Shown: one piece after another, positions 1 through 22,031 of the stretch
How the letters are laid out: every line of letters begins with the position of its first letter
Position numbering within the stretch: position 1 is the first letter of the stretch
DNA from: an uncultured Planctomycetota bacterium
GTDB taxonomy: Bacteria; Planctomycetota; PUPC01
Length of the DNA stretch: 22,031 nt
Assembly (NCBI GenBank): GCA_964385685.1
Contig: CAYLQD010000063.1
Span: forward strand, 1 to 22,031
Direction of reading: 5' to 3'
Notes under the pieces: model-generated
Databases searched by the model: none
The model's input: only the letters and a program-made list of their open reading frames with translations
What the model was told of the DNA's origin: nothing
Program-made: the position numbers and the translations under genes

Positions 1-168
1 GGCGGAGGCGACAGGAGGCGAGCCAACGGCCCTCTTGCGGCCTGCGGCCGCCCGGACGGAGTCCGGGCCACCCGACGACGAGCCGGAGGCGACAGGAGGT
101 GGGGCAGCGGCCCTCTTGCGGCCTGCGGCCGCCCGGACGGAGTCCGGGCCACCCGACGACGGGGCGCT
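1..168. repeat. two or more tandem copies of an 84-bp unit inside the 3' (C-terminal) part of the lyase gene; the window starts mid-array
   Basis: gccggaggcgacaggagg...ggccctcttgcggcctgcggccgcccggacggagtccgggccacccgacgacg occurs twice with only a ~9-nt variable block. On the minus strand it encodes the repeated peptide SSGGPDSVRAAAGRKRA(A/V)...PPVAS(G/A). Confidence 0.8.
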
Positions 169-2319
169 CGACAAGCGGTTCTCAGCACGGGGCCCCCGCA
201 TCGGCTCGATGAGGGTGACGAGAAGCTGGTCGCCCTGTCCCTCCCAACTCGCGTGCACGTCGACGGCCGGGACTGGCGGGGCCCGGTGGTGACGCTTGTA
301 CCAGCCACGCGGCGTTGGCTTCTTCCGGCCGTAGAACTTCTCGTACGTCAGCTTCTTCTCACCGAAATGATAGAGGGCGACGTTCGGCCCGTCGGGATCG
401 CGGGTCACAAGCCGCTGCCCGGCGGCGTCGATGTGGACCTCGCCTTCCTTGTAGAGGTGGGCGAAGTTCCATAGCTGGCTGTACCGGTGCCTCGTCTCCG
501 CGTCGAGCCGGTCGATGACGATCCAGAGCCTCTGCTTCCGGAGGAAGATGACCTTCCGGTTGTGGACGACGTCGCCGACCTTCGGCTTCTCCTTGCCGGG
601 GCCGTAGCCCTCGCGGAACCAGCCCTCGGCGAGGTCGAAATACTCCGACGTGTGCCAGAGAGCCTGGATCGGTTTGCTGTAGTCTTTGCCTTTGCCGGAG
701 CCGCGGACCTGCGTGAGCCCGTCGACGACAACGGTGTTGTGGGCGAAGGACGTGGGCATGTATCCGTGGGCGAACGTGAACGTGTAGTTCGTCGGCCCGG
801 AGTCGATCAGCATCGTGCGGCCGAACGCGGTGACCTGGATGCTGTTGGCGTCTTCCGTGCGGTGGCCGGTGCCGGGCCGGCTGCTCTTGAGGAACAGGTG
901 GCGGGCGTCGCCGGTCCATCCGTCGCGCATAATGGTGTAGCCGCCGTGGGGGAAGGCGACGGACGTGAACGCGGGCGGCGGGCCCTTCCCGGCGAAGACG
1001 TGGTCGAAGATCCGATCGACCAGCGGGTCCGGCAGCCACCGGCGGGGCTGCCCGTGCTTCTTTACCGGGTCGCCGTAGGGCTGCTGGTCGACGCCGGGCA
1101 GCAACTCCCTCTGCATCACGCCGGAGGGACGCAGCATGCTGTTCAGGAATCGGTAGCGCATCATCGCCGCGTCGCGCGTGCGCTCGGCCCATTCGGGGAC
1201 TCGGTTCCCCTGCGCCATGAGATGGATCACCGCCTCCACGTTGGGAAGCAGCGCGGTGTTGTAGCCGAACGACTGCTCCTTGTCCGAGCCGTCGGGCAGG
1301 ACGGAGTCGCCGGAGACGTGCCGGATGATTCTCTCGCCGGTGAACGCCAGCCACGCGTCGGCCCGCTTGCAGTCCGGGAGCGCGAGCGCGAGCTTGATGA
1401 GCCCCTGGTTGGCGACGAGTTGCTGGTTCGACGCCTCCGGGTAGCGCCCGTCCACCACGATCCGGTCGGCGTGCTCGTCGATCATGCCGACGAGGATGTT
1501 GGCGAGCGCGGTGCCGGAGATGGCCTCCCTGGTCTTCTCCGGAAGCTTCCTGGCGGCCAGGGAAAAGCCGCTGAGACAGTAGTTCATCCGCCAGCCGATG
1601 TAGAGGCCGGCGTATTCGCTGCAGTCGATGGCGTTGTACTTGAGCAAGTCGCCGGCCTTCTCGATGTCCTTGTAGGCCGGGCTGTGGCGCAGGGCGAAGT
1701 CCTCCCACACCGCGGCCCAGTACGTGAGGTATTTCGGGTCGCCGGCGCTCGGGACGTGTTCGCCCTTCGCGTAGGCCATCATCAGGGGCCTGAGCCAGCC
1801 GAGGGTGCTGAGGTGCGTGGCAAAGTCGCGGTTCGAGCTGTCGTTCAGTCCGTGGCTCACGTCCTTCGGCTGCCCGATCACCGCGTCGATCTTGATCTTG
1901 TACCAGTCGATCCTGCCCGGCTTGCCGATAGTGTTGCGGGAGCGCCCGCGAGCGTGCCGGTCGATCTGGACGATTCCCGCGAGCAGGTCCTCCGGCGTGG
2001 TGTCTCCATTCGGCCAGCCACCGACCCACCCGAAATCGAGCTTGGCGAGGCGTTCGACGAAGATATCGCGGTAGGCGTCGAGGGCCCGCTCGTACTTCTT
2101 GGCGCGATAGAGGCGGCTGACCTCGCGGAGTTCCGGGGCGTCGAGATTCATGTGTGCGAAGAACCGGTCGGCGACGAGGCGGGGCCGCTGGCCGAGGCGA
2201 TAGGCCGTCTCGGCGGCGGGGGACTCGACGGTCAGCGGGTGCGCGCATCCTGCGCCCAGCAGGAGCGCCACGGCCAGAGCCAGCCAGGTCCCCTCGACGC
2301 GGCTCGGGGCCGCAGGCAC
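1..2319 (-). CDS. heparinase II/III-like polysaccharide lyase family protein; the 3' end runs off the window start and the 5' start is uncertain
   Basis: The minus-strand frame that is the exact antisense of the listed + ORF 487..2829 is open from position 1 up to a TAG at 2623-2625. It is missing from the ORF track because it has no stop codon inside the window. Hand translation reads as a real protein: ...SRVEGTWLALAVALLLGAGCAHPLTVES... (signal-peptide-like), ...LRPSGVMQRELLPGVDQQPYGDPVKKHGQPRRWLPDPLVDRIFDHVFAGKG..., and ...SSRPGTGHRTEDANSIQVTAFGRTMLIDSGP.... The segment GHRTEDANSIQV follows an H-x3-D-x2-S pattern reminiscent of the HxHxDxxSF motif of the heparinase II/III / alginate-lyase C-terminal domain. 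The + 780-aa ORF has roughly 95% G/C at codon position 1 and almost no K/N/I/F/Y/W, which marks it as an antisense artefact. Start placed at the GTG at 2317-2319 (MPAAPSRVEGTW...) because the 2330-2620 stretch is low-GC and translates to K/G-rich non-protein-like sequence. An in-frame ATG at 2595 is the alternative start. Confidence 0.5.
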   Translation of the reverse strand, partial: MPAAPSRVEGTWLALAVALLLGAGCAHPLTVESPAAETAYRLGQRPRLVADRFFAHMNLDAPELREVSRLYRAKKYERALDAYRDIFVERLAKLDFGWVGGWPNGDTTPEDLLAGIVQIDRHARGRSRNTIGKPGRIDWYKIKIDAVIGQPKDVSHGLNDSSNRDFATHLSTLGWLRPLMMAYAKGEHVPSAGDPKYLTYWAAVWEDFALRHSPAYKDIEKAGDLLKYNAIDCSEYAGLYIGWRMNYCLSGFSLAARKLPEKTREAISGTALANILVGMIDEHADRIVVDGRYPEASNQQLVANQGLIKLALALPDCKRADAWLAFTGERIIRHVSGDSVLPDGSDKEQSFGYNTALLPNVEAVIHLMAQGNRVPEWAERTRDAAMMRYRFLNSMLRPSGVMQRELLPGVDQQPYGDPVKKHGQPRRWLPDPLVDRIFDHVFAGKGPPPAFTSVAFPHGGYTIMRDGWTGDARHLFLKSSRPGTGHRTEDANSIQVTAFGRTMLIDSGPTNYTFTFAHGYMPTSFAHNTVVVDGLTQVRGSGKGKDYSKPIQALWHTSEYFDLAEGWFREGYGPGKEKPKVGDVVHNRKVIFLRKQRLWIVIDRLDAETRHRYSQLWNFAHLYKEGEVHIDAAGQRLVTRDPDGPNVALYHFGEKKLTYEKFYGRKKPTPRGWYKRHHRAPPVPAVDVHASWEGQGDQLLVTLIEPMRGPRAENRLSSAPSSGGPDSVRAAAGRKRAAAPPPVASGSSSGGPDSVRAAAGRKRAVGSPPVASA

Positions 2320-2819
2320 GTTGCTCGATGTGAAGCCGAGGAAAAAGGGAAAAATGGGAGAATGGGAAAGGGGACCTCTACCAGACCCAGCACCCTCATT
2401 GTGGGGTGTCTGGCGGAAACTCGGGACAGCCAGCGGGTGGCAGTCCCCACTTTCCACCGCGCCTCGCGGCGGCAGCGCAGGCGAAAAACGGGGACTGGCA
2501 CCAGCGAAGCGAACGGAGTGAGCGTAGACGTGCCTGTACCCGCTTTTCGCCCCGGAAGGTCTTTCCCCTTTTCCCTCTTTCCCCGTTTTCCTCATCTTAC
2601 ACCCGGGAGAATTGATCTCCGCCTACACGAAGAGCGTAGGCAAGAACGCACCCGTTGTCAAGGACAGCGGCGGAGGGTGAGCATCCCGGAGATTGCGTGG
2701 TTTGTGCAGGGTCGCGATCTTCGGGAATACGCCGCGGCGAGCGCGCAGGGACTGACCGGTCATGAACCGGTTATCAGCATCGGTTGGGAAGCGGGTGGCT
2801 TCGCTTGGCGGCTGACGGC

Positions 2820-3425
2820 CTACGCGTAGTCGGTGGCTCTGTCAGGACGCTCGGCGCCGGCAATCGCGCCAAGGACGAAGCCGCGAAGGAAGCACGCAAA
2901 GAGCCACGCCTCGGCTTCACTGAAAGGATTCTCGGCGCCGGCGAAGGCAATGCCCCCGTGTTGGGTCACGTATTTCCTCGGCCTCTTTGTGTCCCGCATC
3001 AACTCATGCCCGACCTCGTGGGCGATGATTGCGAAGAACTTGGCCTGTGCTCTTTTGGCCCGCTTATCATCGTTGGCGGCCTCTCGCAGGATCTCGGCGT
3101 GGATGTCCTTGTCAATAACGATGGTCGGCTTGGCCCCCTTCTTGAGTATCGCAAGCCAGGAAACGTACCCACGAATGGGCAAGAGTTGGTCCGATACTGG
3201 AAGCCAGCTATCGATGGAAGCTTGCCTAGCTATGGACGTCCGCAGGCGCACAGGTCTCAGCCAGTCCCACGGAGCGAACGGTTCGTCGCGATGATACGTC
3301 TCGCCGACGACAAATTTGTGCGCCGCGTGCATGGCTCGGGCAACCGAACCGCGACCCTCGAGTTTCTTGAAGGTCTTAATCCATGCGTCGCGTTTGGGCG
3401 CGACGGGATCCGGCTTCCGAGTCAC
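2820..3425 (-). CDS. ImmA/IrrE-family (COG2856-like) HExxH zinc metallopeptidase
   Basis: 201 aa. Contains ...KRAQAKFFAIIAHEVGHELMRD..., i.e. an HExxH motif in the F-x-h-AHE-h-GH context typical of ImmA/IrrE peptidases, followed about 30 residues later by a Glu-rich helix (AENPFSEAEAWLFA) as expected for the third metal ligand. GTG start at 3425 is preceded by GGGGAG 5 nt upstream. The stop TAG of the upstream gene (3436-3438) overlaps this Shine-Dalgarno site, implying translational coupling. Confidence 0.6.
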   Translation of the reverse strand: MTRKPDPVAPKRDAWIKTFKKLEGRGSVARAMHAAHKFVVGETYHRDEPFAPWDWLRPVRLRTSIARQASIDSWLPVSDQLLPIRGYVSWLAILKKGAKPTIVIDKDIHAEILREAANDDKRAKRAQAKFFAIIAHEVGHELMRDTKRPRKYVTQHGGIAFAGAENPFSEAEAWLFACFLRGFVLGAIAGAERPDRATDYA

Positions 3426-3435
3426 TTCTGCTCCC

Positions 3436-3855
3436 CTACTCAGGAAACTGGTTCAGACACTCGGCGATGTAGTGAAGGTGGACGACGGCTCGCTCGAAGG
3501 AGGGTTGGTCCGGAGGAATCTCAACCGGGTCTGGCCTCGACGCAGCTGCATACAGCCCAATCCCGTCCTTGCGCAGCTCTTCAAAGACCCGATGTATCTC
3601 AGAGTCAGGAATGTCAGGATCGAGAGGAAAGAGTTGATCGAGTCCAATACTGAGCACGACTCCGAGGATTTCAAGTTCGGCGGATCGAAAGACTTCCTTG
3701 GCTGTCTTGAGTCGTTGCAGGCGAGTTGGCTCAATACCGGCCAAATAATCCACCCGTTCATCCGTGACTCCAAACTCCTGCTGGGCTCCGTCCACCAGAG
3801 CGGCGAACTCAGCGGACTTTTCTGCGACGTCAATGCGTTTTCTGAATGGCGTCAT
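3436..3855 (-). CDS. hypothetical 139-aa protein, upstream partner of the ImmA-like peptidase; no obvious helix-turn-helix
   Basis: The track ORF 3436..3933 begins at a TTG. The internal ATG at 3853-3855 (MTPFRKRIDVAEKS...) is preceded by GGGAGCGG at a 7-nt spacing, so I prefer that start. Acidic, helical-looking sequence. Near the C-terminus lies ...ERAVVHLHYIAECL (an R-x5-H arrangement). G+C is lower than in the flanking DNA. Confidence 0.5.
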   Translation of the reverse strand: MTPFRKRIDVAEKSAEFAALVDGAQQEFGVTDERVDYLAGIEPTRLQRLKTAKEVFRSAELEILGVVLSIGLDQLFPLDPDIPDSEIHRVFEELRKDGIGLYAAASRPDPVEIPPDQPSFERAVVHLHYIAECLNQFPE

Positions 3856-4489
3856 TTGTCCGCTCCCAGCAGAATCGAGTGTTTGGAAACGAGTGTTCAG
3901 TAGCGGTTTCTTACGCAGCAAATCCCATGCCAAGAGCAGGTGGCGCCGGAGGACAGTTTCTTAACCACTTCTCCTGTAAGCGGATAGAGCTTGCCGAATT
4001 CCTTGGATATCTACTACGCTGCACGCGCGAGTGTTTCCGTGGGTCAACATGAACCGGCTCCAGCGTTGCCAGGGAACAACAGAGAACCAACGGAGTCACG
4101 GTGCAGGAAATTCGCCACAGAGCATCGGGGGGTTGACAAGGCCAAGGCTGACTGTCTCCCGGACATGCAGGCGAAGAATCTGGGGCCGACCGTCGCTGCA
4201 CGTATGTTTAGGATTACGCTAATCTTATCCTCCAGCCGGCGCCTGTCAAGAACAAAATCGCAGGTACTTGCGCACGCTCTCTTGAAACGTATATCGTCAT
4301 GAAAACGGACATTCTTGAGAGCAAAGGGCTTCGGGGTGGAGCGAGGTCATCGGTCGCTCCAAGCCCGCTGCCCCGACAAGATCGGCGCGCCGCGTCTGCC
4401 AGAGGCCGGACGGCCTGCTCGCGCGGCGCGGTGTGGGGCGTCGTTGATGCCGGGGAGCGCGGCGATCAGGTCGTTCTTGATGTGGGGCC

Positions 4490-5533
4490 TCAGCGCCCGA
4501 CGGTTTTGACGCCGGTTTTCTCGCTGGGGTCTTCGATCTCTTCGACGATGTTGTGGCCGGAGCCGAAGAGCTTCTTGCGCTGCTCTTGGGCGTCGCGCCA
4601 CTCCTCAGGACTGTACGTCTGGCCGGGCTGGGCGAACTCCGCGCGCTCGCTCCGCGGCGGGACGGGCCGCTCCTCGGGGCCGTCGTAGTCCTCCTTCGGC
4701 GTCAACTCCTCGCCCAGCCGCGTCGTGCCGTCGCGCTCGACTTCCTCGATGTAGTGGGCGCCGGCGGCGAACGAACGCGCGACGGCCAGGATGGCCCACG
4801 TCGCCTCCGGGCTGAACCCCAGGTCCATCATGACCGCGCCGGTCGCTCCGAGCATGTCGATGTCGACCGGCTCCGCGCTCGCCGCCTGCGCGGCCTTGAC
4901 GATCTCGTGCAGGAAGGCGACGTGCCGGCCCGCGACGCCGAGCGTCTCGGCGCGCGCGACCAGCCGCTTCGCGGCCGGGTCCCGCAGCATGAGGTCGGAG
5001 ACGCCGAGCGCCTCGCTGTCGAGGTTCTCCGCGACGAGCGCGGTCGCCATCTCCGCGGGCGTCTTGCCCTCCTCGCCGGCCCGCGCGAGATAATCGCGGA
5101 GCATGTTGCCGAAGGCCGAGAAGGCGCCGTAGGCGTGGCCGAACGCGAGGACGGACGCGCCGCAGGCCTGCGTGAGGAAGGTCTTCGAGCGGGCGACGAT
5201 CCGCGACATCGCGGCCGGCATCGACATCCCGTCCTCGAGCCCGAGGAGCATGACGCAGTTGAGCATCTGCTCCTCCTCGACAAGCGGGATCCGCGCCTGG
5301 AAATCGACGAAGAGGATGTCGACGAGCCCGTAGCCGCGCTCGACCAGCTCGGTCGTGTCGTAGCCGCGGGCGACGATGCGGTGCACGTTCTTGTAGGCGA
5401 TCTCCGAGACCCACCGGAACGGCTTCCGCTTCGTGTCCGGCGGGACCGTGCCAACTTCGCGCGTCGAGTAGTCGTAGGGCAGCCGCTCGTCGTCGAGGTT
5501 CCCGATGACCTTGTCGTCGTCTAGATGACCCAC
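4490..5533 (-). CDS. citrate synthase-family protein (divergent; citryl-CoA-lyase-like size), paralogue 1
   Basis: The region ...FRWVSEIAYKNVHRIVARGYDTTELVERGYGLVDILFVDFQARIPLVEEEQML... matches the conserved citrate-synthase N-terminal signature (t-IS-iDg..g.L.YRGY.I.dL.e...feEv.yLLl.G.LP...E). A later segment, AFGHAYGAF... LGVSDLMLRDPAAK, resembles the GFGH-x-VYK-x-DPRA region, but Ser replaces the catalytic His. The track ORF 4490..5752 carries an R/P-rich N-terminal run-in. I place the start at the GTG at 5531-5533 (VGHLDDDKVIGN...), with GGAAGGAG 10 nt upstream, overlapping the stop of the upstream paralogue by 13 bp. Confidence 0.5.
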   Translation of the reverse strand: MGHLDDDKVIGNLDDERLPYDYSTREVGTVPPDTKRKPFRWVSEIAYKNVHRIVARGYDTTELVERGYGLVDILFVDFQARIPLVEEEQMLNCVMLLGLEDGMSMPAAMSRIVARSKTFLTQACGASVLAFGHAYGAFSAFGNMLRDYLARAGEEGKTPAEMATALVAENLDSEALGVSDLMLRDPAAKRLVARAETLGVAGRHVAFLHEIVKAAQAASAEPVDIDMLGATGAVMMDLGFSPEATWAILAVARSFAAGAHYIEEVERDGTTRLGEELTPKEDYDGPEERPVPPRSERAEFAQPGQTYSPEEWRDAQEQRKKLFGSGHNIVEEIEDPSEKTGVKTVGR

Positions 5534-6507
5534 TGCCTGTACTCTCCTTCCTCTTTCTGCTTCTTCGCGTAGTCCTGCCGCTCGTTCTGGCTGGGGACGG
5601 GGCGGTCGTCGGGCCCGACGTACTCGATCATGCTGAGGTCGAGCATCTGGACCATCGGCTCGCGCTTCGACGCGGCCCAGGCGCGGCCGCGCTTCATCGA
5701 GTAGAGCGCGTGGGCGGCGCAACTGAACGCGCGGGAGACGCTGCCGATGCACCAGGCGGCGTTGGGCGCGAAGCCGAGATCGCAGAGGGCGGTGTTGCCG
5801 GCGCCGACGACGTTGACGCCGACGTGCGACCGGCCCTCGCGCTCGCGGCGCGCGTGGAAGTGCCGCTCGATGGCCCGCTGGAGTTCGAGATACACGCCGT
5901 TGACTCTCAGCTCCTCCTGCTTGAGGTGGGTCGGTTCCCCCCGCGGGTCCCCGTCGGTGTGCTGCGGCTGGCCGAGGCCCATCACGGGCCGCTTCGCGTC
6001 GAAGTACTCGTCGACGAGCGTCTTGCCGGTCTCATCGAGCGACTTGCCTTCGGCCCGCGCGCGTTCGAGGTGCTTGTTCATCATGTAGCCGTGCGCGGCG
6101 CCGGGCCCGTGGACGCCGCCGAACGTCATGATCGACGCGGCGACGGCGCAGGGCAGGTTGGGCCGGCCGGCGATGACGCCGAGGGCCGCGGCCGCGGAGG
6201 GCGACATCGAGTGCTCCATGAACTCGCCCATCTCGTACTTGAGCATCTCCTCCTCGTTCTCGGTCGGGATGCGGTTCTGGAAGAGGATGAACATCCCGTC
6301 GTAGAACGAGTAGCCCTCTTCGGCGAGGTCGCTCAGGTTGTAGCCGCGGAGGACGGTCTTCTCTTCCGTCTTGAAGGAGATACTCGTCTTGCGCCGGAAG
6401 AGCGGCCGGCGCTCCTTTTCCTCAGGCACCGAGACAGGACGGCGGGGCGGCCCCTCGGACCGGCGCCGCAAGCGAGGCCGTCGGATCTGGATCCCCATCA
6501 GTTTCAT
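5521..6507 (-). CDS. citrate synthase-family protein (divergent), paralogue 2
   Basis: ...TSISFKTEEKTVLRGYNLSDLAEEGYSFYDGMFILFQNRIPTENEEEMLKYEM... is a clear citrate-synthase N-terminal signature. GGVHGPGAAHGYMM resembles the GPLHGGANE region. MGLGQPQHTDGDPRGE resembles GFGHRVYK-x-DPRA, but with Gln at the catalytic His position. The paralogy with the 4490..5533 gene is evident by eye. The ATG at 6507 is preceded by GGAG 6 nt upstream. Confidence 0.55.
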   Translation of the reverse strand: MKLMGIQIRRPRLRRRSEGPPRRPVSVPEEKERRPLFRRKTSISFKTEEKTVLRGYNLSDLAEEGYSFYDGMFILFQNRIPTENEEEMLKYEMGEFMEHSMSPSAAAALGVIAGRPNLPCAVAASIMTFGGVHGPGAAHGYMMNKHLERARAEGKSLDETGKTLVDEYFDAKRPVMGLGQPQHTDGDPRGEPTHLKQEELRVNGVYLELQRAIERHFHARREREGRSHVGVNVVGAGNTALCDLGFAPNAAWCIGSVSRAFSCAAHALYSMKRGRAWAASKREPMVQMLDLSMIEYVGPDDRPVPSQNERQDYAKKQKEEGEYRQWVI

Positions 6508-6638
6508 GGTGCGGCTCCTCTTGTGTGAGTTCCCGGGCTTCCCGCGGCCAGCGGTGCCGGTCAGGCGATGGGCGCGCCGTGGTGCAGCGCAACGCGGTCG
6601 CTTGTCAGCGAGCCGGGCCGGCGCGTGCCTCTAACTCA

Positions 6639-6669
6639 ATTATAAGTCATTGTCGGCGCACGGGTGTCG
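6639..6669 (-). promoter_or_regulatory. candidate sigma-70 promoter for the citrate-synthase-like operon: TATAAT -10 with a weak CCGACA -35 at a 19-nt spacer
   Basis: The minus-strand sense reads ...ccgacacccgtgcgccgacaatgacTTATAATtgagttagagg.... This gives a perfect extended -10, about 130 nt upstream of the ATG at 6507. The -35 is poor. Confidence 0.3.
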
Positions 6670-6790
6670 GAAATGAGCGCGAAGGTGTGGTGGCTGCGCG
6701 TTCTCGTCGGCGGGGTGGTCCTTGGCCGCCGAGCGGGGCTCGGGGGCACTCGAGCGGCGCCTCATGTCTCATGTCCCACGGTCATGCATG

Positions 6791-6806
6791 TGTACCATAT
6801 GGTACA
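6791..6806. promoter_or_regulatory. perfect 16-bp palindrome TGTACCATATGGTACA (TGTA-N8-TACA), copy 1; candidate dimeric transcription-factor operator
   Basis: Exact inverted repeat in a comparatively AT-rich stretch of a 920-bp intergenic region. An identical copy lies 122 bp away. Confidence 0.5.
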
Positions 6807-6912
6807 TTAATAACGCATTTCTGCAGGAGACTCCGCATGCGTGTTATGTTCTAAGAGCATATTTTATCTAGTATTACGGAGCTGATCGGCGGGAACAGGA
6901 AGGCGTAGATTT

Positions 6913-6928
6913 TGTACCATATGGTACA
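6913..6928. promoter_or_regulatory. perfect 16-bp palindrome TGTACCATATGGTACA, copy 2
   Basis: Identical to copy 1. The interval between the two copies contains a further imperfect inverted repeat, AATAACGCAT-N18-ATGCGTGTTAT. Confidence 0.5.
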
Positions 6929-7286
6929 TAAACTGAGCCTTTCTGTTGCGGGGAAGGGCGAGCGACAAGAGGGAACTGCCTCGTCCTCTTGTTCGCTCCC
7001 GCCTTCGCCCTTCGACAAGCTGAGTGCCCGCGGAGGCGGGCAAGGTTCGGCGGACAAGTCGCGGACCCGGACGAAGTTCGGGCCACCCGGAGGCGGTGTG
7101 GCCTTCCCGCGGCTGCCGGTGTGGACGACGAACCATGCGAACTCGTGGGTGAAGACGAGCGCTTATTGAGGTCCATGTTGGTAATGGAATCGCGGCAGCT
7201 TATCAAGAGATTCTTCGCTGACGCTCAGAATGACAGAACTATAGGTCACACAATGAGACATGTCATCCTGAGCGAAGCGAAGTTCA

Positions 7287-7321
7287 CCCGCCCAAGGCGG
7301 GCTTGCCCGCCGCGCAGGCGG
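7287..7321. other. two adjacent GC hairpins with identical stems (CCCGCC-caa-GGCGGG and CCCGCC-gcgca-GGCGGG), 110-145 nt 3' of the flotillin gene
   Basis: Read directly from the sequence. No U-tract follows on either strand. They may act as a terminator or stabiliser for the 7432..9654 transcript. Confidence 0.3.
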
Positions 7322-7431
7322 GGACCTCTGTTGTTCCTCGCTGATGTTCCATTATCAGCATGGAGTTCAATAGAGCGGCGGCGCGGGCGGCGTTGAGGAG
7401 CTTGGTGCCCATGACGTCGCAGATGCCGGCG

Positions 7432-9654
7432 TCAGGGCTGCGGGGCCTCGTAGGTGTCGTCGAGAGGCAGGGCCTCCGGCATTTCGGAGCCGGCTTCGGG
7501 TGCGGGCGCGGCGGCCGCTTCGTCGGGCGGCGCCTCTTCCGTATCCACGGGCGCGGCCGCTTCGTCGGCCGGTGCCCCTTCCGCATCCACGGCCGCGGCC
7601 GCCTCGTCGGGCGGCGGCGCTCCCGTATCCATGGGCACGGTGGCCGTCTCGTCGGGCGGCGGCGCTCCCGCATCCATGGGCGCGGCGGCCGTCTCGTCAG
7701 ATGACGGCTCCTCACCGGGTCGGACCGGGCCCATGAAATACTTGGTCAGGACCGAGGCGAGCCCATCGATCGAGCCAGAGCCGCCTCCGCCGGCGACGAG
7801 CACTTCGGGCACGAACTTGTTCTTGCCCTCGGCCACGGCGTGGGCGATGTTCACGAGCGCCGTCGGCGTTTGCCCGAGCGCCGCGACCTGCGCCCGGAAG
7901 GCCTCGGCGCGTGCCATGCCGATCGAGCGGTGCTTGGCGCCCTGCGCCTCGCCGGTCTTCTGGATGTACTCGGCCTCGCCCGAGCCCTCGGCCTTGCGGG
8001 CGTCGGCCTCGTTGGTCTTGATGTCGATGCTGACCTGCGACTTGGCGAGGTCGCGCTGCATGTCGGCGGTGCCGCGCGCCTTCTCCGTCGCGACGCGCTG
8101 GTTCTCGGCCGTCTCCTGCATCTCGTACGTCGCGATCTCCTGGTTCGCAATCTCGCGGTCGGTCAACACCTTGACGAGTTCCTGCGGCAAGACGACGTCC
8201 TGGATGTAGACGCCCGGCGTCTCGACCTTGTACTGCCCAAGCTCTTCCTGAATGTGCTGGAGCGCCTCCTTCTGCACGAGCTGGCGCGTCTCGATGAAGC
8301 GGATGGCGGGCATGCTCTGGAGCTTGTCGCGGAAGTGGTTGCCGACGGCCGCCTGCAACACTTCGTTGGCGAGGTTCTGCATCGTGCCGACCATCGAGAT
8401 GACCCACGGGGCTTGGGTGTCTGCGACGTGGATCTGGACCTGGAGGTCGATGGAGAACTCGAAGCCCTCGCGGCTCTTCGCGATGATGGGCTTGAGGTGG
8501 GCGTCGAGGTCGTGGGCGCGCGAGATGGCCTCCGCCCAGTTGAGCGTCAGGATGGCGGTCATCACGATCTGCGGCTGGTAGCAGTGGGGGTTGATCGGAT
8601 ACTTGCCGGTGCGAAGCGGCTCCTGCCAGATTCCGCGGTGGCCGGGGCGGACGAGCGACCCGAACTTGAACTCCTCGCCCGACGTGTCCTGTGTGACGAG
8701 GCCGACGTAGGACTTGATGACGGCAACCTGCCCCTGCTCGACGACCAGCATCGGCACGATCTCGACGCTGACGAGGAATGGGTTGAGCGTGTAGGCGCCG
8801 TAGAGCAACGGGTCGTGCTGAAGTCCGATCTTGCCGCCGCTGTCCAGGAACGCCTGGAAGTCCTGATAGTTGTTGTGCTTGTTGTTCTTGCTGCCGAGGA
8901 TCGCCTCGATCAGGTCATGGTCGGTCGTGCCCTCCGTGTGTTCCATCTCCTCGATATCCGAGAACCTGCCGAGCCGGCTCGCGATGGCGCCCGGCGGCAG
9001 CGGGTCCCCCTCATACGTGGTCACGATCCCGAGCGTGTCGATCGTCCGGCCGTCTTCGCCATGGACCTGCGGGCCGATGCGAAGGACGCGGAGCTGTTCG
9101 GGCGCCAAGCCGAACGACTCCGAAAGCAGCGCGCCGTCGCGCGCCGTGGCCTTCAGCTTGAGTTCTTCGGAGATGGGCACGCCATAGACACGGTCCTCGG
9201 TGATAGTCAGGAACGCCGCCGGATGGATAGGGGCAAGGGTGCCCGGCGGCAGCACGGGGCGCTGCACTCCCTTCTGCCCGCCGTTTTCGAGGAAGACGTG
9301 CAGGTCGCTGAAGTTGCCCAGCTCTGTCTTGTACACGGCCGACTTGGCGCCCGTCGGCAGCGGCGCGCCGACCTGGGCGACGACGACGCCGATCTTGCCG
9401 GCCGGAATCTGTACCCACGGATGCTTGCGGACGATATAGACGACCCAGAACTTGAACCGCCAGCCCGGCATCAGAAGGTCCGCCTGATACCCCGCCTCCC
9501 CGCGGAACGCGATGGGGTTATCCTCGCTCAGCTTTCTGAGCGAGAACCGCTTGATGACCAGGCCGATCTGCGTCGGGCCGATGATGCGGATCGACGGCAC
9601 GATCAGGATCAAAGCCACAATGAGGACCAGTGCGAGAATTGCCAAGGTGCCCAT
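7432..9654 (-). CDS. flotillin-family (SPFH/band-7 domain) membrane protein with a C-terminal acidic repeat tail
   Basis: 740 aa. N-terminal hydrophobic segment MGTLAILALVLIVALILIVPSIRIIGP. A long SPFH-like core. Then Glu/Ala-rich heptad-like flotillin repeats (...ATYEMQETAENQRVATEKARGTADMQRDLAKSQVSIDIKTNEADARKAEGSGEAEYIQKTGEAQGAKHRSIGMARAEAFRAQVAALGQ...). The ATG at 9654 is preceded by GGAGG at a 6-nt spacing. Confidence 0.7.
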   Translation of the reverse strand: MGTLAILALVLIVALILIVPSIRIIGPTQIGLVIKRFSLRKLSEDNPIAFRGEAGYQADLLMPGWRFKFWVVYIVRKHPWVQIPAGKIGVVVAQVGAPLPTGAKSAVYKTELGNFSDLHVFLENGGQKGVQRPVLPPGTLAPIHPAAFLTITEDRVYGVPISEELKLKATARDGALLSESFGLAPEQLRVLRIGPQVHGEDGRTIDTLGIVTTYEGDPLPPGAIASRLGRFSDIEEMEHTEGTTDHDLIEAILGSKNNKHNNYQDFQAFLDSGGKIGLQHDPLLYGAYTLNPFLVSVEIVPMLVVEQGQVAVIKSYVGLVTQDTSGEEFKFGSLVRPGHRGIWQEPLRTGKYPINPHCYQPQIVMTAILTLNWAEAISRAHDLDAHLKPIIAKSREGFEFSIDLQVQIHVADTQAPWVISMVGTMQNLANEVLQAAVGNHFRDKLQSMPAIRFIETRQLVQKEALQHIQEELGQYKVETPGVYIQDVVLPQELVKVLTDREIANQEIATYEMQETAENQRVATEKARGTADMQRDLAKSQVSIDIKTNEADARKAEGSGEAEYIQKTGEAQGAKHRSIGMARAEAFRAQVAALGQTPTALVNIAHAVAEGKNKFVPEVLVAGGGGSGSIDGLASVLTKYFMGPVRPGEEPSSDETAAAPMDAGAPPPDETATVPMDTGAPPPDEAAAAVDAEGAPADEAAAPVDTEEAPPDEAAAAPAPEAGSEMPEALPLDDTYEAPQP
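7486..7698 (-). repeat. five tandem ~42-bp (14-15 aa) repeats encoding the acidic, Pro/Ala-rich C-terminal tail of the flotillin (DETAAAPMDAGAPPP / DETATVPMDTGAPPP / DEAAAAVDAEGAPA / DEAAAPVDTEEAPP / DEAAAAPAPEAGS)
   Basis: Visible in both the DNA and the translation. Confidence 0.75.
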
Positions 9655-9708
9655 GTCTCCCCTCCTTCATTATTGCGAGTTGAGCAGATGCATCTCCGGA
9701 TGAGCCAG

Positions 9709-9737
9709 ATATTACTTCCGGGACGACGGGCGAGCAA
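9709..9737 (-). promoter_or_regulatory. candidate sigma-70 promoter for the flotillin gene (TTGCTC-N17-TAATAT on the minus strand)
   Basis: Reverse complement of 9709-9737. Lies about 55 nt upstream of the ATG at 9654. Confidence 0.4.
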
Positions 9738-9797
9738 GGGCTTTTTGCTGAAACTTGCGCGGCCATTCCCCCGCCGCTTCCGTTTCCGGCAAGCCGA

Positions 9798-9826
9798 TTG
9801 ACAATCAGGCGATAACGGGGTTAAAT
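9798..9826 (+). promoter_or_regulatory. near-consensus sigma-70 promoter TTGACA-N17-TTAAAT driving the GNAT-CBS gene
   Basis: ttgaca atcaggcgataacgggg ttaaat. A perfect -35, a 17-nt spacer and a 4/6 match at the -10. A GAGGGGG Shine-Dalgarno site lies about 8 nt before the ATG at 9869. Confidence 0.55.
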
Positions 9827-9868
9827 CTCTGTAGGTGGGGATCTCGACCGTATTGAGGGGGCGGCTCG

Positions 9869-10849
9869 ATGGCACCTGCGAACGACGACCGGCCGCGGGG
9901 CGAAGGGCAGGGAACCCCTCCCGATCAGGACGACCGCGTCTCGACCGACCAGCTCGAAGACTGCTCCGCCTACCAGTATCCGCACGCCTTCATCAACAAG
10001 TCCGACCAGCCCATCGTCATCAAGGGGCTCGACCCGAAGTGGCACGAGCAGCTCACTCAGATGTACCTGGGCTACGAGCCCAAGGGCTCGTTCAGCGGCT
10101 TGCCGCCCCTCACGCCCGAGGCCTGCACGCGCTGGGTCGACGGCATGATCGCCCAGGCCGTCAACCTCATTGCGATGTCGTTCGAGGGCGGCGTCGTCGG
10201 CCACACCGCCATCTTTCCCTCGCCCGGGCGACGGTGCGAGATGCTCGTCGTTGTCTCGCCCCCCGACCAAAACCACGGCATCGGGACGGAACTCGTGCGC
10301 TGCACCGTCCACCTGTCGCACGCGCTCGGGTTCGAGCATATCTGGGCGTCGATCGAACTGAAGAACCTCCGATGCCGCCACGTTCTCAAGAAGTGCGGGT
10401 TCGAATGCCTCACGCCCACGAGCACCGACGAGTCGAAGCTCGAGCTGGACCTGCGCGGGTTCCACGACCCCAACCGGACGACCGTCTGTGAGGTCATGGA
10501 CCGGCACGTCATCACGATCCACAAGAACTGGTCGTGTCGCGACGCCGTCGAGATGTTCCTGAGCAGTCCGGTCGGCTCGCTGCCCGTTGTGAACGACCGC
10601 GACGAAGTCGTCGGGATCCTCTCGCAGACCGACCTCCTCGTGCCGGCCAACATCGACAAGCGGGTCGGCGATATCTGCACGCGGAAGGTCATCCGGGTCG
10701 ACGAGGATTGTTCGCTCGCCCGGGTGATTCACATCTTTCAGACGAAGAAGATCTGGTGCATCCCCGTGGTCGATATGGAAGGACGGCTGGCGGGGGTTGT
10801 CACGCGGGAGGACATCCTCGCCTACTTCTCCGACCGCAAGAAGAGGTAG
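9869..10849 (+). CDS. GNAT-family N-acetyltransferase fused to a C-terminal CBS-domain pair
   Basis: 326 aa. An acetyl-CoA-binding Q/R-x-x-G-x-G/A motif (DQNHGIGTELV) sits within ...EMLVVVSPPDQNHGIGTELVRCTVHLSHALGFEHIWASIELKNLRCRHVLKKCGFE. Two CBS-like repeats follow: VCEVMDRHVITIHKNWSCRDAVEMFLSSPVGSLPVVNDRDEVVGILSQTDLL and VGDICTRKVIRVDEDCSLARVIHIFQTKKIWCIPVVDMEGRLAGVVTREDILAYF. Confidence 0.6.
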   Translation: MAPANDDRPRGEGQGTPPDQDDRVSTDQLEDCSAYQYPHAFINKSDQPIVIKGLDPKWHEQLTQMYLGYEPKGSFSGLPPLTPEACTRWVDGMIAQAVNLIAMSFEGGVVGHTAIFPSPGRRCEMLVVVSPPDQNHGIGTELVRCTVHLSHALGFEHIWASIELKNLRCRHVLKKCGFECLTPTSTDESKLELDLRGFHDPNRTTVCEVMDRHVITIHKNWSCRDAVEMFLSSPVGSLPVVNDRDEVVGILSQTDLLVPANIDKRVGDICTRKVIRVDEDCSLARVIHIFQTKKIWCIPVVDMEGRLAGVVTREDILAYFSDRKKR

Positions 10850-10863
10850 GGGCGGGCCCGCCC
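10850..10863. terminator. palindromic GC hairpin GGGCGGGCCCGCCC between the convergent stops of the GNAT-CBS gene and PEP-CTERM gene 1; candidate bidirectional terminator
   Basis: Self-complementary 14-mer sitting in the 19-bp gap between the stop at 10847-10849 (+) and the stop at 10869-10871 (-). Confidence 0.35.
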
Positions 10864-10868
10864 GGCGC

Positions 10869-12260
10869 TCACACCCGTCGCCGTCTGCGGCTGATCCCCA
10901 CCAGCCCAATCAGCCCCAGTCCGCCCGGCTCGGGGACGGGCGGGCGGGTGGCCGGGATGAGCCACAAGGTGAACCCCGGATTCGTCAGCCGGAGCTGGCC
11001 GAGCGGGAAGAAGCGGTCGTAGAGACAGAGCAGCGGGGTCGTGTCCCATTCGTCCGGCTGCAGGTGGTCCATCCAACTCGCGTAGAGGGCCGAGTTCAGC
11101 TCGACGGGCGGCAGGGCCTCGGCCTCGAAGTCGAAGACGAGCACGTTGCCGGGATTGCCGACCTCCGTGAACGTGAACCGCGGCATCACGGGGAGCGTGG
11201 CCTGATACGTACCGCCGTTGATGTGCGTCCGCGTCGCGGTCAGCTCGCCCTGCTGTTGCGTCGGGCTCAGATCGACAGACACGTCGAACTCCACGTCGCC
11301 TCCCGGCATGCCCGTGACGACGATCGGATCGGTGGACTGGAGACTGAGCGCGACGATCTCGATGGGAGTCGTGTCCATGTCGCCGACGCGAGGCAGGTTG
11401 AGTTCACCCGCCCGCGCGATGAGTGTGTCGGTCGAATCGTAGGGATCGGGCGCCGCGGCGTCGGCCGGCACGCCGCCGTCGAACGGATCGGAGCCGGGGC
11501 CGAAGAAGCCCGCGGGAATGGCCGGCACACCGCCCTTGCCGAACTCGACCTGGCACTGGACCGTCTCGTGGCACATCCAGCCGTCGATCGTCGCGCCGCA
11601 GATCGGCAGCAGGCACTCCTGAACGGGATTCTCGTACACGCCGTCGTATCCATCGAGCGGGCCGCCGACCGCTCCCTCGAATCCGGTCATGTATGAGATG
11701 TCGAAGGAGCTGTCGACGTTGTAGTCCCCGTCCGGCAGCTTGGTCAGCGTGACCTGGCCGAGGCACGGCGTGCCGTAGTTGCTCCCGGCGACGTACCAGA
11801 AGCTCTGGAAATTTGGGTCGGGCGGCGCGCCGCCCTCGAGCACGAGCAGGTTCGTGTCGAACGTCTGGACCGGGGCGCCCAGGGTCCGCGGCCCGGCGTG
11901 CGCGCCCATGAAGCCGTTGGCGTCGATCATGCCGCTGAAGCCGGCGAGGTCCCCGAGGCCGATGACGTCGAAATCGGCGTCGCACTGGACCGTCCCCTCG
12001 CATTCGCCGTCCAGCCCGGTGAATACCTCCTGGAAGTTATGGCAGTCCGACAGATCGAGGTCGCACTCGAGTTCCCAGTCGGGCGGCGGGACGGAATCGG
12101 CGCCGAACGTGATCCCGGTCATGTACATCGGGATCGTGATCAGGTCTTCGAGGTTGACCGTTCCCGTGCCGTCGTCGGGCGCGGTCGGCCCGGCCGCCGC
12201 TGGCGCCGCCAGCGCCATCGCGACTGTGACGCCCAATGCTGTCCGCATTATCATCCTCAT
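10869..12260 (-). CDS. PEP-CTERM sorting-domain protein 1 (Cys-rich secreted protein)
   Basis: Signal peptide MRMIMRTALGVTVAMALAAPAAAG. The C-terminus, ...PVPEPGGLGLIGLVGISRRRRRV*, carries the full PEP + hydrophobic helix + Arg-cluster signature of exosortase substrates. An AAAGGGGG Shine-Dalgarno site lies 7 nt before the ATG. Confidence 0.75.
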   Translation of the reverse strand: MRMIMRTALGVTVAMALAAPAAAGPTAPDDGTGTVNLEDLITIPMYMTGITFGADSVPPPDWELECDLDLSDCHNFQEVFTGLDGECEGTVQCDADFDVIGLGDLAGFSGMIDANGFMGAHAGPRTLGAPVQTFDTNLLVLEGGAPPDPNFQSFWYVAGSNYGTPCLGQVTLTKLPDGDYNVDSSFDISYMTGFEGAVGGPLDGYDGVYENPVQECLLPICGATIDGWMCHETVQCQVEFGKGGVPAIPAGFFGPGSDPFDGGVPADAAAPDPYDSTDTLIARAGELNLPRVGDMDTTPIEIVALSLQSTDPIVVTGMPGGDVEFDVSVDLSPTQQQGELTATRTHINGGTYQATLPVMPRFTFTEVGNPGNVLVFDFEAEALPPVELNSALYASWMDHLQPDEWDTTPLLCLYDRFFPLGQLRLTNPGFTLWLIPATRPPVPEPGGLGLIGLVGISRRRRRV

Positions 12261-12353
12261 TCTGTGCCCCCTTTCTTCTCTGCGGCGGCGCGGGCTGTGG
12301 CACAGCCACCCATCCCCCGCCCCGCCTTCCTGTTTCCTGTTCCGCCGCTGCGG

Positions 12354-14492
12354 CTACCTCCTTCTCTTGCGCGCCAATCCGATCCATCCGATCAGCAGCA
12401 GCCCCCACGCGCCCGGCTCGGGAATCGGCTCGCCGGTGCTAGGATCGACGACGACGAACTCGACGCCCGGCGTGTCGCTCTCCGGCTGCAGGTCCCACGT
12501 GTCGCCGAAGTCGATGTCGGCCCAGCCGGCGGCGTCGGACCACGCGTCGCCGCCCAGAGCGTAGTAGAGCGAGACATGCTCGCCCGGGGCGAGGAAGAAC
12601 ACGTCCTCCAGCAGAATATCGAGCGAGACGTTGAGGTCGACGCCGTTGGCCTGCGGGGTGACCACGAACGCGGAGTCGTACGCGGGGGCCTCGATGTCCA
12701 CCAACGGCATCACGAAATCGTCGTCGTCGCTGTCCGTGTTGAATACCGCGACCATGTACTGTCCAAGGCCCTCGTCGTAGAAGAGCTTGATGGTGGCATC
12801 GACCAGCGTCACTTCGGGGCTCGTCTCCGAGGCGGCCTGGGCGGTGAAGGCGAACTCCACCCTGCTGTCCTCTTCGCGGATGGACAGGGCGCCCGTGAGC
12901 AGCCAGCCGAGGTCGAAGTCGATGATTTCATCGCCGCCGACGGGCTCGAGTTGACTGACGAACGCGCCAGCACCCCAGGCGTGACGTGCGGTCGCTTCGG
13001 CGCCAAACGGGATGTACTCCCCCTCGGCGTACGCCTGGGCGGCGACCGAGCCGCCGCCGCCGAACGGGTTAATGGTCGCCCGGCCATGGCCCGAGGCGAC
13101 CGTCTGGGCGCCTTCGGTATGCTCGACGTCCACCGTCACGCCGTACGGGGGCGTATCGTCGGTGACGTCGAAGCTGTCGCCGTCCACTTCACCGGCCCTC
13201 GCACGGGCATAGGTGTCGTCGAGGTCGATGGTCTCGCCGGTCCCGCCGAGGGTCGCGGTGTAGACGGCGCTGCTCCCTTCGCCGTCCATGGTGAACGCGA
13301 CGGTGTCGCCGCGTACGCTCCGGTTGCCGATGCCGAATCCGGCCCAGTCGTAGCCGTTGAAGTCGTCGCCGCTGGCGGTCACCCGGTGCAGCGTGGCGCC
13401 CTCGAGGAAGTACAGGCCCATCGCGCCGTCGTCGTTACGGGTGGCCGTGAACGCGATGTTGTCGCCCCACCGCGACACGCCCTCCATCCCGATGCCGGTG
13501 AAGCCGCTGCCGTCTTCGGGGTCGGTGACGTCGTCGGGCACGGCCGTGGCAAGCGTGCCGCTATCGACCGTGACGATGACGCCGTTGGCACCCAGCGCCA
13601 CGTTGCCCTCGTGGACGCTGTAGCGGAGGAAGTTCCCCACCGGATTCCCGGTGTCGGGCACGATGTCCTGGCTGTCGACAATCTTCAGAAGGTCGCCGCC
13701 GGCCGTGTCCATCGAGTAGAGGCCGTAGCGGCCGACGTTGCTGAATCCGCCGAAGTAGATGCGGGTGCTGCCGCCGACCTCGGTGAACTGCGGATGGTAG
13801 TAGTGGAGGAACGTCTCGCCCGGCGCGTCCGGCACGGCCGCCGTGTCGTCCATGAATCGGGTGAGCGTGTCGGTCGAGTCGTTGAACAGGTAGAGCCCGT
13901 TCTGCGTCAGCGTGTGCGTCGCGGACGTTCCCGCGGCGAAGACCTGGCGGCGGCCGTACACGTCGGTCTGGGTGAACGACTCGAACGGAACGCCGTAGCC
14001 GGGCGCAATCGTCGCCAGGTCGGCGACGCGCGTGCCCGTTCCGCGGTACACGCTCGGCTGGCCGGTGTGAGTGGAGGGCGGATCGATGACATAGCCGTAC
14101 GCCGGGTACGTGCTGTCGGGCTTCTCGTCGAACGCGAAACTCCTCGGCTGATGAAGCAGCTCGCCCGATCCCGAGGGTGGGGCCTCCGTGGTCGTGTCGA
14201 AGACGACGCGGCCGGACAGCGCCATGTGGCTGTCGTAGAGCCCGTAGGTCCCGTCGCTCAGCCAGCCGGTGAAGGCGACGGTTTCGGCGGTCGACTCGTC
14301 GCTCAGAGCGGGGCCCATCCTGGCGTCCGAGACCTGGCGGAACGTCCCGCCTCCGCCGGCCGGCGCCGCCGACTCGCCCGCGATCCGCTTGAACACGAAG
14401 TCGGCCCGCGCGGGCGTCGCACACGCCAGCACGAGACCCGCCGCCACGCCCGACACGAACATCATCACCGCAACTTGCCTGAACATCTTCAT
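12354..14492 (-). CDS. PEP-CTERM sorting-domain protein 2 (large secreted protein, about 712 aa)
   Basis: C-terminus ...GEPIPEPGAWGLLLIGWIGLARKRRR*. The track ORF (to 14699) over-extends through the intergenic motif. The real start is ggaaGGAGATGAAGATGttc (ATG at 14492 or 14486), giving the signal peptide M(KM)FRQVAVMMFVSGVAAGLVLACATPARA. Confidence 0.7.
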   Translation of the reverse strand: MKMFRQVAVMMFVSGVAAGLVLACATPARADFVFKRIAGESAAPAGGGGTFRQVSDARMGPALSDESTAETVAFTGWLSDGTYGLYDSHMALSGRVVFDTTTEAPPSGSGELLHQPRSFAFDEKPDSTYPAYGYVIDPPSTHTGQPSVYRGTGTRVADLATIAPGYGVPFESFTQTDVYGRRQVFAAGTSATHTLTQNGLYLFNDSTDTLTRFMDDTAAVPDAPGETFLHYYHPQFTEVGGSTRIYFGGFSNVGRYGLYSMDTAGGDLLKIVDSQDIVPDTGNPVGNFLRYSVHEGNVALGANGVIVTVDSGTLATAVPDDVTDPEDGSGFTGIGMEGVSRWGDNIAFTATRNDDGAMGLYFLEGATLHRVTASGDDFNGYDWAGFGIGNRSVRGDTVAFTMDGEGSSAVYTATLGGTGETIDLDDTYARARAGEVDGDSFDVTDDTPPYGVTVDVEHTEGAQTVASGHGRATINPFGGGGSVAAQAYAEGEYIPFGAEATARHAWGAGAFVSQLEPVGGDEIIDFDLGWLLTGALSIREEDSRVEFAFTAQAASETSPEVTLVDATIKLFYDEGLGQYMVAVFNTDSDDDDFVMPLVDIEAPAYDSAFVVTPQANGVDLNVSLDILLEDVFFLAPGEHVSLYYALGGDAWSDAAGWADIDFGDTWDLQPESDTPGVEFVVVDPSTGEPIPEPGAWGLLLIGWIGLARKRRR

Positions 14493-14561
14493 CTCCTTCC
14501 CTCCTTTCACAAGTTTCACGTCCGGCCAAGTACCATCCGCACTCATTTCCTTCTTCTCAGC

Positions 14562-14588
14562 GCCTGCCCTGAGCCACGTCGAAGGGCC
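14562..14588 (-). repeat. ~27-nt recurring motif (sense GGCCCTTCGACGTGGCTCAGGGCAGGC), copy A. Other copies at 15704-15731 (B), 20106-20132 (C, inside the gene 8 coding tail) and 18968-18988 (D, inverted, overlapping the gene 7 stop)
   Basis: Near-identical strings read directly from the sequence. Contains an internal GCCCT...AGGGC stem. In copy C the same nucleotides encode the ...ALRRGSGRALGRKGRRR* tail of protein 8. In copies A and B the equivalent frame would read ALRRGSGQAL(R/K).RR(K/R) followed by a stop. Confidence 0.55.
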
Positions 14589-14604
14589 AGCATCGCGATT
14601 CTGC

Positions 14605-14680
14605 GCGACGGCAACGCCGTCGCGGGCGGCCTTCACCTCTACGGCTTCTCGCCGGTTTGGCCCGTGTTGGCCAAACCGGC
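14605..14680 (-). terminator. two strong hairpins 3' of PEP-CTERM gene 3: GCGACGGC-aac-GCCGTCGC (14605-14623) and a 12-bp stem GCCGGTTTGGCC-cgtgtt-GGCCAAACCGGC (14651-14680)
   Basis: Perfect stems read from the sequence. No U-tract follows, so intrinsic-terminator status is uncertain. The first hairpin is duplicated at 15748-15766, 3' of gene 4. Confidence 0.35.
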
Positions 14681-14720
14681 CCGGGCGGCTGATCGCCACA
14701 GCAATCAGCTTGCGGCCCTC

Positions 14721-15641
14721 CTACGAAAGGGCCGCCCGCCTCCTCCTCCGCAGCAGCAGGAGGGCCGCTATCAGCCCGAGCCCCGCGGGCTCGTGGACGG
14801 GCTCGCCGGCCAGGAAGTGGCCCGACTCCGACGTCCACGTGACGCCCTCGGGCACCTGCACCGGGCCGAGCGTTACGGTGTGGTGGTAGTGGACGCCCAA
14901 ATGAATCCCGCTCATGGCCAGCGGGTCCGGATTGACCCCCGCCGTCTCGGCGTCGGCCTGGATGGATGCGCTCATGTCGAACTCGGTAACCTTCTCGGTG
15001 TAGGAGAAGAAGGGCTCGATCGTCGTCCGTAGCTCGCCCTGCGTGTTGACCGTTCTGCCGCCGGGCGCCTCCACCAGGTCGACGATGTCCTGGAACGTCG
15101 TGATCCCGAGCGCCAGCCGCACCTCCGCGAGCAGGGCAAACCCCGTCACCGGCGGGCCGCCCGGATCCTGGAGAAGGGCCTCGACAAGGCCGGTGATCGT
15201 GTATGGAATCACGACGTCGACGCCCTCGGGATAGTTGCCCGGCGGCGTGGTGATGAGCAGCTTGTCGCGCATCTCCACGAACGAACTGGCGGTCACTCTC
15301 GACCAGCCGCCGGGGTATGCGGCGTTCTCAATGGCGGCGTATGCCCCCATCTCGGCCGTCCGCAGGTCGACAAGCCCATAGCCCTCGGCGATGTCCCCTT
15401 CAACCCCGGCGAGCGTGCCGTCGCCGACGAGGGTCGGCTCCTGGCTGAACTCCATCTCGTCGATAAACTGAATCTCTCCATCCGGGCCCGGGTCGACCTC
15501 TAGGTACATCATCCGCGAGGTGACGTGGGTCGTCTCGGCCACCGCGGCCGACGCGCACCAGGCGAGCACGGCGATCGCAACCGCCGCCGCGCAGCACGCC
15601 AGTGGCCGCAGCGGTCTTCCTGTGTTCCGCTCGTTCCTCAT
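14721..15641 (-). CDS. PEP-CTERM sorting-domain protein 3 (paralogue of protein 4)
   Basis: Real start MRNERNTGRPLRPLACCAAAVAIAVLAWCASAAVA, with its ATG at 15639-15641 preceded by GGAAGGAGGAGGaca. The track ORF extends to 15782 through the upstream motif. C-terminus ...HEPAGLGLIAALLLLRRRRRAALS*. Confidence 0.7.
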   Translation of the reverse strand: MRNERNTGRPLRPLACCAAAVAIAVLAWCASAAVAETTHVTSRMMYLEVDPGPDGEIQFIDEMEFSQEPTLVGDGTLAGVEGDIAEGYGLVDLRTAEMGAYAAIENAAYPGGWSRVTASSFVEMRDKLLITTPPGNYPEGVDVVIPYTITGLVEALLQDPGGPPVTGFALLAEVRLALGITTFQDIVDLVEAPGGRTVNTQGELRTTIEPFFSYTEKVTEFDMSASIQADAETAGVNPDPLAMSGIHLGVHYHHTVTLGPVQVPEGVTWTSESGHFLAGEPVHEPAGLGLIAALLLLRRRRRAALS

Positions 15642-15657
15642 TGTCCTCCTCCTTCCC

Positions 15658-15674
15658 GGCGCCCCCTTGGCGCC
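15658..15674 (-). promoter_or_regulatory. leader hairpin GGCGCC-ccctt-GGCGCC immediately 5' of the Shine-Dalgarno site of PEP-CTERM gene 3 (member of a recurring element)
   Basis: GGCGCC is self-complementary, so GGCGCC-N5-GGCGCC forms a 6-bp stem with a 5-nt loop. It lies roughly 1-6 nt 5' of the GGAGGAG-type Shine-Dalgarno site in the mRNA sense. Other copies: 16738-16754 (gene 4, loop gttgc), 20825-20841 (gene 8, loop gttgt), 21549-21565 (gene 9, loop gttgt) and a variant GCGCC-gcgcg-GGCGC at 17471-17485 (gene 5). Confidence 0.5.
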
Positions 15675-15812
15675 CGTCCCGTTCAACGCCTCCTCGTCTT
15701 CAACGCCTGCCCTGAGCCACGTCGAAGGGCCATCATCGCCAGCCGCGCGACGGCAACGCCGTCGCGTTGGCAGAATGGCCAAGAAGCCATTCGGCCAGCG
15801 GCCCGCTCGTGC

Positions 15813-16721
15813 TCAGCGTCTCTTTCTTCGCAGCAGCACGAGGGCCGCCATCAGTCCGAGCCCCGCCGGCTCTGGAACGGGCTCGCCGGCCAGGAAGAAG
15901 CCCGACTCCGACGTCCACGTGACGCCCTCCGGCACCTGCAGCGGCCCGAGCGTCACCGTGTGGTCGTAGTAGACGCCCAGATCGATCCCGCTCGCGGCCA
16001 GGGGATCCGGATCGACCCCCGCCGTCTCGGCCTGGGCATCGATGTACGCGGCCATGCCCATCTCGGTGACCTTCTCGGTGTAGGAGAAGAAGGGTTCGAT
16101 CGTCGTCCGCAGCTCGCCCTGCCGGTTGACCGTCACGACGCTCGGCGCCGACACCAGGTCGACGATATCCTCGAACGTGGTGATCCCCAGCGCCATCCTC
16201 ACCGCCGCGAGCATGTTGAACCCCGTCACCGGCCCGCCGAGCGGGTTCTGGAGGTCGGCCTGGAGAACGCCGGTGATCTGGTACGGGATGATGACGGGGA
16301 CTCCATCGGGGTAGTTGCCCGGCGGCGTGGTGATGAGCAGCGTGTCACGCATCTCCACGGACGAGCTGGCGGTCGCGCTCGACCAGCCGCTGGGGTACGA
16401 GGCGTTTTGGATGGCGGCGGACGCCCCCAGCTCGCCCGTCCGCAGGTCGACGCGCCCCTGGCCCTCGGCCATGTCGCCTTCGATCCCGGCGAGCATGCTG
16501 CCGCCGATCAGCATCGCTTCGTGGCTGAACACCGTCTCGTCAACGAACTGGAACTCGCCGTCCTCGCCCGGGTCGACCTCCAGGTACATCATCCGCGAGG
16601 TGATGTGGACTTGCTGCTGAGCCGCAGCGGACGCGCACCATGCGAGCAGGGCGATCACAACACCCGCCGCGCAGCACGCCAGCGGCCGCAGCGACCCTCC
16701 TGCATTTCTTCCGTTCCTCAT
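15813..16721 (-). CDS. PEP-CTERM sorting-domain protein 4 (paralogue of protein 3)
   Basis: MRNGRNAGGSLRPLACCAAGVVIALLAWCASAAA...PVPEPAGLGLMAALVLLRRKRR*. Same leader and Shine-Dalgarno site as gene 3. Extensive identity to gene 3 is visible at the DNA level. Confidence 0.75.
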   Translation of the reverse strand: MRNGRNAGGSLRPLACCAAGVVIALLAWCASAAAQQQVHITSRMMYLEVDPGEDGEFQFVDETVFSHEAMLIGGSMLAGIEGDMAEGQGRVDLRTGELGASAAIQNASYPSGWSSATASSSVEMRDTLLITTPPGNYPDGVPVIIPYQITGVLQADLQNPLGGPVTGFNMLAAVRMALGITTFEDIVDLVSAPSVVTVNRQGELRTTIEPFFSYTEKVTEMGMAAYIDAQAETAGVDPDPLAASGIDLGVYYDHTVTLGPLQVPEGVTWTSESGFFLAGEPVPEPAGLGLMAALVLLRRKRR

Positions 16722-16762
16722 TGTCCTCCTCCTTCCTGGCGCCGTTGCGGCGCCCGTTATGC

Positions 16763-17455
16763 CTACCGCCTTCTTCTTCTCGCCGTAATCATTGCCAGCC
16801 CGAGCAAGCCGAGGCCGGCGGGCTCGGGGATGGGCGGGCCGGCAGTCCGGATGTCGGAAAGGACGTACGTCCCGACGCCATTGTTGATTCCGAAGGTGAC
16901 GTAGAGCGCATGGGCGAAATCGGTCGGGCCGGCGATGAAATCGCTGTACAAGAACTCGTAGACGCCGGGGCCCGTGATGTGATGCGTAAGCTCCGAGTCG
17001 TTCACTGCCATGTCGCTCACCTTGGTGACCATGCTGTCCATCGGCCCGGCGCCGTCGGCTCGGGTCAAGGTGACCAGAATGCGGTCGTGCTGCCCGCCTT
17101 CCGTGAGGTCGACGTTGTTCAGGCCGGCTTGGCCCACGCCGTCGTAGAAGAACGCCGCGAGCGCTCCGCCACCATCGCCGGTGTTGTTGAACGCAATGAT
17201 CGTGGCGTCTGGGTCCGGTGTCAGTTGCAGGTCGGCGGTCACGGACGCAGTTGGCGCGCTACCCGCGTTGAGCGAGACCTCCCGCTCGGTGCCGACGATG
17301 CTGCTTGCCGGGCCCGTCTGGATGTCGGTGTTCGTCCCCGGGTGGCTCAGCGAAAACGGCCCCTCTTCGAAGTCATCAATCACGACCGCTTTGGCCGGCG
17401 CCGCCAACAGCACGACGACGGTACAACATAGCATCACGATCCCCGTCTTTGTCAT
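16763..17455 (-). CDS. PEP-CTERM sorting-domain protein 5 (about 230 aa)
   Basis: Start MTKTGIVMLCCTVVVLLAAPAKA (ATG at 17453-17455, with GGAGGAG 8 nt upstream). C-terminus ...PIPEPAGLGLLGLAMITARRRRR*. The track ORF over-extends to 17521. Confidence 0.7.
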   Translation of the reverse strand: MTKTGIVMLCCTVVVLLAAPAKAVVIDDFEEGPFSLSHPGTNTDIQTGPASSIVGTEREVSLNAGSAPTASVTADLQLTPDPDATIIAFNNTGDGGGALAAFFYDGVGQAGLNNVDLTEGGQHDRILVTLTRADGAGPMDSMVTKVSDMAVNDSELTHHITGPGVYEFLYSDFIAGPTDFAHALYVTFGINNGVGTYVLSDIRTAGPPIPEPAGLGLLGLAMITARRRRR

Positions 17456-17495
17456 CTTGTCCTCTCCTCCGCGCCGCGCGGGCGCTTCAGCTGCG

Positions 17496-18842
17496 TCACC
17501 TCCTTCGCCGTATGAATCCAAGCATCCCCAGGCCGATCAATCCCAGAGCGCCCGGCTCGGGAATGATGAGGTCTCGCATGGCCGACGCGTGCGACGAGAT
17601 CGCGGCGAGGGTCGATGCGTCGGTGTCGTAGACCGAATACCAGCCGGGCGTTTCGTGCGGCGGGTCGCCGATCCACTGCGGGACCGGATCGCCCGGGCGG
17701 CCCTCGCCGCCCCACGCCCAGAAGTTGTCGCCCGCAGCCGACCCGCCCGACGACGCGGACGCATAGACCGCGTCGAACATCGCGGCGTAGAACGCGTCGC
17801 GGTGCGACGTCGGCGCGGCCGGGTCGTGGTGGTCGGGCCCGGTCCAGCCGTCGCGCGCCAGGCCGAACTCCTCGAGCACAACGGGCTTGGCGAGGATGTT
17901 GAGCGCCTCCTGCTCGTGGGTCTGGAAGTAGGCGAGCGCCTGGGCTTCGGCCGCGGCGTAGGTTGTGGGATCGGTCGGGTTGTACCAGCCCCAGTTCTCC
18001 GGCCAGATGTGCGTCGTCGCGTAGTCGATCTTTTCGCCGTTGTGCGTCTCGACGAACGTCCGGTCCTCCCATCCGGCGAGCCACGTCTCGGCGCCGGTCT
18101 CGCCCTCGAAGCCGGTCGTCACGAGGTGGTTGGGATCGAGCGACTTGATGTACGCGGCGGTGTCGTCGATCCAGTCGGCGGGGAACCGCCGCGGCTCGTT
18201 GGCCAGCTCCCACGCGAAGATGGTCGGGTCGTCTTTGTACGCCTCCCCGTTCACGGTGTTGACGCGGCCAACGACCTCGTCGATGTGGTCGCGGAACCAC
18301 GTCTGGCACTGCGCGTTCGTGTAGAACTGCGCGCTGTAGTTCTGGAACGCGTTCCAGTCGCCGGGATAGGGGATCGATCCGCCGATATCCCACTGAACGT
18401 ATTGGGCCATGCCGCCGGACCAGTGCCAGAAGTTGTTGAGGACCATCACGGCCCGCATGTCGCGCTGGTTCATCTCGTCGAGCAGGTGGTCGAGCCCGCC
18501 GAAGACGGCCGGGTTGTAGACGCCGGGCGCGGTCTGGAGCGACGGGACGGCGCGGTAGGGCTCTGTGTCGGGTCCTTCGGAGCCGGCCAGGATGCGCAGG
18601 TTGGTGATGCCGGCGGCCTGGAGGCGGTCGAGTTCGCGGCTGAGGCGCGCGCGGTTGCCGTCTGGGCCGACGACGCCGAGGTTCATCCCCTGCCAGAGGT
18701 TCGCGCCGACGAAGTTGTAGGGCTGTCCGTCGAGTTCAAAGGCCACGCCGTTGACGGCGACGAACCCGAAGTTGTCGGCCCGCGCCATTACCGCCGAGGC
18801 CAGCAGCGCCCCGGCGATGACTATGGATAGACACTTGCTCAC
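17496..18842 (-). CDS. glycoside hydrolase family 5 endo-beta-mannanase-like enzyme carrying a PEP-CTERM sorting tail
   Basis: Signal peptide MSKCLSIVIAGALLASAVMARA (GTG start, with GGAG 9 nt upstream). It has ...IFAWELANEPR..., the GH5 catalytic-acid NEP motif in the WELxNEPR context typical of GH5 mannanases. It also has ...KPVVLEEFGL..., the nucleophile E in a TEFG-like context. C-terminus ...IIPEPGALGLIGLGMLGFIRRRR*. Confidence 0.65.
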   Translation of the reverse strand: MSKCLSIVIAGALLASAVMARADNFGFVAVNGVAFELDGQPYNFVGANLWQGMNLGVVGPDGNRARLSRELDRLQAAGITNLRILAGSEGPDTEPYRAVPSLQTAPGVYNPAVFGGLDHLLDEMNQRDMRAVMVLNNFWHWSGGMAQYVQWDIGGSIPYPGDWNAFQNYSAQFYTNAQCQTWFRDHIDEVVGRVNTVNGEAYKDDPTIFAWELANEPRRFPADWIDDTAAYIKSLDPNHLVTTGFEGETGAETWLAGWEDRTFVETHNGEKIDYATTHIWPENWGWYNPTDPTTYAAAEAQALAYFQTHEQEALNILAKPVVLEEFGLARDGWTGPDHHDPAAPTSHRDAFYAAMFDAVYASASSGGSAAGDNFWAWGGEGRPGDPVPQWIGDPPHETPGWYSVYDTDASTLAAISSHASAMRDLIIPEPGALGLIGLGMLGFIRRRR

Positions 18843-18983
18843 TGTAGTGACTCCGGCCAGGGAATCACGCCGCGCAAGGCGCGCCGCATCCTCTCATTGC
18901 GGCCCCCGAGGGGCCGTTCTCGATCTGTTCCACCCGCCCAAGCGGGTGCTCAGCTTCTTTTGCGTCGCCGCCCTTCGACGGGC

Positions 18984-19907
18984 TCAGCGTCTTCGCTGCC
19001 GCTTCGACAGCCCGATCGCTGCCAACCCGAGGAACCCGAGCCCGGCCGGCTCGGGGATGATGGTGAGGTCCAACGCAACGCCCCCCGGGCCCGAAAGCCC
19101 CGTCACGACGTCCTCGGCGTTGCTGCCGTCGAGATCCGCGCGCTGGATCGAGTTCAGGTCGCGATCGGCCCAGTACATCTTGCCCGCGGCCACGTCGAGC
19201 GCGATCCCACGGGGGTTCGGCTGCGACACCAGAAGATCCTCGACGTTGCTGCCATCGAGGTTCGCACGCTGGATCTTGTCCGTTGCGAAAGCCGTCCAGT
19301 ACACCTTGCCGCCGGCAGGGTCCACCGCGATCCCCCAAGCGTCCTCAATTCCGCTGCTCACCAGGGTCTCGACGTTACCGCCGTCCAGATCGGCGCGCCT
19401 GACCAGGTCGTCAGCACCCGCACCCTGCTGCTCGACCCAGTACATCTTGCCGTTGGTCAGGTCGAGGTCGATGGCAACGGGGACCAAGAGGCCGGTCGTT
19501 ACGAGGTTCTCCACGTTGCTGCCATCGAGGTCCGCGCGTCGGATCGCGTCCGCCCACGCCTCGGTCCAGTAGACCTTGTCCGCGGCCAGGTCGAGCGCGA
19601 CGCCCGCCGCGCCATCGGCGCCGGTGATCAGGTCCTGGACGTTGCTGCCGTCCAGATTCGCGCGCTGGACCTTGTCTGCGAGCTCGTCCGCCCAGTACAT
19701 CTTGCCCCCGGCACCATCCAGCGAGATTTCAGCCGGGACGTCCAGCCCTGTCGTTACCAGGTCCTCGACGTTCGAGCCGTCCAGGTCGGCGCGCTGGATC
19801 TTGTGCGCGTCATGGTCCGTCCAGTACACCTTGGCGGCCTGTGCGCGCGGCGCCGCGAACACCGCGACGCAAACCGTCACCACCAAACCCACGATTGCCT
19901 TCCTCAT
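18984..19907 (-). CDS. six-bladed YWTD (LDL-receptor class B-type) beta-propeller protein with a PEP-CTERM tail
   Basis: Six ~42-aa repeats of the form K(V/M)YW(T/A)D....IQRA(D/N)LDGSNVEDLVT.GL..P.GIALD. Start MRKAIVGLVVTVCVAVFAAPRAQA (ATG at 19905-19907, with GGAGG 8 nt upstream). C-terminus ...TIIPEPAGLGFLGLAAIGLSKRQRRR*. The track ORF over-extends to 19976. Confidence 0.65.
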   Translation of the reverse strand: MRKAIVGLVVTVCVAVFAAPRAQAAKVYWTDHDAHKIQRADLDGSNVEDLVTTGLDVPAEISLDGAGGKMYWADELADKVQRANLDGSNVQDLITGADGAAGVALDLAADKVYWTEAWADAIRRADLDGSNVENLVTTGLLVPVAIDLDLTNGKMYWVEQQGAGADDLVRRADLDGGNVETLVSSGIEDAWGIAVDPAGGKVYWTAFATDKIQRANLDGSNVEDLLVSQPNPRGIALDVAAGKMYWADRDLNSIQRADLDGSNAEDVVTGLSGPGGVALDLTIIPEPAGLGFLGLAAIGLSKRQRRR

Positions 19908-20077
19908 CTCTCCATCCTCCAAAAGGTTCCTCTGCTTCAACACCACGCAGGCGACCGCCGCCTGCGTCCGCTCCAACTCACCAGCGCCAGGCCGATGAGC
20001 CCAGCCCCCTTCGTCGTCGATTGGCTCGCATCACCTCCTTTCCGCGGGCGGCGGCTGTCATCCGGCCCGCCCGTCTC

Positions 20078-20806
20078 TCAGCGCCGTCTCCCCTTTCTTC
20101 CCAGTGCCCGTCCTGAGCCCCGTCGAAGGGCCAGCGCCGCCGGCCCGATCAGAGCCAGCCCGGCCGGCTCGGGGACGACGGGCGGTGGCGGGACGCCGTC
20201 ACCCGTTATCACAAAGGCGAGGTCGAGCGACTCGGCCGTGATCAGGTCGGGGTAACTCGATACGTCGGCGGTCTTCCAGCCCCAATTGCCGTGGGCAGCC
20301 GTCACGGAGATCCCCAGCCAGTAGGTGGTGCCCTCCTCCTGGAAGAACGGATCGGCGATGTTCGCAACGTTGTATTGATAGCACTCGGTATGGTCGTGCT
20401 GAGCGTAGTTACCCGAGCCCGGGTCGAACCAGCCCTGGTCGCCCGTACCGTAGAAGCGTTCCGCCCATTCCCCTGGGTAAAGGTCGCGCTGCCAGAGCAG
20501 GACGTCCGGTTTGCTCTGGTCATCCGCGTAGATGCTGAGGCGGATCTCGGAGAGCGTGCCCACAGTGTCGCCCTTCCATGAGCCCCAGAAATGGATGTCC
20601 GTGACCGGTCCGCTCGCCGTGCACGTCCAGTCGTCGGCCAGGACCGTGTCACCATACGCGGCCACGTCCCAGCCGTTCAGGTCGGGCAGTTGCGGAAAGT
20701 GCATCTTATGCCCGTCGCCGGGGTCCCAGTCGGCGCGGGCCGCCGCAGCGACCAACGCAACGGCCGCGAGCACAACCGCCGCTCCGCCGATAGCCTTCGT
20801 CTTCAT
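20078..20806 (-). CDS. PEP-CTERM sorting-domain protein 8 with an unusually extended basic tail
   Basis: Start MKTKAIGGAAVVLAAVALVAAAARA (ATG at 20804-20806, preceded by the GGCGCC hairpin and a GGAGGAG Shine-Dalgarno site). C-terminus ...VVPEPAGLALIGPAALALRRGSGRALGRKGRRR*. The track ORF over-extends to 21025. Confidence 0.65.
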   Translation of the reverse strand: MKTKAIGGAAVVLAAVALVAAAARADWDPGDGHKMHFPQLPDLNGWDVAAYGDTVLADDWTCTASGPVTDIHFWGSWKGDTVGTLSEIRLSIYADDQSKPDVLLWQRDLYPGEWAERFYGTGDQGWFDPGSGNYAQHDHTECYQYNVANIADPFFQEEGTTYWLGISVTAAHGNWGWKTADVSSYPDLITAESLDLAFVITGDGVPPPPVVPEPAGLALIGPAALALRRGSGRALGRKGRRR

Positions 20807-20850
20807 CGTGCTCTCCTCCTTCTTGGCGCCGTTGTGGCGCCTGTTTGTCC

Positions 20851-21532
20851 TCAGCGTCTCTTCGTTCTCAGCCCGACGAGCGCCAGGCCGAGCAGGCCCA
20901 GGCCGGCGGGCTCGGGGATAGCAGGGCTCGCGGCCACCTGTGTGACGCTCAACGCGCTCCACGACCGGTCGATCGGCCAGCCGAAATCCCAGCGGGCATA
21001 CAGCCACGAGCCGTCCGTGAGCCACATGTAGATTCCGTTGGAACCAGCGTTGTAGTCCGCACTTTCAGGGACATGCGGGCCGGGACCGGTGCTGCCCCAA
21101 TCCCCAGCTGTGCCTGCCGAGCCCTCGGACCCGATGTACTGGTGGTTCGTGCCGAAAGCCCCGACCCACGGGATGTCGGCCTCCATGGTAGTCCTCGCCG
21201 CCGGCGCCGTGGAAGCAGCTTTCGATGGGCTGCCAGTCATTACCGCCCGCCGTCGGGTCGAAGAACTCGATGGTGAACAGTTCGGTGGTTGTCGGAACGC
21301 CGGGGCCGCTCAGTTCCCAGTAGACGCGGCGGACGCCGTCCATCGTATTGGCCCCCCAGGCGCTGGTGCCGGCGTATCCGGCGCCCGCGTATTCAGTCCA
21401 GCCGGAGCCCACAAGGTGGTCGACCGGCAGGACCCAACTGTCCCCGACTCCCGCCAACGCAGCGCTGCACGAGAAGAACAGAGCGGCCGCCGCCACCGCA
21501 CCACACAACGTCCAATATCCCATCTTACTCAT
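20851..21532 (-). pseudogene. PEP-CTERM sorting-domain gene 9 disrupted by an apparent +1 frameshift near 21175-21195 (pseudogene or sequencing error)
   Basis: The 5' part (track ORF 21065..21532) opens with a good signal peptide, MSKMGYWTLCGAVAAAALFFSCSAALAG. It reads as protein up to ...EFFDPTAGGNDWQPIESCFHGAGGEDYHGG and then becomes Arg/His-rich junk. The 3' part lies in the frame of ORF 20851..21240 and reads ...ADIPWVGAFGTNHQYIGSEGSAGTAGDWGS...WDFGWPIDRSWSALSVTQVAASPAIPEPAGLGLLGLALVGLRTKRR*. The two frames differ by one nucleotide around ccatggaggccgac. Confidence 0.55.
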
Positions 21533-21574
21533 GACGCTCCTCCTCTCCGGCGCCGTTGTGGCGCCTGCTTGCTC

Positions 21575-22031
21575 TCAGCGTCTCTTGTTCCTCAGCCCAA
21601 CGAGCGCCAGCCCGATCAACGCGAGCCCTGCCGGCTCGGGAATCGGCGGCGGCTCTCCACCATGCGCATTGATGACGAGCGAAGTCGCGGCGGTGAAGGA
21701 CGCAAGGTTGTGATCTTGGTTGACGTATGCCGGCGCAACGCCGCCCGTGCTGCTCGGAACCGACGGCCCAAGCGAGATCGTGATATCGCTGGCGGGCGCA
21801 GAGATAATCGCCTGGTACGTCGCCAGCAGGAGCGGCTCCGGCACGGTGGGCAGCGGAGTAGTCACGGCGAGGAAGACGTTGTTGCCCGATCCGATGTTGA
21901 GCGCGCCCGGCGGGAGGACGCGGTCCAGAACGATGCCGGGGGCCGCCAGCAGCTCGGACGTGTCGATGCTGAACTCGTAGCCCCGCACCCCCGTGTCACC
22001 GGCCGGGAATCCGTCGGCGACGACATAGAAA
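21575..22031 (-). CDS. PEP-CTERM sorting-domain protein 10 (5' end beyond the window)
   Basis: The frame stays open upstream of the listed GTG at 21988 to the window edge (...FYVVADGFPAGDTGVRGYEFSIDTS...). C-terminus ...PPPIPEPAGLALIGLALVGLRNKRR*. Confidence 0.65.
   Translation of the reverse strand, partial: FYVVADGFPAGDTGVRGYEFSIDTSELLAAPGIVLDRVLPPGALNIGSGNNVFLAVTTPLPTVPEPLLLATYQAIISAPASDITISLGPSVPSSTGGVAPAYVNQDHNLASFTAATSLVINAHGGEPPPIPEPAGLALIGLALVGLRNKRR

What the first reader, a model, noticed from the sequence alone, without database searches (positions are those of the whole stretch)
2330..4300. Low-G+C islet carrying a translationally coupled unknown-protein / ImmA-IrrE metallopeptidase pair; candidate immunity, toxin-antitoxin or defence module
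G+C drops visibly between the lyase and the citrate-synthase-like operon. Example: 3436-3933 is roughly 53% G+C against roughly 68-70% in flanking genes. The only genes here are a 139-aa protein and, 10 bp downstream with its Shine-Dalgarno site overlapping the upstream stop, an HExxH ImmA/IrrE-type peptidase. ImmA/IrrE peptidases normally partner an XRE helix-turn-helix repressor in phage or ICE immunity and in several recently described anti-phage systems. Here the partner has no recognisable HTH, so the pairing may represent an uncharacterised variant. Long non-coding flanks of about 490 bp (2330-2819) and 550 bp (3934-4489) surround it.
Basis: partly seen in the sequence, partly recalled or inferred. 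Interest (0 to 1): 0.6.

Follow-up and report, generated by a model that had tools for sequence, protein, structure and literature searches.

The report
Divergent repressor–protease switch gene pair
The low-G+C islet holds an ordinary kind of two-gene switch: a DNA-binding repressor followed by the zinc protease that probably cuts it, in a rare and very divergent version that standard annotation libraries miss, and with no obvious genes under its control.

Summary
Window 2901-4450 is the deepest and longest low-G+C stretch (minimum 0.528 against a mean of 0.661). It contains only two minus-strand genes: A (3436-3855, 139 aa) and B (2820-3425, 201 aa). They are 10 nt apart, and B's ribosome-binding site abuts A's stop codon.

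This is therefore the canonical XRE repressor plus COG2856/M78 protease pair, not a new pairing. The family is tiny: 34 clusters among 1.84 billion proteins, one of them named as Phycisphaerae. A-then-B is kept in 15 distinct loci, in unrelated chromosomal contexts, with G+C below the flanks. No integrase, phage or defence genes lie nearby.

Most likely B cleaves A's C-terminal region to derepress the operon. The signal and the regulon are unknown. This is a new member of a known kind, of low to moderate interest.

The parts
3436..3855 (-). Gene A: 139-aa XRE-family helix-turn-helix protein, the predicted repressor and protease substrate
   Evidence: The reading frame and GGGAG ribosome-binding site are. 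The same 139-aa call was made by ENA, JGI and NCBI. The AF2 model has pLDDT 89. The fold is XRE. There are 20 family members, and 11 of them hit HTH_3.
3655..3828 (-). HTH DNA-binding domain of A (residues about 10-67)
3454..3606 (-). C-terminal region of A (residues 84-134): helix 84-96, a variable low-confidence loop, and a conserved last helix (FERxVVxLHxxAECL). Inferred to hold the dimerisation surface and the cleavage site.
   Evidence: Secondary structure and the pLDDT dip in block 101-110 (mean 53; block 111-120, 75) are. The topology parallels DdrO and CapH, which are cut in this part of the protein (PMC6868357; bioRxiv 10.1101/2022.04.27.489752).
3426..3435 (-). 10-nt A-B spacer carrying B's ribosome-binding site (GGGAG, 3435-3431), directly after A's TAG stop
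   Evidence: Read directly from the sequence. Short spacing or overlap between A and B is also seen in relatives.
2820..3425 (-). Gene B: 201-aa single-domain zinc metallopeptidase with an ImmA/IrrE (M78/COG2856)-like fold
3006..3020 (-). HEVGH (H136, E137, H140): catalytic and zinc-binding motif of B
   Evidence: Sequence. Invariant in the close family. H136 and E137 are conserved in at least 90% of 32 members, and H140 in all of them.
2916..2918 (-). E170 of B (motif SEAEAWLFA): predicted third zinc ligand
   Evidence: The profile alignment to CapP places it on CapP E129, the crystallographic zinc ligand (bioRxiv 10.1101/2022.04.27.489752). It is conserved in all 14 B copies that reach this motif.
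3872..3897 (-). Two tandem AACACTCG(T/A)TTC repeats 17-43 nt upstream of A's ATG, with a third AACACTCG at 4028-4035. A candidate operator, held with low confidence.
   Evidence: The only three AACACTCG copies in 22 kb all lie here on the same strand. The motif is not shared with the upstream regions of relatives.
4222..4249 (-). The only sigma-70-like promoter match in the islet (TTGACA-16-TAAGAT), 367 nt upstream of A
   Evidence: This is a consensus match only; function is not shown.

Best explanation
The islet is a horizontally acquired, self-contained two-gene operon. Gene A encodes an XRE-family repressor. Gene B encodes its cognate ImmA/IrrE-type (COG2856/M78-like) zinc metallopeptidase.

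Shown:
- A has an XRE DNA-binding domain followed by two C-terminal helices joined by a variable loop.
- B has the M78-like fold, with an intact HExxH and a third glutamate ligand.
- The two genes are adjacent with short spacing (or overlap) in 15 distinct loci, and they diverge in step.

Inferred, by analogy with ImmR/ImmA, DdrO/IrrE and CapH/CapP:
- A dimerises through its C-terminal helices and represses its own promoter, and possibly unlinked targets.
- On some stress signal, B cuts A in the C-terminal loop or last-helix region. That would destroy dimerisation and DNA binding and derepress transcription.

[quoted passage not shown] Its activating signal is unknown. No cargo genes accompany the pair, so it is most likely an orphan or autonomous switch descended from a mobile-element immunity module.
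For: - The two genes form a unit. A-then-B occurs in every locus long enough to show it, 15 distinct pairs in all. A distant branch is also paired (hhalign probability 97.3%). Divergence of A and B is correlated (Mantel r 0.62, p <= 2e-4).
- The pair appears mobile. Neighbours differ in every context, and its G+C is below the flanks in the window and in L001, L009 and L011.
Against: - No sequence library places B in M78. Sub-threshold hits favour M48 (12 of 32 members) over M78 (4 of 32).
- Cleavage, DNA binding and autoregulation are untested.
- No operator motif is shared among the upstream regions of relatives.
- The only candidate operator consists of direct repeats, not inverted ones.
- No regulated cargo was found.
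- Some COG2856 proteins act without cleaving their partner (PMC6868357).
- In one lineage A carries an in-frame stop codon while B is intact, so the module can decay.
Confidence: 0.6

Rival explanations
1. A toxin-antitoxin-like selfish cassette (the 'Xre-COG2856' pair predicted by Makarova et al. 2009). B would be a proteolytic toxin acting on cellular targets, and A would be the antitoxin and autorepressor.
For: The pair is a small, closely spaced bicistronic module with the HTH gene first. It sits in variable contexts with deviating G+C. In L001 it lies within about 4 kb of a HipBA module. Xre-COG2856 is listed as a predicted toxin-antitoxin-like pair (PMC2701414).
Against: In L011, L012 and L023-L025, A has an in-frame TGA at the conserved R45 while B keeps all its catalytic residues. 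That is hard to reconcile with a lethal toxin. Over-expressed pneumococcal COG2856 proteins were not toxic (PMC4257102). Makarova et al. themselves favoured a regulatory protease. There is no PADLOC hit.
Confidence: 0.15
2. A stranded, functionless remnant of a prophage or integrative-element immunity region (of the ImmR/ImmA type), left behind after the element was lost.
For: G+C and GC3 are low. Long gene-free flanks (500 and 634 nt) could be decayed element DNA. A distant branch of the same pair lies 1.3 kb from a Terminase_6N gene. One lineage carries a nonsense codon in A.
Against: Both reading frames are intact here, with conserved catalytic and C-terminal motifs across 29-60% identical copies in 15 loci. 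That pattern indicates purifying selection. None of about 10 longer contexts shows an integrase or phage genes. No copy was found in IMG/VR viral contigs.
Confidence: 0.15
3. A CapH/CapP-like regulator of an anti-phage defence operon, or itself part of a defence system.
For: CapP is the top structural and sequence neighbour of B. The CapH N-terminal domain is among A's hits.
Against: There is no divergently transcribed or adjacent defence operon in the window or in relatives. Neighbours are citrate-synthase-like, heparinase-like, glycoside hydrolase and transporter genes. There is no PADLOC hit. B lacks the GAF domain that forms CapP's single-stranded-DNA groove (bioRxiv 10.64898/2026.05.16.725639).
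Confidence: 0.05

Closest known systems
ImmR/ImmA of Bacillus subtilis ICEBs1 (XRE repressor plus minimal COG2856 anti-repressor protease)
   Different: ImmR/ImmA sit beside an integrase inside a mobile element whose genes they control (my own knowledge and PMC2701414). Here no element genes are present. There is no detectable sequence similarity, and A's C-terminal region is unrelated.
CapH/CapP (DNA-damage-responsive regulators of CBASS and other defence operons)
   Different: CapP has a linker and a GAF domain that form the single-stranded-DNA groove, and often a cysteine-switch loop. B has neither (201 aa against 278). There is no associated defence operon and no PADLOC hit.
DdrO/IrrE (PprI) radiation and desiccation response switch of Deinococcus
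   Different: IrrE is a three-domain protein with a GAF domain. ddrO and irrE are unlinked core genes controlling a chromosomal regulon. Here the genes are adjacent and separated by only 10 nt, patchily distributed and compositionally foreign.
Predicted Xre-COG2856 toxin-antitoxin-like modules (Makarova, Wolf and Koonin 2009)
   Same: Both are stand-alone two-gene cassettes of an Xre HTH protein plus a Zn protease of about 160-200 aa, with a mobile, patchy distribution (PMC2701414).
   Different: That class is defined by COG2856/PF06114 sequence membership, which B does not reach. Toxicity has never been shown for the class (PMC4257102).

Membership tests
ImmA/IrrE metallopeptidase (Pfam Peptidase_M78 PF06114 / COG2856) | HExxH zinc-binding and catalytic motif | tested here: met
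   HEVGH at residues 136-140. It is invariant in the close family. H136 and E137 are conserved in at least 90% of 32 members, and H140 in all of them.
ImmA/IrrE metallopeptidase (Pfam Peptidase_M78 PF06114 / COG2856) | Third zinc ligand: a Glu about 29-30 residues after the second His, in an ExxAxxFA helix | tested here: met
   E170, in SEAEAWLFA, aligns with CapP E129. It is conserved in all 14 B copies that reach this motif.
ImmA/IrrE metallopeptidase (Pfam Peptidase_M78 PF06114 / COG2856) | Significant match to the family's sequence model | tested here: not met
   The window protein has no Pfam hit at E <= 1. Only 4 of 32 relatives hit PF06114, with a best E of 0.015, below the curated cut-off. 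M48 is hit more often (12 of 32). NCBIfam gives nothing.
ImmA/IrrE metallopeptidase (Pfam Peptidase_M78 PF06114 / COG2856) | Fold closest to solved family members | tested here: met
ImmA/IrrE metallopeptidase (Pfam Peptidase_M78 PF06114 / COG2856) | Genetically linked XRE-family partner | tested here: met
   A lies directly upstream of B in 15 distinct loci. A has an XRE fold.
ImmA/IrrE metallopeptidase (Pfam Peptidase_M78 PF06114 / COG2856) | Site-specific cleavage of the partner repressor | not testable with these tools
   This needs biochemistry or a complex prediction.
CapP/IrrE subgroup | C-terminal HTH-like linker plus GAF sensor domain | tested here: not met
   B is 201 aa and a single domain by secondary structure. 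Only 131 of CapP's 278 residues align.
XRE-family HTH regulator (gene A) | Five-helix Cro/cI-type HTH domain | tested here: met
XRE-family HTH regulator (gene A) | Match to Pfam HTH_3/HTH_31 | tested here: inconclusive
   The window protein gets only Xre-like-HTH at E 0.036-0.05, below the cut-off. Among 20 relatives, 11 hit HTH_3 (best 3.8e-7) and 10 hit HTH_31.
CapH/CapP-type defence regulator | Adjacent regulated defence operon | tested here: not met
   No PADLOC hit. Neighbouring genes are metabolic or cell-envelope genes in every context.
Mobile-element immunity module (ImmR/ImmA type) | Located in an ICE or prophage next to integrase or element genes | tested here: not met
   No integrase, transposase or phage genes occur in the 22-kb window or in about 10 related contexts. 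None was found in IMG/VR. Only a distant branch lies near a terminase gene.
Type II toxin-antitoxin system | Toxic product neutralised by the co-encoded partner | not testable with these tools
   Indirect evidence argues against it. A is nonsense-mutated with B intact in one lineage. COG2856 proteins were non-toxic in a published test (PMC4257102).

The most novel reading that the evidence does not exclude
The pair is an autonomous, self-mobile stress switch. A minimal ImmA-like protease with no GAF domain, paired with an XRE repressor, would spread on its own between genomes such as that of Phycisphaerae. It would either act as a trans-acting regulator of a chromosomal stress regulon (a portable DdrO/IrrE analogue), or sense redox state or metal through the near-invariant CxxC in the repressor's last helix.
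Probability: 0.15. Interest if true: 0.5.

Novelty: new member of a known kind. Interest (0 to 1): 0.27.

Why it matters
The find adds a small, very divergent clade to the XRE/COG2856 repressor-protease switches. Pfam, NCBIfam, PADLOC and PHROGs all miss it. It shows that 'HExxH protein with an unknown partner' calls can collapse into the canonical pair once family profiles and structure models are used. The cargo-less, compositionally foreign copies in at least one Phycisphaerae genome and related metagenomic contigs pose a modest open question: what does a stand-alone repressor-protease switch regulate, and what activates a protease that has no sensor domain? The system is known in kind and has no immediate wider consequence.

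Tried and rejected
- Sequence libraries. Pfam, NCBIfam, PADLOC and PHROGs gave nothing significant for B. For A they gave only sub-threshold HTH hits.
- Single-sequence homologue searches found only 5 relatives of B and A itself. A profile search was needed to recover the A family.
- The profile of close B homologues against the PDB gave only noise. The broader profile found CapP.
- GTDB genome scans found nothing for B and only one Phycisphaerae genome assembled from a metagenome (a MAG) for A.
- IMG/VR scans for A and B were both empty, so a phage origin is not supported for the close family.
- The afdb50 fold library was unavailable.
- Rfam (gathering and E-value thresholds) and tRNA scans of the islet and the window found nothing relevant.
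- No intrinsic terminator was found in 2200-4600.
- A search for a shared operator in the upstream regions of eight relatives found no common motif.
- Small accessory genes seen next to relatives (HTH_3 of 85 aa, plus 89-aa, 133-aa and 77-aa proteins) have no counterpart in the window flanks by tblastn.
- HEPN, defence-system and CapH/CapP-regulated-operon readings were rejected on context and PADLOC.

Full report
**1. The observation**

All real genes in this part of the window lie on the minus strand. Two sit in the flagged interval.
- Gene A is 3436-3855: 139 aa from an ATG preceded by GGGAG, with 7 nt between that site and the ATG. The reading frame stays open back to a TTG at 3933, but homologues start at the ATG.
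- Gene B is 2820-3425: 201 aa from a GTG.
- A's TAG stop (3438-3436) is followed by exactly 10 nt, GGGAGCAGAA, and then B's GTG.

ENA, JGI and NCBI gene calls on near-identical metagenome contigs give the same two genes. Nothing else is called between a citrate-synthase-like gene pair and a heparinase II/III-like gene. The gene-free flanks are 3856-4489 (634 nt) and 2320-2819 (500 nt). The heparinase-like gene most plausibly starts at GTG 2319, just before a lipoprotein-type signal sequence.

The G+C drop is real.
- 3436-3933 is 0.542, A is 0.55 and B is 0.60, against 0.669 for the rest of the window.
- In 500-nt windows (mean 0.661, sd 0.035), the run 2901-4450 is the longest and deepest low, with a minimum of 0.528.
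- Third-codon-position G+C (GC3) is 0.58 for A and 0.72 for B, against 0.76-0.93 for 13 other genes of the window.

**2. What B is**

B has no hit in Pfam, PADLOC or PHROGs and only a meaningless one in NCBIfam.

The family is very small.
- The word-indexed search of 5.8 billion proteins found five clusters, one of which is the window's own protein.
- An exhaustive profile search of 1.84 billion cluster representatives found 34.

Across the 32 aligned members, W90, H140 and W174 are invariant. S89, L91, H136, E137, G139, E170 and A173 are at least 90% conserved. This gives the pattern SWL ... HExGH ... ExxAW. Scanned one by one, relatives give only sub-threshold metallopeptidase hits: M48 in 12 of 32 (best 3.4e-4) and M78 in 4 of 32 (best 0.015).

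These are all ImmA/IrrE-type domains. Every other zincin (selecase, M48, SprT/Wss1, YbeY and others) scores 5.1 or less.

The family profile's best PDB sequence hit is also CapP (E 0.017). That alignment runs from HExxH through the downstream helix and places B's E170 on CapP's E129. E129 is the crystallographic third zinc ligand (bioRxiv 10.1101/2022.04.27.489752). E170 is present in all 14 B copies that reach this motif, while the neighbouring E172 varies.

B is therefore an ImmA/IrrE-like gluzincin by fold and active-site geometry, although it lies outside the current sequence models. It is a single domain. It lacks the linker and GAF domains of CapP and IrrE, which build the single-stranded-DNA-sensing groove (bioRxiv 10.64898/2026.05.16.725639). 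In this respect it resembles the short ImmA type.

**3. What A is**

Alone, the window protein reaches only a sub-threshold Xre-like-HTH hit (E 0.036-0.05). The family-level evidence is clear.
- A profile of five partners hits a coherent series of XRE proteins at the same positions: C.BclI, the CapH N-terminal domain, HipB, lambda cI, C.AhdI and 434 repressor.
- A profile search recovered 20 family members. NCBI names one 'helix-turn-helix transcriptional regulator [Phycisphaerae bacterium]'.
- Scanned individually, 11 of 20 hit HTH_3 (best 3.8e-7) and 10 hit HTH_31.
- The model (pLDDT 89) matches XRE domains with Foldseek probability 1.0.

After the HTH domain (residues about 10-67) the model has:
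- a helix at 84-96;
- a variable loop in which model confidence falls (block means 53 and 75 for residues 101-110 and 111-120);
- a conserved terminal helix at 117-134, carrying FERxVVxLHxxAECL.

This layout parallels DdrO, which IrrE cuts in the loop between its last two helices (PMC6868357). It also parallels CapH, which has a two-helix dimerisation domain cut at F82|R83.

**4. The pair as a unit**

- Every related locus long enough to show it has A followed directly by B. I count 15 distinct pairs. Gene calls and reading frames put the gap at about 10-70 nt, or overlapping as in L001. L015 breaks off just after A.
- A distant branch of the B family (P0042, P0048) also has an A-like gene upstream (hhalign probability 97.3%, E 2.5e-11).
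- Pairwise identities of A and B across 13 pairs are correlated (Mantel r 0.62, permutation p <= 2e-4), as expected for a co-inherited or co-evolving unit.
- Neighbouring genes differ in every context: citrate-synthase-like and heparinase-like genes here, and elsewhere a transporter, glycoside hydrolases, fucose isomerase, PQQ-repeat and PEP-CTERM proteins.
- No context includes an integrase, transposase, phage gene or defence operon.
- The pair's G+C is below its flanks in relatives too: L001 0.56 against 0.62, L009 0.54 against 0.63, L011 0.57 against 0.64.
- The family is absent from IMG/VR. It occurs in only one GTDB species representative, a Phycisphaerae genome assembled from a metagenome.
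- The only phage link is in the distant branch, where the pair lies 1.3 kb from a Terminase_6N gene.

**5. Mechanism**

Shown: the domain identities, the intact catalytic site, and the conserved genetic linkage.

Inferred by analogy with ImmR/ImmA, DdrO/IrrE and CapH/CapP:
- A represses its own promoter, and perhaps unlinked genes, as a dimer held together by its C-terminal helices.
- B, when activated, cuts A in the C-terminal loop or last-helix region and so relieves repression.

The signal is unknown, because B lacks the GAF domain and inter-domain groove that sense single-stranded DNA in CapP and PprI.

A weak operator candidate exists. The only three AACACTCG copies in the 22-kb window all lie on the coding strand within about 180 nt upstream of A's start. 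Two of them form a tandem 12-mer repeat at 3872-3897. They are direct repeats, however, and relatives share no such motif. The only promoter-like match is 367 nt upstream of A.

**6. Rivals**

- Toxin-antitoxin reading (the Xre-COG2856 pair of Makarova et al. 2009; PMC2701414). It fits the architecture and the mobility. It is weakened by a lineage, seen in three metagenome samples, in which A has an in-frame TGA at the conserved R45 while B is intact. It is also weakened by published non-toxicity of COG2856 proteins (PMC4257102).
- Dead remnant of a mobile-element immunity region. This is countered by intact frames and conserved motifs across copies that are 29-60% identical.
- CapH/CapP-style defence regulator. 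This is countered by gene context and by PADLOC.
- Non-proteolytic anti-repressor. This mode is known for some COG2856 proteins (PMC6868357) and cannot be excluded. The conserved catalytic residues argue for catalysis.

**7. Verdict**

The islet is real and compositionally foreign. Its content is the classical XRE repressor plus ImmA/IrrE-type protease pair, in a rare and highly divergent clade that annotation libraries miss. It is not a new kind of pairing. I rate it a new member of a known kind. It has a modest open question (what a cargo-less switch without a sensor domain controls) and low to moderate interest.

Noticed in passing
window 2325-2605 (between B's stop and the heparinase-like gene start): There is a ~270-nt imperfect inverted repeat. 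Its polypurine and polypyrimidine arms (2333-2370 and 2561-2598) enclose nested hairpins. As minus-strand RNA it folds at -143.7 kcal/mol, with z = -5.96 against shuffles. It has no Rfam match. It could be a structured RNA, a terminator or insulator, or a MITE-like insertion.
   Followed up: partly
L011 7851-8264 (also L012, L023, L024, L025): The A homologue carries an in-frame TGA where the family has its near-invariant R45. Gene callers therefore split it into 44-aa and 87-aa pieces. The downstream B homologue keeps HEAGH and the Glu ligand. The stop is seen in contigs from three samples, so it is probably a real nonsense mutation.
   Followed up: partly
L001 7119-7376 (also L002) and L035 18-245: In two separate branches, a small additional HTH_3/HTH_31 gene (85 aa and 75 aa) sits immediately upstream of the A-like gene. 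This gives a three-gene HTH - A - B variant. No counterpart exists in the window's upstream flank by tblastn.
   Followed up: partly
contig of GCA_041443045.1 carrying P0042 (no DNA held); L033 and L034 are the same pair: A distant branch of the A/B pair lies about 1.3 kb upstream of a Terminase_6N gene and a run of small same-strand genes. This is the only phage-like context seen for the family.
   Followed up: partly
A-family alignment A4, columns for window residues 130-133 (nt 3457-3468): The last helix of A carries a near-invariant CxxC (C-A-E-C) across the family. The window copy has Ile in place of the first Cys, and two other members also lack one Cys. Three members give weak zinc-ribbon hits in Pfam. 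The motif may bind metal or sense redox state.
   Followed up: no
window 6508-7431: This is the second low-G+C stretch (minimum 0.554). It is a gene-free gap of about 920 nt between the citrate-synthase-like operon and the Band_7 gene, with no Rfam or tRNA hit.
   Followed up: no
window 3876-3883, 3890-3897, 4028-4035: The only three AACACTCG copies in the 22-kb window cluster on one strand just upstream of gene A. Two of them are part of a tandem 12-mer repeat.
   Followed up: partly
L001 1984-3501: A HipA/HipB toxin-antitoxin module (HTH_3, Couple_hipA, HipA_C) lies about 4 kb from the A/B pair in that genome. This suggests a small cluster of mobile two-gene modules.
   Followed up: no
window 1-2319 and 2320-2595: The heparinase II/III-like gene runs off the window's left end. 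Three pipelines give it three different starts (887, 898 and 1006 aa). A lipobox-like LLGAGC just after GTG 2319 favours the 887-aa call. The 1006-aa call would read through the inverted-repeat element.
   Followed up: partly

Follow-up and report, generated by a model that had tools for sequence, protein, structure and literature searches.

What are two identical palindromes doing in a long gap between genes of an uncultured Planctomycetota bacterium, and which protein might read them? The question is raised by a 22,031-nucleotide stretch of DNA, here called the window, for which control by a dimeric regulator had been proposed from the letters alone. Sequence comparison with other loci carrying the motif points to one answer, to which we assign a probability of roughly 0.6: both palindromes are operators on which a dimeric PaaX-like repressor, encoded elsewhere, would act in trans. 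PaaX-like binding sites are the most likely identity of the palindromes because they match sites that bracket PaaX-like genes. Little is known of how Planctomycetota control transcription, and the analysis yields a candidate regulator-operator pair that is directly testable; every gene of the subfamily has its own site on either side, which allows the DNA target to be read off by comparison.

Composition of the intergenic region and its palindromes

The gap spans 924 bp (positions 6508 to 7431) and is flanked by two minus-strand genes (Table 1). Its G+C content is 60.6%, compared with 66.4% for the rest of the window and 42% for the part that holds both palindromes (6791 to 6928). The original prediction of a lower-G+C region was therefore borne out, and the ORF check agrees with it that the region has no convincing ORF.

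The two palindromes, TGTACCATATGGTACA, are exact copies lying 122 bp apart from start to start, just as had been predicted, and they are the only two in the window; even with up to three mismatches allowed, the 22 kb gave these 2 matches alone, and 100 shuffles put the chance expectation at 0.00. The repeat reaches beyond the palindrome on one side of each copy. The surroundings of the two cores have diverged (82% over 33 nt, with no likeness further out), and both 16-bp cores are perfect. At site 2 the core is the center of an extended palindrome that is symmetric at 16 of 20 positions; no other such palindrome in the window reaches 15 of 20. At site 1 the symmetry is that of the 16-bp core alone. 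This 54-bp palindrome and the 33-nt one-sided extension of the repeat had been missed by the original prediction.

The spacer between the sites contains the imperfect inverted repeat that had been noticed earlier (AATAACGCAT at 6809 to 6818 and ATGCGTGTTAT at 6837 to 6847), as well as a mini-ORF of five codons (6837 to 6854, MRVMF) preceded by AGGAG at 6825 to 6829. A promoter scan found no sigma-70-like promoter in the spacer, its sole match being inside the hairpin loop of a MITE-like element described below. Three other assemblies of the locus, from three samples, have 100% identical sequence. The whole gap had no match in plasmid and phage collections, and a literature search on the palindrome and on the hairpin repeat's peptide-like signatures returned no relevant match. 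The sites look the part of a dimeric-regulator target, and the region reads as a complex regulatory spacer without an ORF, as had been suggested.

Table 1. Coordinates of the intergenic features and neighboring genes (a dot denotes a feature without strand)
Feature	Positions	Strand	Remarks
CS2, paralogous partner of CS1	4490-5533		
CS1, citryl-CoA-lyase/citrate-synthase-like gene, 328 aa	5521-6507	-	Start at 6507; reading along the minus strand, the first gene after the sites
GC-rich stretch from site 1 to the start of the lyase-like gene	6508-6790	-	Possible promoter region or long leader
Site 1 with flanks	6781-6816	+	gtcatgcatg/core/ttaataacgc; block common to the distal L223 site upstream of a PaaX-like gene
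Palindrome 1	6791-6806	.	Core TGTACC-ATAT-GGTACA; exact match
Spacer between sites	6807-6912	.	106 bp; AT-rich, 43% G+C
Extended palindrome centered on site 2	6894-6947	.	54 bp; arms of 27-30 nt, 81-83% complementary
Palindrome 2	6913-6928	.	Core same as palindrome 1
GC-rich hairpin-rich segment	6929-7163	.	235 bp; hairpins at 6962-6996 and 7025-7042
MITE-like element	7164-7372	.	209 bp; TA dinucleotide at both ends
Hairpin repeat inside the MITE-like element	7206-7282	.	Arms 7222-7235/7261-7274; motif GTCATCCTGAGCGAAGCGAAG
SPFH/Band 7 gene, 740 aa	7432-9654	-	Stop at 7432; Band_7, 3.5e-16; ends 59 bp before the MITE-like element

Neighboring genes

The product of CS1 matches Citrate_synt (1.2e-15) and, under the curated cut-offs, two citryl-CoA lyase subfamily models (3.5e-32 and 2.2e-28). 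CS1 and CS2 are adjacent in every locus long enough to show the pair. The SPFH gene is not next to CS1 in 72 other genomes and is thus no conserved neighbor of it. The gaps upstream of CS1 orthologs are mostly 13 to 300 bp, so that the spacer in the window is unusually long. Footprinting upstream of the lyase-like gene orthologs in the 72 other genomes revealed no such palindrome; the palindrome is therefore not a conserved feature of the lyase-like operon.

Occurrence of the core in metagenomes

A metagenome scan for the exact core gave at least 120 loci. Among the loci listed, 60 have a second TGTACC-N4-GGTACA-like site, which lies within 70 bp in 41, compared with a chance level that we estimate ourselves at about 0.6 loci. 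A scan of viral contigs gave 24 matches, all of them single sites and at the estimated chance level. The TGTACC-N4-GGTACA motif is thus a real cis-element, and its conserved unit is the 6-4-6 core together with further symmetric arms. In the 41 paired-site loci listed, the adjoining regulator genes are of the TetR family or PaaX-like, never of the CRP family.

These observations bear on the regulator named in the original prediction, which saw in the palindromes a TGTA-N8-TACA architecture of the kind that CRP/FNR-family dimers (for example, NtcA) recognize, while allowing for other dimeric regulators. An NtcA-type activator site would be expected as GTA-N8-TAC centered about 41.5 bp upstream of a start, followed some 22 nt further on by a TAN3T -10 element and accompanied by a regulator of the CRP family. 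The core formally includes GTA-N8-TAC, but none of the analyses lent this assignment support. Conservation spans 6-nt half-sites and outer arms, inspection of both strands by eye showed no -10 element of the TAN3T type at the class II distance of about 22 nt from either site, and no CRP-family gene stands beside any related locus examined. In addition, the related contigs are of Planctomycetota type, whereas NtcA is cyanobacterial. We give this assignment hardly any credence.

A TetR-family repressor has somewhat more in its favor as the protein that binds the window sites and is still quite improbable. At least 34 of the 41 paired-site loci place the identical core between divergent genes, one of which encodes a TetR-family protein (TetR_N confirmed by Pfam in L105 and L128) and the other an SRPBCC-like or small membrane protein. 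However, the sites in these loci abut (16 bp) or stand 21 to 25 bp apart beside tetR, in contrast to the 122 bp of the window, and they have neither the window's flanks nor common outer arms. The TetR-type loci are soil-type contigs whose composition and genes are unlike those of the window, the tested ORFs of the window yielded no TetR_N domain, and the window flanks match a PaaX-like-associated site instead. The presence of the identical 16-bp core beside TetR genes elsewhere is also an observation that speaks against the PaaX-like operator reading.

A PaaX-like subfamily bracketed by palindromes

The core of the window is identical to sites in L220 and L181, where two sites lie upstream of a gene whose product matches PaaX_M (9.8e-12) and PaaX_C (1.4e-6) and a third lies 40 bp past the stop codon; a 45%-identical relative in L222 retains the sites, with the center ACGT. 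A profile search brought in 17 further members. Out of 1.84 billion representatives, 23 clusters belong to this small subfamily, whose hosts are high-GC contigs like the window, some of them named Planctomycetota.

The closest solved structures by sequence are Rv0674 (3kfw, 2.5e-10) and Escherichia coli PaaX (8a39, 2.9e-9), and the same two are the best structural matches of an AlphaFold model (pLDDT 81.6), at 2.3e-7 and 8.5e-7, respectively. Judged from its middle (Cas2-like) and C-terminal domains and its modeled fold, the candidate partner protein (P0129/P0121) is a member of the PaaX family. The phenylacetate repressor model TIGR02277 matches a subfamily protein at 3.6e-12, with 46 bits against a cut-off of 264.55. 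An equivalog of the phenylacetate repressor was ruled out, as TIGR02277 stays under its cut-off, PF07848 (PaaX N-terminal) matches no subfamily member, and there is no paa neighborhood. The genes found nearby include mutY, topoVI-A, plsY, surE, and others, with no paa genes among them. The PaaX-like gene keeps topoVI-A, plsY, and surE as neighbors in three lineages and is therefore inherited vertically. At least two PaaX-like paralogs occur in one MAG (L225/L231).

A long palindrome specific to each genome stands 26 to 84 bp before the PaaX-like start codon in 10 of 10 loci, and a matching palindrome stands 6 to 93 bp past the stop codon in 9 of 10. These bracketing palindromes are 40 to 44 bp long, with more copies in other intergenic regions, and their cores vary by locus (TGTACC, TGTCCC, TGGTAC, TGGTGC, and CGACGC). 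The 124 kb of sequence compared contain 26 long palindromes, and 15 of these sit in the 4.3% that flanks PaaX-like genes (binomial p = 1.5e-14). Symmetry is retained despite sequence change, with 82% paired cells versus 56% in shuffled data and 148 double-change cells versus 59 +/- 6; even within L226 and L232, copies can differ in their arms, each still being perfectly symmetric. Such arm-differing symmetric sites fit selection on a hairpin as well as they fit paralog-specific dimers. Sharing of a core type agrees partially with N-terminal kinship (P0136 and P0138 are 53% identical; P0126 has the same core at 20 to 24%). In L225 and L228 the genes on either side of the downstream copy are convergent, so that this copy is not simply the operator of the next gene.

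E. coli PaaX binds a palindrome of about 39 bp, TGATTC-N27-GAATCA, and represses its own promoter (PMC9493321); given this precedent, the site size and the apparent self-regulation of the subfamily fit the PaaX family.

The same bracketing could also be read as the mark of hairpin repeats like REPs and REPINs, with the PaaX-like protein as their handling factor and the window copies as dispersed members. The palindromes, of 40 to 54 bp, would then act as DNA or RNA hairpins, in the roles of mobile or copy-pasted extragenic palindromes, stabilizers of mRNA ends, or terminators. A PaaX-like gene has palindromes of its own on both sides, much as REPs surround RAYT genes, and its product has a Cas2-like middle domain. 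The palindrome copies are perfect (20/20 symmetric), each genome keeps to a single center, ATAT or ACGT, and compensatory arm changes occur within a locus (L226, 9404 versus 15383; L232, 5704 versus 5904). Pairs stand 61 to 62 bp apart, one of them inside a dispersed repeat of 392 to 484 bp (L157/L219), and the downstream copies between convergent genes (L225 and L228) also suit such repeats. Yet copy density is low, at 2 to 4 per 13 to 20 kb even beside the gene; the gene is vertically inherited; and no transposase or nuclease motif was found, nor any RAYT in the fetched loci (13 to 20 kb per genome). In the contigs with the window core that show both neighbors, moreover, the sites adjoin a gene start (L171, L151, and L204 are cut at the site), and paralogous dimers reading different arms could also account for the compensatory differences. 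We consider REP-like repeats an unlikely explanation.

A broader proposal, also improbable in our estimation, is that the PaaX-like proteins and their 40- to 44-bp palindromes constitute an undescribed self-marked system, REP/RAYT-like or hairpin-binding, in high-GC Planctomycetota-type bacteria. If so, such a system would be built on a winged-helix and Cas2-like protein instead of a plain repressor regulon, with each paralog's gene bracketed by its own perfect palindrome and the palindromes evolving by hairpin-like compensatory change. Copies would have spread through intergenic DNA, partly by MITEs, and the window twins would be dispersed members.

The window sites as proposed operators of a PaaX-like repressor

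The operator reading draws on the flanks as well as the core. Site 1 with its flanks shares 33 of 36 bases, in the same orientation, with positions 9772 to 9807 of L223, a block that is the distal of two sites upstream of the gene for the PaaX-like protein P0129 (start at 10001), and the symmetry of the L223 counterpart is likewise that of the core alone. AT-rich twin spacers also occur upstream of the paaX-like genes of L223 (126 bp, 44% G+C) and L220 (45 bp, 44%); host-genome G+C for the three cases, the window included, is 66 to 68%. The extended palindrome at site 2 resembles in size and layout the palindromes that bracket paaX-like genes. Several observations weigh against this reading. 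A tblastn search found no PaaX-like gene or pseudogene in the 22-kb window, and the start codon nearest to the window sites is 284 bp from one and 406 bp from the other, compared with 26 to 200 bp in the other loci. The spacer's negative promoter scan, the core-only symmetry of site 1, and the lack of the palindrome upstream of the lyase-like orthologs count on the same side.

We propose that one PaaX-like dimer would occupy each site and that, with the two sites 122 bp apart across an AT-rich spacer, binding may be cooperative or involve a DNA loop. Once occupied, the two sites would repress a promoter that lies within the spacer or adjoins it. The simplest candidate is the promoter of the citryl-CoA-lyase-like operon, a minus-strand operon at a distance of 284 bp; the twin sites may control this promoter. 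If PaaX is a guide, a ligand of the acyl-CoA type might lift the repression.

Alternatively, the sites could be functionless, a relic of a paaX-like promoter region or of a decayed site-carrying MITE in an expanded spacer. The window module shares its orientation and layout with the L223 promoter module, yet no gene follows it, only the 235 bp of hairpin-rich filler and the MITE-like element; elsewhere, in L219, such pairs are found on MITE-like elements that share the terminal repeats of the window element, and the spacer is long by the standard of CS1 orthologs. Decay is hard to reconcile with two perfect cores amid diverged surroundings and with a pair that has no flanking terminal-repeat remnant, and none is visible because the three samples are identical. 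We regard a relic as doubtful.

The remainder of the gap and a MITE-like element

Apart from the twin sites, the 924-bp gap is not a single structured element; it is a patchwork in which a GC-rich leader and hairpin-rich filler are joined by a MITE-like insertion. The stretch next to the lyase-like gene has, on the minus strand, a Shine-Dalgarno sequence, AAGAGGAG, at 6522 to 6515 and the TATAAT that had been pointed out as a possible -10 element, at 6644 to 6639; the fold of its 283 nt is unexceptional (z = -1.19). The hairpin-rich segment on the far side of site 2 has fold z scores of -2.7 and -2.6, one per strand, and includes the motif CCCGGACGAAGTTCGGGCCACCCG at 7066 to 7096, which recurs in an 81-bp tandem repeat at 51 to 81 and 132 to 162. 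Both hairpins predicted in this segment exist, with coordinates that had been off by 1 to 5 nt (6962 to 6972/6985 to 6996 and 7025 to 7031/7036 to 7042). The GC hairpins placed downstream of the SPFH gene are likewise present, at about 7284 to 7322, and turn out to lie inside the MITE-like element. A scan for intrinsic terminators gave none downstream of the SPFH gene.

The MITE-like element has terminal inverted repeats of 24 to 26 nt (26 nt at 85%), namely, TTGAGGTCCATGTTGGTAATGGAA at 7166 to 7189 and its imperfect complement at 7347 to 7370, which gave 2 matches against 0.01 expected. As in a MITE, the terminal repeats are accompanied by TA on both sides, no ORF, and one further known copy. 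In L219, matching terminal repeats bound a 484-bp element (12761 to 13244) whose 82-nt terminal repeats are 95% alike and which contains a pair of the palindromes at a spacing of 62 bp; L157 and L219 share this as a dispersed repeat of 392 to 484 bp, 91% identical and with different flanks, holding the palindrome pair. The hairpin repeat inside the window element has a sigma-70-like ATGACA-17-TATAGT in its loop (minus strand, 7266 to 7238). Copies of the hairpin repeat that are 78 to 79% identical occur in L223/L224, where they flank a 95-aa GIY-YIG gene (L223, 12901 to 13188), and in L225, and L072 has a shorter 91% match.

A miniature-repeat origin of the palindromes had been offered as the fallback, and it is partly right because a MITE-like element adjoins the sites. 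The palindrome pair itself (6791 to 6928) is outside that element: it is not within terminal inverted repeats, no repeat-like sequence flanks it at up to three mismatches, and its similarity to the L219/L157 element is confined to the sites.

The small regulatory RNA that had also been suggested, as a noncoding RNA gene or a cis-acting leader RNA that would be the main function of the interval, is very improbable. Fold z scores of -4.7 (6770 to 6960, plus strand) and -2.6 (6929 to 7163) are compatible with it, and the orientation of the L223-type module faces the plus strand of 6929 to 7163, antisense to both neighboring genes. Nevertheless, z scores are similar on both strands, as palindromes at the DNA level would give, and the leader fold is unexceptional (z = -1.2). 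Rfam 15 gave 0 matches in the window at the gathering score, the best sub-threshold one being to a microRNA model (E = 0.41). No tRNA or tmRNA gene was found, and 6508 to 6790, 6807 to 6912, and 6929 to 7163 have no homologs among the fetched metagenome loci.

Significance and comparison with known systems

If the PaaX-like repressor reads the window sites, a citryl-CoA-lyase-like gene pair that is widely transferred would possibly be controlled by a relative of an acyl-CoA-sensing repressor. In three respects the sites are more than an ordinary operator, namely, the copy past the stop codon, arm changes that keep perfect symmetry, and site pairs on a MITE-like element, and carriage of the latter kind could rewire regulation by transposition.

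Among known systems, the TetR-family operators of soil-type contigs share with the window the identical 16-bp core in pairs; they lie between tetR and its divergent target, however, whereas no tetR was found among the window ORFs tested. REP/REPIN sequences and their RAYT genes likewise combine extragenic palindromes, a self-flanked cognate gene, doublets, and compensatory changes that keep a hairpin. In contrast to them, the PaaX-like loci have no Y1 transposase, their palindromes are near perfect, without orientation, and of low density, and the gene is syntenic.

MITEs of the IS630/Tc1 type with TA duplication are similar to the window element in having terminal inverted repeats and TA at each end, although no transposase partner was found for the latter and only two copies were seen. 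The L219 element carries palindromes as cargo, as do MITEs with regulatory sites such as the Correia elements of Neisseria; the window palindromes, in contrast, are outside their MITE-like neighbor.

Two-operator repression loops of the gal, lac, and deo type also have two identical operators about 60 to 140 bp apart with AT-rich DNA between them, possibly with a promoter. Looping between the twin sites may occur by this likeness, although the spacings of 61, 62, 87, 111, 114, 122, 142, and 143 bp follow no phasing rule, unlike those loops.

A further parallel is PaaX of E. coli and Pseudomonas, a homologous family with a palindromic target of about 40 bp and sites upstream of its own gene, as in the subfamily. 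The subfamily is distant from it, its site has a different and fast-changing sequence with a conserved 6-4-6 core (C-A-N-N-T-G center), and it has, in addition, an extra palindrome copy just past the stop codon.

The palindrome pair and its intergenic setting

Both copies of the 16-bp palindrome TGTACCATATGGTACA reported in the original prediction are present (sites 1 and 2; see the table), and they were the only matches in the 22 kb at up to three mismatches, versus 0.00 expected from shuffles. Beyond that description, a 54-bp palindrome is centred on site 2, and three of the four core-adjoining arms have ...GC.TT.CTG in common at equal distance. G+C is 42% in 6791-6928 versus 66% across the rest of the window. 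The gap holds no credible ORF, as had been claimed; the Rfam scan called for at the time matched no RNA family, a tRNA search found none, and a small RNA is a weaker reading of this interval than an operator region. The window comes from a metagenome scaffold (sample SUTE22-1, SAMN10231894, ENA), and the gap sequence occurs in two other assemblies with zero differences.

Features of the palindrome region and its neighbours in the window
Feature	Position	Strand	Details
Intergenic gap	6508-7431		924 bp; flanked by two minus-strand genes
Citrate-synthase-like (lyase-like) gene	5521-6507	minus	Pfam Citrate_synt, 1.2e-15
Paralogous partner	4490-5533	minus	
SPFH/Band 7 gene	7432-9654	minus	
Site 1	6791-6806		TGTACCATATGGTACA
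Site 2	6913-6928		TGTACCATATGGTACA
Long palindrome	6894-6947		54 bp, centred on site 2
Mini-ORF MRVMF	6837-6854	plus	five codons (ATG CGT GTT ATG TTC TAA) in the AT-rich spacer between the palindromes; AGGAG 7 nt upstream
MITE-like element	7164-7372		209 bp; TA at each end; 24-26-nt terminal inverted repeats, TTGAGGNCCATGNNNNNAATGGAA
Hairpin repeat	7206-7282		inside the MITE-like element; motif GTCATCCTGAGCGAAGCGAAG
Tandem 42-45-bp repeats	7504-7714	minus	four to five (14-15 codons), C-terminal end of the SPFH gene
Tandem repeat, 81-bp unit	3-164		27 codons; inside a heparinase II/III-like ORF

Occurrence of the motif in other collections

Plasmid and phage collections contained no match to the gap, and viral contigs held 24 copies of the palindrome, all single, which we estimate to be the chance level. 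A metagenome scan recovered at least 120 loci with an exact copy. Among the 120 listed, 60 had a second TGTACC-N4-GGTACA-like site, which lay within 70 bp in 41, where we estimate that chance would give about 0.6 loci. Two groups of these loci are ordinary TetR operators, with sites between a TetR-family gene and a divergent gene in at least 34 loci (L105, L128, and about 32 others within L100-L219; TetR_N domain confirmed in L105 and L128). In this arrangement, widespread on soil-type contigs, the sites either abut, with an SRPBCC-like divergent gene, or lie 21-25 bp apart, with a small membrane-protein gene. A third group, whose contigs have 61-69% G+C and carry sulfatase and comparable genes, has longer flanks with a common consensus (AAGTTTCR-core-YGAAACTT) similar to window site 2. 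For the window pair itself, a TetR operator is a weaker reading than the PaaX-like one developed below.

Palindromes bracketing paaX-like genes

In L181 and L220, a gene for a 262-aa protein with PaaX_M and PaaX_C domains has two sites upstream, 61 bp apart, a third 40 bp past its stop codon, and a fourth upstream of surE. The single close homolog, in L222 at 45% identity, retains the neighbour genes and the sites, with an ACGT centre in every core versus ATAT in L181/L220. A profile search added 17 further subfamily members, those with names being Planctomycetota MAGs. Across the 10 loci examined (L220, L222, L223/224, L225, L226, L227, L228, L230, L231, and L232), a long palindrome lies 26-84 bp ahead of the paaX-like start codon in all 10, and the same palindrome is repeated 6-93 bp past the stop codon in 9. 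Core types were TGTACC-ATAT, TGTACC-ACGT, TGTCCC-AGCT, TGTCCC-ACGT, TGGTAC-ACGT, TGGTGC-GGCC, and CGACGC-ATAT. Palindromes at least 15/20 symmetric numbered 26 in 124 kb, with 15 in the paaX-like-gene flanks that make up 4.3% of the sequence (enrichment P = 1.5e-14). In a set of 26 sites, 82% of cells were paired (56% shuffled, 33-43% slid), and double-change cells numbered 148 versus 59 ± 6. Symmetry is thus kept across the 26 sites while sequence changes, and the palindrome varies locus by locus together with the paaX-like gene it brackets.

In L225 and L228, the stop-side copy has convergent genes on either side and is therefore not simply the operator of the next gene. Within L226 and L232, arms differ between sites, each site still being perfectly symmetric; because one MAG holds two paralogs with different palindromes, paralog-specific dimers could explain these differences. 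Selection on a hairpin, of the kind known from REP/REPIN elements, could also yield differing yet symmetric arms; we consider a REP-like reading of the sites unlikely.

Additional 40-bp palindromes, at L226 17816, L223 15371 (between convergent genes), and L222 749, keep the layout of outer arms and a 6-4-6 core with other sequences (e.g., gcgtaaatttaa TGTCACATGTGTGACA ttaaatttacgc) away from paaX-like genes; other paralogs may target them, or they may belong to a wider palindrome family. In L225, an IS4/IS5-type transposase gene (DDE_Tnp_1; 6349-7668, within 5985-7963) separates a CGACGCATATGCGTCG pair (5985 and 6072) from the site directly upstream of the paaX-like gene (7963); the regulatory region was apparently split by an insertion sequence.

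The window sites are tied to this family through L223/L224, which encode the PaaX-like protein P0129 and have two upstream sites spaced by 142 bp. The distal one, gtcatgtaaa and ttaataacgc flanking TGTACCATATGGTACA, shares 33 of 36 bases with window 6781-6816 and is oriented alike; both spacers are AT-rich (43-44% G+C). These comparisons show that the window sites belong to the palindrome family tied to paaX-like genes. Neither a paaX-like gene nor a remnant of one occurs in the window, and binding to its sites would therefore be in trans. The mini-ORF has no counterpart in the L223 spacer and may be chance.

MITE-like and repeated DNA

The GC hairpins originally noted downstream of the SPFH gene lie within the MITE-like element, for which no transposase partner was identified. 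In L219, a 484-bp element (12761-13244) bounded by window-type terminal repeats (82 nt, 95% alike) carries two TGTACCATATGGTACA-type sites 62 bp apart, and its inner 392 bp recur in L157 (91% identity) with different flanks, indicating that site pairs can travel on mobile DNA. The window pair lies outside the MITE-like element, with no repeat remnants around it. Copies of the hairpin repeat occur in L223 (12751-12824 and 13187-13221, flanking a 95-aa GIY-YIG gene), L225 (13815-13889), and L072 (2950-2972). GTCATCCTGAGCGAAGCGAAG translates as the CHPERSE/VILSEAK strings that end many spurious ORFs, and the window loop holds a sigma-70-like ATGACA-17-TATAGT (minus strand, 7266-7238). Hairpin-rich filler occupies 6929-7163 and has no homolog among the loci compared.

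Neighbouring genes

The nearest NCBIfam models to the citrate-synthase-like gene are citryl-CoA lyases (3.5e-32, under cut-off). This gene and its partner (328 and 347 aa) stand side by side in 72 genomes of many phyla (L004-L075; Planctomycetota, Chloroflexota, Verrucomicrobiota, Desulfobacterota, Bacteroidota, Gemmatimonadota, and Proteobacteria MAGs), with protein identities of 73-81% (328 aa) and 61-74% (347 aa). Such conservation suggests a putative heteromeric enzyme under strong constraint, which may have spread horizontally. The window protein begins with ~30 residues of arginine-rich sequence, an extension absent from most orthologs. No such palindrome lies upstream of the lyase-like gene in the 72 genomes and it is therefore not a conserved feature of the operon; nor is the SPFH gene a conserved neighbour there. 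The tandem repeats account for the extra 40-90 residues that the window SPFH protein has over its homologs, and for alignments that, among the matches listed, cover only 80-96% of its length.

Elsewhere in the window, the gene tables place the genes around the 81-bp repeat 81 bp further apart in L002 than in L001, so copy number seems to vary between these two samples; 31 nt of the repeat unit are found again at 7066-7096. A PEP-CTERM-like sorting signal, in a shared GC-rich segment, ends at least six minus-strand ORFs in 10869-20916, with weak NCBIfam PEP-CTERM matches at 17496-18842 and 20851-21240. Segments 14737-15036 and 15817-16116, spaced 1080 bp, are 86% identical.

A proposed PaaX-like operator model

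With a probability of about 0.6, we read the window palindromes as operators for a PaaX-like protein, that is, operators of a distant PaaX-like subfamily whose distribution is unusually gene-bracketing and partly mobile. The original idea of an operator for a dimeric regulator is supported, and its CRP/NtcA assignment is not; a CRP-type site and a relic without function are weaker readings of the window pair. A PaaX-like dimer would bind each site, and the pair would act jointly on a promoter within or adjoining the AT-rich spacer. As its target, the citryl-CoA-lyase-like operon would be the most economical choice; a strong Shine-Dalgarno sequence precedes the start codon of this operon (6507), and the fold of the 283-nt stretch between sites and start is not special (z = -1.2). 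It is an attractive idea that a family of acyl-CoA-sensing regulators may be linked to CoA-dependent enzymes. The orientation common with the L223 module is the opposite one, facing plus-strand 6929-7163, where a non-coding transcript may arise.

The subfamily matches Mycobacterium tuberculosis Rv0674 (2.5e-10) and Escherichia coli PaaX (2.9e-9) in sequence, and the predicted fold (pLDDT 81.6) matches PaaX 8a39 (2.3e-7), Rv0674 (8.5e-7), and then Cas2 proteins. Among 1.84 billion representatives it comprises 23 clusters at E ≤ 1e-30, within a wider family of 1,363 at 1e-10. The subfamily is a distant relative rather than the phenylacetate repressor itself (46 bits versus a cut-off of 264). Its N-terminal region is the most divergent (18-53% identity versus 33-49% for the remainder), which fits changing DNA specificity, core type and N-terminal similarity agreeing only partly. 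In E. coli, PaaX is a repressor of its own promoter and binds a ~39-bp palindrome, TGATTC-N27-GAATCA (PMC9493321), so a 40-44-bp palindrome ahead of the regulator's own gene is in line with expectation for the family.

Follow-up and report, generated by a model that had tools for sequence, protein, structure and literature searches.

A co-directional cluster of ten genes with PEP-CTERM-type tails in an uncultured Planctomycetota bacterium

A ten-gene array on one strand

Ten genes on one strand, of which nine are intact and one carries a frameshift, form a co-directional cluster in the right half of the analysed window, a 22,031-nt stretch of contig CAYLQD010000063.1 (GCA_964385685.1) from an uncultured Planctomycetota bacterium. 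Profile-model results support most members as putative PEP-CTERM cargo, and we consider it likely that the genes encode secreted cargo proteins bearing PEP-CTERM signals, sorted by an exosortase whose gene lies outside the contig. The array is a further example of the known PEP-CTERM system and not a new system.

All ten minus-strand ORFs within 10869-22031 have a C-terminus that runs from a PEP motif through a hydrophobic helix to an Arg/Lys cluster. The initial annotation had described ten PEP-CTERM genes head to tail on one strand, and the ten tails it quoted were found, exactly as given, at the C-termini of these ORFs. A regular expression (xEP, hydrophobic stretch and basic cluster, all within the C-terminal 40 residues) applied to the 194 six-frame stop-to-stop segments of at least 60 aa matched exactly the ten array ORFs and no further six-frame ORF of the window. 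On 80 unrelated control loci (1.32 Mb) it gave 8 matches, about two of them genuine and never two together. The genes are as follows.

Gene 1, 10869..12260, minus strand: 463 aa, signal peptide, 10 Cys, tail PEPGGLGLIGLVGISRRRRRV
Gene 2, 12354..14492, minus strand: 712 aa, signal peptide, tail PEPGAWGLLLIGWIGLARKRRR
Gene 3, 14721..15641, minus strand: 306 aa, paralog of gene 4, degenerate tail HEPAGLGLIAALLLLRRRRRAALS
Gene 4, 15813..16721, minus strand: 302 aa, paralog of gene 3, tail PEPAGLGLMAALVLLRRKRR
Gene 5, 16763..17455, minus strand: 230 aa, tail PEPAGLGLLGLAMITARRRRR
Gene 6, 17496..18842, minus strand: 448 aa, GH5 exo-beta-1,4-mannosidase-like enzyme, tail PEPGALGLIGLGMLGFIRRRR
Gene 7, 18984..19907, minus strand: 307 aa, six-bladed YWTD (LDL-receptor class B) beta-propeller, tail PEPAGLGFLGLAAIGLSKRQRRR
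Gene 8, 20078..20806, minus strand: 242 aa, DUF7901 beta-sandwich, tail PEPAGLALIGPAALALRRGSGRALGRKGRRR
Gene 9, 20851..21532, minus strand: about 227 codons, a single gene with a frameshift at about 21184-21190 (TAC C ATG); ORF with tail, 20851-21240
Gene 10, 21575..22031 in the window (ORF running to its edge), minus strand: C-terminal 152 codons of 199 aa, tail PEPAGLALIGLALVGLRNKRR

The uniform tail first proposed holds for most genes, the P-E-P triplet directly preceding the helix in nine of ten; gene 3 has HEP in place of PEP plus extra residues, and the tail of gene 8 is lengthened by an embedded dispersed-repeat copy (20092-20140). The starts are preceded by purine-rich Shine-Dalgarno sites, GC3 is 0.76-0.91 across all called frames, and in nine genes the frames are uninterrupted with high GC3. 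By a simple heuristic (charged n-region, hydrophobic core, AXA-like site) the N-termini of the products are all signal-peptide-like. The earlier claim of a signal peptide on every gene nevertheless fails for the gene 9 ORF as read, since this gene is frameshifted, and for gene 10 the signal peptide lies outside the window because the N-terminus does; gene 10 is complete with its signal peptide in the full contig (L001 254-853). Of the continuation first proposed beyond the right edge, the available contigs contain the rest of gene 10 and, after it, about 250-320 nt of non-coding DNA.

Junctions and relationship to other arrays

The intergenic gaps, from gene 10 to gene 1, measure 42, 44, 170, 141, 40, 41, 171, 228 and 93 nt, in agreement with the short spacing of 40-230 bp reported at first. 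Conserved leader structures had also been proposed between the genes, and these were found at five of the nine junctions, which have in common a GGCGCC-N5-GGCGCC element with a Shine-Dalgarno site after it. GGCGCC-N5-GGCGCC occurs four times against 0.06 expected, always just before the Shine-Dalgarno site.

Gene 2 leader, 14493..14720, minus strand: 228 nt, folds into GC-rich hairpins, one dispersed-repeat copy
Gene 3 leader, 15642..15812, minus strand: 171 nt, dispersed repeat at 15691-15739, GGCGCC-N5-GGCGCC at 15658-15674 and then a Shine-Dalgarno site
Junction of genes 5 and 4, 16722..16762, minus strand: 41 nt, GGCGCC-GCAAC-GGCGCC at 16738-16754 and then AGGAGGAG
Junction of genes 6 and 5, 17456..17495, minus strand: 40 nt, variant hairpin GCGCC-CGCGC-GGCGC and then a Shine-Dalgarno site
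Junction of genes 9 and 8, 20807..20850, minus strand: 44 nt, GGCGCC-ACAAC-GGCGCC at 20825-20841 and then AGGAGGAG
Junction of genes 10 and 9, 21533..21574, minus strand: 42 nt, GGCGCC-ACAAC-GGCGCC at 21549-21565 and then AGGAGGAG

The junctions of 40-44 nt contain nothing but this element and a strong Shine-Dalgarno site, which argues for probable co-transcription of genes 10-9-8 and of genes 6-5-4, while further promoters may be present in the gaps of 93-228 nt. The dispersed repeat in the gene 2 leader has the form GCCCTTCGAC-N3-4-GCTCAG (14548-14596, repeat family D9, exact core match). The tail-junction modules of the array can be aligned, and the junction of genes 9 and 8 is part of a 107-nt repeat (D8).

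Two related loci carry similar arrays. One (L007) packs at least six genes into 5 kb and has gene 5 and the GH5 gene in swapped order; its gene 5 ortholog (83% identity) lies upstream of the GH5 gene and is preceded by a leader orthologous to the junction of genes 6 and 5. The other (L091) is an array of at least four genes that starts with the only distinct homolog of gene 10. Comparison shows three ways in which the array expands and diverges: duplication in place, as for genes 3 and 4, the spread of a shared module made up of tail and junction, and rearrangement from one relative to another.

Such variability raises the question of whether the array is a mobile or cassette island, integron-like or horizontally acquired, with the intergenic hairpins as recombination sites. 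Its genes are co-directional with hairpins at the junctions, relatives differ in gene order and content though the shared genes are 83-89% identical, and the same break point upstream of gene 10 recurs in at least five assemblies. Homology to the GNAT-CBS gene of a close relative ends precisely where gene 1 has its stop codon, but the other flank of that gene differs in the relative too, and the boundary is therefore uninformative on the array specifically. Moreover, the hairpins span 17 nt between stop codon and Shine-Dalgarno site, whereas attC sites measure 57-141 nt, neither integrase nor transposase nor tRNA genes were identified within the window, and both the GC content of 66-68% and GC3 are close to those of the flanking genes. 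Mobility of this kind is therefore very unlikely, and the dedicated island of the initial annotation is not borne out either, given the flank-like composition and the fact that no mobility genes or insertion boundaries were found.

Profile-model tests of the tails

With the PEP-CTERM model TIGR02595 (cutoff 16 bits), five of ten whole proteins scored above the cutoff (genes 2, 5, 6, 9 and 10 with 16.7, 18.0, 19.8, 18.2 and 17.6), genes 1 and 7 fell slightly under it (15.3 and 15.8), and the whole proteins of genes 3, 4 and 8 gave no match. As isolated tails, seven of ten passed with scores of 20.5-25.2, including genes 1 (21.0), 2 (22.8), 5 (22.3) and 7 (20.5); those of genes 3 (15.0), 4 (13.4) and 8 stayed below passing even in isolation. 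The Pfam gathering score of PF07589 was reached by three of the ten proteins only. The initial annotation had regarded scores below the TIGR02595 cutoff for most members as grounds for abandoning its reading; since five whole proteins and seven tails pass, the reading stands, though on a borderline result.

These failures leave room for the view that the proteins are no exosortase substrates, their tails being either plain C-terminal membrane anchors or signals read by a different sorting enzyme, such as a myxosortase, a rhombosortase or an unknown protease. With the MYXO-CTERM model TIGR03901, all isolated tails but that of gene 8, which gave no match, scored 14.5-21.7 bits, the tail of gene 5 exceeding the 20-bit cutoff of the model, and an exosortase was absent from every contig examined. 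Against this, the invariant Cys by which MYXO-CTERM is defined, according to bioRxiv 10.1101/2023.06.07.544157, is absent from all array motifs, which carry P-E-P or, once, HEP right before the helix, and the tails lack a GlyGly motif. TIGR02595 or a PEP-CTERM subfamily model was also the top family on eight of ten isolated tails, MYXO-CTERM leading for genes 3 and 4 only. We consequently regard the alternative as highly improbable and retain exosortase sorting as the likely reading.

The absence of exosortase, EpsH/XrtA and PrsK/PrsR genes, first noted for the window, extends to the whole 23.7-kb contig, a metagenome scaffold, where no EPS genes were found either; related arrays, too, had no exosortase, EpsH, PrsK/PrsR or EPS gene within 10 kb on either side. 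Each product is built from a Sec-type signal peptide at the N-terminus, a cargo domain of its own that is extracytoplasmic, and a PEP-CTERM sorting signal. Going by the established PEP-CTERM/exosortase system, the proteins would be exported through Sec and cleaved at or near the PEP motif by an exosortase from another part of the genome, and the cargo would then be released or passed to the cell surface or matrix.

The frameshift in gene 9

The two halves of gene 9 lie in different frames, the signal-peptide half at 21065-21532 and the PEP-CTERM half (PEPAGLGLLGLALVGLRTKRR) at 20851-21240, and the frame switch is visible in GC3. When fused, the sequence aligns in a single stretch with intact homologs of 210-230 aa that likewise end in PEP-CTERM. 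As drawn, the out-of-frame gene 9 limits the array to nine products at most. The frameshift site showed no mismatch among the four assemblies aligned to L001; L001 has zero mismatches to L004 and single ones to L002 and L003, away from the frameshift.

That the array is partly an assembly artefact, with chimeric joins via repeated tails, or a decaying pseudogene cluster with several non-functional genes, is barely credible: the frameshift, the aberrant tails of genes 3 and 8, the in-frame stop and frameshifts in the related array L091 (6x coverage) and contig breaks near arrays point that way, but five assemblies from different samples and assemblers concur across as much as 15 kb (L001 has 0-1 mismatches to each of the other four), nine genes keep unbroken frames with high GC3, and the GH5 catalytic domain is intact, with 79-84% identity to orthologs.

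Cargo of the array

The cargo domains are mutually unrelated, as first stated, save for the duplicated pair of about 300 aa, genes 3 and 4, which share 73.6% identity. Both the GH5 enzyme and the YWTD propeller of the initial annotation were recovered. Gene 6 matched PDB 4lyp (E=1e-105) and PF26410, besides TIGR02595 (19.8) and PF07589 (25.4); among the 120 GH5 homologs closest to it, a PEP tail is present on just seven, and the orthologs with 79-84% identity retain it. Gene 7 has six YWTD repeats, matched PF00058 at 2.6e-32 over six stretches and contains internal DNA repeats (D2, D5 and D6).

Gene 8 encodes a DUF7901 beta-sandwich, which is CBM-like, and its AF2 model comprises a signal helix, the beta-sandwich and a C-terminal helix at 214-230. 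Although gene 8 fails the tail model, a PEP-CTERM tail is present on 92 of its 120 closest DUF7901 homologs, some of which are named PEP-CTERM proteins of Planctomycetota. Apart from GH5, propeller, DUF7901 and the paralog pair, the cargo consists of lineage-restricted proteins without family match. No known domain was found in genes 1, 2 and 5, and searches against PDB sequences gave no match for genes 2 and 4 and no meaningful relative for gene 1, which is Cys-rich only mildly (10 Cys in 463 aa; GC3 0.89). Gene 10 scored 17.6 with TIGR02595 and 22.1 with PF07589.

Comparison with known systems

Planctomycetes are among the PEP-CTERM phyla, and EpsH/exosortase co-occurs with PEP-CTERM (PMC1569441). 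The array resembles the PEP-CTERM/exosortase system (EpsH, XrtA; TIGR02595, PF07589) in combining a signal peptide with the PEP motif, transmembrane helix and basic cluster, in its diverse and often novel cargo and in having many paralogous tails in one organism. It differs in that ten genes lie head to tail with gaps down to 40 nt, without PrsK/PrsR, EPS gene or exosortase on the contig, in having three tails below cutoff, and in that no sigma-54 motif was found. In the survey of Haft et al. (2006; PMC1569441), monocistronic genes with leaders longer than 200 nt made up over 65% of the PEP-CTERM genes, and operon-like packing is thus not the described norm.

Several PEP-CTERM genes also stand together, as in the candidate transcription units of the array, in the scytonemin (scy) operon of Nostoc punctiforme, where they form one transcription unit and their products need cyanoexosortase B (PMC12188702). 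That operon encodes a biosynthetic pathway in which a few PEP-CTERM members accompany other enzymes, whereas every array gene is a PEP-CTERM cargo gene and no shared pathway is evident. Closer in layout is the NCBI MAG GCA_030631085.1 (DAOVLV010000004.1; L178), with eleven co-directional PEP-CTERM genes within 12 kb, mixed cargo including DUF7901 and near-identical tails on unrelated cargo; in contrast to our array, it contains a tandem run of five DUF7901 paralogs, has a sigma-54 activator embedded in it, shows a GC content of 57% (67% in our array) and lacks the GGCGCC-N5-GGCGCC element. Finally, the LPXTG/sortase clusters of Gram-positive bacteria, an analogy drawn by Haft et al. (2006; PMC1569441), share the tripartite C-terminal signal of motif, helix and basic cluster and the principle of one transpeptidase serving multiple substrates, but they use another motif and another enzyme family, and the envelope here is Gram-negative in type.

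PEP-CTERM tails of the array genes

The ten tails quoted in the initial annotation are the exact C-termini of ten minus-strand ORFs extending from 10869 to the right edge of the window (genes 1-10). A regular expression for the tripartite tail (xEP, then a hydrophobic stretch, then a cluster of basic residues, within the last 40 residues) matched 10 of 194 stop-to-stop segments of 60 aa or more from all six frames of the window, all ten being array genes and no other window ORF carrying such a tail. Applied to 1.32 Mb of control sequence from 80 unrelated loci, it gave only scattered matches (eight, of which about two were genuine and no two adjacent), and the occurrence of ten instances on one 23.7-kb contig is therefore far beyond chance.

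When scored with TIGR02595 (cutoff 16 bits), five of the ten whole proteins reached the cutoff, two more came within 0.7 bit of it and three gave no match, while seven of the ten isolated tails reached it. Scores below this cutoff for most members, which the initial annotation had named as grounds for rejecting the assignment, were thus not found, if by a thin margin. The cutoff of PF07589 (20.7 bits) was reached by genes 6, 9, and 10 only. Two tails are deviant, namely that of gene 3, with HEP in place of PEP and four extra residues, and that of gene 8, with a Pro within the helix and a 15-residue extension.

TIGR02595 bit scores of the array genes (whole protein; isolated tail)
Gene 1: 15.3; 21.0
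Gene 2: 16.7; 22.8
Gene 3: no match; 15.0
Gene 4: no match; 13.4
Gene 5: 18.0; 22.3
Gene 6: 19.8; 25.2
Gene 7: 15.8; 20.5
Gene 8: no match; no match
Gene 9: 18.2; 22.5
Gene 10: 17.6; 22.1

The isolated tails also scored 14.5-21.7 with TIGR03901 (MYXO-CTERM), a signal contributed by the helix and the basic part, and we rejected an identity as myxosortase cargo since the signature Cys before the helix is absent from all ten motifs. Tails of homologous proteins are independent support for a PEP-CTERM identity. The PEP tail is kept in the closest orthologs of the GH5 protein encoded by gene 6 (but present in only 7 of the 120 top GH5 relatives) and occurs in 92 of the 120 closest members of DUF7901, the family of gene 8, some of which are annotated Planctomycetota PEP-CTERM proteins; intact homologs of gene 9 likewise terminate in PEP-CTERM.

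Coding frames, signal peptides and the frameshift in gene 9

Every called frame of the array has a GC3 of 0.76-0.91 and purine-rich Shine-Dalgarno sequences lie ahead of all starts; the large plus-strand ORFs opposite the array were dismissed as shadow frames of 67% GC sequence. N-terminal signal peptides were recognized heuristically by a charged n-region, AXA-like sites and a 12-residue hydrophobic core with Kyte-Doolittle values of 2.15-3.40. The proposal that every gene carries one gained support from this heuristic, with the qualifications that the signal peptide of gene 9 sits in another frame and that of gene 10 is found only in the full contig (L001), where gene 10 encodes 199 aa.

The ORF originally called as gene 9 is in fact half of one frameshifted gene. 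The half with the signal peptide (frame of 21532) overlaps the half with the tail (frame of 20851), and the GC3 frame switches near L001 1210-1240. The conceptual fusion aligns in one stretch, across GE-Y-P-MEA, with intact homologs of 210-230 aa, so that either 2 nt were lost or 1 nt was gained at TAC C ATG (window 21184-21190). Homologs with an intact frame have Tyr-Pro-Met at this site, and comparison with them suggests that 2 nt dropped out of a C run. Alignment of four assemblies to L001 showed zero mismatches at the site. A programmed frameshift was considered, but TAC C ATG contains no evident slippery heptamer and, next to the homologs, looks like a C run shortened by 2 nt.

Cargo domains

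The cargo is mostly unrelated, as was first noted, and genes 3 and 4 (73.6% identity) are the only related members. The GH5 and YWTD assignments also held, gene 7 having six LDL-receptor class B (YWTD) repeats. Gene 6 aligned with the exo-beta-1,4-mannosidase 4lyp in the PDB (E=1e-105, residues 16-411) and with Man5A (1uuq, 3.9e-88), and PF26410 is recorded for its product; given this full-length similarity to characterised GH5 mannosidases, gene 6 is predicted to encode a GH5 beta-mannosidase/mannanase. Gene 8 belongs to DUF7901 (PF25470, 126.8 bits against a gathering score of 24) and has 994 homologs at E<=1e-5. An AlphaFold model of its product built with 64 sequences (mean pLDDT 86.6) consists of a beta-sandwich flanked by an N-terminal helix and, at 214-230, a C-terminal one, and suggests a candidate role in carbohydrate binding; a Foldseek search with the model returned nothing significant. 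For genes 1, 2, 4, and 5, searches of Pfam, NCBIfam and PDB sequences gave no useful relatives apart from the tail, and gene 10 has one distinct homolog among 5.8 billion clusters.

Junctions between the array genes

The initial annotation had described short gaps with shared leaders. The spacing was borne out, the gaps measuring 40-228 nt (42, 44, 170, 141, 40, 41, 171, 228, and 93 nt), and the shared leader could be narrowed to an element, GGCGCC-N5-GGCGCC, at genes 9, 8, 4, and 3, with a variant at gene 5. Against an expectation of 0.06, the window has four copies, each located a few bases upstream of the AGGAGGAG site of one of these four genes, and no exact copies were found elsewhere in the window or in related loci. 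Because GGCGCC is palindromic, its two copies repeat each other in direct as well as inverted orientation, and the pair may represent an RNA hairpin or a DNA site. Related arrays contain analogous GC hairpins ahead of Shine-Dalgarno sites, one of them in a leader orthologous to that of gene 5. At four junctions, the tail, the stop codon, the element and the Shine-Dalgarno site form an alignable block, and the tail-junction versions of genes 10 and 9 are 80% identical over 107 nt, their cargo being unrelated.

Scans of the window for known signals gave little. No Rfam family reached its gathering score and T-tract terminators were at chance (4 vs. 4.2 expected). Three weak sigma-70-like promoter matches were obtained (0.7 expected), the single one on the coding strand lying inside gene 5, and both weak matches to the sigma-54 pattern TGGCAC-N5-TTGCW were on the non-coding strand (4.6 expected). 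Genes 10-9-8 and 6-5-4 would be co-transcribed as sub-operons, and the longer gaps possibly hold further promoters.

An array of unrelated genes separated by short palindromic junctions could be read as an integron cassette array. Yet none of the window ORFs contains an integrase domain, and the junction hairpins, which were compared with attC by inspection, are 17 nt long and located between stop codon and Shine-Dalgarno site, so we rejected this explanation. We put forward, as a rather unlikely proposal, that tail, stop codon, GGCGCC-N5-GGCGCC and Shine-Dalgarno site form a portable junction module, at which homologous recombination inserts, duplicates and reorders unrelated secreted-protein genes within a co-transcribed cargo operon, such that planctomycete PEP-CTERM arrays evolve in a cassette-like manner without a dedicated recombinase. 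The present array would then have been reshuffled through its modules. In addition, the junction hairpin could determine how strongly neighbouring cistrons are expressed relative to each other.

A dispersed repeat at the tail of gene 8

A REP-like repeat with the core GCCCTTCGAC-N3-4-GCTCAG is dispersed over five sites in the window:
7008, plus strand
14548-14596, minus strand, leader of gene 2
15691-15739, minus strand, leader of gene 3
18971, plus strand, in reverse orientation at the stop of gene 7
20092-20140, minus strand, coding 3' end of gene 8, supplying its extended basic tail

The gene 8 tail sequence RRGSGRALGRKGRRR is this repeat in translation. The repeat-derived tail RRGSGRALRRKRS also terminates a different PEP-CTERM protein in L007, a related ENA contig.

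Related arrays and gene order

The nearest named genome is the Planctomycetota MAG GCA_043819695.1, whose GH5 gene is 79-80% identical to gene 6. A scan of a genome collection with the GH5 alignment gave a single near relative, a Planctomycetota MAG (80% identity) lacking an array there; the remaining matches were GH5 genes of at most 65% identity from many phyla. PEP-CTERM arrays in relatives are variable in size and content, and contexts other than those listed here hold one to three PEP-CTERM genes each.

PEP-CTERM arrays in related contigs
L007: ENA contig with a GH5 gene 83-89% identical; at least six PEP-CTERM genes in 5 kb; other cargo differs
L091: contig carrying the sole gene 10 homolog; at least four PEP-CTERM genes
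L178: NCBI MAG GCA_030631085.1; 11 co-directional PEP-CTERM genes in 12 kb with near-identical tails and unrelated cargo

The gene 5 homolog of L007 lies upstream of the GH5 gene, the opposite of the order in the window. The same contig has a 59-aa ORF (3381-3560) comprising little beyond a signal peptide and a PEP-CTERM tail, and about five tandem repeats of about 66 nt (5126-5554) downstream of its last PEP-CTERM gene. In L091, the gene 10 homolog is the first of its array, following a 420-nt non-coding region, and its start region is conserved; by this comparison, gene 10 would also be the first gene of the array in the window. PEP-CTERM genes of L091 (4672-7508) show an in-frame stop and frame changes resembling gene 9, which at 6x coverage may be errors.

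A scan anchored on the flotillin gene left of the array recovered 80 loci (59-79% identity) with no synteny and no arrays, and a genome-collection scan with the neighbouring GNAT-CBS gene found no relatives. A close relative, L179 (6419-7461), shares with the window (9828-10867) the GNAT-CBS gene alone, at 89.5% DNA identity. On one side the homology stops precisely at the gene 1 stop codon, on the other about 40 nt before the GNAT-CBS start. Since both flanks differ, L179 gives no island boundary, and in view of the lack of conserved synteny at either anchor an insertion boundary cannot be drawn.

Genomic surroundings and search for an exosortase

The window derives from a metagenome scaffold of 23.7 kb (ENA ERZ23498668, SUTE22-1 scaffold_5081), and four further assemblies, two of them produced by JGI, contain the sequence with 0-1 mismatches. 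All of these assemblies end about 250-320 nt upstream of gene 10, and this shared break point suggests a repeat or a change in coverage. The ends of at least five assemblies from different samples fall within about 65 nt of each other (L001 1-253; L004, a near-identical contig, 1-317). Contigs of a more distant relative (L008-L010) likewise break just upstream of their PEP-CTERM cluster. Searching JGI metagenome contigs for the exact sequence pattern of this end gave 0 matches and hence no extension.

A domain search of the window ORFs found no exosortase, PrsK/PrsR or EPS gene, as the initial annotation had stated. Nor did any ORF match an exosortase on the 23.7-kb contig, which is the only part of the genome covered, or within 10 kb on either side of the related PEP-CTERM loci (none in eight distinct contexts). 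The region left of the array contains the following features:
3-161, left edge, downstream of the heparinase-like gene: two tandem copies (94% identity) of an 81-nt unit with a GC-rich palindrome inside
about 100-2310, minus strand: heparinase II/III-like polysaccharide lyase gene running off the left edge, with an N-terminal hydrophobic LLLGAGC segment
2820-3933: lower-GC segment (56% vs. about 67%) encoding an HExxH protein of 201 aa, next to an ORF of 165 aa that weakly matches an Xre-like HTH
4490-6507, minus strand: two adjacent genes with citrate-synthase C-terminal domain matches
7504-7698: 42-nt tandem repeat (4.5 copies) encoding the Pro/Ala/Asp/Glu-rich C-terminal extension of a 740-aa SPFH/flotillin protein
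within 9828-10867: GNAT-CBS protein gene, convergent with gene 1

The segment at 2820-3933 may have been inserted from a foreign source or may encode a toxin-antitoxin-like pair, and the two adjacent citrate-synthase-like genes may encode citryl-CoA lyase-like or ATP-citrate-lyase-like subunits.

Comparison with known PEP-CTERM systems

PEP-CTERM proteins are abundant in environmental bacteria and poorly understood. To our knowledge, no acceptor of exosortase products has been described and there is very little experimental study of the system in Planctomycetota. Products of the present array would be exported by Sec, retained in the membrane through their tails and cleaved by an exosortase encoded elsewhere. 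The array would serve as a compact test bed, offering nine intact substrates with very different cargo in 11 kb, among them the putative GH5 mannosidase of gene 6, which can be assayed, and array rearrangement among relatives gives a hint of the way in which cells diversify their surface proteins.

The PEP-CTERM/exosortase system was defined by Haft et al. (PMC1569441), with Planctomycetes among the positive phyla, more than 65% of PEP-CTERM genes monocistronic and preceded by leaders of more than 200 nt, and a sigma-54 promoter/enhancer feature described for Proteobacteria only. The architecture of our array matches this system, whereas its tight spacing and shared junction element depart from the mostly monocistronic pattern. 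Operon-like packing is nevertheless not unique, as it is also seen in the NCBI MAG array (L178) and in the scytonemin operon, which contains several PEP-CTERM genes (PMC12188702). Genes for sigma-54-dependent activators are embedded in the PEP-CTERM cluster of L178 (4925-5884) and located beside that of L182 (14454-15977), from another MAG; by analogy they recall PrsR-type control, and none is present in the window. In contrast to the proteobacterial XrtA-type regulon, with its sigma-54 motif, PrsK/PrsR and nearby EPS genes, the window has none of these features. In conclusion, the array leaves the current picture of the PEP-CTERM system unchanged and adds to it a well-characterised example from an under-sampled lineage.

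Follow-up and report, generated by a model that had tools for sequence, protein, structure and literature searches.

The whole stretch of 22,031 nucleotides analysed here, referred to as the window, harbours an array of genes encoding PEP-CTERM proteins and several copies of a short motif. The reference 27-mer GGCCCTTCGACGTGGCTCAGGGCAGGC was sought in the window, for which shuffled sequence yields a chance expectation of 0.00 matches. Two exact matches with the sequence UGGCCCUUCGACGUGGCUCAGGGCAGGCG are located on the minus strand, copy 1 at positions 14562-14588 (unit 14561-14589) and copy 2 at positions 15705-15731 (unit 15704-15732), and a third match with three mismatches, copy 3, is found on the same strand at positions 20106-20132 (unit 20105-20133). 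The fourth copy, which is inverted and truncated, was recognised from the sequence and by a covariance model of the repeat family at positions 18968-18995 of the plus strand. These results corroborate the four occurrences given in a preliminary description of this DNA. Copy 1 scored 35 bits (E 8e-7, covariance model R1), copy 3 33.3 bits and copy 4 25.2 bits (E = 2e-4). Moreover, the covariance model revealed a weak, degenerate member of the family, UCGCCCUUCGAC-AAGCUGAGUGCCCGCG, at positions 7005-7032 of the plus strand (17.6 bits, E 0.014); according to the gene calls its surroundings are gene-free and the PEP-CTERM genes are distant. Eight loci retrieved with proteins of the window represent one organism, and L005, the one that was checked, shows 100% identity with the window.

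Copies 1 and 2 are intergenic. The distance between the end of copy 1 and the downstream ATG at position 14492 (gene 12354-14492) amounts to 69 nt, and 63 nt separate the end of copy 2 from the ATG at position 15641 (gene 14721-15641), in line with the approximately 70 and 63 nt ahead of genes 2 and 3 noted before. As described previously, both copies retain a tail-like frame that ends with a stop codon: copy 1, contained in the pseudo-ORF 14543-14593, reads MLALRRGSGQALRRRK and copy 2 reads MMALRRGSGQALKTRRR. The suspected N-terminal over-extension is likewise seen, as the two open reading frames 12354-14699 and 14721-15782 pass through the motif as GPSTWLRAG. For the identical contig, two public annotations give 760 aa in one and 712 aa in the other.

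Copy 3 falls into the final 18 codons of gene 8 (20078-20806, minus strand), which encodes a DUF7901 (PF25470) protein whose PEP-CTERM tail is interrupted by the motif. As stated in the preliminary description, the motif encodes an extra tail in the ORF ending at position 20078, where it is read as LALRRGSGRALGRKGRRR followed by the stop codon. The insert comprises 24 nt, corresponding to eight codons in frame (LRRGSGRA or ALRRGSGR, within 20105-20131), and, within the PEP-CTERM tail, separates the hydrophobic helix from the basic cluster. The PEP motif, the hydrophobic stretch and the Arg cluster are all kept (VPEP-AGLALIGPAALAL-..GRKGRRR and stop), and the gene 8 tail thus contains, in interrupted form, the parts of the PEP-CTERM sorting domain (TIGR02595), in which the PEP motif precedes about 14 hydrophobic residues and an Arg-rich cluster forms the extreme C-terminus. 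The full-length gene 8 product yielded no NCBIfam match at E <= 0.01. In the presence of the insert the HMM alignments end at residue 49 of the tested 64-residue C-terminal segment, and upon deletion of LRRGSGRA the PEP-CTERM family profiles align to the last residue, with E-values approximately 10- to 80-fold better. The 119 DUF7901 homologues compared end with PEP-helix-RRR(R) and a stop codon, and RRGSG occurs in none of the 119. Gene 8 carries one repeat unit that is inserted in frame into a standard PEP-CTERM tail, and the extended tail is not ancestral, because the 119 homologues lack the insert and its deletion restores the standard tail. Since GRKGRRR remains at the C-terminus and the insert would supply RR right behind the hydrophobic helix, the sorting signal of gene 8 probably still works despite the insert, as judged from the sequence.

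The inverted copy 4 overlaps the end of gene 7 (18984-19907, minus strand), which encodes a PEP-CTERM protein with beta-propeller-like repeats. It reads CCGCCCTTCGAC-GGGCTCAGCG on the plus strand, has a spacer shortened by 1 nt and lacks the 3′-tail, and an ungapped motif match with up to 8 mismatches was not obtained at this site. The inverted copy claimed earlier is real, as indicated by its bit score, but represents only a partial unit. The TGA within it serves as the gene 7 stop codon (18984-18986, minus strand), which would have been provided by the inverted, truncated unit.

The region of copy 2 upstream of gene 3 has its homologues in the gene 5 3′-end and the gene 4 5′-UTR. Alignment with the gene 5 3′-end (16763-16815, minus strand; GLAMITARRRRR and stop), the uninterrupted counterpart, delimits a tail fragment around copy 2 at approximately 15683-15745 (minus strand). 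The gene 5 tail matches the copy 2 module on the left and on the right of the motif, with GGCTGGCAATGAT/TAC/GGCG in gene 5 versus GGCTGGCGATGAT/GGCCCTTCGACGTGGCTCAGGGCA/GGCG in the module. Copy 2 sits in a dead PEP-CTERM tail fragment, which may have arisen when the gene array underwent tandem duplication and unequal crossover, and copy 1 presumably lies in a dead fragment of the same kind. A GC-rich palindrome, CGCGACGGCGTTGCCGTCGCG, is located on the minus strand at positions 14604-14624, between the gene 3 stop codon and copy 1 and 13-14 nt upstream of the latter; a second copy at positions 15746-15766 (minus strand) lies between the gene 4 stop codon and copy 2. Between the two modules 0 of 53 positions differ in the motif plus the neighbouring palindrome, as compared with 5 positions in the 13-nt spacer between them, and the paralogous genes beside copies 1 and 2 share 82.8% identity (Fisher p 1.4e-4 for the conservation contrast). 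This apparent constraint could point to a function of copies 1 and 2 rather than to junk. In correction of the preliminary description, copies 1 and 2 are the product of one tandem duplication and hence not independent; all three forward copies possibly derive from a single insertion.

One explanation for these relationships would be that the motif is the ancestral coding sequence of a long-tailed PEP-CTERM subfamily, with the intergenic copies being decayed gene ends and no mobile element involved. The same frame is indeed open in three copies and terminates with a basic cluster and a stop codon, and the sequences flanking the copies are similar to one another as well as to other tails in the array. 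However, the extra residues are absent from the 119 gene 8 homologues (0/119), the paralogous gene 5 tail lacks exactly that segment, and in many phyla the identical nucleotide string is present, read in other frames, in intergenic DNA as well as in unrelated genes, which renders this explanation the least credible of those considered here. The earlier notion of intergenic relics holds insofar as copy 2 resides in a dead tail homologous to gene 5, but the long tail itself goes back to a 24-nt insertion and not to an ancestor.

The same 19- to 27-mer is present at more than 240 places in genomes and metagenomes, covering at least 20 bacterial phyla and GC contents from 34 to 74%. In genomes, isolates included, the 19-base pattern was found in more than 119 stretches from at least 20 phyla, and the whole 27-mer in more than 120 stretches in metagenomes. 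The flanks of copies from different places are unrelated, and the copies are arranged singly, in 24-nt head-to-tail arrays or as inverted pairs. By our own estimate, roughly 20-90 matches to the 19-mer pattern are expected by chance in 596 Gb; the argument is therefore based on the conservation of the additional bases and on the arrays, and not on raw counts. Among the genome matches listed, ACAGGC or GCAGGC directly follows the 19-mer pattern on its 3′-side in 35 of 121, and a purine stands right behind it in 94%. None of the 265 listed copies from elsewhere is convincingly located behind a PEP-CTERM-like segment. The motif is thus neither PEP-CTERM-specific nor a PEP-CTERM regulatory signal, and its association with PEP-CTERM genes in the window reflects local history and not function. 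What emerges is the generic scattered repeat that the preliminary description itself had named as the outcome speaking against its proposal.

The position of copies 1 and 2 is reminiscent of a sigma-54 motif that precedes proteobacterial PEP-CTERM genes by approximately 71 nt (Haft et al. 2006, PMC1569441). This motif consists of TGGCAC-N5-TTGCW (-24 GG / -12 GC) and an upstream 17-nt motif ending with TTTACA, is tied to PrsK/PrsR/PrsT and is restricted to Proteobacteria (PMC1569441). By analogy, the repeat could be a PEP-CTERM-specific cis-regulatory site, e.g., a sigma-54 promoter, into which gene 8 reads through: TGGCTCAGGGCAGGC fits GG-N10-GC and lies 63-69 nt ahead of two start codons, similar to the distance described (PMC1569441). 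However, the consensus is a different one, with AGGC instead of TTGC as the -12 element, and the TTTACA-type upstream motif is absent from all four upstream regions. Furthermore, the repeat occurs generically and also inside coding regions, where the motif of Haft et al. is never found, and the host is apparently a planctomycete, whereas PrsK/PrsR are proteobacterial (PMC1569441). With no more than the minimal GG-N10-GC, no TTTACA motif and a wrong distribution (0 of the 265 listed copies elsewhere behind a PEP-CTERM-like segment), a sigma-54 or PrsR-type promoter was rejected as highly improbable. In addition, the motif is present in phyla that, to our knowledge, largely lack sigma-54.

A coding-like context was observed for 76 of the 256 copies listed, and at least 10 copies were verified to lie in frame inside genes. 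The intragenic copies are stop-free multiples of three in conserved genes of many phyla. Pfam envelopes cross the insert in CysRS, radical SAM, PurM, PurL, NadA, RecG-like helicase and RpoC, and in superoxide dismutase (SOD) the insert is located between two Pfam domains. All three forward frames and the reverse are used by the copies in housekeeping genes. In PurM of Dehalococcoidia, three sites are filled in some close homologues and empty in others, with an insert of 24 nt in each case; in one allele (L265) one insert is nested inside another, and in the empty allele (L263) the covariance model detected no copy. At the junctions of the PurM inserts the identity is ambiguous and covers no more than 2-9 nt, and a clean target-site duplication is not seen.

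The unit of approximately 24-29 nt comprises an invariant loop, TCGAC-N2-4-GCTC, closed by a stem of 4-5 bp. The outer T and A of the invariant core TTCGAC-N2-4-GCTCA form the covarying stem together with the 3-4 bases beyond (CCC/GGG, TCC/GGA, TGG/CCA, GGC/GCC and other variants); the conserved loop region spans 11-13 nt, and a semi-conserved 3′-tail, RCAGGC or YGARCGG, follows behind the stem. In a set of 80 independent copies plus three copies of the window, the three variable pairs adjoining the invariant T-A pair are formed in 90, 83 and 72%, respectively, with swaps between CG, GC, UA and AU. The covariation score of 0.372 contrasts with 0.152 +/- 0.017 upon shuffling (0 of 500 shuffles reach 0.372) and with at most 0.156 when the partners are slid; a separate analysis gave concordant results. 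An extended outer stem was rejected, as at least 6 of 8 further pairs are formed in only approximately 11% of CCCT-type copies versus 4.6% by chance. Single-sequence folding was not more stable than that of shuffles (z-scores +0.5 to -1.3). The structured element in coding and non-coding DNA that had been surmised is supported by the covarying stem and by copies in both contexts; the folding energies lend the hairpin no support. The hairpin probably forms in single-stranded DNA, on the strand complementary to the one quoted in the preliminary description.

The covariation of the stem about an invariant loop and the identity of the loop sequence across phyla would also be compatible with a structured nucleic-acid element selected for a host function, e.g., an element acting at transcript 3′-ends or on transcript stability, a hairpin that is antisense or binds protein at the DNA level, or a replication/repair signal, whose intragenic copies would be tolerated by-products. 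The perfect conservation of copies 1 and 2 and the adjacent palindrome between diverged duplicates, and the location of 4/4 window copies at gene junctions of one co-directional array, point in the same direction. Nevertheless, we regard such a function as unlikely, given that the element resides in unrelated housekeeping genes in three forward frames and the reverse, that close homologues without it show no visible compensation, that tandem arrays and nested copies occur, that excess folding stability is lacking, that stem mismatches favour the strand antisense to the window genes, and that no Rfam family matches. A known RNA family was rejected, as the Rfam search at E <= 1 in the window and eight copy-rich loci returned only sub-threshold chance matches (ASdes, mir-6012, mir-575, BjrC174), none of them at the motif in the window. 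Likewise, ARAGORN found no tRNA or tmRNA in the window. The sequences GGCTCAGGACGAAC and UUCGACGGGG, which we take to be the 5′-end of 16S rRNA and the 5′-region of tmRNA, have 10-14 nt in common with some variants. An origin from these universal RNAs was discarded, as the register is not maintained along the entire unit and no more than some of the tail variants agree with these RNAs, and we treat the likeness as coincidence.

Taken together, the motif is most likely one local representative of a generic miniature insertion element of approximately 24-27 nt that is devoid of a PEP-CTERM function. The element appears to be non-autonomous and might be copied into sites with 2-9 nt in common with its own ends. 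A transposase-like ORF recurring within approximately 4 kb of the copies was not found in 239 loci of up to approximately 14 kb; all-against-all clustering of 5104 ORFs from these loci yielded only common families and clusters formed by the translated repeat itself. A BLAST search of plasmids and phages with a 51-nt two-unit query, for which a single unit is probably below reach, gave 0 matches at E <= 0.01, and only 15 matches were obtained in 2.9 million viral contigs; a plasmid or phage vehicle was therefore rejected. It is also worth stating that a selfish element with cross-phylum identity would require a very broad vehicle, which counts against our main reading, as do the failure to find a recurring transposase-like ORF near the copies or a clean target-site duplication, the conservation of copies 1 and 2 and the unremarkable folding energy.

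For the window, the extended tail and the upstream motif are accordingly a false lead and no new sorting or regulatory signal, and the insertion element accounts for two over-long gene calls and one PEP-CTERM domain missed by HMMs. In general, its size would let it escape repeat finders, yet it is common enough to corrupt start-codon calls, to give rise to 'hypothetical proteins' and to put 8-residue loops into essential enzymes across phyla. We tentatively raise the possibility, which we hold to be rather less than probable, that it represents an undescribed pan-bacterial 'nano' mobile element, i.e., a 24-nt hairpin without a dedicated transposase that is copied by host replication/repair at microhomology sites. 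If true, this element would repeatedly add 8-residue peptides to essential proteins such as RpoC, aminoacyl-tRNA synthetase and purine enzymes, would act from Patescibacteria to Actinomycetota, and would constitute a general, previously unrecognised source of in-frame indels and spurious ORF calls.

A published description of the element was not found in the literature by encoded peptide, DNA string or keyword. The REP/REPIN sequences with their GTAG- and CGTC-tagged repeats come close (Di Nocera et al. 2013, PMC3733652; Bertels & Rainey 2011, PMC3116915). Like these, the element is a short GC-rich stem-loop repeat with many copies, which are found alone, as inverted dimers or clustered; most of them lie at the ends of genes and some within genes, including replication and repair genes. 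REP/REPIN sequences are mobilised by RAYTs, IS200/IS605-type transposases whose gene is flanked by copies. A transposase is not known for the CGTC class, and none was found here within the loci searched. The element is a GC-rich imperfect palindrome in the 20-40-nt range of REPs, although its long conserved loop is atypical for them. REPs are defined by an unpaired GTAG (or CGTC) tag at one stem end (PMC3733652). In contrast, the GTAG tag is absent from our alignment (A2) of the element, and CGTC/TGTC occurs only within the loop (..GCC-N-CGTCGAAGG..) and not at the stem foot; its stem of 4-5 bp and loop of 11-13 nt differ from the 8-9 bp and 4-5 nt of the CGTC repeats. In addition, REPs are mainly extragenic and species- or genus-specific, whereas the element is often intragenic, with the same sequence in at least 20 phyla, and the peptides it encodes are absent from the published table of intragenic REPs.

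Rickettsia palindromic elements are roughly 100-150 bp in length and confined to Rickettsia, unlike the element described here, which spans 24-27 nt and crosses phyla; Rickettsiales are represented by one MAG among the approximately 80 diverse taxa listed. As far as they are covered by the work citing them (PMC3733652), these palindromic elements share with it the in-frame insertion into genes that probably remain functional. A further resemblance, judged by description, is to small dispersed repeats of cyanobacteria, and one cyanobacterial MAG (Geitlerinema, L079) carries the element among the matches listed. Repeats of 21-27 nt in heterocystous cyanobacteria, some of which form hairpins, were reportedly judged to be mobile from orthologue comparison and nested insertions, with no associated transposase. 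The 24-nt inserts, the nested unit and the filled versus empty orthologous sites are reminiscent of these families, which are limited to cyanobacteria, unlike the element that crosses phyla. If the element indeed lacks a dedicated transposase, its filled and empty alleles would offer direct access to the way in which very short sequences are copied around bacterial genomes, a question common to the CGTC-type REPs and the small dispersed repeats of cyanobacteria.

Approximately ten PEP-CTERM genes are arrayed on the minus strand at ~10.9-22 kb of the window, a metagenomic contig with a GC content of 65-69% that is also present in independent ENA, JGI and Logan assemblies. The only assembly aligned in full, the outside locus L005, is 100% identical to the window across 13.6 kb. 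In line with the preliminary description, which placed the 27-mer ~70 and ~63 nt upstream of two genes, exact copies on the minus strand at 14562-14588 (copy 1) and 15705-15731 (copy 2) end 69 nt before the ATG at 14492 and 63 nt before the ATG at 15641, respectively. Likewise, copy 3 (20106-20132, minus strand, three mismatches) lies inside the 3′-end of gene 8 (20078-20806), within its last 18 codons, as had been stated. The inverted copy reported at the stop codon of gene 7 (18984-19907, minus strand) is real but partial: copy 4 (18968-18995, plus strand; CCGCCCTTCGAC-GGGCTCAGCG) supplies the TGA stop and scores 25.2 bits (E 2e-4) with the covariance model of the family, but the spacer is shortened by one base, the 3′-tail is missing, and no ungapped match to the 27-mer with up to 8 mismatches is found at this site. 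Shuffled sequence yielded no match to the 27-mer. The suspected over-extension of ORFs through the motif (..GPSTWLRAG..) was likewise borne out, with 760 aa in a public annotation that was misled by it and 712 aa in another.

A weak family copy was observed away from the PEP-CTERM array at 7005-7032 (plus strand, covariance model E 0.014), in a stretch of 924 nt devoid of a called gene (6508-7431) between citrate-synthase-like and Band 7 genes. The adjacent ORFs 4490-5752 and 5521-6507 (minus strand) each match the citrate synthase C-terminal domain. Their extents in the ORF finder output share ~230 nt, which makes an over-called upstream start probable, and within this shared part there is a marginal family match (5660-5688, E 0.09). 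Gene 7 contains five or six internal repeats of ~126 nt (KxYWTD..IxRAxLDGSNxExLV) ahead of its PEP-CTERM tail, which resemble beta-propeller blades. At 10496-10554 (minus strand), opposite the GNAT-CBS gene 9869-10849, the Rfam ASdes sRNA model gives a probable chance match of 27.5 bits, below its gathering score of 40.

The scan of one genome per species (185,579 species genomes) with the pattern CCCTTCGACGNGGCTCAGG yielded at least 119 stretches, and the 80 titles listed comprise at least 20 phyla, among them Chloroflexota, nine Patescibacteria lineages, Acidobacteriota, Planctomycetota, Pseudomonadota, Actinomycetota isolates, Spirochaetota, Cyanobacteriota, Nitrospinota and Dependentiae. 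Carriers include Dehalococcoidia CBDBHA010000002.1, Latescibacterota OZ252100.1 and the isolates Acidovorax sp. Leaf78 and Agromyces sp. NPDC058484. The full 27-mer (GGCCCTTCGACGNGGCTCAGGRCRGGC) was found in more than 120 metagenomic stretches, and the copy-bearing loci have GC contents between 0.34 and 0.74. The repeat is rare in viruses and plasmids. By our own estimate, ~20-90 chance matches to the 19-mer pattern are expected in 596 Gb, and therefore the raw counts alone prove little. However, despite mutually unrelated flanks of the copies outside the window, bases beyond the search pattern are conserved: among the genome matches listed, ACAGGC or GCAGGC directly follows the pattern in 35 of 121, and the first base after it is a purine in 94%. 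The dispersed copies are accordingly homologous elements rather than chance matches. Many of them are arranged head to tail at a 24-nt period (the outside loci L018, L105, L131, L191 and others), and inverted pairs occur in L035, L050, L096 and L009. None of the 265 distinct copies outside the window lies convincingly downstream of a PEP-CTERM-like segment. Thus, the proposed association with PEP-CTERM genes does not hold; the scans of species genomes and metagenomes reveal a generic repeat.

The purM genes of Dehalococcoidia permit a direct comparison of filled and empty sites, of which there are three, each with an insert of exactly 24 nt. At site 1, CTGGGA|CGC (empty) corresponds to CTCGG[CCCTTCGACGGGGCTCAGGACAGG]CCGC (filled); only the query and one relative of 93% identity carry this insert, and the next 38 homologues by similarity that were inspected (≤81% identity) lack it. 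At site 2, GATGGC|CTCGGC (empty) corresponds to GACGGC[CCTTCGACAGGCTCAGGACAGGCT]CTCGGC (filled), and L265 shows a further 24-nt unit nested within the first. Site 3 carries the element in reverse orientation (AAG[CCTGTCCTGAGCTCAGTCGAAGGG]CCTGTCCTGGGC). In the empty allele L263, the covariance model detected no copy. At each junction, target and element end share 2-9 nt of identity, which could reflect a short target duplication or microhomology. Across the purM loci L133 and L263-L266 the repeat occupies three different sites in different lineages, and one site with a nested or duplicated unit encodes a 16-residue insert (PTTLRQGSGQAGSGQR).

The motif also sits in frame within long ORFs of low-GC genomes, where ORFs are unambiguous. 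Pfam envelopes run across it in a RecG-like DEAD helicase, CysRS, a radical-SAM enzyme, PurM, PurL, NadA and RpoC; in superoxide dismutase it occupies the linker that joins the two Pfam domains, and in a CCA/poly(A) polymerase it is reversed and separates two matched stretches of one domain. All three forward frames (GPSTxLRxG, ALRRGSGQA, PFDxAQG) and one reverse frame (LSxVEG) are used. According to a crude ORF-based classification of 256 copies, 76 have a coding-like context (49 sense, 27 antisense) and 34 are clearly non-coding; the remainder, in high-GC DNA, are ambiguous. In L108, from a genome of 37% GC, a single RpoC gene harbors two in-frame copies (2871-2899 and 3012-3040), reading ..KEPFDAAQGKLKE.. 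and ..KLFDTAQSKPE.., and a third copy lies ~2 kb upstream of them. Some REP/REPIN and GTAG/CGTC-tagged repeats are intragenic as well (PMC3733652).

Gene 8 encodes a DUF7901 (PF25470) protein, whose 119 best homologues, the top one being 54% identical, belong to Planctomycetota or Phycisphaerae where named. Nearly all of these end in ..LDLAFVITPEP-helix-RRR(R)*, and RRGSG occurs in none of them. With the insert present, the PEP-CTERM profile alignments end just ahead of LRRGSGRA; upon its removal the tail reads PEPAGLALIGPAALALGRKGRRR and the family profiles align to the final residue, with E values of 0.0009-0.0012 as compared to 0.027-0.097.

Copies 1 and 2 are part of a tandem duplication, in which the paralogues 14721-15641 and 15813-16721 (minus strand) are 82.8% identical at an offset of 1080 nt. 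The junction of this duplication falls within PEP-CTERM tail sequence, suggesting that unequal crossing-over between tails enlarges the array. The module around copy 2 corresponds to the end of gene 5 (16763-16815, minus strand) joined to the 5′-UTR of gene 4, with the match extending to either side of the motif (GGCTGGCAATGAT|TAC|GGCGAGAAGAAG.. versus GGCTGGCGATGAT|GGCCCTTCGACGTGGCTCAGGGCA|GGCGTTGAAGACG..), and upstream of the gene 5-like match it shares a palindrome with the copy 1 module. Past the stop codon, the sequence flanking the gene 8 copy is likewise similar to that flanking copies 1 and 2. The idea that the intergenic copies are relics of longer tails is thus favored for copy 2 by the match to the gene 5 end, but not by the gene 8 homologues, all 119 of which lack the extra residues. 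In the simplest reading, one PEP-CTERM tail would have gained the insert, and unequal crossover would then have shuffled tail-plus-spacer modules; alternatively, the resembling flanks may reflect separate insertions into similar tail DNA, as PEP-CTERM tails abound in GCC-CTG codons that resemble the GGCCCT end of the element. The GC-rich palindrome CGCGACGGCGTTGCCGTCGCG (14604-14624 and 15746-15766, minus strand), perfectly conserved between both sites, lies 55-95 nt past the stops of genes 14721-15641 and 15813-16721 with the motif following 13-14 nt later. It lacks a T-run and may be a terminator or stabiliser hairpin. Between the two modules, palindrome and motif differ at 0 of 53 positions and the 13-nt spacer at 5 (Fisher p 1.4e-4), a pattern that indicates constraint, gene conversion or recent re-insertion.

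The loop-only pattern TTCGAC-N2-4-GCTCA, with the already searched variant left out, yielded 148 further family members. In these, the three bases on each side of the loop pair at 0.93, 0.90 and 0.68, compared to 0.79, 0.62 and 0.48 in shuffled controls, with stem swaps including CCC/GGG, TCC/GGA, TGG/CCA, GGC/GCC, TGC/GCA, CAT/ATG and GGT/ACC; pairing past 4-5 bp is only weakly enriched. When 80 loop-pattern copies were aligned with three window copies, the covariation score was 0.372 versus 0.152 ± 0.017, reached by 0 of 500 shuffles, and was at most 0.156 with partners slid. Single-sequence folding was no more stable than GC-matched shuffles, and therefore the case for the structured RNA or DNA element envisaged earlier rests on covariation of the stem. 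The 3′-tails fall into the classes CAGGC, CGAACGG and TGAGCGG. C.A or A.C combinations account for most mismatches at the outer pairs, with 51 of 122 at one pair; at the next outer pair they outnumber G.T by 21 to 5, and in the alignment by 10 to 2. Since the complementary strand has G.U or G.T wobbles at these positions, the bias points to 5′-GCCTGYCCTGAGC-N-GTCGAAGGGC-3′ as the strand that folds; for window copies 1-3, this strand would run antisense to the PEP-CTERM genes. The Rfam miRNA models mir-6012 (35 bits, E 0.007), whose consensus includes CAGCCUGUCGAACCC, and mir-575 match weakly at L075 7022-7098 and L018 3257-3333, both of which are inverted or tandem pairs of the bacterial repeat.

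No Rfam model matched the repeat in the window and in copy-rich loci, searches by peptide, DNA string or keyword retrieved no published description, and the encoded peptides are not in the published list of intragenic REP peptides. Its translations (PFDKLRAN, LRQAQGER, PFVLSLSKGE and similar) are familiar contaminants of 'hypothetical protein' sets, and therefore the repeat may already be known informally. No mobilising gene was found near the copies in the 239 loci around them. Small dispersed repeats of 21-27 nt were reportedly described in cyanobacteria by Elhai in 2008; these, together with REP/REPIN and GTAG/CGTC-tagged repeats and Rickettsia RPEs, are the nearest described kinds. In contrast to the REP/REPIN and GTAG/CGTC repeats, the 27-mer family lacks the defining tags, and it combines a short stem and a long invariant loop with head-to-tail arrays and a spread across phyla. 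Given the missing tags, the stem-loop form of its own, the cross-phylum range and the lack of a nearby mobiliser, it is therefore best regarded as a probable separate variant of the small palindromic-repeat kind.

Follow-up and report, generated by a model that had tools for sequence, protein, structure and literature searches.

A conserved GGCGCC hairpin at the gene junctions of a planctomycete PEP-CTERM array, a possible intercistronic stem-loop

Five genes of a PEP-CTERM array in an uncultured planctomycete are preceded by a short hairpin, GGCGCC-N5-GGCGCC in its exact form, which is located immediately 5′ of the ribosome-binding site and belongs to a conserved gene junction. The reading put forward here, tentatively, is that the hairpin is an intercistronic or 5′-untranslated stem-loop of this junction module, marking each cistron and probably stabilising it. 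The element is tiny and clade-restricted, and it resembles known intercistronic stem-loops; it does not represent a new class of mechanism.

Copies of the Hairpin

The window considered here is the whole stretch of DNA that was analysed, 22,031 nucleotides in length. It contains four exact copies of GGCGCC-N5-GGCGCC, compared with 0.06 expected by chance, and none of 100 shuffled sequences reached four. The fifth copy, that of g5, is degenerate, with two mismatches and a stem of only 5 bp. All five are carried by the minus strand, just 5′ of the ribosome-binding sites of the PEP-CTERM genes g3, g4, g5, g8, and g9. The junctions are listed below in the sense of the transcript, with the scores of R1, a covariance model built in this analysis from 8 junction hairpins.

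21530..21577, minus strand, junction between the upstream gene and g9: stop TGA (21577-21575), 9-nt linker gagcaagca (21574-21566), GGCGCC-acaac-GGCGCC (21565-21549), ggaga, GGAGGAG (21543-21537), cgtc, ATG at 21532; R1 49.7 bits
20804..20853, minus strand, junction between g9 and g8: stop TGA (20853-20851), 9-nt linker ggacaaaca, GGCGCC-acaac-GGCGCC (20841-20825), aagaa, GGAGGAG (20819-20813), agcacg, ATG at 20806; R1 46.1 bits
17453..17498, minus strand, degenerate junction between g6 and g5: stop TGA (17498-17496), linker cgcagctga, AGCGCC-cgcgc-GGCGCG (17486-17470), ga, GGAGAGG (17467-17461), acaag, ATG at 17455; R1 32.5 bits
16719..16765, minus strand, junction between g5 and g4: stop TAG (16765-16763), 8-nt linker gcataacg, GGCGCC-gcaac-GGCGCC (16754-16738), aggaa, GGAGGAGG (16732-16725), aca, ATG at 16721; R1 50.1 bits
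15639..15685, minus strand, leader of g3: stop TGA (15685-15683) of a fossil PEP-CTERM-like tail, 8-nt linker acgggacg, GGCGCC-aaggg-GGCGCC (15674-15658), gggaa, GGAGGAGG (15652-15645), aca, ATG at 15641; repeats D7 and D9

All R1 matches with E < 0.01 in the window are these five PEP-CTERM leaders. The original prediction of one leader shared by five genes is exact for g3, g4, g8, and g9, and g5 carries the two-mismatch variant; the loops it listed, acaac, gcaac, and aaggg, are those of the exact copies, and the g5 loop cgcgc was absent from that list. The NCBIfam model of the PEP-CTERM domain (TIGR02595) scored above its cutoff in four scanned ORFs, namely g5, g6, the second half of g9, and the gene upstream of g9, and the remaining array genes were recognised only by eye, from a tail of PEP, a hydrophobic segment, and Arg-rich residues. 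A single transcript probably covers the array.

Anatomy of the Junction

The repeated unit is the whole gene junction of 40-48 nt. It consists of the stop codon, an A-rich linker of 8-9 nt, a hairpin with an all-G/C stem of 6 bp and a loop of 5 nt, a gap of 5 nt, GGAGGAG, 3-8 nt, and the ATG. This architecture occurs in 12 of the 13 tight (40-49 nt) PEP-CTERM junctions, and in all class-I junctions the distances to the stop (8-9 nt) and to the Shine-Dalgarno sequence (SD; 5 nt) are fixed. The spacing of 1-5 nt before GGAGGAG that had been proposed is exactly 5 nt in all four exact copies; in g5, 2 nt precede an SD of the form GGAGAGG. The ATG follows 4-6 nt past the SD in the window copies. 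The hairpin had been placed about 10 nt past the preceding stop in g8 and g9; the measured distance is 9 nt for both, and similar for g5 (9 nt), g4 (8 nt), and g3 (8 nt, counted from the stop of the fossil tail). The linkers contain 36% A and 4% T, in surroundings of 67% G+C.

The hairpin was not inserted independently. The junctions of g8 and g9 form a direct repeat of 107 nt (D8) with 80% identity, including the preceding tails (D7, D8). On the evidence of such repeats, the recurring unit is the junction as a whole, from the PEP-CTERM tail through stop, linker, and hairpin to the ribosome-binding site, and it was partly spread by duplication. Seven hairpins stand next to an SD although no stop codon is close upstream, compared with one orphan hairpin (L163 7436-7470) retained past a stop codon despite a decayed SD. 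By these counts, the hairpin is associated more closely with the SD than with the stop codon.

Predicted Folding

The predicted free energy of the hairpin is about -11.5 to -12.8 kcal/mol; that of the g5 copy is -7.9. In context, the stem pairs with a probability of 0.65-1.0 in the four exact copies (0.65 at the g9 junction, at least 0.97 at the g4 junction) and only 0.24 in g5. The SD and the first codons are purine-rich, and the SD is unpaired with a probability of 0.76-0.91 in the exact copies; no CCUCC-like partner for it was found in the leaders examined. According to these predictions, the hairpin does not hide the SD. A riboswitch or RNA thermometer was rejected on the same grounds and for want of an Rfam match, and the hairpin is not a ligand sensor. 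In-silico disruption of the stem had an inconsistent effect on SD accessibility, which makes the idea of an insulator weak.

No named family had been assigned to the element, and this agrees with the cmscan search against Rfam 15, in which E values up to 5 yielded only a spurious miRNA match at 19536-19607. Two short regulatory elements were also rejected. A CsrA/Rsm site would present GGA in the loop, which none of acaac, gcaac, aaggg, cgcgc, gcgac, and gcgtc contains; guanidine-II (mini-ykkC) elements consist of paired hairpins with ACGR loops, and the junction has a single hairpin without ACGR.

Conservation in Related Arrays

The same junction is present in syntenic arrays of related metagenomic Planctomycetota (L163, L164, L165, L166, L167, and L173). 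The proteins of these contigs share 60-84% identity with g4 or g5. The sample is small, about 10 contigs from a handful of uncultured organisms that are related to one another, with many paralogous copies. Among 11 copies, identity is 87-90% in the arms, 79-82% in the SD, 55-58% in the gap, 42-47% in the loops, and 37-43% in the linkers; between the window and L163, the arms are 92-100% identical. The arms stay conserved with loop and linker near saturation, even where the orthologs are only 60-68% identical. The stem is thus kept while the loops vary, as first proposed, and the difference between arms (87-100%) and loops or linkers (about 40%) points to selection on the arms rather than to shared ancestry alone, since loops and linkers would also become uniform under gene conversion or recent duplication. 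Such a pattern argues for purifying selection on the arms as strong as that on the SD, with loop and linker drifting freely.

The conservation of the stem in orthologous leaders is broad and incomplete. It is kept at most tight junctions, and at those orthologous to the g5 junction it survives a G.U change in L166_721 and a change of the loop in L167_388. Some junctions dispense with it: the hairpin is decayed at L163 6697-6740 (GGTATC...TATGTG), weak in L173, and absent from L172, L171, and g2-type leaders. The single stem substitutions at L166_721 and L163_7436 are both C-to-T, and no G-to-A was seen; such changes remain pairable, as G.U, in the sense transcript only, which hints at action in the sense strand. 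On the model-fitted alignment, 93.8% of cells are paired and double-sided change occurs in 2 pairs; the covariation score of 0.095, compared with 0.056 for shuffles, was reached by 4 of 500 shuffles and is weak. Literal GGCGCC is kept in most copies, which would also suit sequence-specific recognition.

Specificity to PEP-CTERM Leaders

At least six distinct perfect stems are found 3-6 nt 5′ of GGAG in PEP-CTERM leaders (GGCGCC, CCGAGCG, CCGGC, CGCCC, CGCCGC, and GGGGC), and the distant L004 has a further stem, CGCGGG, at that position. PEP-CTERM leaders of the clade with no close upstream gene, i.e., those of the first genes of arrays or after long spacers, have hairpins with other stems 3-6 nt before the SD; the long spacers possess in addition a separate, stronger hairpin 5′ of the SD-adjacent one. 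By a strict criterion, an SD-adjacent hairpin precedes 14 of 30 PEP-CTERM genes and 0 of 49 other genes of the clade (Fisher p about 2e-7, for samples that are not independent). Within the approximately 55 kb of clade sequence available, the hairpin is confined to PEP-CTERM junctions, as the original prediction of a PEP-CTERM-specific element would have it. Its extension to a regulon-wide motif of this sequence was not borne out: collection scans for the arms with downstream GGAGG(AG), one with the loop fixed as RCAAC, returned scattered, chance-like matches, none of them at PEP-CTERM genes.

Possible Role of the Junction Hairpin

Short stem-loops that stabilise mRNA include the 5′ hairpin of Escherichia coli ompA, the intercistronic hairpins of the Rhodobacter puf operon, and REP in malE-malF. 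The junction hairpin is similarly short, stable, and intercistronic or 5′-untranslated, and it leaves the ribosome-binding site unsequestered; the stem-loop is found at such a position in at least six related contigs. It also adjoins an A-rich single-stranded stretch, a candidate endonuclease site, in a multi-gene same-strand array. Unlike those stabilisers, it has a stem of only 6 bp at fixed distances from SD and stop, and it is specific to PEP-CTERM genes of one uncultured planctomycete clade.

The hairpin would work at the level of the sense-strand mRNA, delimiting and stabilising the translation-initiation region of each cistron. The polycistronic transcript may be cut within the linker, the sole A-rich single-stranded stretch at the junction. 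After the cut, the hairpin would lie at the resulting 5′ end or close to it and could shield the downstream cistron from 5′-end-dependent decay, leaving the purine-rich region from SD to start unpaired. Attack on the upstream cistron by 3′ exonucleases could be slowed as well. The title topic of PMC5927463 is the reshaping of operons through programmed decay.

If this is true, arrays of exosortase-sorted surface proteins in this uncultured planctomycete lineage would be built from a standard junction kept by selection, which includes the tail, the stop, the hairpin, and a strong ribosome-binding site. Nature would thus offer an example of a modular intercistronic part in a phylum of high G+C content whose RNA biology has hardly been studied by experiment, and the junction would provide a concrete sequence for testing the control of PEP-CTERM genes by mRNA processing or stability.

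Alternative Explanations

The hairpin may instead be a passive relic of a junction repeat that tandem duplication and recombination have multiplied along the array, which is considered unlikely. The array recombines readily, as fossil junctions and deletion relics show; besides the g8/g9 repeat, g3 and g4 are tandem paralogs with 74% amino-acid identity, and their hairpins are identical at 12/12 stem positions and at 0/5 loop positions. The absence of the exact sequence from PEP-CTERM genes elsewhere in the collection scans and the decay at some junctions would fit as well. However, neither neutral drift nor gene conversion yields conserved arms beside a near-saturated loop and linker. Unrelated stems at the same position in other leaders also speak against a relic.

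A role at the level of translation is rather unlikely. Here, the hairpin would uncouple or tune termination and reinitiation from one cistron to the next, or place the SD by docking on the 30S platform. Its fixed place one ribosome footprint past the stop and 5 nt before the SD suits such a role, as do the predicted unpaired SD and first codons and the strong SDs in 27 of 29 PEP-CTERM genes, compared with 19 of 48 others. However, SD-adjacent hairpins also occur without a nearby cistron end, so the stop-codon geometry is not general, and the fixed stop distance may merely reflect common descent of a module of fixed length.

It is doubtful that the hairpin serves as a partial terminator, attenuator, or 3′-end barrier for the upstream cistron, creating an expression gradient along the array. 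Like Rho-independent terminators, it is G+C-rich and begins soon (8-9 nt) after a stop codon, and the orphan L163 copy is kept there though its SD decayed. Unlike them, it has no U tract, the bases that follow being GGAGAGGAGGAG-like, has the SD of the downstream gene no more than 5 nt away, and is found before first array genes. A terminator or attenuator was originally suggested, and a canonical one is unlikely: the bases 3′ of the stem are purine-rich (ggagaGGAGGAG and similar), the sites lie in gaps of 40-44 nt between same-strand genes rather than at a unit end, and the last gene of the array ends in a different hairpin with a pyrimidine-rich tail. Moreover, g7, g8, and g3, which are followed by long spacers, have no hairpin at +9 and possess longer hairpins of 7-8 bp instead, and long spacers hold the stronger hairpin described above. 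A terminator scan flagged no copy on the gene strand and found 4 overall, compared with 3.1 expected from shuffling.

A more specific role is improbable, in which the junction is a dedicated control point of a PEP-CTERM surface-protein regulon in this clade, where an RNA-binding factor or specific RNase reads the GGCGCC stem and sets cistron output in step with exosortase capacity, or a homology unit by which cassettes are shuffled through recombination. Recognition of the stem by such a factor or RNase would account for the literal sequence being conserved and not covarying.

The same literal conservation would suit a DNA-level site before each gene, in which the paired palindromic hexamers, 11 bp or one helical turn apart, bind a regulator, or a sigma-54-type promoter (GG-N10-GC) is formed. 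This is very unlikely. The PEP-CTERM genes of Aquincola are RpoN-dependent (pepA; TGGCAC-N5-CTGCTT; PMC9850573), and the junction hairpin likewise lies upstream of PEP-CTERM genes and contains GG-N10-GC. However, only 6 of the 11 specified positions of TGGCAC-N5-TTGCW match, the arms are palindromic, the element lies too near the SD and the start codon, and better sites lie upstream of whole arrays (11/11 in L173, 10/11 in L163). From the geometry, a start about 12 nt past the GC would land inside the SD, and a 40-nt junction is too short for a separate promoter and leader. Stems of other sequence at the same position and G.U-type substitutions, which keep the RNA structure only, also oppose a DNA-level site.

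Least probable of all is a recombination site for cassette shuffling, like integron attC, or a weak antisense terminator: the arrays of the window and L163 differ in gene order, fossil junctions exist, the strand opposite the A-rich linker is rich in T, and one copy was flagged terminator-like on the plus strand, but the palindrome is 17 nt rather than the 57-141 bp imperfect palindrome with core sites of attC, no integrase or recombinase domain was found among the contig ORFs with Pfam scans or precomputed Pfam results (several ORFs had no Pfam match), and the antisense tracts, with 3-5 T in 9, are weak; the scan total was not above expectation. The junction hairpin also resembles REP/BIME in being a palindrome repeated between the genes of same-strand clusters; unlike these, it is much shorter, fused to the SD at fixed spacing, and located, in the available sequence, only at PEP-CTERM junctions.

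The PEP-CTERM array and its hairpin copies

The stem-loop at the gene junctions of the PEP-CTERM array is real, selected, clade-specific and tied to the translation-initiation regions of these genes. The window (G+C about 67%) lies within the 23.7-kb metagenomic scaffold SUTE22-1_SAMN10231894_METAG-scaffold_5081, and the array comprises ten same-strand genes at 10869-22031 on the minus strand, whose PEP-CTERM-type tails consist of a PEP motif, a hydrophobic stretch and an Arg-rich end. The NCBIfam model TIGR02595 scores above its cutoff in four scanned ORFs (array genes g5 and g6, the second half of g9 and the gene upstream of g9); in the remaining array genes, the tail was recognised by eye only. 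The g3 and g4 genes are tandem paralogs with 74% amino-acid identity. The g8 product belongs to Pfam DUF7901; its homologs at 41-48% identity are named Planctomycetota or Phycisphaerae, and identity reaches 54% in the closest one, which makes an uncultured planctomycete the most likely source of the window.

The exact GGCGCC-N5-GGCGCC pattern occurs four times in the window, against 0.06 copies expected by chance, and none of 100 shuffles reaches four. The original prediction assigned the same leader to five genes (g3, g4, g5, g8 and g9), which holds for the exact copies, the fifth being a variant.

Hairpin copies in the window (leaders of minus-strand genes)
15658, exact copy
16738, exact copy
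17470-17486, degenerate g5 copy, AGCGCC-cgcgc-GGCGCG, two mismatches, 5-bp stem
20825, exact copy
21549, exact copy

Read on the gene strand, every exact copy has the order hairpin, exactly 5 nt, GGAGGAG, 4-6 nt and ATG, a fixed spacing in place of the 1-5 nt initially described. The hairpin begins 8-9 nt past the preceding stop codon in g9, g8, g5 and g4, in agreement with the roughly 10 nt proposed for g8 and g9; in g3, it starts 8 nt past the stop of a fossil PEP-CTERM-like tail. The predicted folding energy is -11.5 to -12.8 kcal/mol, and the hairpin is predicted to form in its 120-nt context with a probability of 0.65-1.0 (only 0.24 for the g5 variant).

The gene junction in related organisms

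Few proteins are homologous to g4 (6) or g5 (9), and they lead to the related Planctomycetota contigs L163, L164, L165, L166, L167, L171, L172 and L173. L163 spans 27 kb and holds a syntenic nine-gene array. Expanded or register-shifted forms of the junction are found in L164, L165 and L173.

Hairpins in leaders of related contigs
L163, before gene 10001, GGCGCC-gcgac-GGCGCC-ggaaa-GGAGG
L163, before 13188, GGCGCC-gcgtc-GGCGCC-ggaga-GGAGGAG
L163, before 8230, GGCGCG-gcgtc-GGCGCC
L166, before 721, AGCGCC-cgcgc-GGTGCG
L167, before 388, AGCGCC-cacgc-GGCGCG

The succession of stop codon, 8-9 nt linker, hairpin, 5 nt and ribosome-binding site (Shine-Dalgarno sequence, SD) is common to all copies, and what repeats is the gene junction as a whole. 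Those of g8 and g9 have 107 nt in common at 80% identity (direct repeat D8), a stretch that starts at the ribosome-binding site and extends upstream into the sequence for the preceding PEP-CTERM tail. The similarity between g3 and g4 (direct repeat D7) starts at the hairpin and extends forward into the gene. Tight junctions between tandem PEP-CTERM genes measure 40-44 nt in the window, and 12 of the 13 in the clade (40-49 nt) show this architecture, a stem of 5 bp or more being kept in 10. A PEP-CTERM junction without a spacer is present at about 40-75 of L166, where stop and start overlap in ATGA and the tail codons of the upstream gene contain the ribosome-binding site; the clade thus has more than one solution, the hairpin junction being one of them.

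A covariance model (R1) built from 8 copies matched, at E <0.01 in the 22-kb window, the five PEP-CTERM leaders and nothing else, and it recovered additional leaders in the relatives. It also detected an orphan copy at L163 7436-7470, located 9 nt past a stop codon, in which a G.U pair preserves the stem; the SD has decayed there, and the following gene has its own SD 50 nt downstream. A genome-collection scan for GGCGCC-N5-GGCGCC-N5-GGAGGAG gave at least 118 scattered single matches in unrelated G+C-rich taxa, with no PEP-CTERM gene downstream of the motif among the matches listed, a listing that says nothing about the source genome. In a metagenome collection without the source contig, GGCGCCRCAACGGCGCC-N1-8-GGAGG had 36 matches, all unrelated. 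Judging by these matches, the literal sequence does not form a widespread family. At the distant DUF7901 homolog loci L004, L006 and L007, only 1 of 6 PEP-CTERM leaders carries an SD-adjacent hairpin, so the feature is clade-specific.

Selection on the arms

Identity of junction segments (first figure, mean pairwise over 11 copies; second figure, window vs L163)
5' arm, 87%, 92%
3' arm, 90%, 100%
SD, 79%, 82%
Loop, 42%, 47%
Linker, 37%, 43%
5-nt gap, 58%, 55%

The loop has diverged nearly to the level of unrelated G+C-rich sequence, though it is flanked by both arms. Since the arms stayed intact while the enclosed loop diverged, shared ancestry or gene conversion cannot explain them. By these identities, the arms are under a constraint similar to that on the ribosome-binding site.

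Structure versus sequence

A covariance model had been proposed as a way to find compensatory changes; in the model-fitted alignment 93.8% of cells pair, and double-sided change occurs in only two pairs. The covariation score of this model-fitted alignment is 0.095 vs 0.056 in shuffles, 4 of 500 of which reach 0.095. Formal covariation is weak.

Clade PEP-CTERM leaders also carry hairpins of other sequence at the same site, 3-6 nt 5' of GGAG.

Stems of other sequence at the SD-adjacent site
Before the first gene of the array, just beyond the window, CCGAGCG/CGCTCGG
Before the first gene of the L163 array, CCGGC/GCCGG
g3-family leaders of L163 and L164, CGCCC/GGGCG
L164, CGCCGC/GCGGCG
L167, GGGGC/GCCCC
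Distant locus L004, CGCGGG/CCCGCG

Generic folding energy at -28 to -10 before the start hardly distinguishes PEP-CTERM genes from the rest (Mann-Whitney p = 0.05), since folding is ubiquitous in G+C-rich DNA. A stricter criterion was a hairpin next to the SD, namely a Watson-Crick stem of 5 bp or more without mismatches and with a loop of 3-9 nt, ending 1-6 nt before a GGAG at -20 to -5. In the clade, 14 of 30 PEP-CTERM genes have such a hairpin vs none of the 49 other genes of all the planctomycete loci analysed (Fisher p ~2e-7, which overstates the case because the copies are not independent, diverse as the stems nonetheless are). Among GGAG-bearing genes only, the counts are 14/24 and 0/19. 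The hairpin occurs next to an SD with no nearby upstream stop in seven cases, and beside a stop with no working SD in one. Both single substitutions within stems are C-to-T, and the resulting G.U pairs arise only in the sense-strand transcript. Despite the weak covariation, an RNA structure is favoured by the diversity of the stems, these C-to-T/G.U changes and the association with the SD.

At the gene starts of the window and related loci, a strong GGAG-type ribosome-binding site precedes 27 of 29 PEP-CTERM genes vs 19 of 48 other genes.

Possible function of the junction hairpin

The hairpin is of a familiar kind, an intercistronic or 5'-UTR stem-loop without a named family, with a putative mechanism. 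The original prediction had likewise mapped it to no named family, and an Rfam search matched none; a literature search for a PEP-CTERM leader hairpin found none.

The known behaviour that would fit best is that of an intercistronic or 5'-proximal stabiliser. A single transcript probably covers the array. At a tight junction, a small stable stem-loop would stand between an A-rich single-stranded linker (36% A, 4% T) and an unpaired purine-rich region from the SD to the start. If an endonuclease cut the linker, the downstream cistron would begin with the hairpin and could thereby be shielded from 5'-end-dependent decay; the same hairpin could also hinder 3' exonucleases on the upstream cistron. 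The main alternative is a translational role, in which termination would be uncoupled from reinitiation or the hairpin would dock to the 30S platform. The hairpin has decayed in an otherwise intact junction at L163 6697-6740, is weak in L173, and is absent from the conserved g2-type leader and from the g5 orthologs of L171 and L172 that have no close upstream gene, all of which is evidence against strict necessity.

An insulator keeping the SD free is unsupported, because disruption of the stem in silico gave inconsistent effects. In Aquincola, PEP-CTERM genes depend on RpoN (PMC9850573), and a sigma-54 promoter was considered for this reason; the motif fits only 6/11 consensus positions and the transcript start would fall within the SD, and this reading was rejected on both counts. 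Better sigma-54-like sites lie elsewhere.

Sigma-54-like -24/-12 sites
L173 408-423, TGGCAC-aaatc-TTGCT, 11/11, 87 nt before the first array gene
L163 5596-5611, cGGCAC-gcttc-TTGCA, 10/11, about 285 nt before the first array gene
L171 6-21, 9/11, about 285 nt before the first array gene
Window 3932, minus strand, TGGCAT-gggat-TTGCT, 10/11, in a low-G+C stretch

A chance 10/11 match is found inside a gene in L004. The sites upstream of the arrays in the relatives would fit a single upstream promoter with co-transcription, which is offered as a suggestion. Against a leader that hides the SD, the SD is predicted to be unpaired in the exact copies (probability 0.76-0.91), and Rfam gives no match. 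The intercistronic terminator or attenuator initially considered finds no support in its canonical terminator form, there being no U tract 3' of the hairpin; the last array gene ends in a different hairpin, GGGCGG..CCGCCC with a pyrimidine-rich tail, and genes before long spacers have other, longer hairpins.

Fossils, repeats and neighbouring features

The g9 gene is frameshifted (window 20851-21532, minus strand, 682 nt in total): about 115 codons in frame 0 are followed by frame +1, near 21190-21240, and the PEP-CTERM tail is encoded in the second frame. The frameshift sequence is identical across three independent assemblies.

A 49-nt repeat is present in three copies of 82-88% identity (window 14548-14596, 15691-15739 and 20092-20140). 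It encodes a tail-like 'ALRRGSGQAL...RRR*', or 'PFDVAQGR' in the other frame, and the copy at the g8 C-terminus is in frame, those in the g4-g3 and g3-g2 spacers being fossils. Each of these two fossils has a hairpin, GCGACGGC-gtt-GCCGTCGC, on its 5' side (near window 15763 and 14621). The g8-g7 spacer (window about 19908-20077) contains a fossil mini-gene composed of a short hairpin, aaa, GGAGG and tgATG, to which the remnant of a PEP-CTERM-like tail (GAGLIGLALVSWSGRRRR) is joined without a gap. An array gene was apparently once present here and left this relic on deletion, a hint of a recombinationally dynamic array. The g7 leader has a 7-bp hairpin, GCAGGCG-gcggt-CGCCTGC (window 19947-19965, minus strand), about 35 nt before the ribosome-binding site, and L172 has a conserved counterpart of the g7 SD context (ttttGGAGGatggagagATGAGGAAG) before its gene 348.

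A 6-bp dyad occurs in four contigs, 50-225 nt upstream of the first PEP-CTERM array gene.

Positions of the 6-bp dyad
L001 (source contig locus) 170-185, about 212-227 nt past the high end of the window
L163 5807-5822
L171 227-242
L173 head sequence, about 265-285, position estimated by eye

The source contig has GGCAAC-N4-GTTGCC and the relatives GTTGCC-N4-GGCAAC, so every pair is flipped. A search for the dyad pattern in about 150 kb of planctomycete loci (L173 not included) returned the L001, L163 and L171 sites only. In L163 (3377-5265), the PEP-CTERM array is immediately preceded by two genes, one for an ECF-type sigma factor and one of 460 aa, and L007 has a sigma-54 activator gene near its DUF7901 genes.

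Follow-up and report, generated by a model that had tools for sequence, protein, structure and literature searches.

Introduction

Glycoside hydrolase family 5 (GH5) belongs to clan GH-A, and its subfamily 7 (GH5_7) consists mostly of endo-mannanases (PMC3526467). Two enzymes assigned to this subfamily, CmMan5A from Cellvibrio mixtus and RmMan5B from Rhizomucor miehei (PMC8233224; PMC3526467), carry a continuous loop, residues 379-410 and 357-386 respectively, that closes the negative subsites (PMC8233224). The presence of this loop turns the endo-mannanase fold into an exo-mannosidase (PMC8233224; PMC3526467). As exo-beta-1,4-mannosidases, the two enzymes take single mannose units off manno-oligosaccharides and mannan at the non-reducing end. 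For CmMan5A, mannose release at these ends is described on both oligo- and polysaccharides (PMC3526467). Structures of CmMan5A (1UUQ, 1UZ4 and 7ODJ) and RmMan5B (4LYP, 4LYQ, 4LYR, 4NRR and 4NRS) are available for comparison, as are those of the GH5_7 endo-mannanases LeMAN4 from tomato (1RH9) and 9M20 from soybean.

The signal for sorting called PEP-CTERM was defined by Haft in 2006 (PMC1569441). Its cargo consists of otherwise unrelated proteins that have a common tail (Haft 2006, PMC1569441; Haft 2023 preprint). Of all PEP-CTERM proteins, fewer than 10% have a match in Pfam, and an EpsH/exosortase homologue is found whenever a genome has more than two of them (Haft 2006, PMC1569441). One of the proteins with this signal, PepA of Zoogloea resiniphila, is non-enzymatic and is required for floc formation (Haft 2023 preprint). 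Enzyme families with appended PEP-CTERM tails are shown in the 2006 study, where they are called rare (PMC1569441). At least as drawn in its Figure 2, these enzymes have tail-less homologues and a tail of ~24 residues at the very end of the protein.

Here we describe a gene from an uncultured Planctomycetota bacterium that combines these two systems. The gene lies in a 22,031-nucleotide stretch of DNA (contig CAYLQD010000063.1, positions 1 to 22,031), referred to below as the window, and the protein that it encodes is referred to as the query. The secreted GH5 enzyme with a PEP-CTERM tail is a real feature of this DNA. Its architecture is the same as that of the enzymes in Figure 2 of the 2006 study.

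Results

The gene occupies positions 17496..18842 of the minus strand, where the ORF list shows a single unbroken reading frame of 448 codons. It is complete, with a GTG start and a stop codon at 17496-17498, and encodes 448 amino acids. Gene calling on the ENA and Logan assemblies gave the same product, and across 19.6 kb the window and ENA scaffold_5081 have 99.98% identity. Two ENA assemblies, a Logan assembly and three JGI metagenomes, all assembled independently, have an identical protein in the same gene order, which excluded an assembly artefact. The JGI gene call for this protein is 430 amino acids long. That start is too late, because the GTG start yields a signal peptide layout that is common to the orthologues.

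The N-terminus of the GH5 protein is predicted to be a Sec-type signal peptide. It comprises residues 1-22, MSKCLSIVIAGALLASAVMARA (18777..18842, minus strand), with predicted cleavage before D23, and is followed in the query by DNFGF. A hydrophobic core and an A-R-A site can be read from the sequence. This N-terminal layout recurs in four orthologues (P0002-P0005), where it ends in ...ARADNVGF, and residues 2-19 of the query are helical in the AF2 model, with low pLDDT.

Residues 23-423 (17574..18776, minus strand) constitute a GH5 (beta/alpha)8-barrel catalytic domain, as determined by phmmer searches against the PDB, AF2 modelling and Foldseek. The top phmmer matches were RmMan5B (4LYP, E=1e-105, covering query residues 16-411) and then CmMan5A (1UUQ, E=4e-88, residues 24-416). 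The plant GH5 endo-mannanases scored far lower, with E=1.7e-48 for the soybean enzyme 9M20 and E=7e-38 for the tomato enzyme 1RH9, and other endo-mannanases were weaker. A profile of 42 homologues returned the same order (1.8e-132 and 5e-124 for the exo-enzymes versus 6e-60). The AF2 model, built on the 42-homologue alignment, reached a pLDDT of 85.4 and a pTM of 0.87, and its (beta/alpha)8 barrel matched GH5 structures with target-normalised TM-scores of 0.82-0.89. Foldseek placed 4LYP and 1UUQ at a target-normalised TM-score of 0.89 and an rmsd of ~2.5 Å, with 7ODJ also at 0.89, whereas endo-mannanases remained at TM-scores of 0.85 or less and rmsd values above 4 Å. The identities in these structural alignments were 42-43% for RmMan5B and 39% for CmMan5A.

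The N-E-P motif, N215-E216-P217, lies within WELANEPR (residues 211-218), and the nucleophile follows ~100 residues further on as the second glutamate of LEEFG (residues 323-327). The codon of the acid/base E216 is at 18195..18197 and that of the nucleophile E325 at 17868..17870, both on the minus strand. E216 aligns with the residue mutated in 4LYQ and 4NRS (RmMan5B E202A), and E325 with the one mutated in 4LYR (RmMan5B E301A). Because they align directly with mutated positions of a characterized enzyme, both catalytic glutamates are identified beyond their motifs. The two residues are invariant in the alignment of 42 sequences (A1), and so are R83, W141, N215, H278, W280, N283, E324, W375 and E397. 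The GH5 catalytic signatures proposed in the initial annotation are thus borne out, with both glutamates in place.

In that annotation the assignment had been made dependent on a GH5 HMM hit. In a local Pfam scan, the query showed no match to PF00150 (Cellulase), even at E<=10, which is formally the refuting outcome for this model; the related GH2 barrel was matched, but below threshold. PF26410 (GH5_mannosidase), on the other hand, is recorded for the query in precomputed tables. Homologues of ~60% identity do reach PF00150, P0011 with 31 bits and P0014 with 23.5 bits, the latter equal to the cut-off of 23.5; the missing match probably reflects the low sensitivity of the model rather than a property of the protein. 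We therefore rejected it as evidence against GH5: sequence and fold matches in the PDB agree on this family with the PF26410 record of the tables. From the nearest characterized relatives, which are assigned to GH5_7 in the literature, we infer a placement of the query in subfamily 7.

The equivalent of the steric-block loop, which in this exo-acting clade follows strand 8, was located through the tag offset of the 4LYP chain and by alignment with the loops of RmMan5B and CmMan5A. It spans residues 378-408 or thereabouts (17619..17711, minus strand). With 31 residues, its length is similar to that in the characterized exo-enzymes. All 42 aligned sequences have the same loop core, G392 D393 P394 P395 H396 E397 .. 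G400 W401 Y402. AF2 confidence is lowest in this part of the model (pLDDT 60-69). LeMAN4 (1RH9) and 9M20 share the subfamily, fold and catalytic residues with the query but have no such C-terminal loop, and they show lower scores and higher rmsd values; for 9M20 and 1RH9, the alignment breaks off where the loop starts, at query residues 384 and 382 respectively. Of the two exo-enzymes, the fungal RmMan5B has the same catalytic glutamates and a steric-block loop; it differs in lacking a PEP-CTERM tail and the 9-residue insertion that the query has at 249-257. CmMan5A is bacterial and its GDPPxE..G.Y loop aligns with that of the query, but it too is without a PEP-CTERM tail and has a longer insertion after the NEP motif. 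Zhou et al. are said to have described, in 2014, contacts of RmMan5B residues W119, N260 and E380 with the −1 mannose. The query residues W141, N283 and E397 align with these three and are invariant in the homologues. Since its best matches are RmMan5B and CmMan5A and the exo-type loop is kept, the query is most probably an exo-beta-1,4-mannosidase rather than an endo-mannanase. Exo action and mannoside specificity are both extrapolated from relatives at 43% identity or less.

The PEP-CTERM sorting tail, IIPEPGALGLIGLGMLGFIRRRR, comprises residues 426-448 (17499..17567, minus strand) at the extreme C-terminus of the protein, and the HMM match runs to the last residue. It was identified with PF07589 (25.4 bits, curated cut-off 20.7) and TIGR02595 (19.8 bits, curated cut-off 16), by a helix in the AF2 model and by conservation in orthologues. 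Its parts are II-PEP, with PEP at residues 428-430, a hydrophobic helix, GALGLIGLGMLGFI, and the basic cluster RRRR. PepA of Z. resiniphila has the same three-part sorting signal, and its likeness to the query is limited to the tail. A weak match of the query to the NCBIfam family floc_PepA (22.3 bits, cut-off 80) is likewise confined to the tail, and membership in that family was rejected. In the AF2 model, the last barrel helix comprises residues 409-423, PEP begins ~4 residues past it, a 14-residue hydrophobic stretch follows PEP and residues 432-447 are helical. Tail-less homologues stop a few residues past the equivalent of the last barrel helix, which indicates that the tail was simply appended, with no spacer. 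With both curated HMMs above their cut-offs, the tail is a bona fide PEP-CTERM signal, as had been noticed initially; precomputed Pfam tables already list both domains, enzyme and PEP-CTERM, for this protein.

The enzyme family is large, with 507 clusters at 50% identity (E<=1e-30), and genome matches were found in Anaerolineales, Acidimicrobiaceae, Myxococcales, Lentisphaerales, Bacteroidota and others. The tail was present in 7/120 of the closest homologues, in one of 150 diverse representatives (P0155, where it comes after a dockerin) and in one of 30 loci of species-representative genomes. The latter belongs to a Planctomycetota MAG, in which the GH5 orthologue adjoins housekeeping genes. 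Five orthologues with 79-100% identity keep the tail, and PEP, helix and basic cluster are all intact in those from four other contigs (79-84% identity). P0010, P0011 and P0155, from three further branches of the family, have the tail too. A neighbour-joining tree groups the query with four orthologues in a single tailed clade, the nearest relatives of which have other C-terminal additions or, in P0010, a tail again; P0011 and P0155 are located elsewhere. As the tail is scattered over the tree, it has been gained or lost several times and, by the pattern of this tree, the C-terminus of the query's clade is a site of module exchange. The fusion is rare in the enzyme family, conserved in a small clade, to which the Planctomycetota MAG belongs, and recurrent in other branches.

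The gene is part of an array of 11 genes with PEP-CTERM-type tails, itself included, that occupies 10869..22031 on the minus strand according to a tail scan and the ENA contig gene calls. One of the 11 ORFs has a HEP variant of PEP, and another is truncated by the end of the window. A YWTD/LDL-receptor-class-B propeller (E=5.5e-32) and a DUF7901 protein are among the products, in agreement with the initial description of an array that includes a YWTD propeller. All-against-all BLAST showed that the array proteins are unrelated except for their tails and one tandem paralogous pair. At the DNA level, the tail-coding parts of six array genes make up a repeat family (D3) with 61-71% identity. For most of the array proteins, NCBIfam and Pfam returned nothing beyond the tails, and neither the 712-aa nor the 459-aa neighbour gave a useful match when its sequence was searched against the PDB. 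Promoter and terminator counts in the array were at the level of shuffled sequence, and a short repeated element near the array folded no better than shuffled sequence.

The gene that starts 40 nt downstream of the GH5 stop codon (16763..17455, minus strand) encodes a 230-aa PEP-CTERM protein that is a possible partner of the enzyme. On contig L008, an orthologue with 83% identity adjoins the GH5 orthologue on the opposite side. The family of this protein has 9 members, all of them (9/9) with the tail. Its model is a low-confidence beta-sandwich (pLDDT 69.6) with weak matches to carbohydrate-binding-module-like jelly-roll folds (TM-score <=0.58). We did not count these matches as evidence of sugar binding.

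Contig L008, the closest to the one described here, has the GH5 gene amid five PEP-CTERM ORFs, one of them BNR_2, with a fucosidase gene nearby. This array context is absent from contigs L004 and L005. Since it is shared with L008 but not with the other two, the array is not a fixed operon. The other genes of the contig encode a heparinase II/III-like protein, two citryl-CoA-lyase-like proteins, a Band 7 protein and a GNAT-CBS protein, and a pentapeptide-repeat protein gene lies on the 23.7-kb contig just past the end of the window. No further mannan-utilisation genes, such as those for an endo-mannanase or a transporter, were found near the GH5 gene and, therefore, the context does not support a natural substrate. 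The ORFs of the window and of the 23.7-kb contig include neither an exosortase gene nor an EPS-synthesis gene.

Discussion

The initial annotation described the enzyme as wired to the exosortase pathway. The tail and the ten neighbouring PEP-CTERM genes speak for this connection, while the contig has no exosortase gene. From that tail and those neighbours, a link to an exosortase is a reasonable inference. In addition, an exosortase is expected in the genome of this organism because the contig has 11 PEP-CTERM proteins, well within the range in which the rule formulated in 2006 predicts one (Haft 2006).

We propose that the protein is an active retaining GH5_7 exo-mannosidase that leaves the cytoplasm by Sec, undergoes processing by an exosortase and remains in the envelope, at the surface or in the matrix, and we give this account as a whole a probability of about 0.62. 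According to its sequence, the protein would be exported via Sec, after which its C-terminal helix would hold it transiently in the cytoplasmic membrane, RRRR facing the cytoplasm. An exosortase whose gene lies in another part of the genome may then cut at or near PEP and hand the enzyme on. The active exo-mannosidase would stay with the cell, be it in the envelope, at the surface or within the matrix, and not diffuse away, so that mannose could be freed beside the cell and captured locally.

The main rival to this proposal concerns the location of the enzyme and is, in our opinion, unlikely. The tail could act as a membrane anchor, or the exosortase could release the protein into the periplasm, and in either case the enzyme would act there on imported manno-oligosaccharides. 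The geometry of the C-terminus is compatible with such a role: only ~4 residues separate the last barrel helix (409-423) from PEP (428-430) and the Ser/Thr-rich spacer noted for many PEP-CTERM proteins is missing (Haft 2023 preprint), so that the enzyme, if not cleaved, would lie against the membrane. A periplasmic role would also suit an exo-enzyme with a preference for oligosaccharides, which the characterized relatives have, and the fate of exosortase cargo is not established by experiment (Haft 2023 preprint). However, what is conserved is the full three-part signal and not just any hydrophobic helix, which points to recognition by a dedicated enzyme, and floc-formation experiments point to surface retention of PEP-CTERM proteins (Haft 2023 preprint). 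The mode of action could be questioned as well. The initial annotation called the protein a beta-mannanase, in the endo sense, and an enzyme on the surface that cuts inside mannan chains would agree with the predominance of endo-mannanases in GH5_7 (PMC3526467), with the name "mannan endo-1,4-beta-mannosidase" given to many homologues by JGI and with the catalytic machinery, which is common to the exo and endo modes. Nonetheless, the JGI names are automatic, the scores against the two exo-enzymes are far better than those against any endo-mannanase, and the query keeps a 31-residue loop, with its invariant GDPPHE..GWY core, that blocks the subsites beyond -1. An endo-mannanase is therefore a less likely reading than periplasmic action, and the name beta-mannanase should be replaced by exo-beta-1,4-mannosidase as the most probable one.

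Two further explanations, also less likely than periplasmic action, accept the enzyme and question the purpose or the value of its sorting. The enzyme could remodel the mannose-containing EPS of its own cell, or the glycans of its PEP-CTERM neighbours, and thereby serve matrix maintenance instead of foraging. PEP-CTERM systems are tied to EPS loci and their cargo is thought to be glycosylated (PMC1569441; Haft 2023 preprint), and the gene is surrounded by cargo genes, not by sugar-uptake genes. This role is nevertheless highly unlikely, as there is no sign here of beta-1,4-mannan in the EPS of the organism, and tail-less homologues are widespread in phyla without PEP-CTERM systems, Anaerolineales, Acidimicrobiaceae and Bacteroidota among them, which fits ordinary carbohydrate catabolism. 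The tail could, on the other hand, have no function and have arisen when neighbouring PEP-CTERM genes recombined at their similar 3' ends, an exchange that the 61-71% identity among the tail-coding DNA of six array genes could permit. We consider this extremely improbable. An intact tail is found in orthologues on four other contigs that have diverged to 79-84% identity, and it is kept on L004, where the gene stands outside any array. Retention of a processed, active exo-mannosidase at the cell is, thus, the reading that we favor.

A literature search found no study of a PEP-CTERM glycosidase, nor any report in which the tail is meaningfully linked to a mannan-degrading enzyme; what turned up were incidental mentions, one of them of a Microbulbifer PEP-CTERM protein flagged by dbCAN2. 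The specific combination of PEP-CTERM and a GH5_7 exo-mannosidase appears to be undescribed. Enzymes with a PEP-CTERM tail are, as a category, already known. The view expressed in the initial annotation that PEP-CTERM cargo is mostly non-enzymatic agrees with the literature (Haft 2006, PMC1569441; Haft 2023 preprint), but the surprise that it implied was overstated, given the enzymes with appended tails that are displayed in the figure of the 2006 study mentioned above.

Conclusions

The present result is a well-supported refinement of the annotation, from an endo-acting to a probable exo-acting enzyme and to one that would be retained by the cell, and not a new mechanism. A broader idea, which we regard as quite improbable, is that the array is a co-sorted cargo island, through which an exosortase would display a glycan-foraging set on the planctomycete surface: the exo-mannosidase, the beta-sandwich protein, possibly carbohydrate-binding, the YWTD propeller and others. 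If this were true, the island would be a Planctomycetota counterpart of the surface-anchored enzyme systems of other bacteria, and PEP-CTERM sorting would have a metabolic role beyond the structural one in flocs. Should an exosortase process the enzyme and leave it active, as in the favored reading, the enzyme would provide an easily assayed reporter for the destination and attachment of PEP-CTERM proteins, and some Planctomycetota would keep a mannose-releasing enzyme on the cell.

Genes adjoining the GH5 gene in the PEP-CTERM array

A neighbour of the GH5 gene codes for a 230-aa PEP-CTERM protein (window 16763-17455, minus strand) and starts 40 nt past the GH5 stop. The family of this protein has only nine members, and all nine carry the tail. 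In L008, the contig with the closest orthologue of the GH5 gene, the orthologue of the 230-aa protein is likewise encoded beside the GH5 gene, on its upstream side. The model of the 230-aa protein is a predicted beta-sandwich (pLDDT 69.6) with weak matches to jelly rolls of the carbohydrate-binding-module type.

Another member of the array (18984-19907, minus strand) is a PEP-CTERM-tailed YWTD (LDL-receptor class B) beta-propeller, the blades of which are visible in the DNA as repeats of 126-141 nt. This protein also weakly matches the propeller of the virginiamycin B lyase family. Two tandem paralogues (14721-15641 and 15813-16721, both on the minus strand) share 74% amino acid identity, and DNA repeats with a spacing of 1080 nt run across the pair. 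In the sorting tail of the 14721-15641 paralogue, HEP replaces PEP and five residues are added beyond the basic cluster. This tail may represent either a variant sorting signal or one that is degenerating.

A 49-nt repeat beside PEP-CTERM genes

Several PEP-CTERM genes have a 49-nt repeat immediately on their 3′ side. The repeat was located on the plus strand at 14548-14596, 15691-15739 and 20092-20140, and a further copy of its core was found on the minus strand at 18970-18980. The core, CGTCGAAGGGC, occurs four times, compared with 0.03 occurrences expected by chance. Folding of the 49-nt repeat was no better than that of shuffled sequence. In the DUF7901 gene the repeat is part of the coding sequence and yields an extended basic tail, RRGSGRALGRKGRRR, and a nearly identical peptide, RRGSGRALRRKRS, forms the C-terminal end of the L008 orthologue of the 230-aa protein.

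Genes outside the array

Two adjacent genes on the minus strand (4490-5533 and 5521-6507) code for citryl-CoA-lyase-like/citrate-synthase-like proteins, both with NCBIfam scores far under the cut-offs. Beyond this pair lie the gene for a Band 7/SPFH protein of 740 aa (7432-9654) and, on the opposite strand, that for a GNAT-CBS fusion (9869-10849). Comparison with the ENA contig showed that the first ~78 bases of the window duplicate the stretch that follows (3-80 versus 84-161), which is probably an assembly artefact of the contig end.

Other possibly glycan-related genes

A partial gene on the minus strand (84-2319), which continues past the window start, codes for the first 745 residues of a heparinase II/III-like protein of 887 aa (PF16889 and PF07940). 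The protein has a fold of the polysaccharide-lyase type and lacks a PEP-CTERM tail. On L005, a contig of a different lineage, the GH5-PEP-CTERM gene is immediately followed by one coding for a 1035-aa TIG and DUF4962/heparinase-like protein. L008 encodes a 517-aa BNR_2 (sialidase-like propeller) protein (3572-5125 of that contig), the C-terminus of which has a PEP-CTERM-type tail scoring slightly under the Pfam cut-off. The adjoining gene codes for a fucosidase that contains F5/8 type C domains. The BNR_2 protein is a possible second glycan-active PEP-CTERM protein of this lineage.
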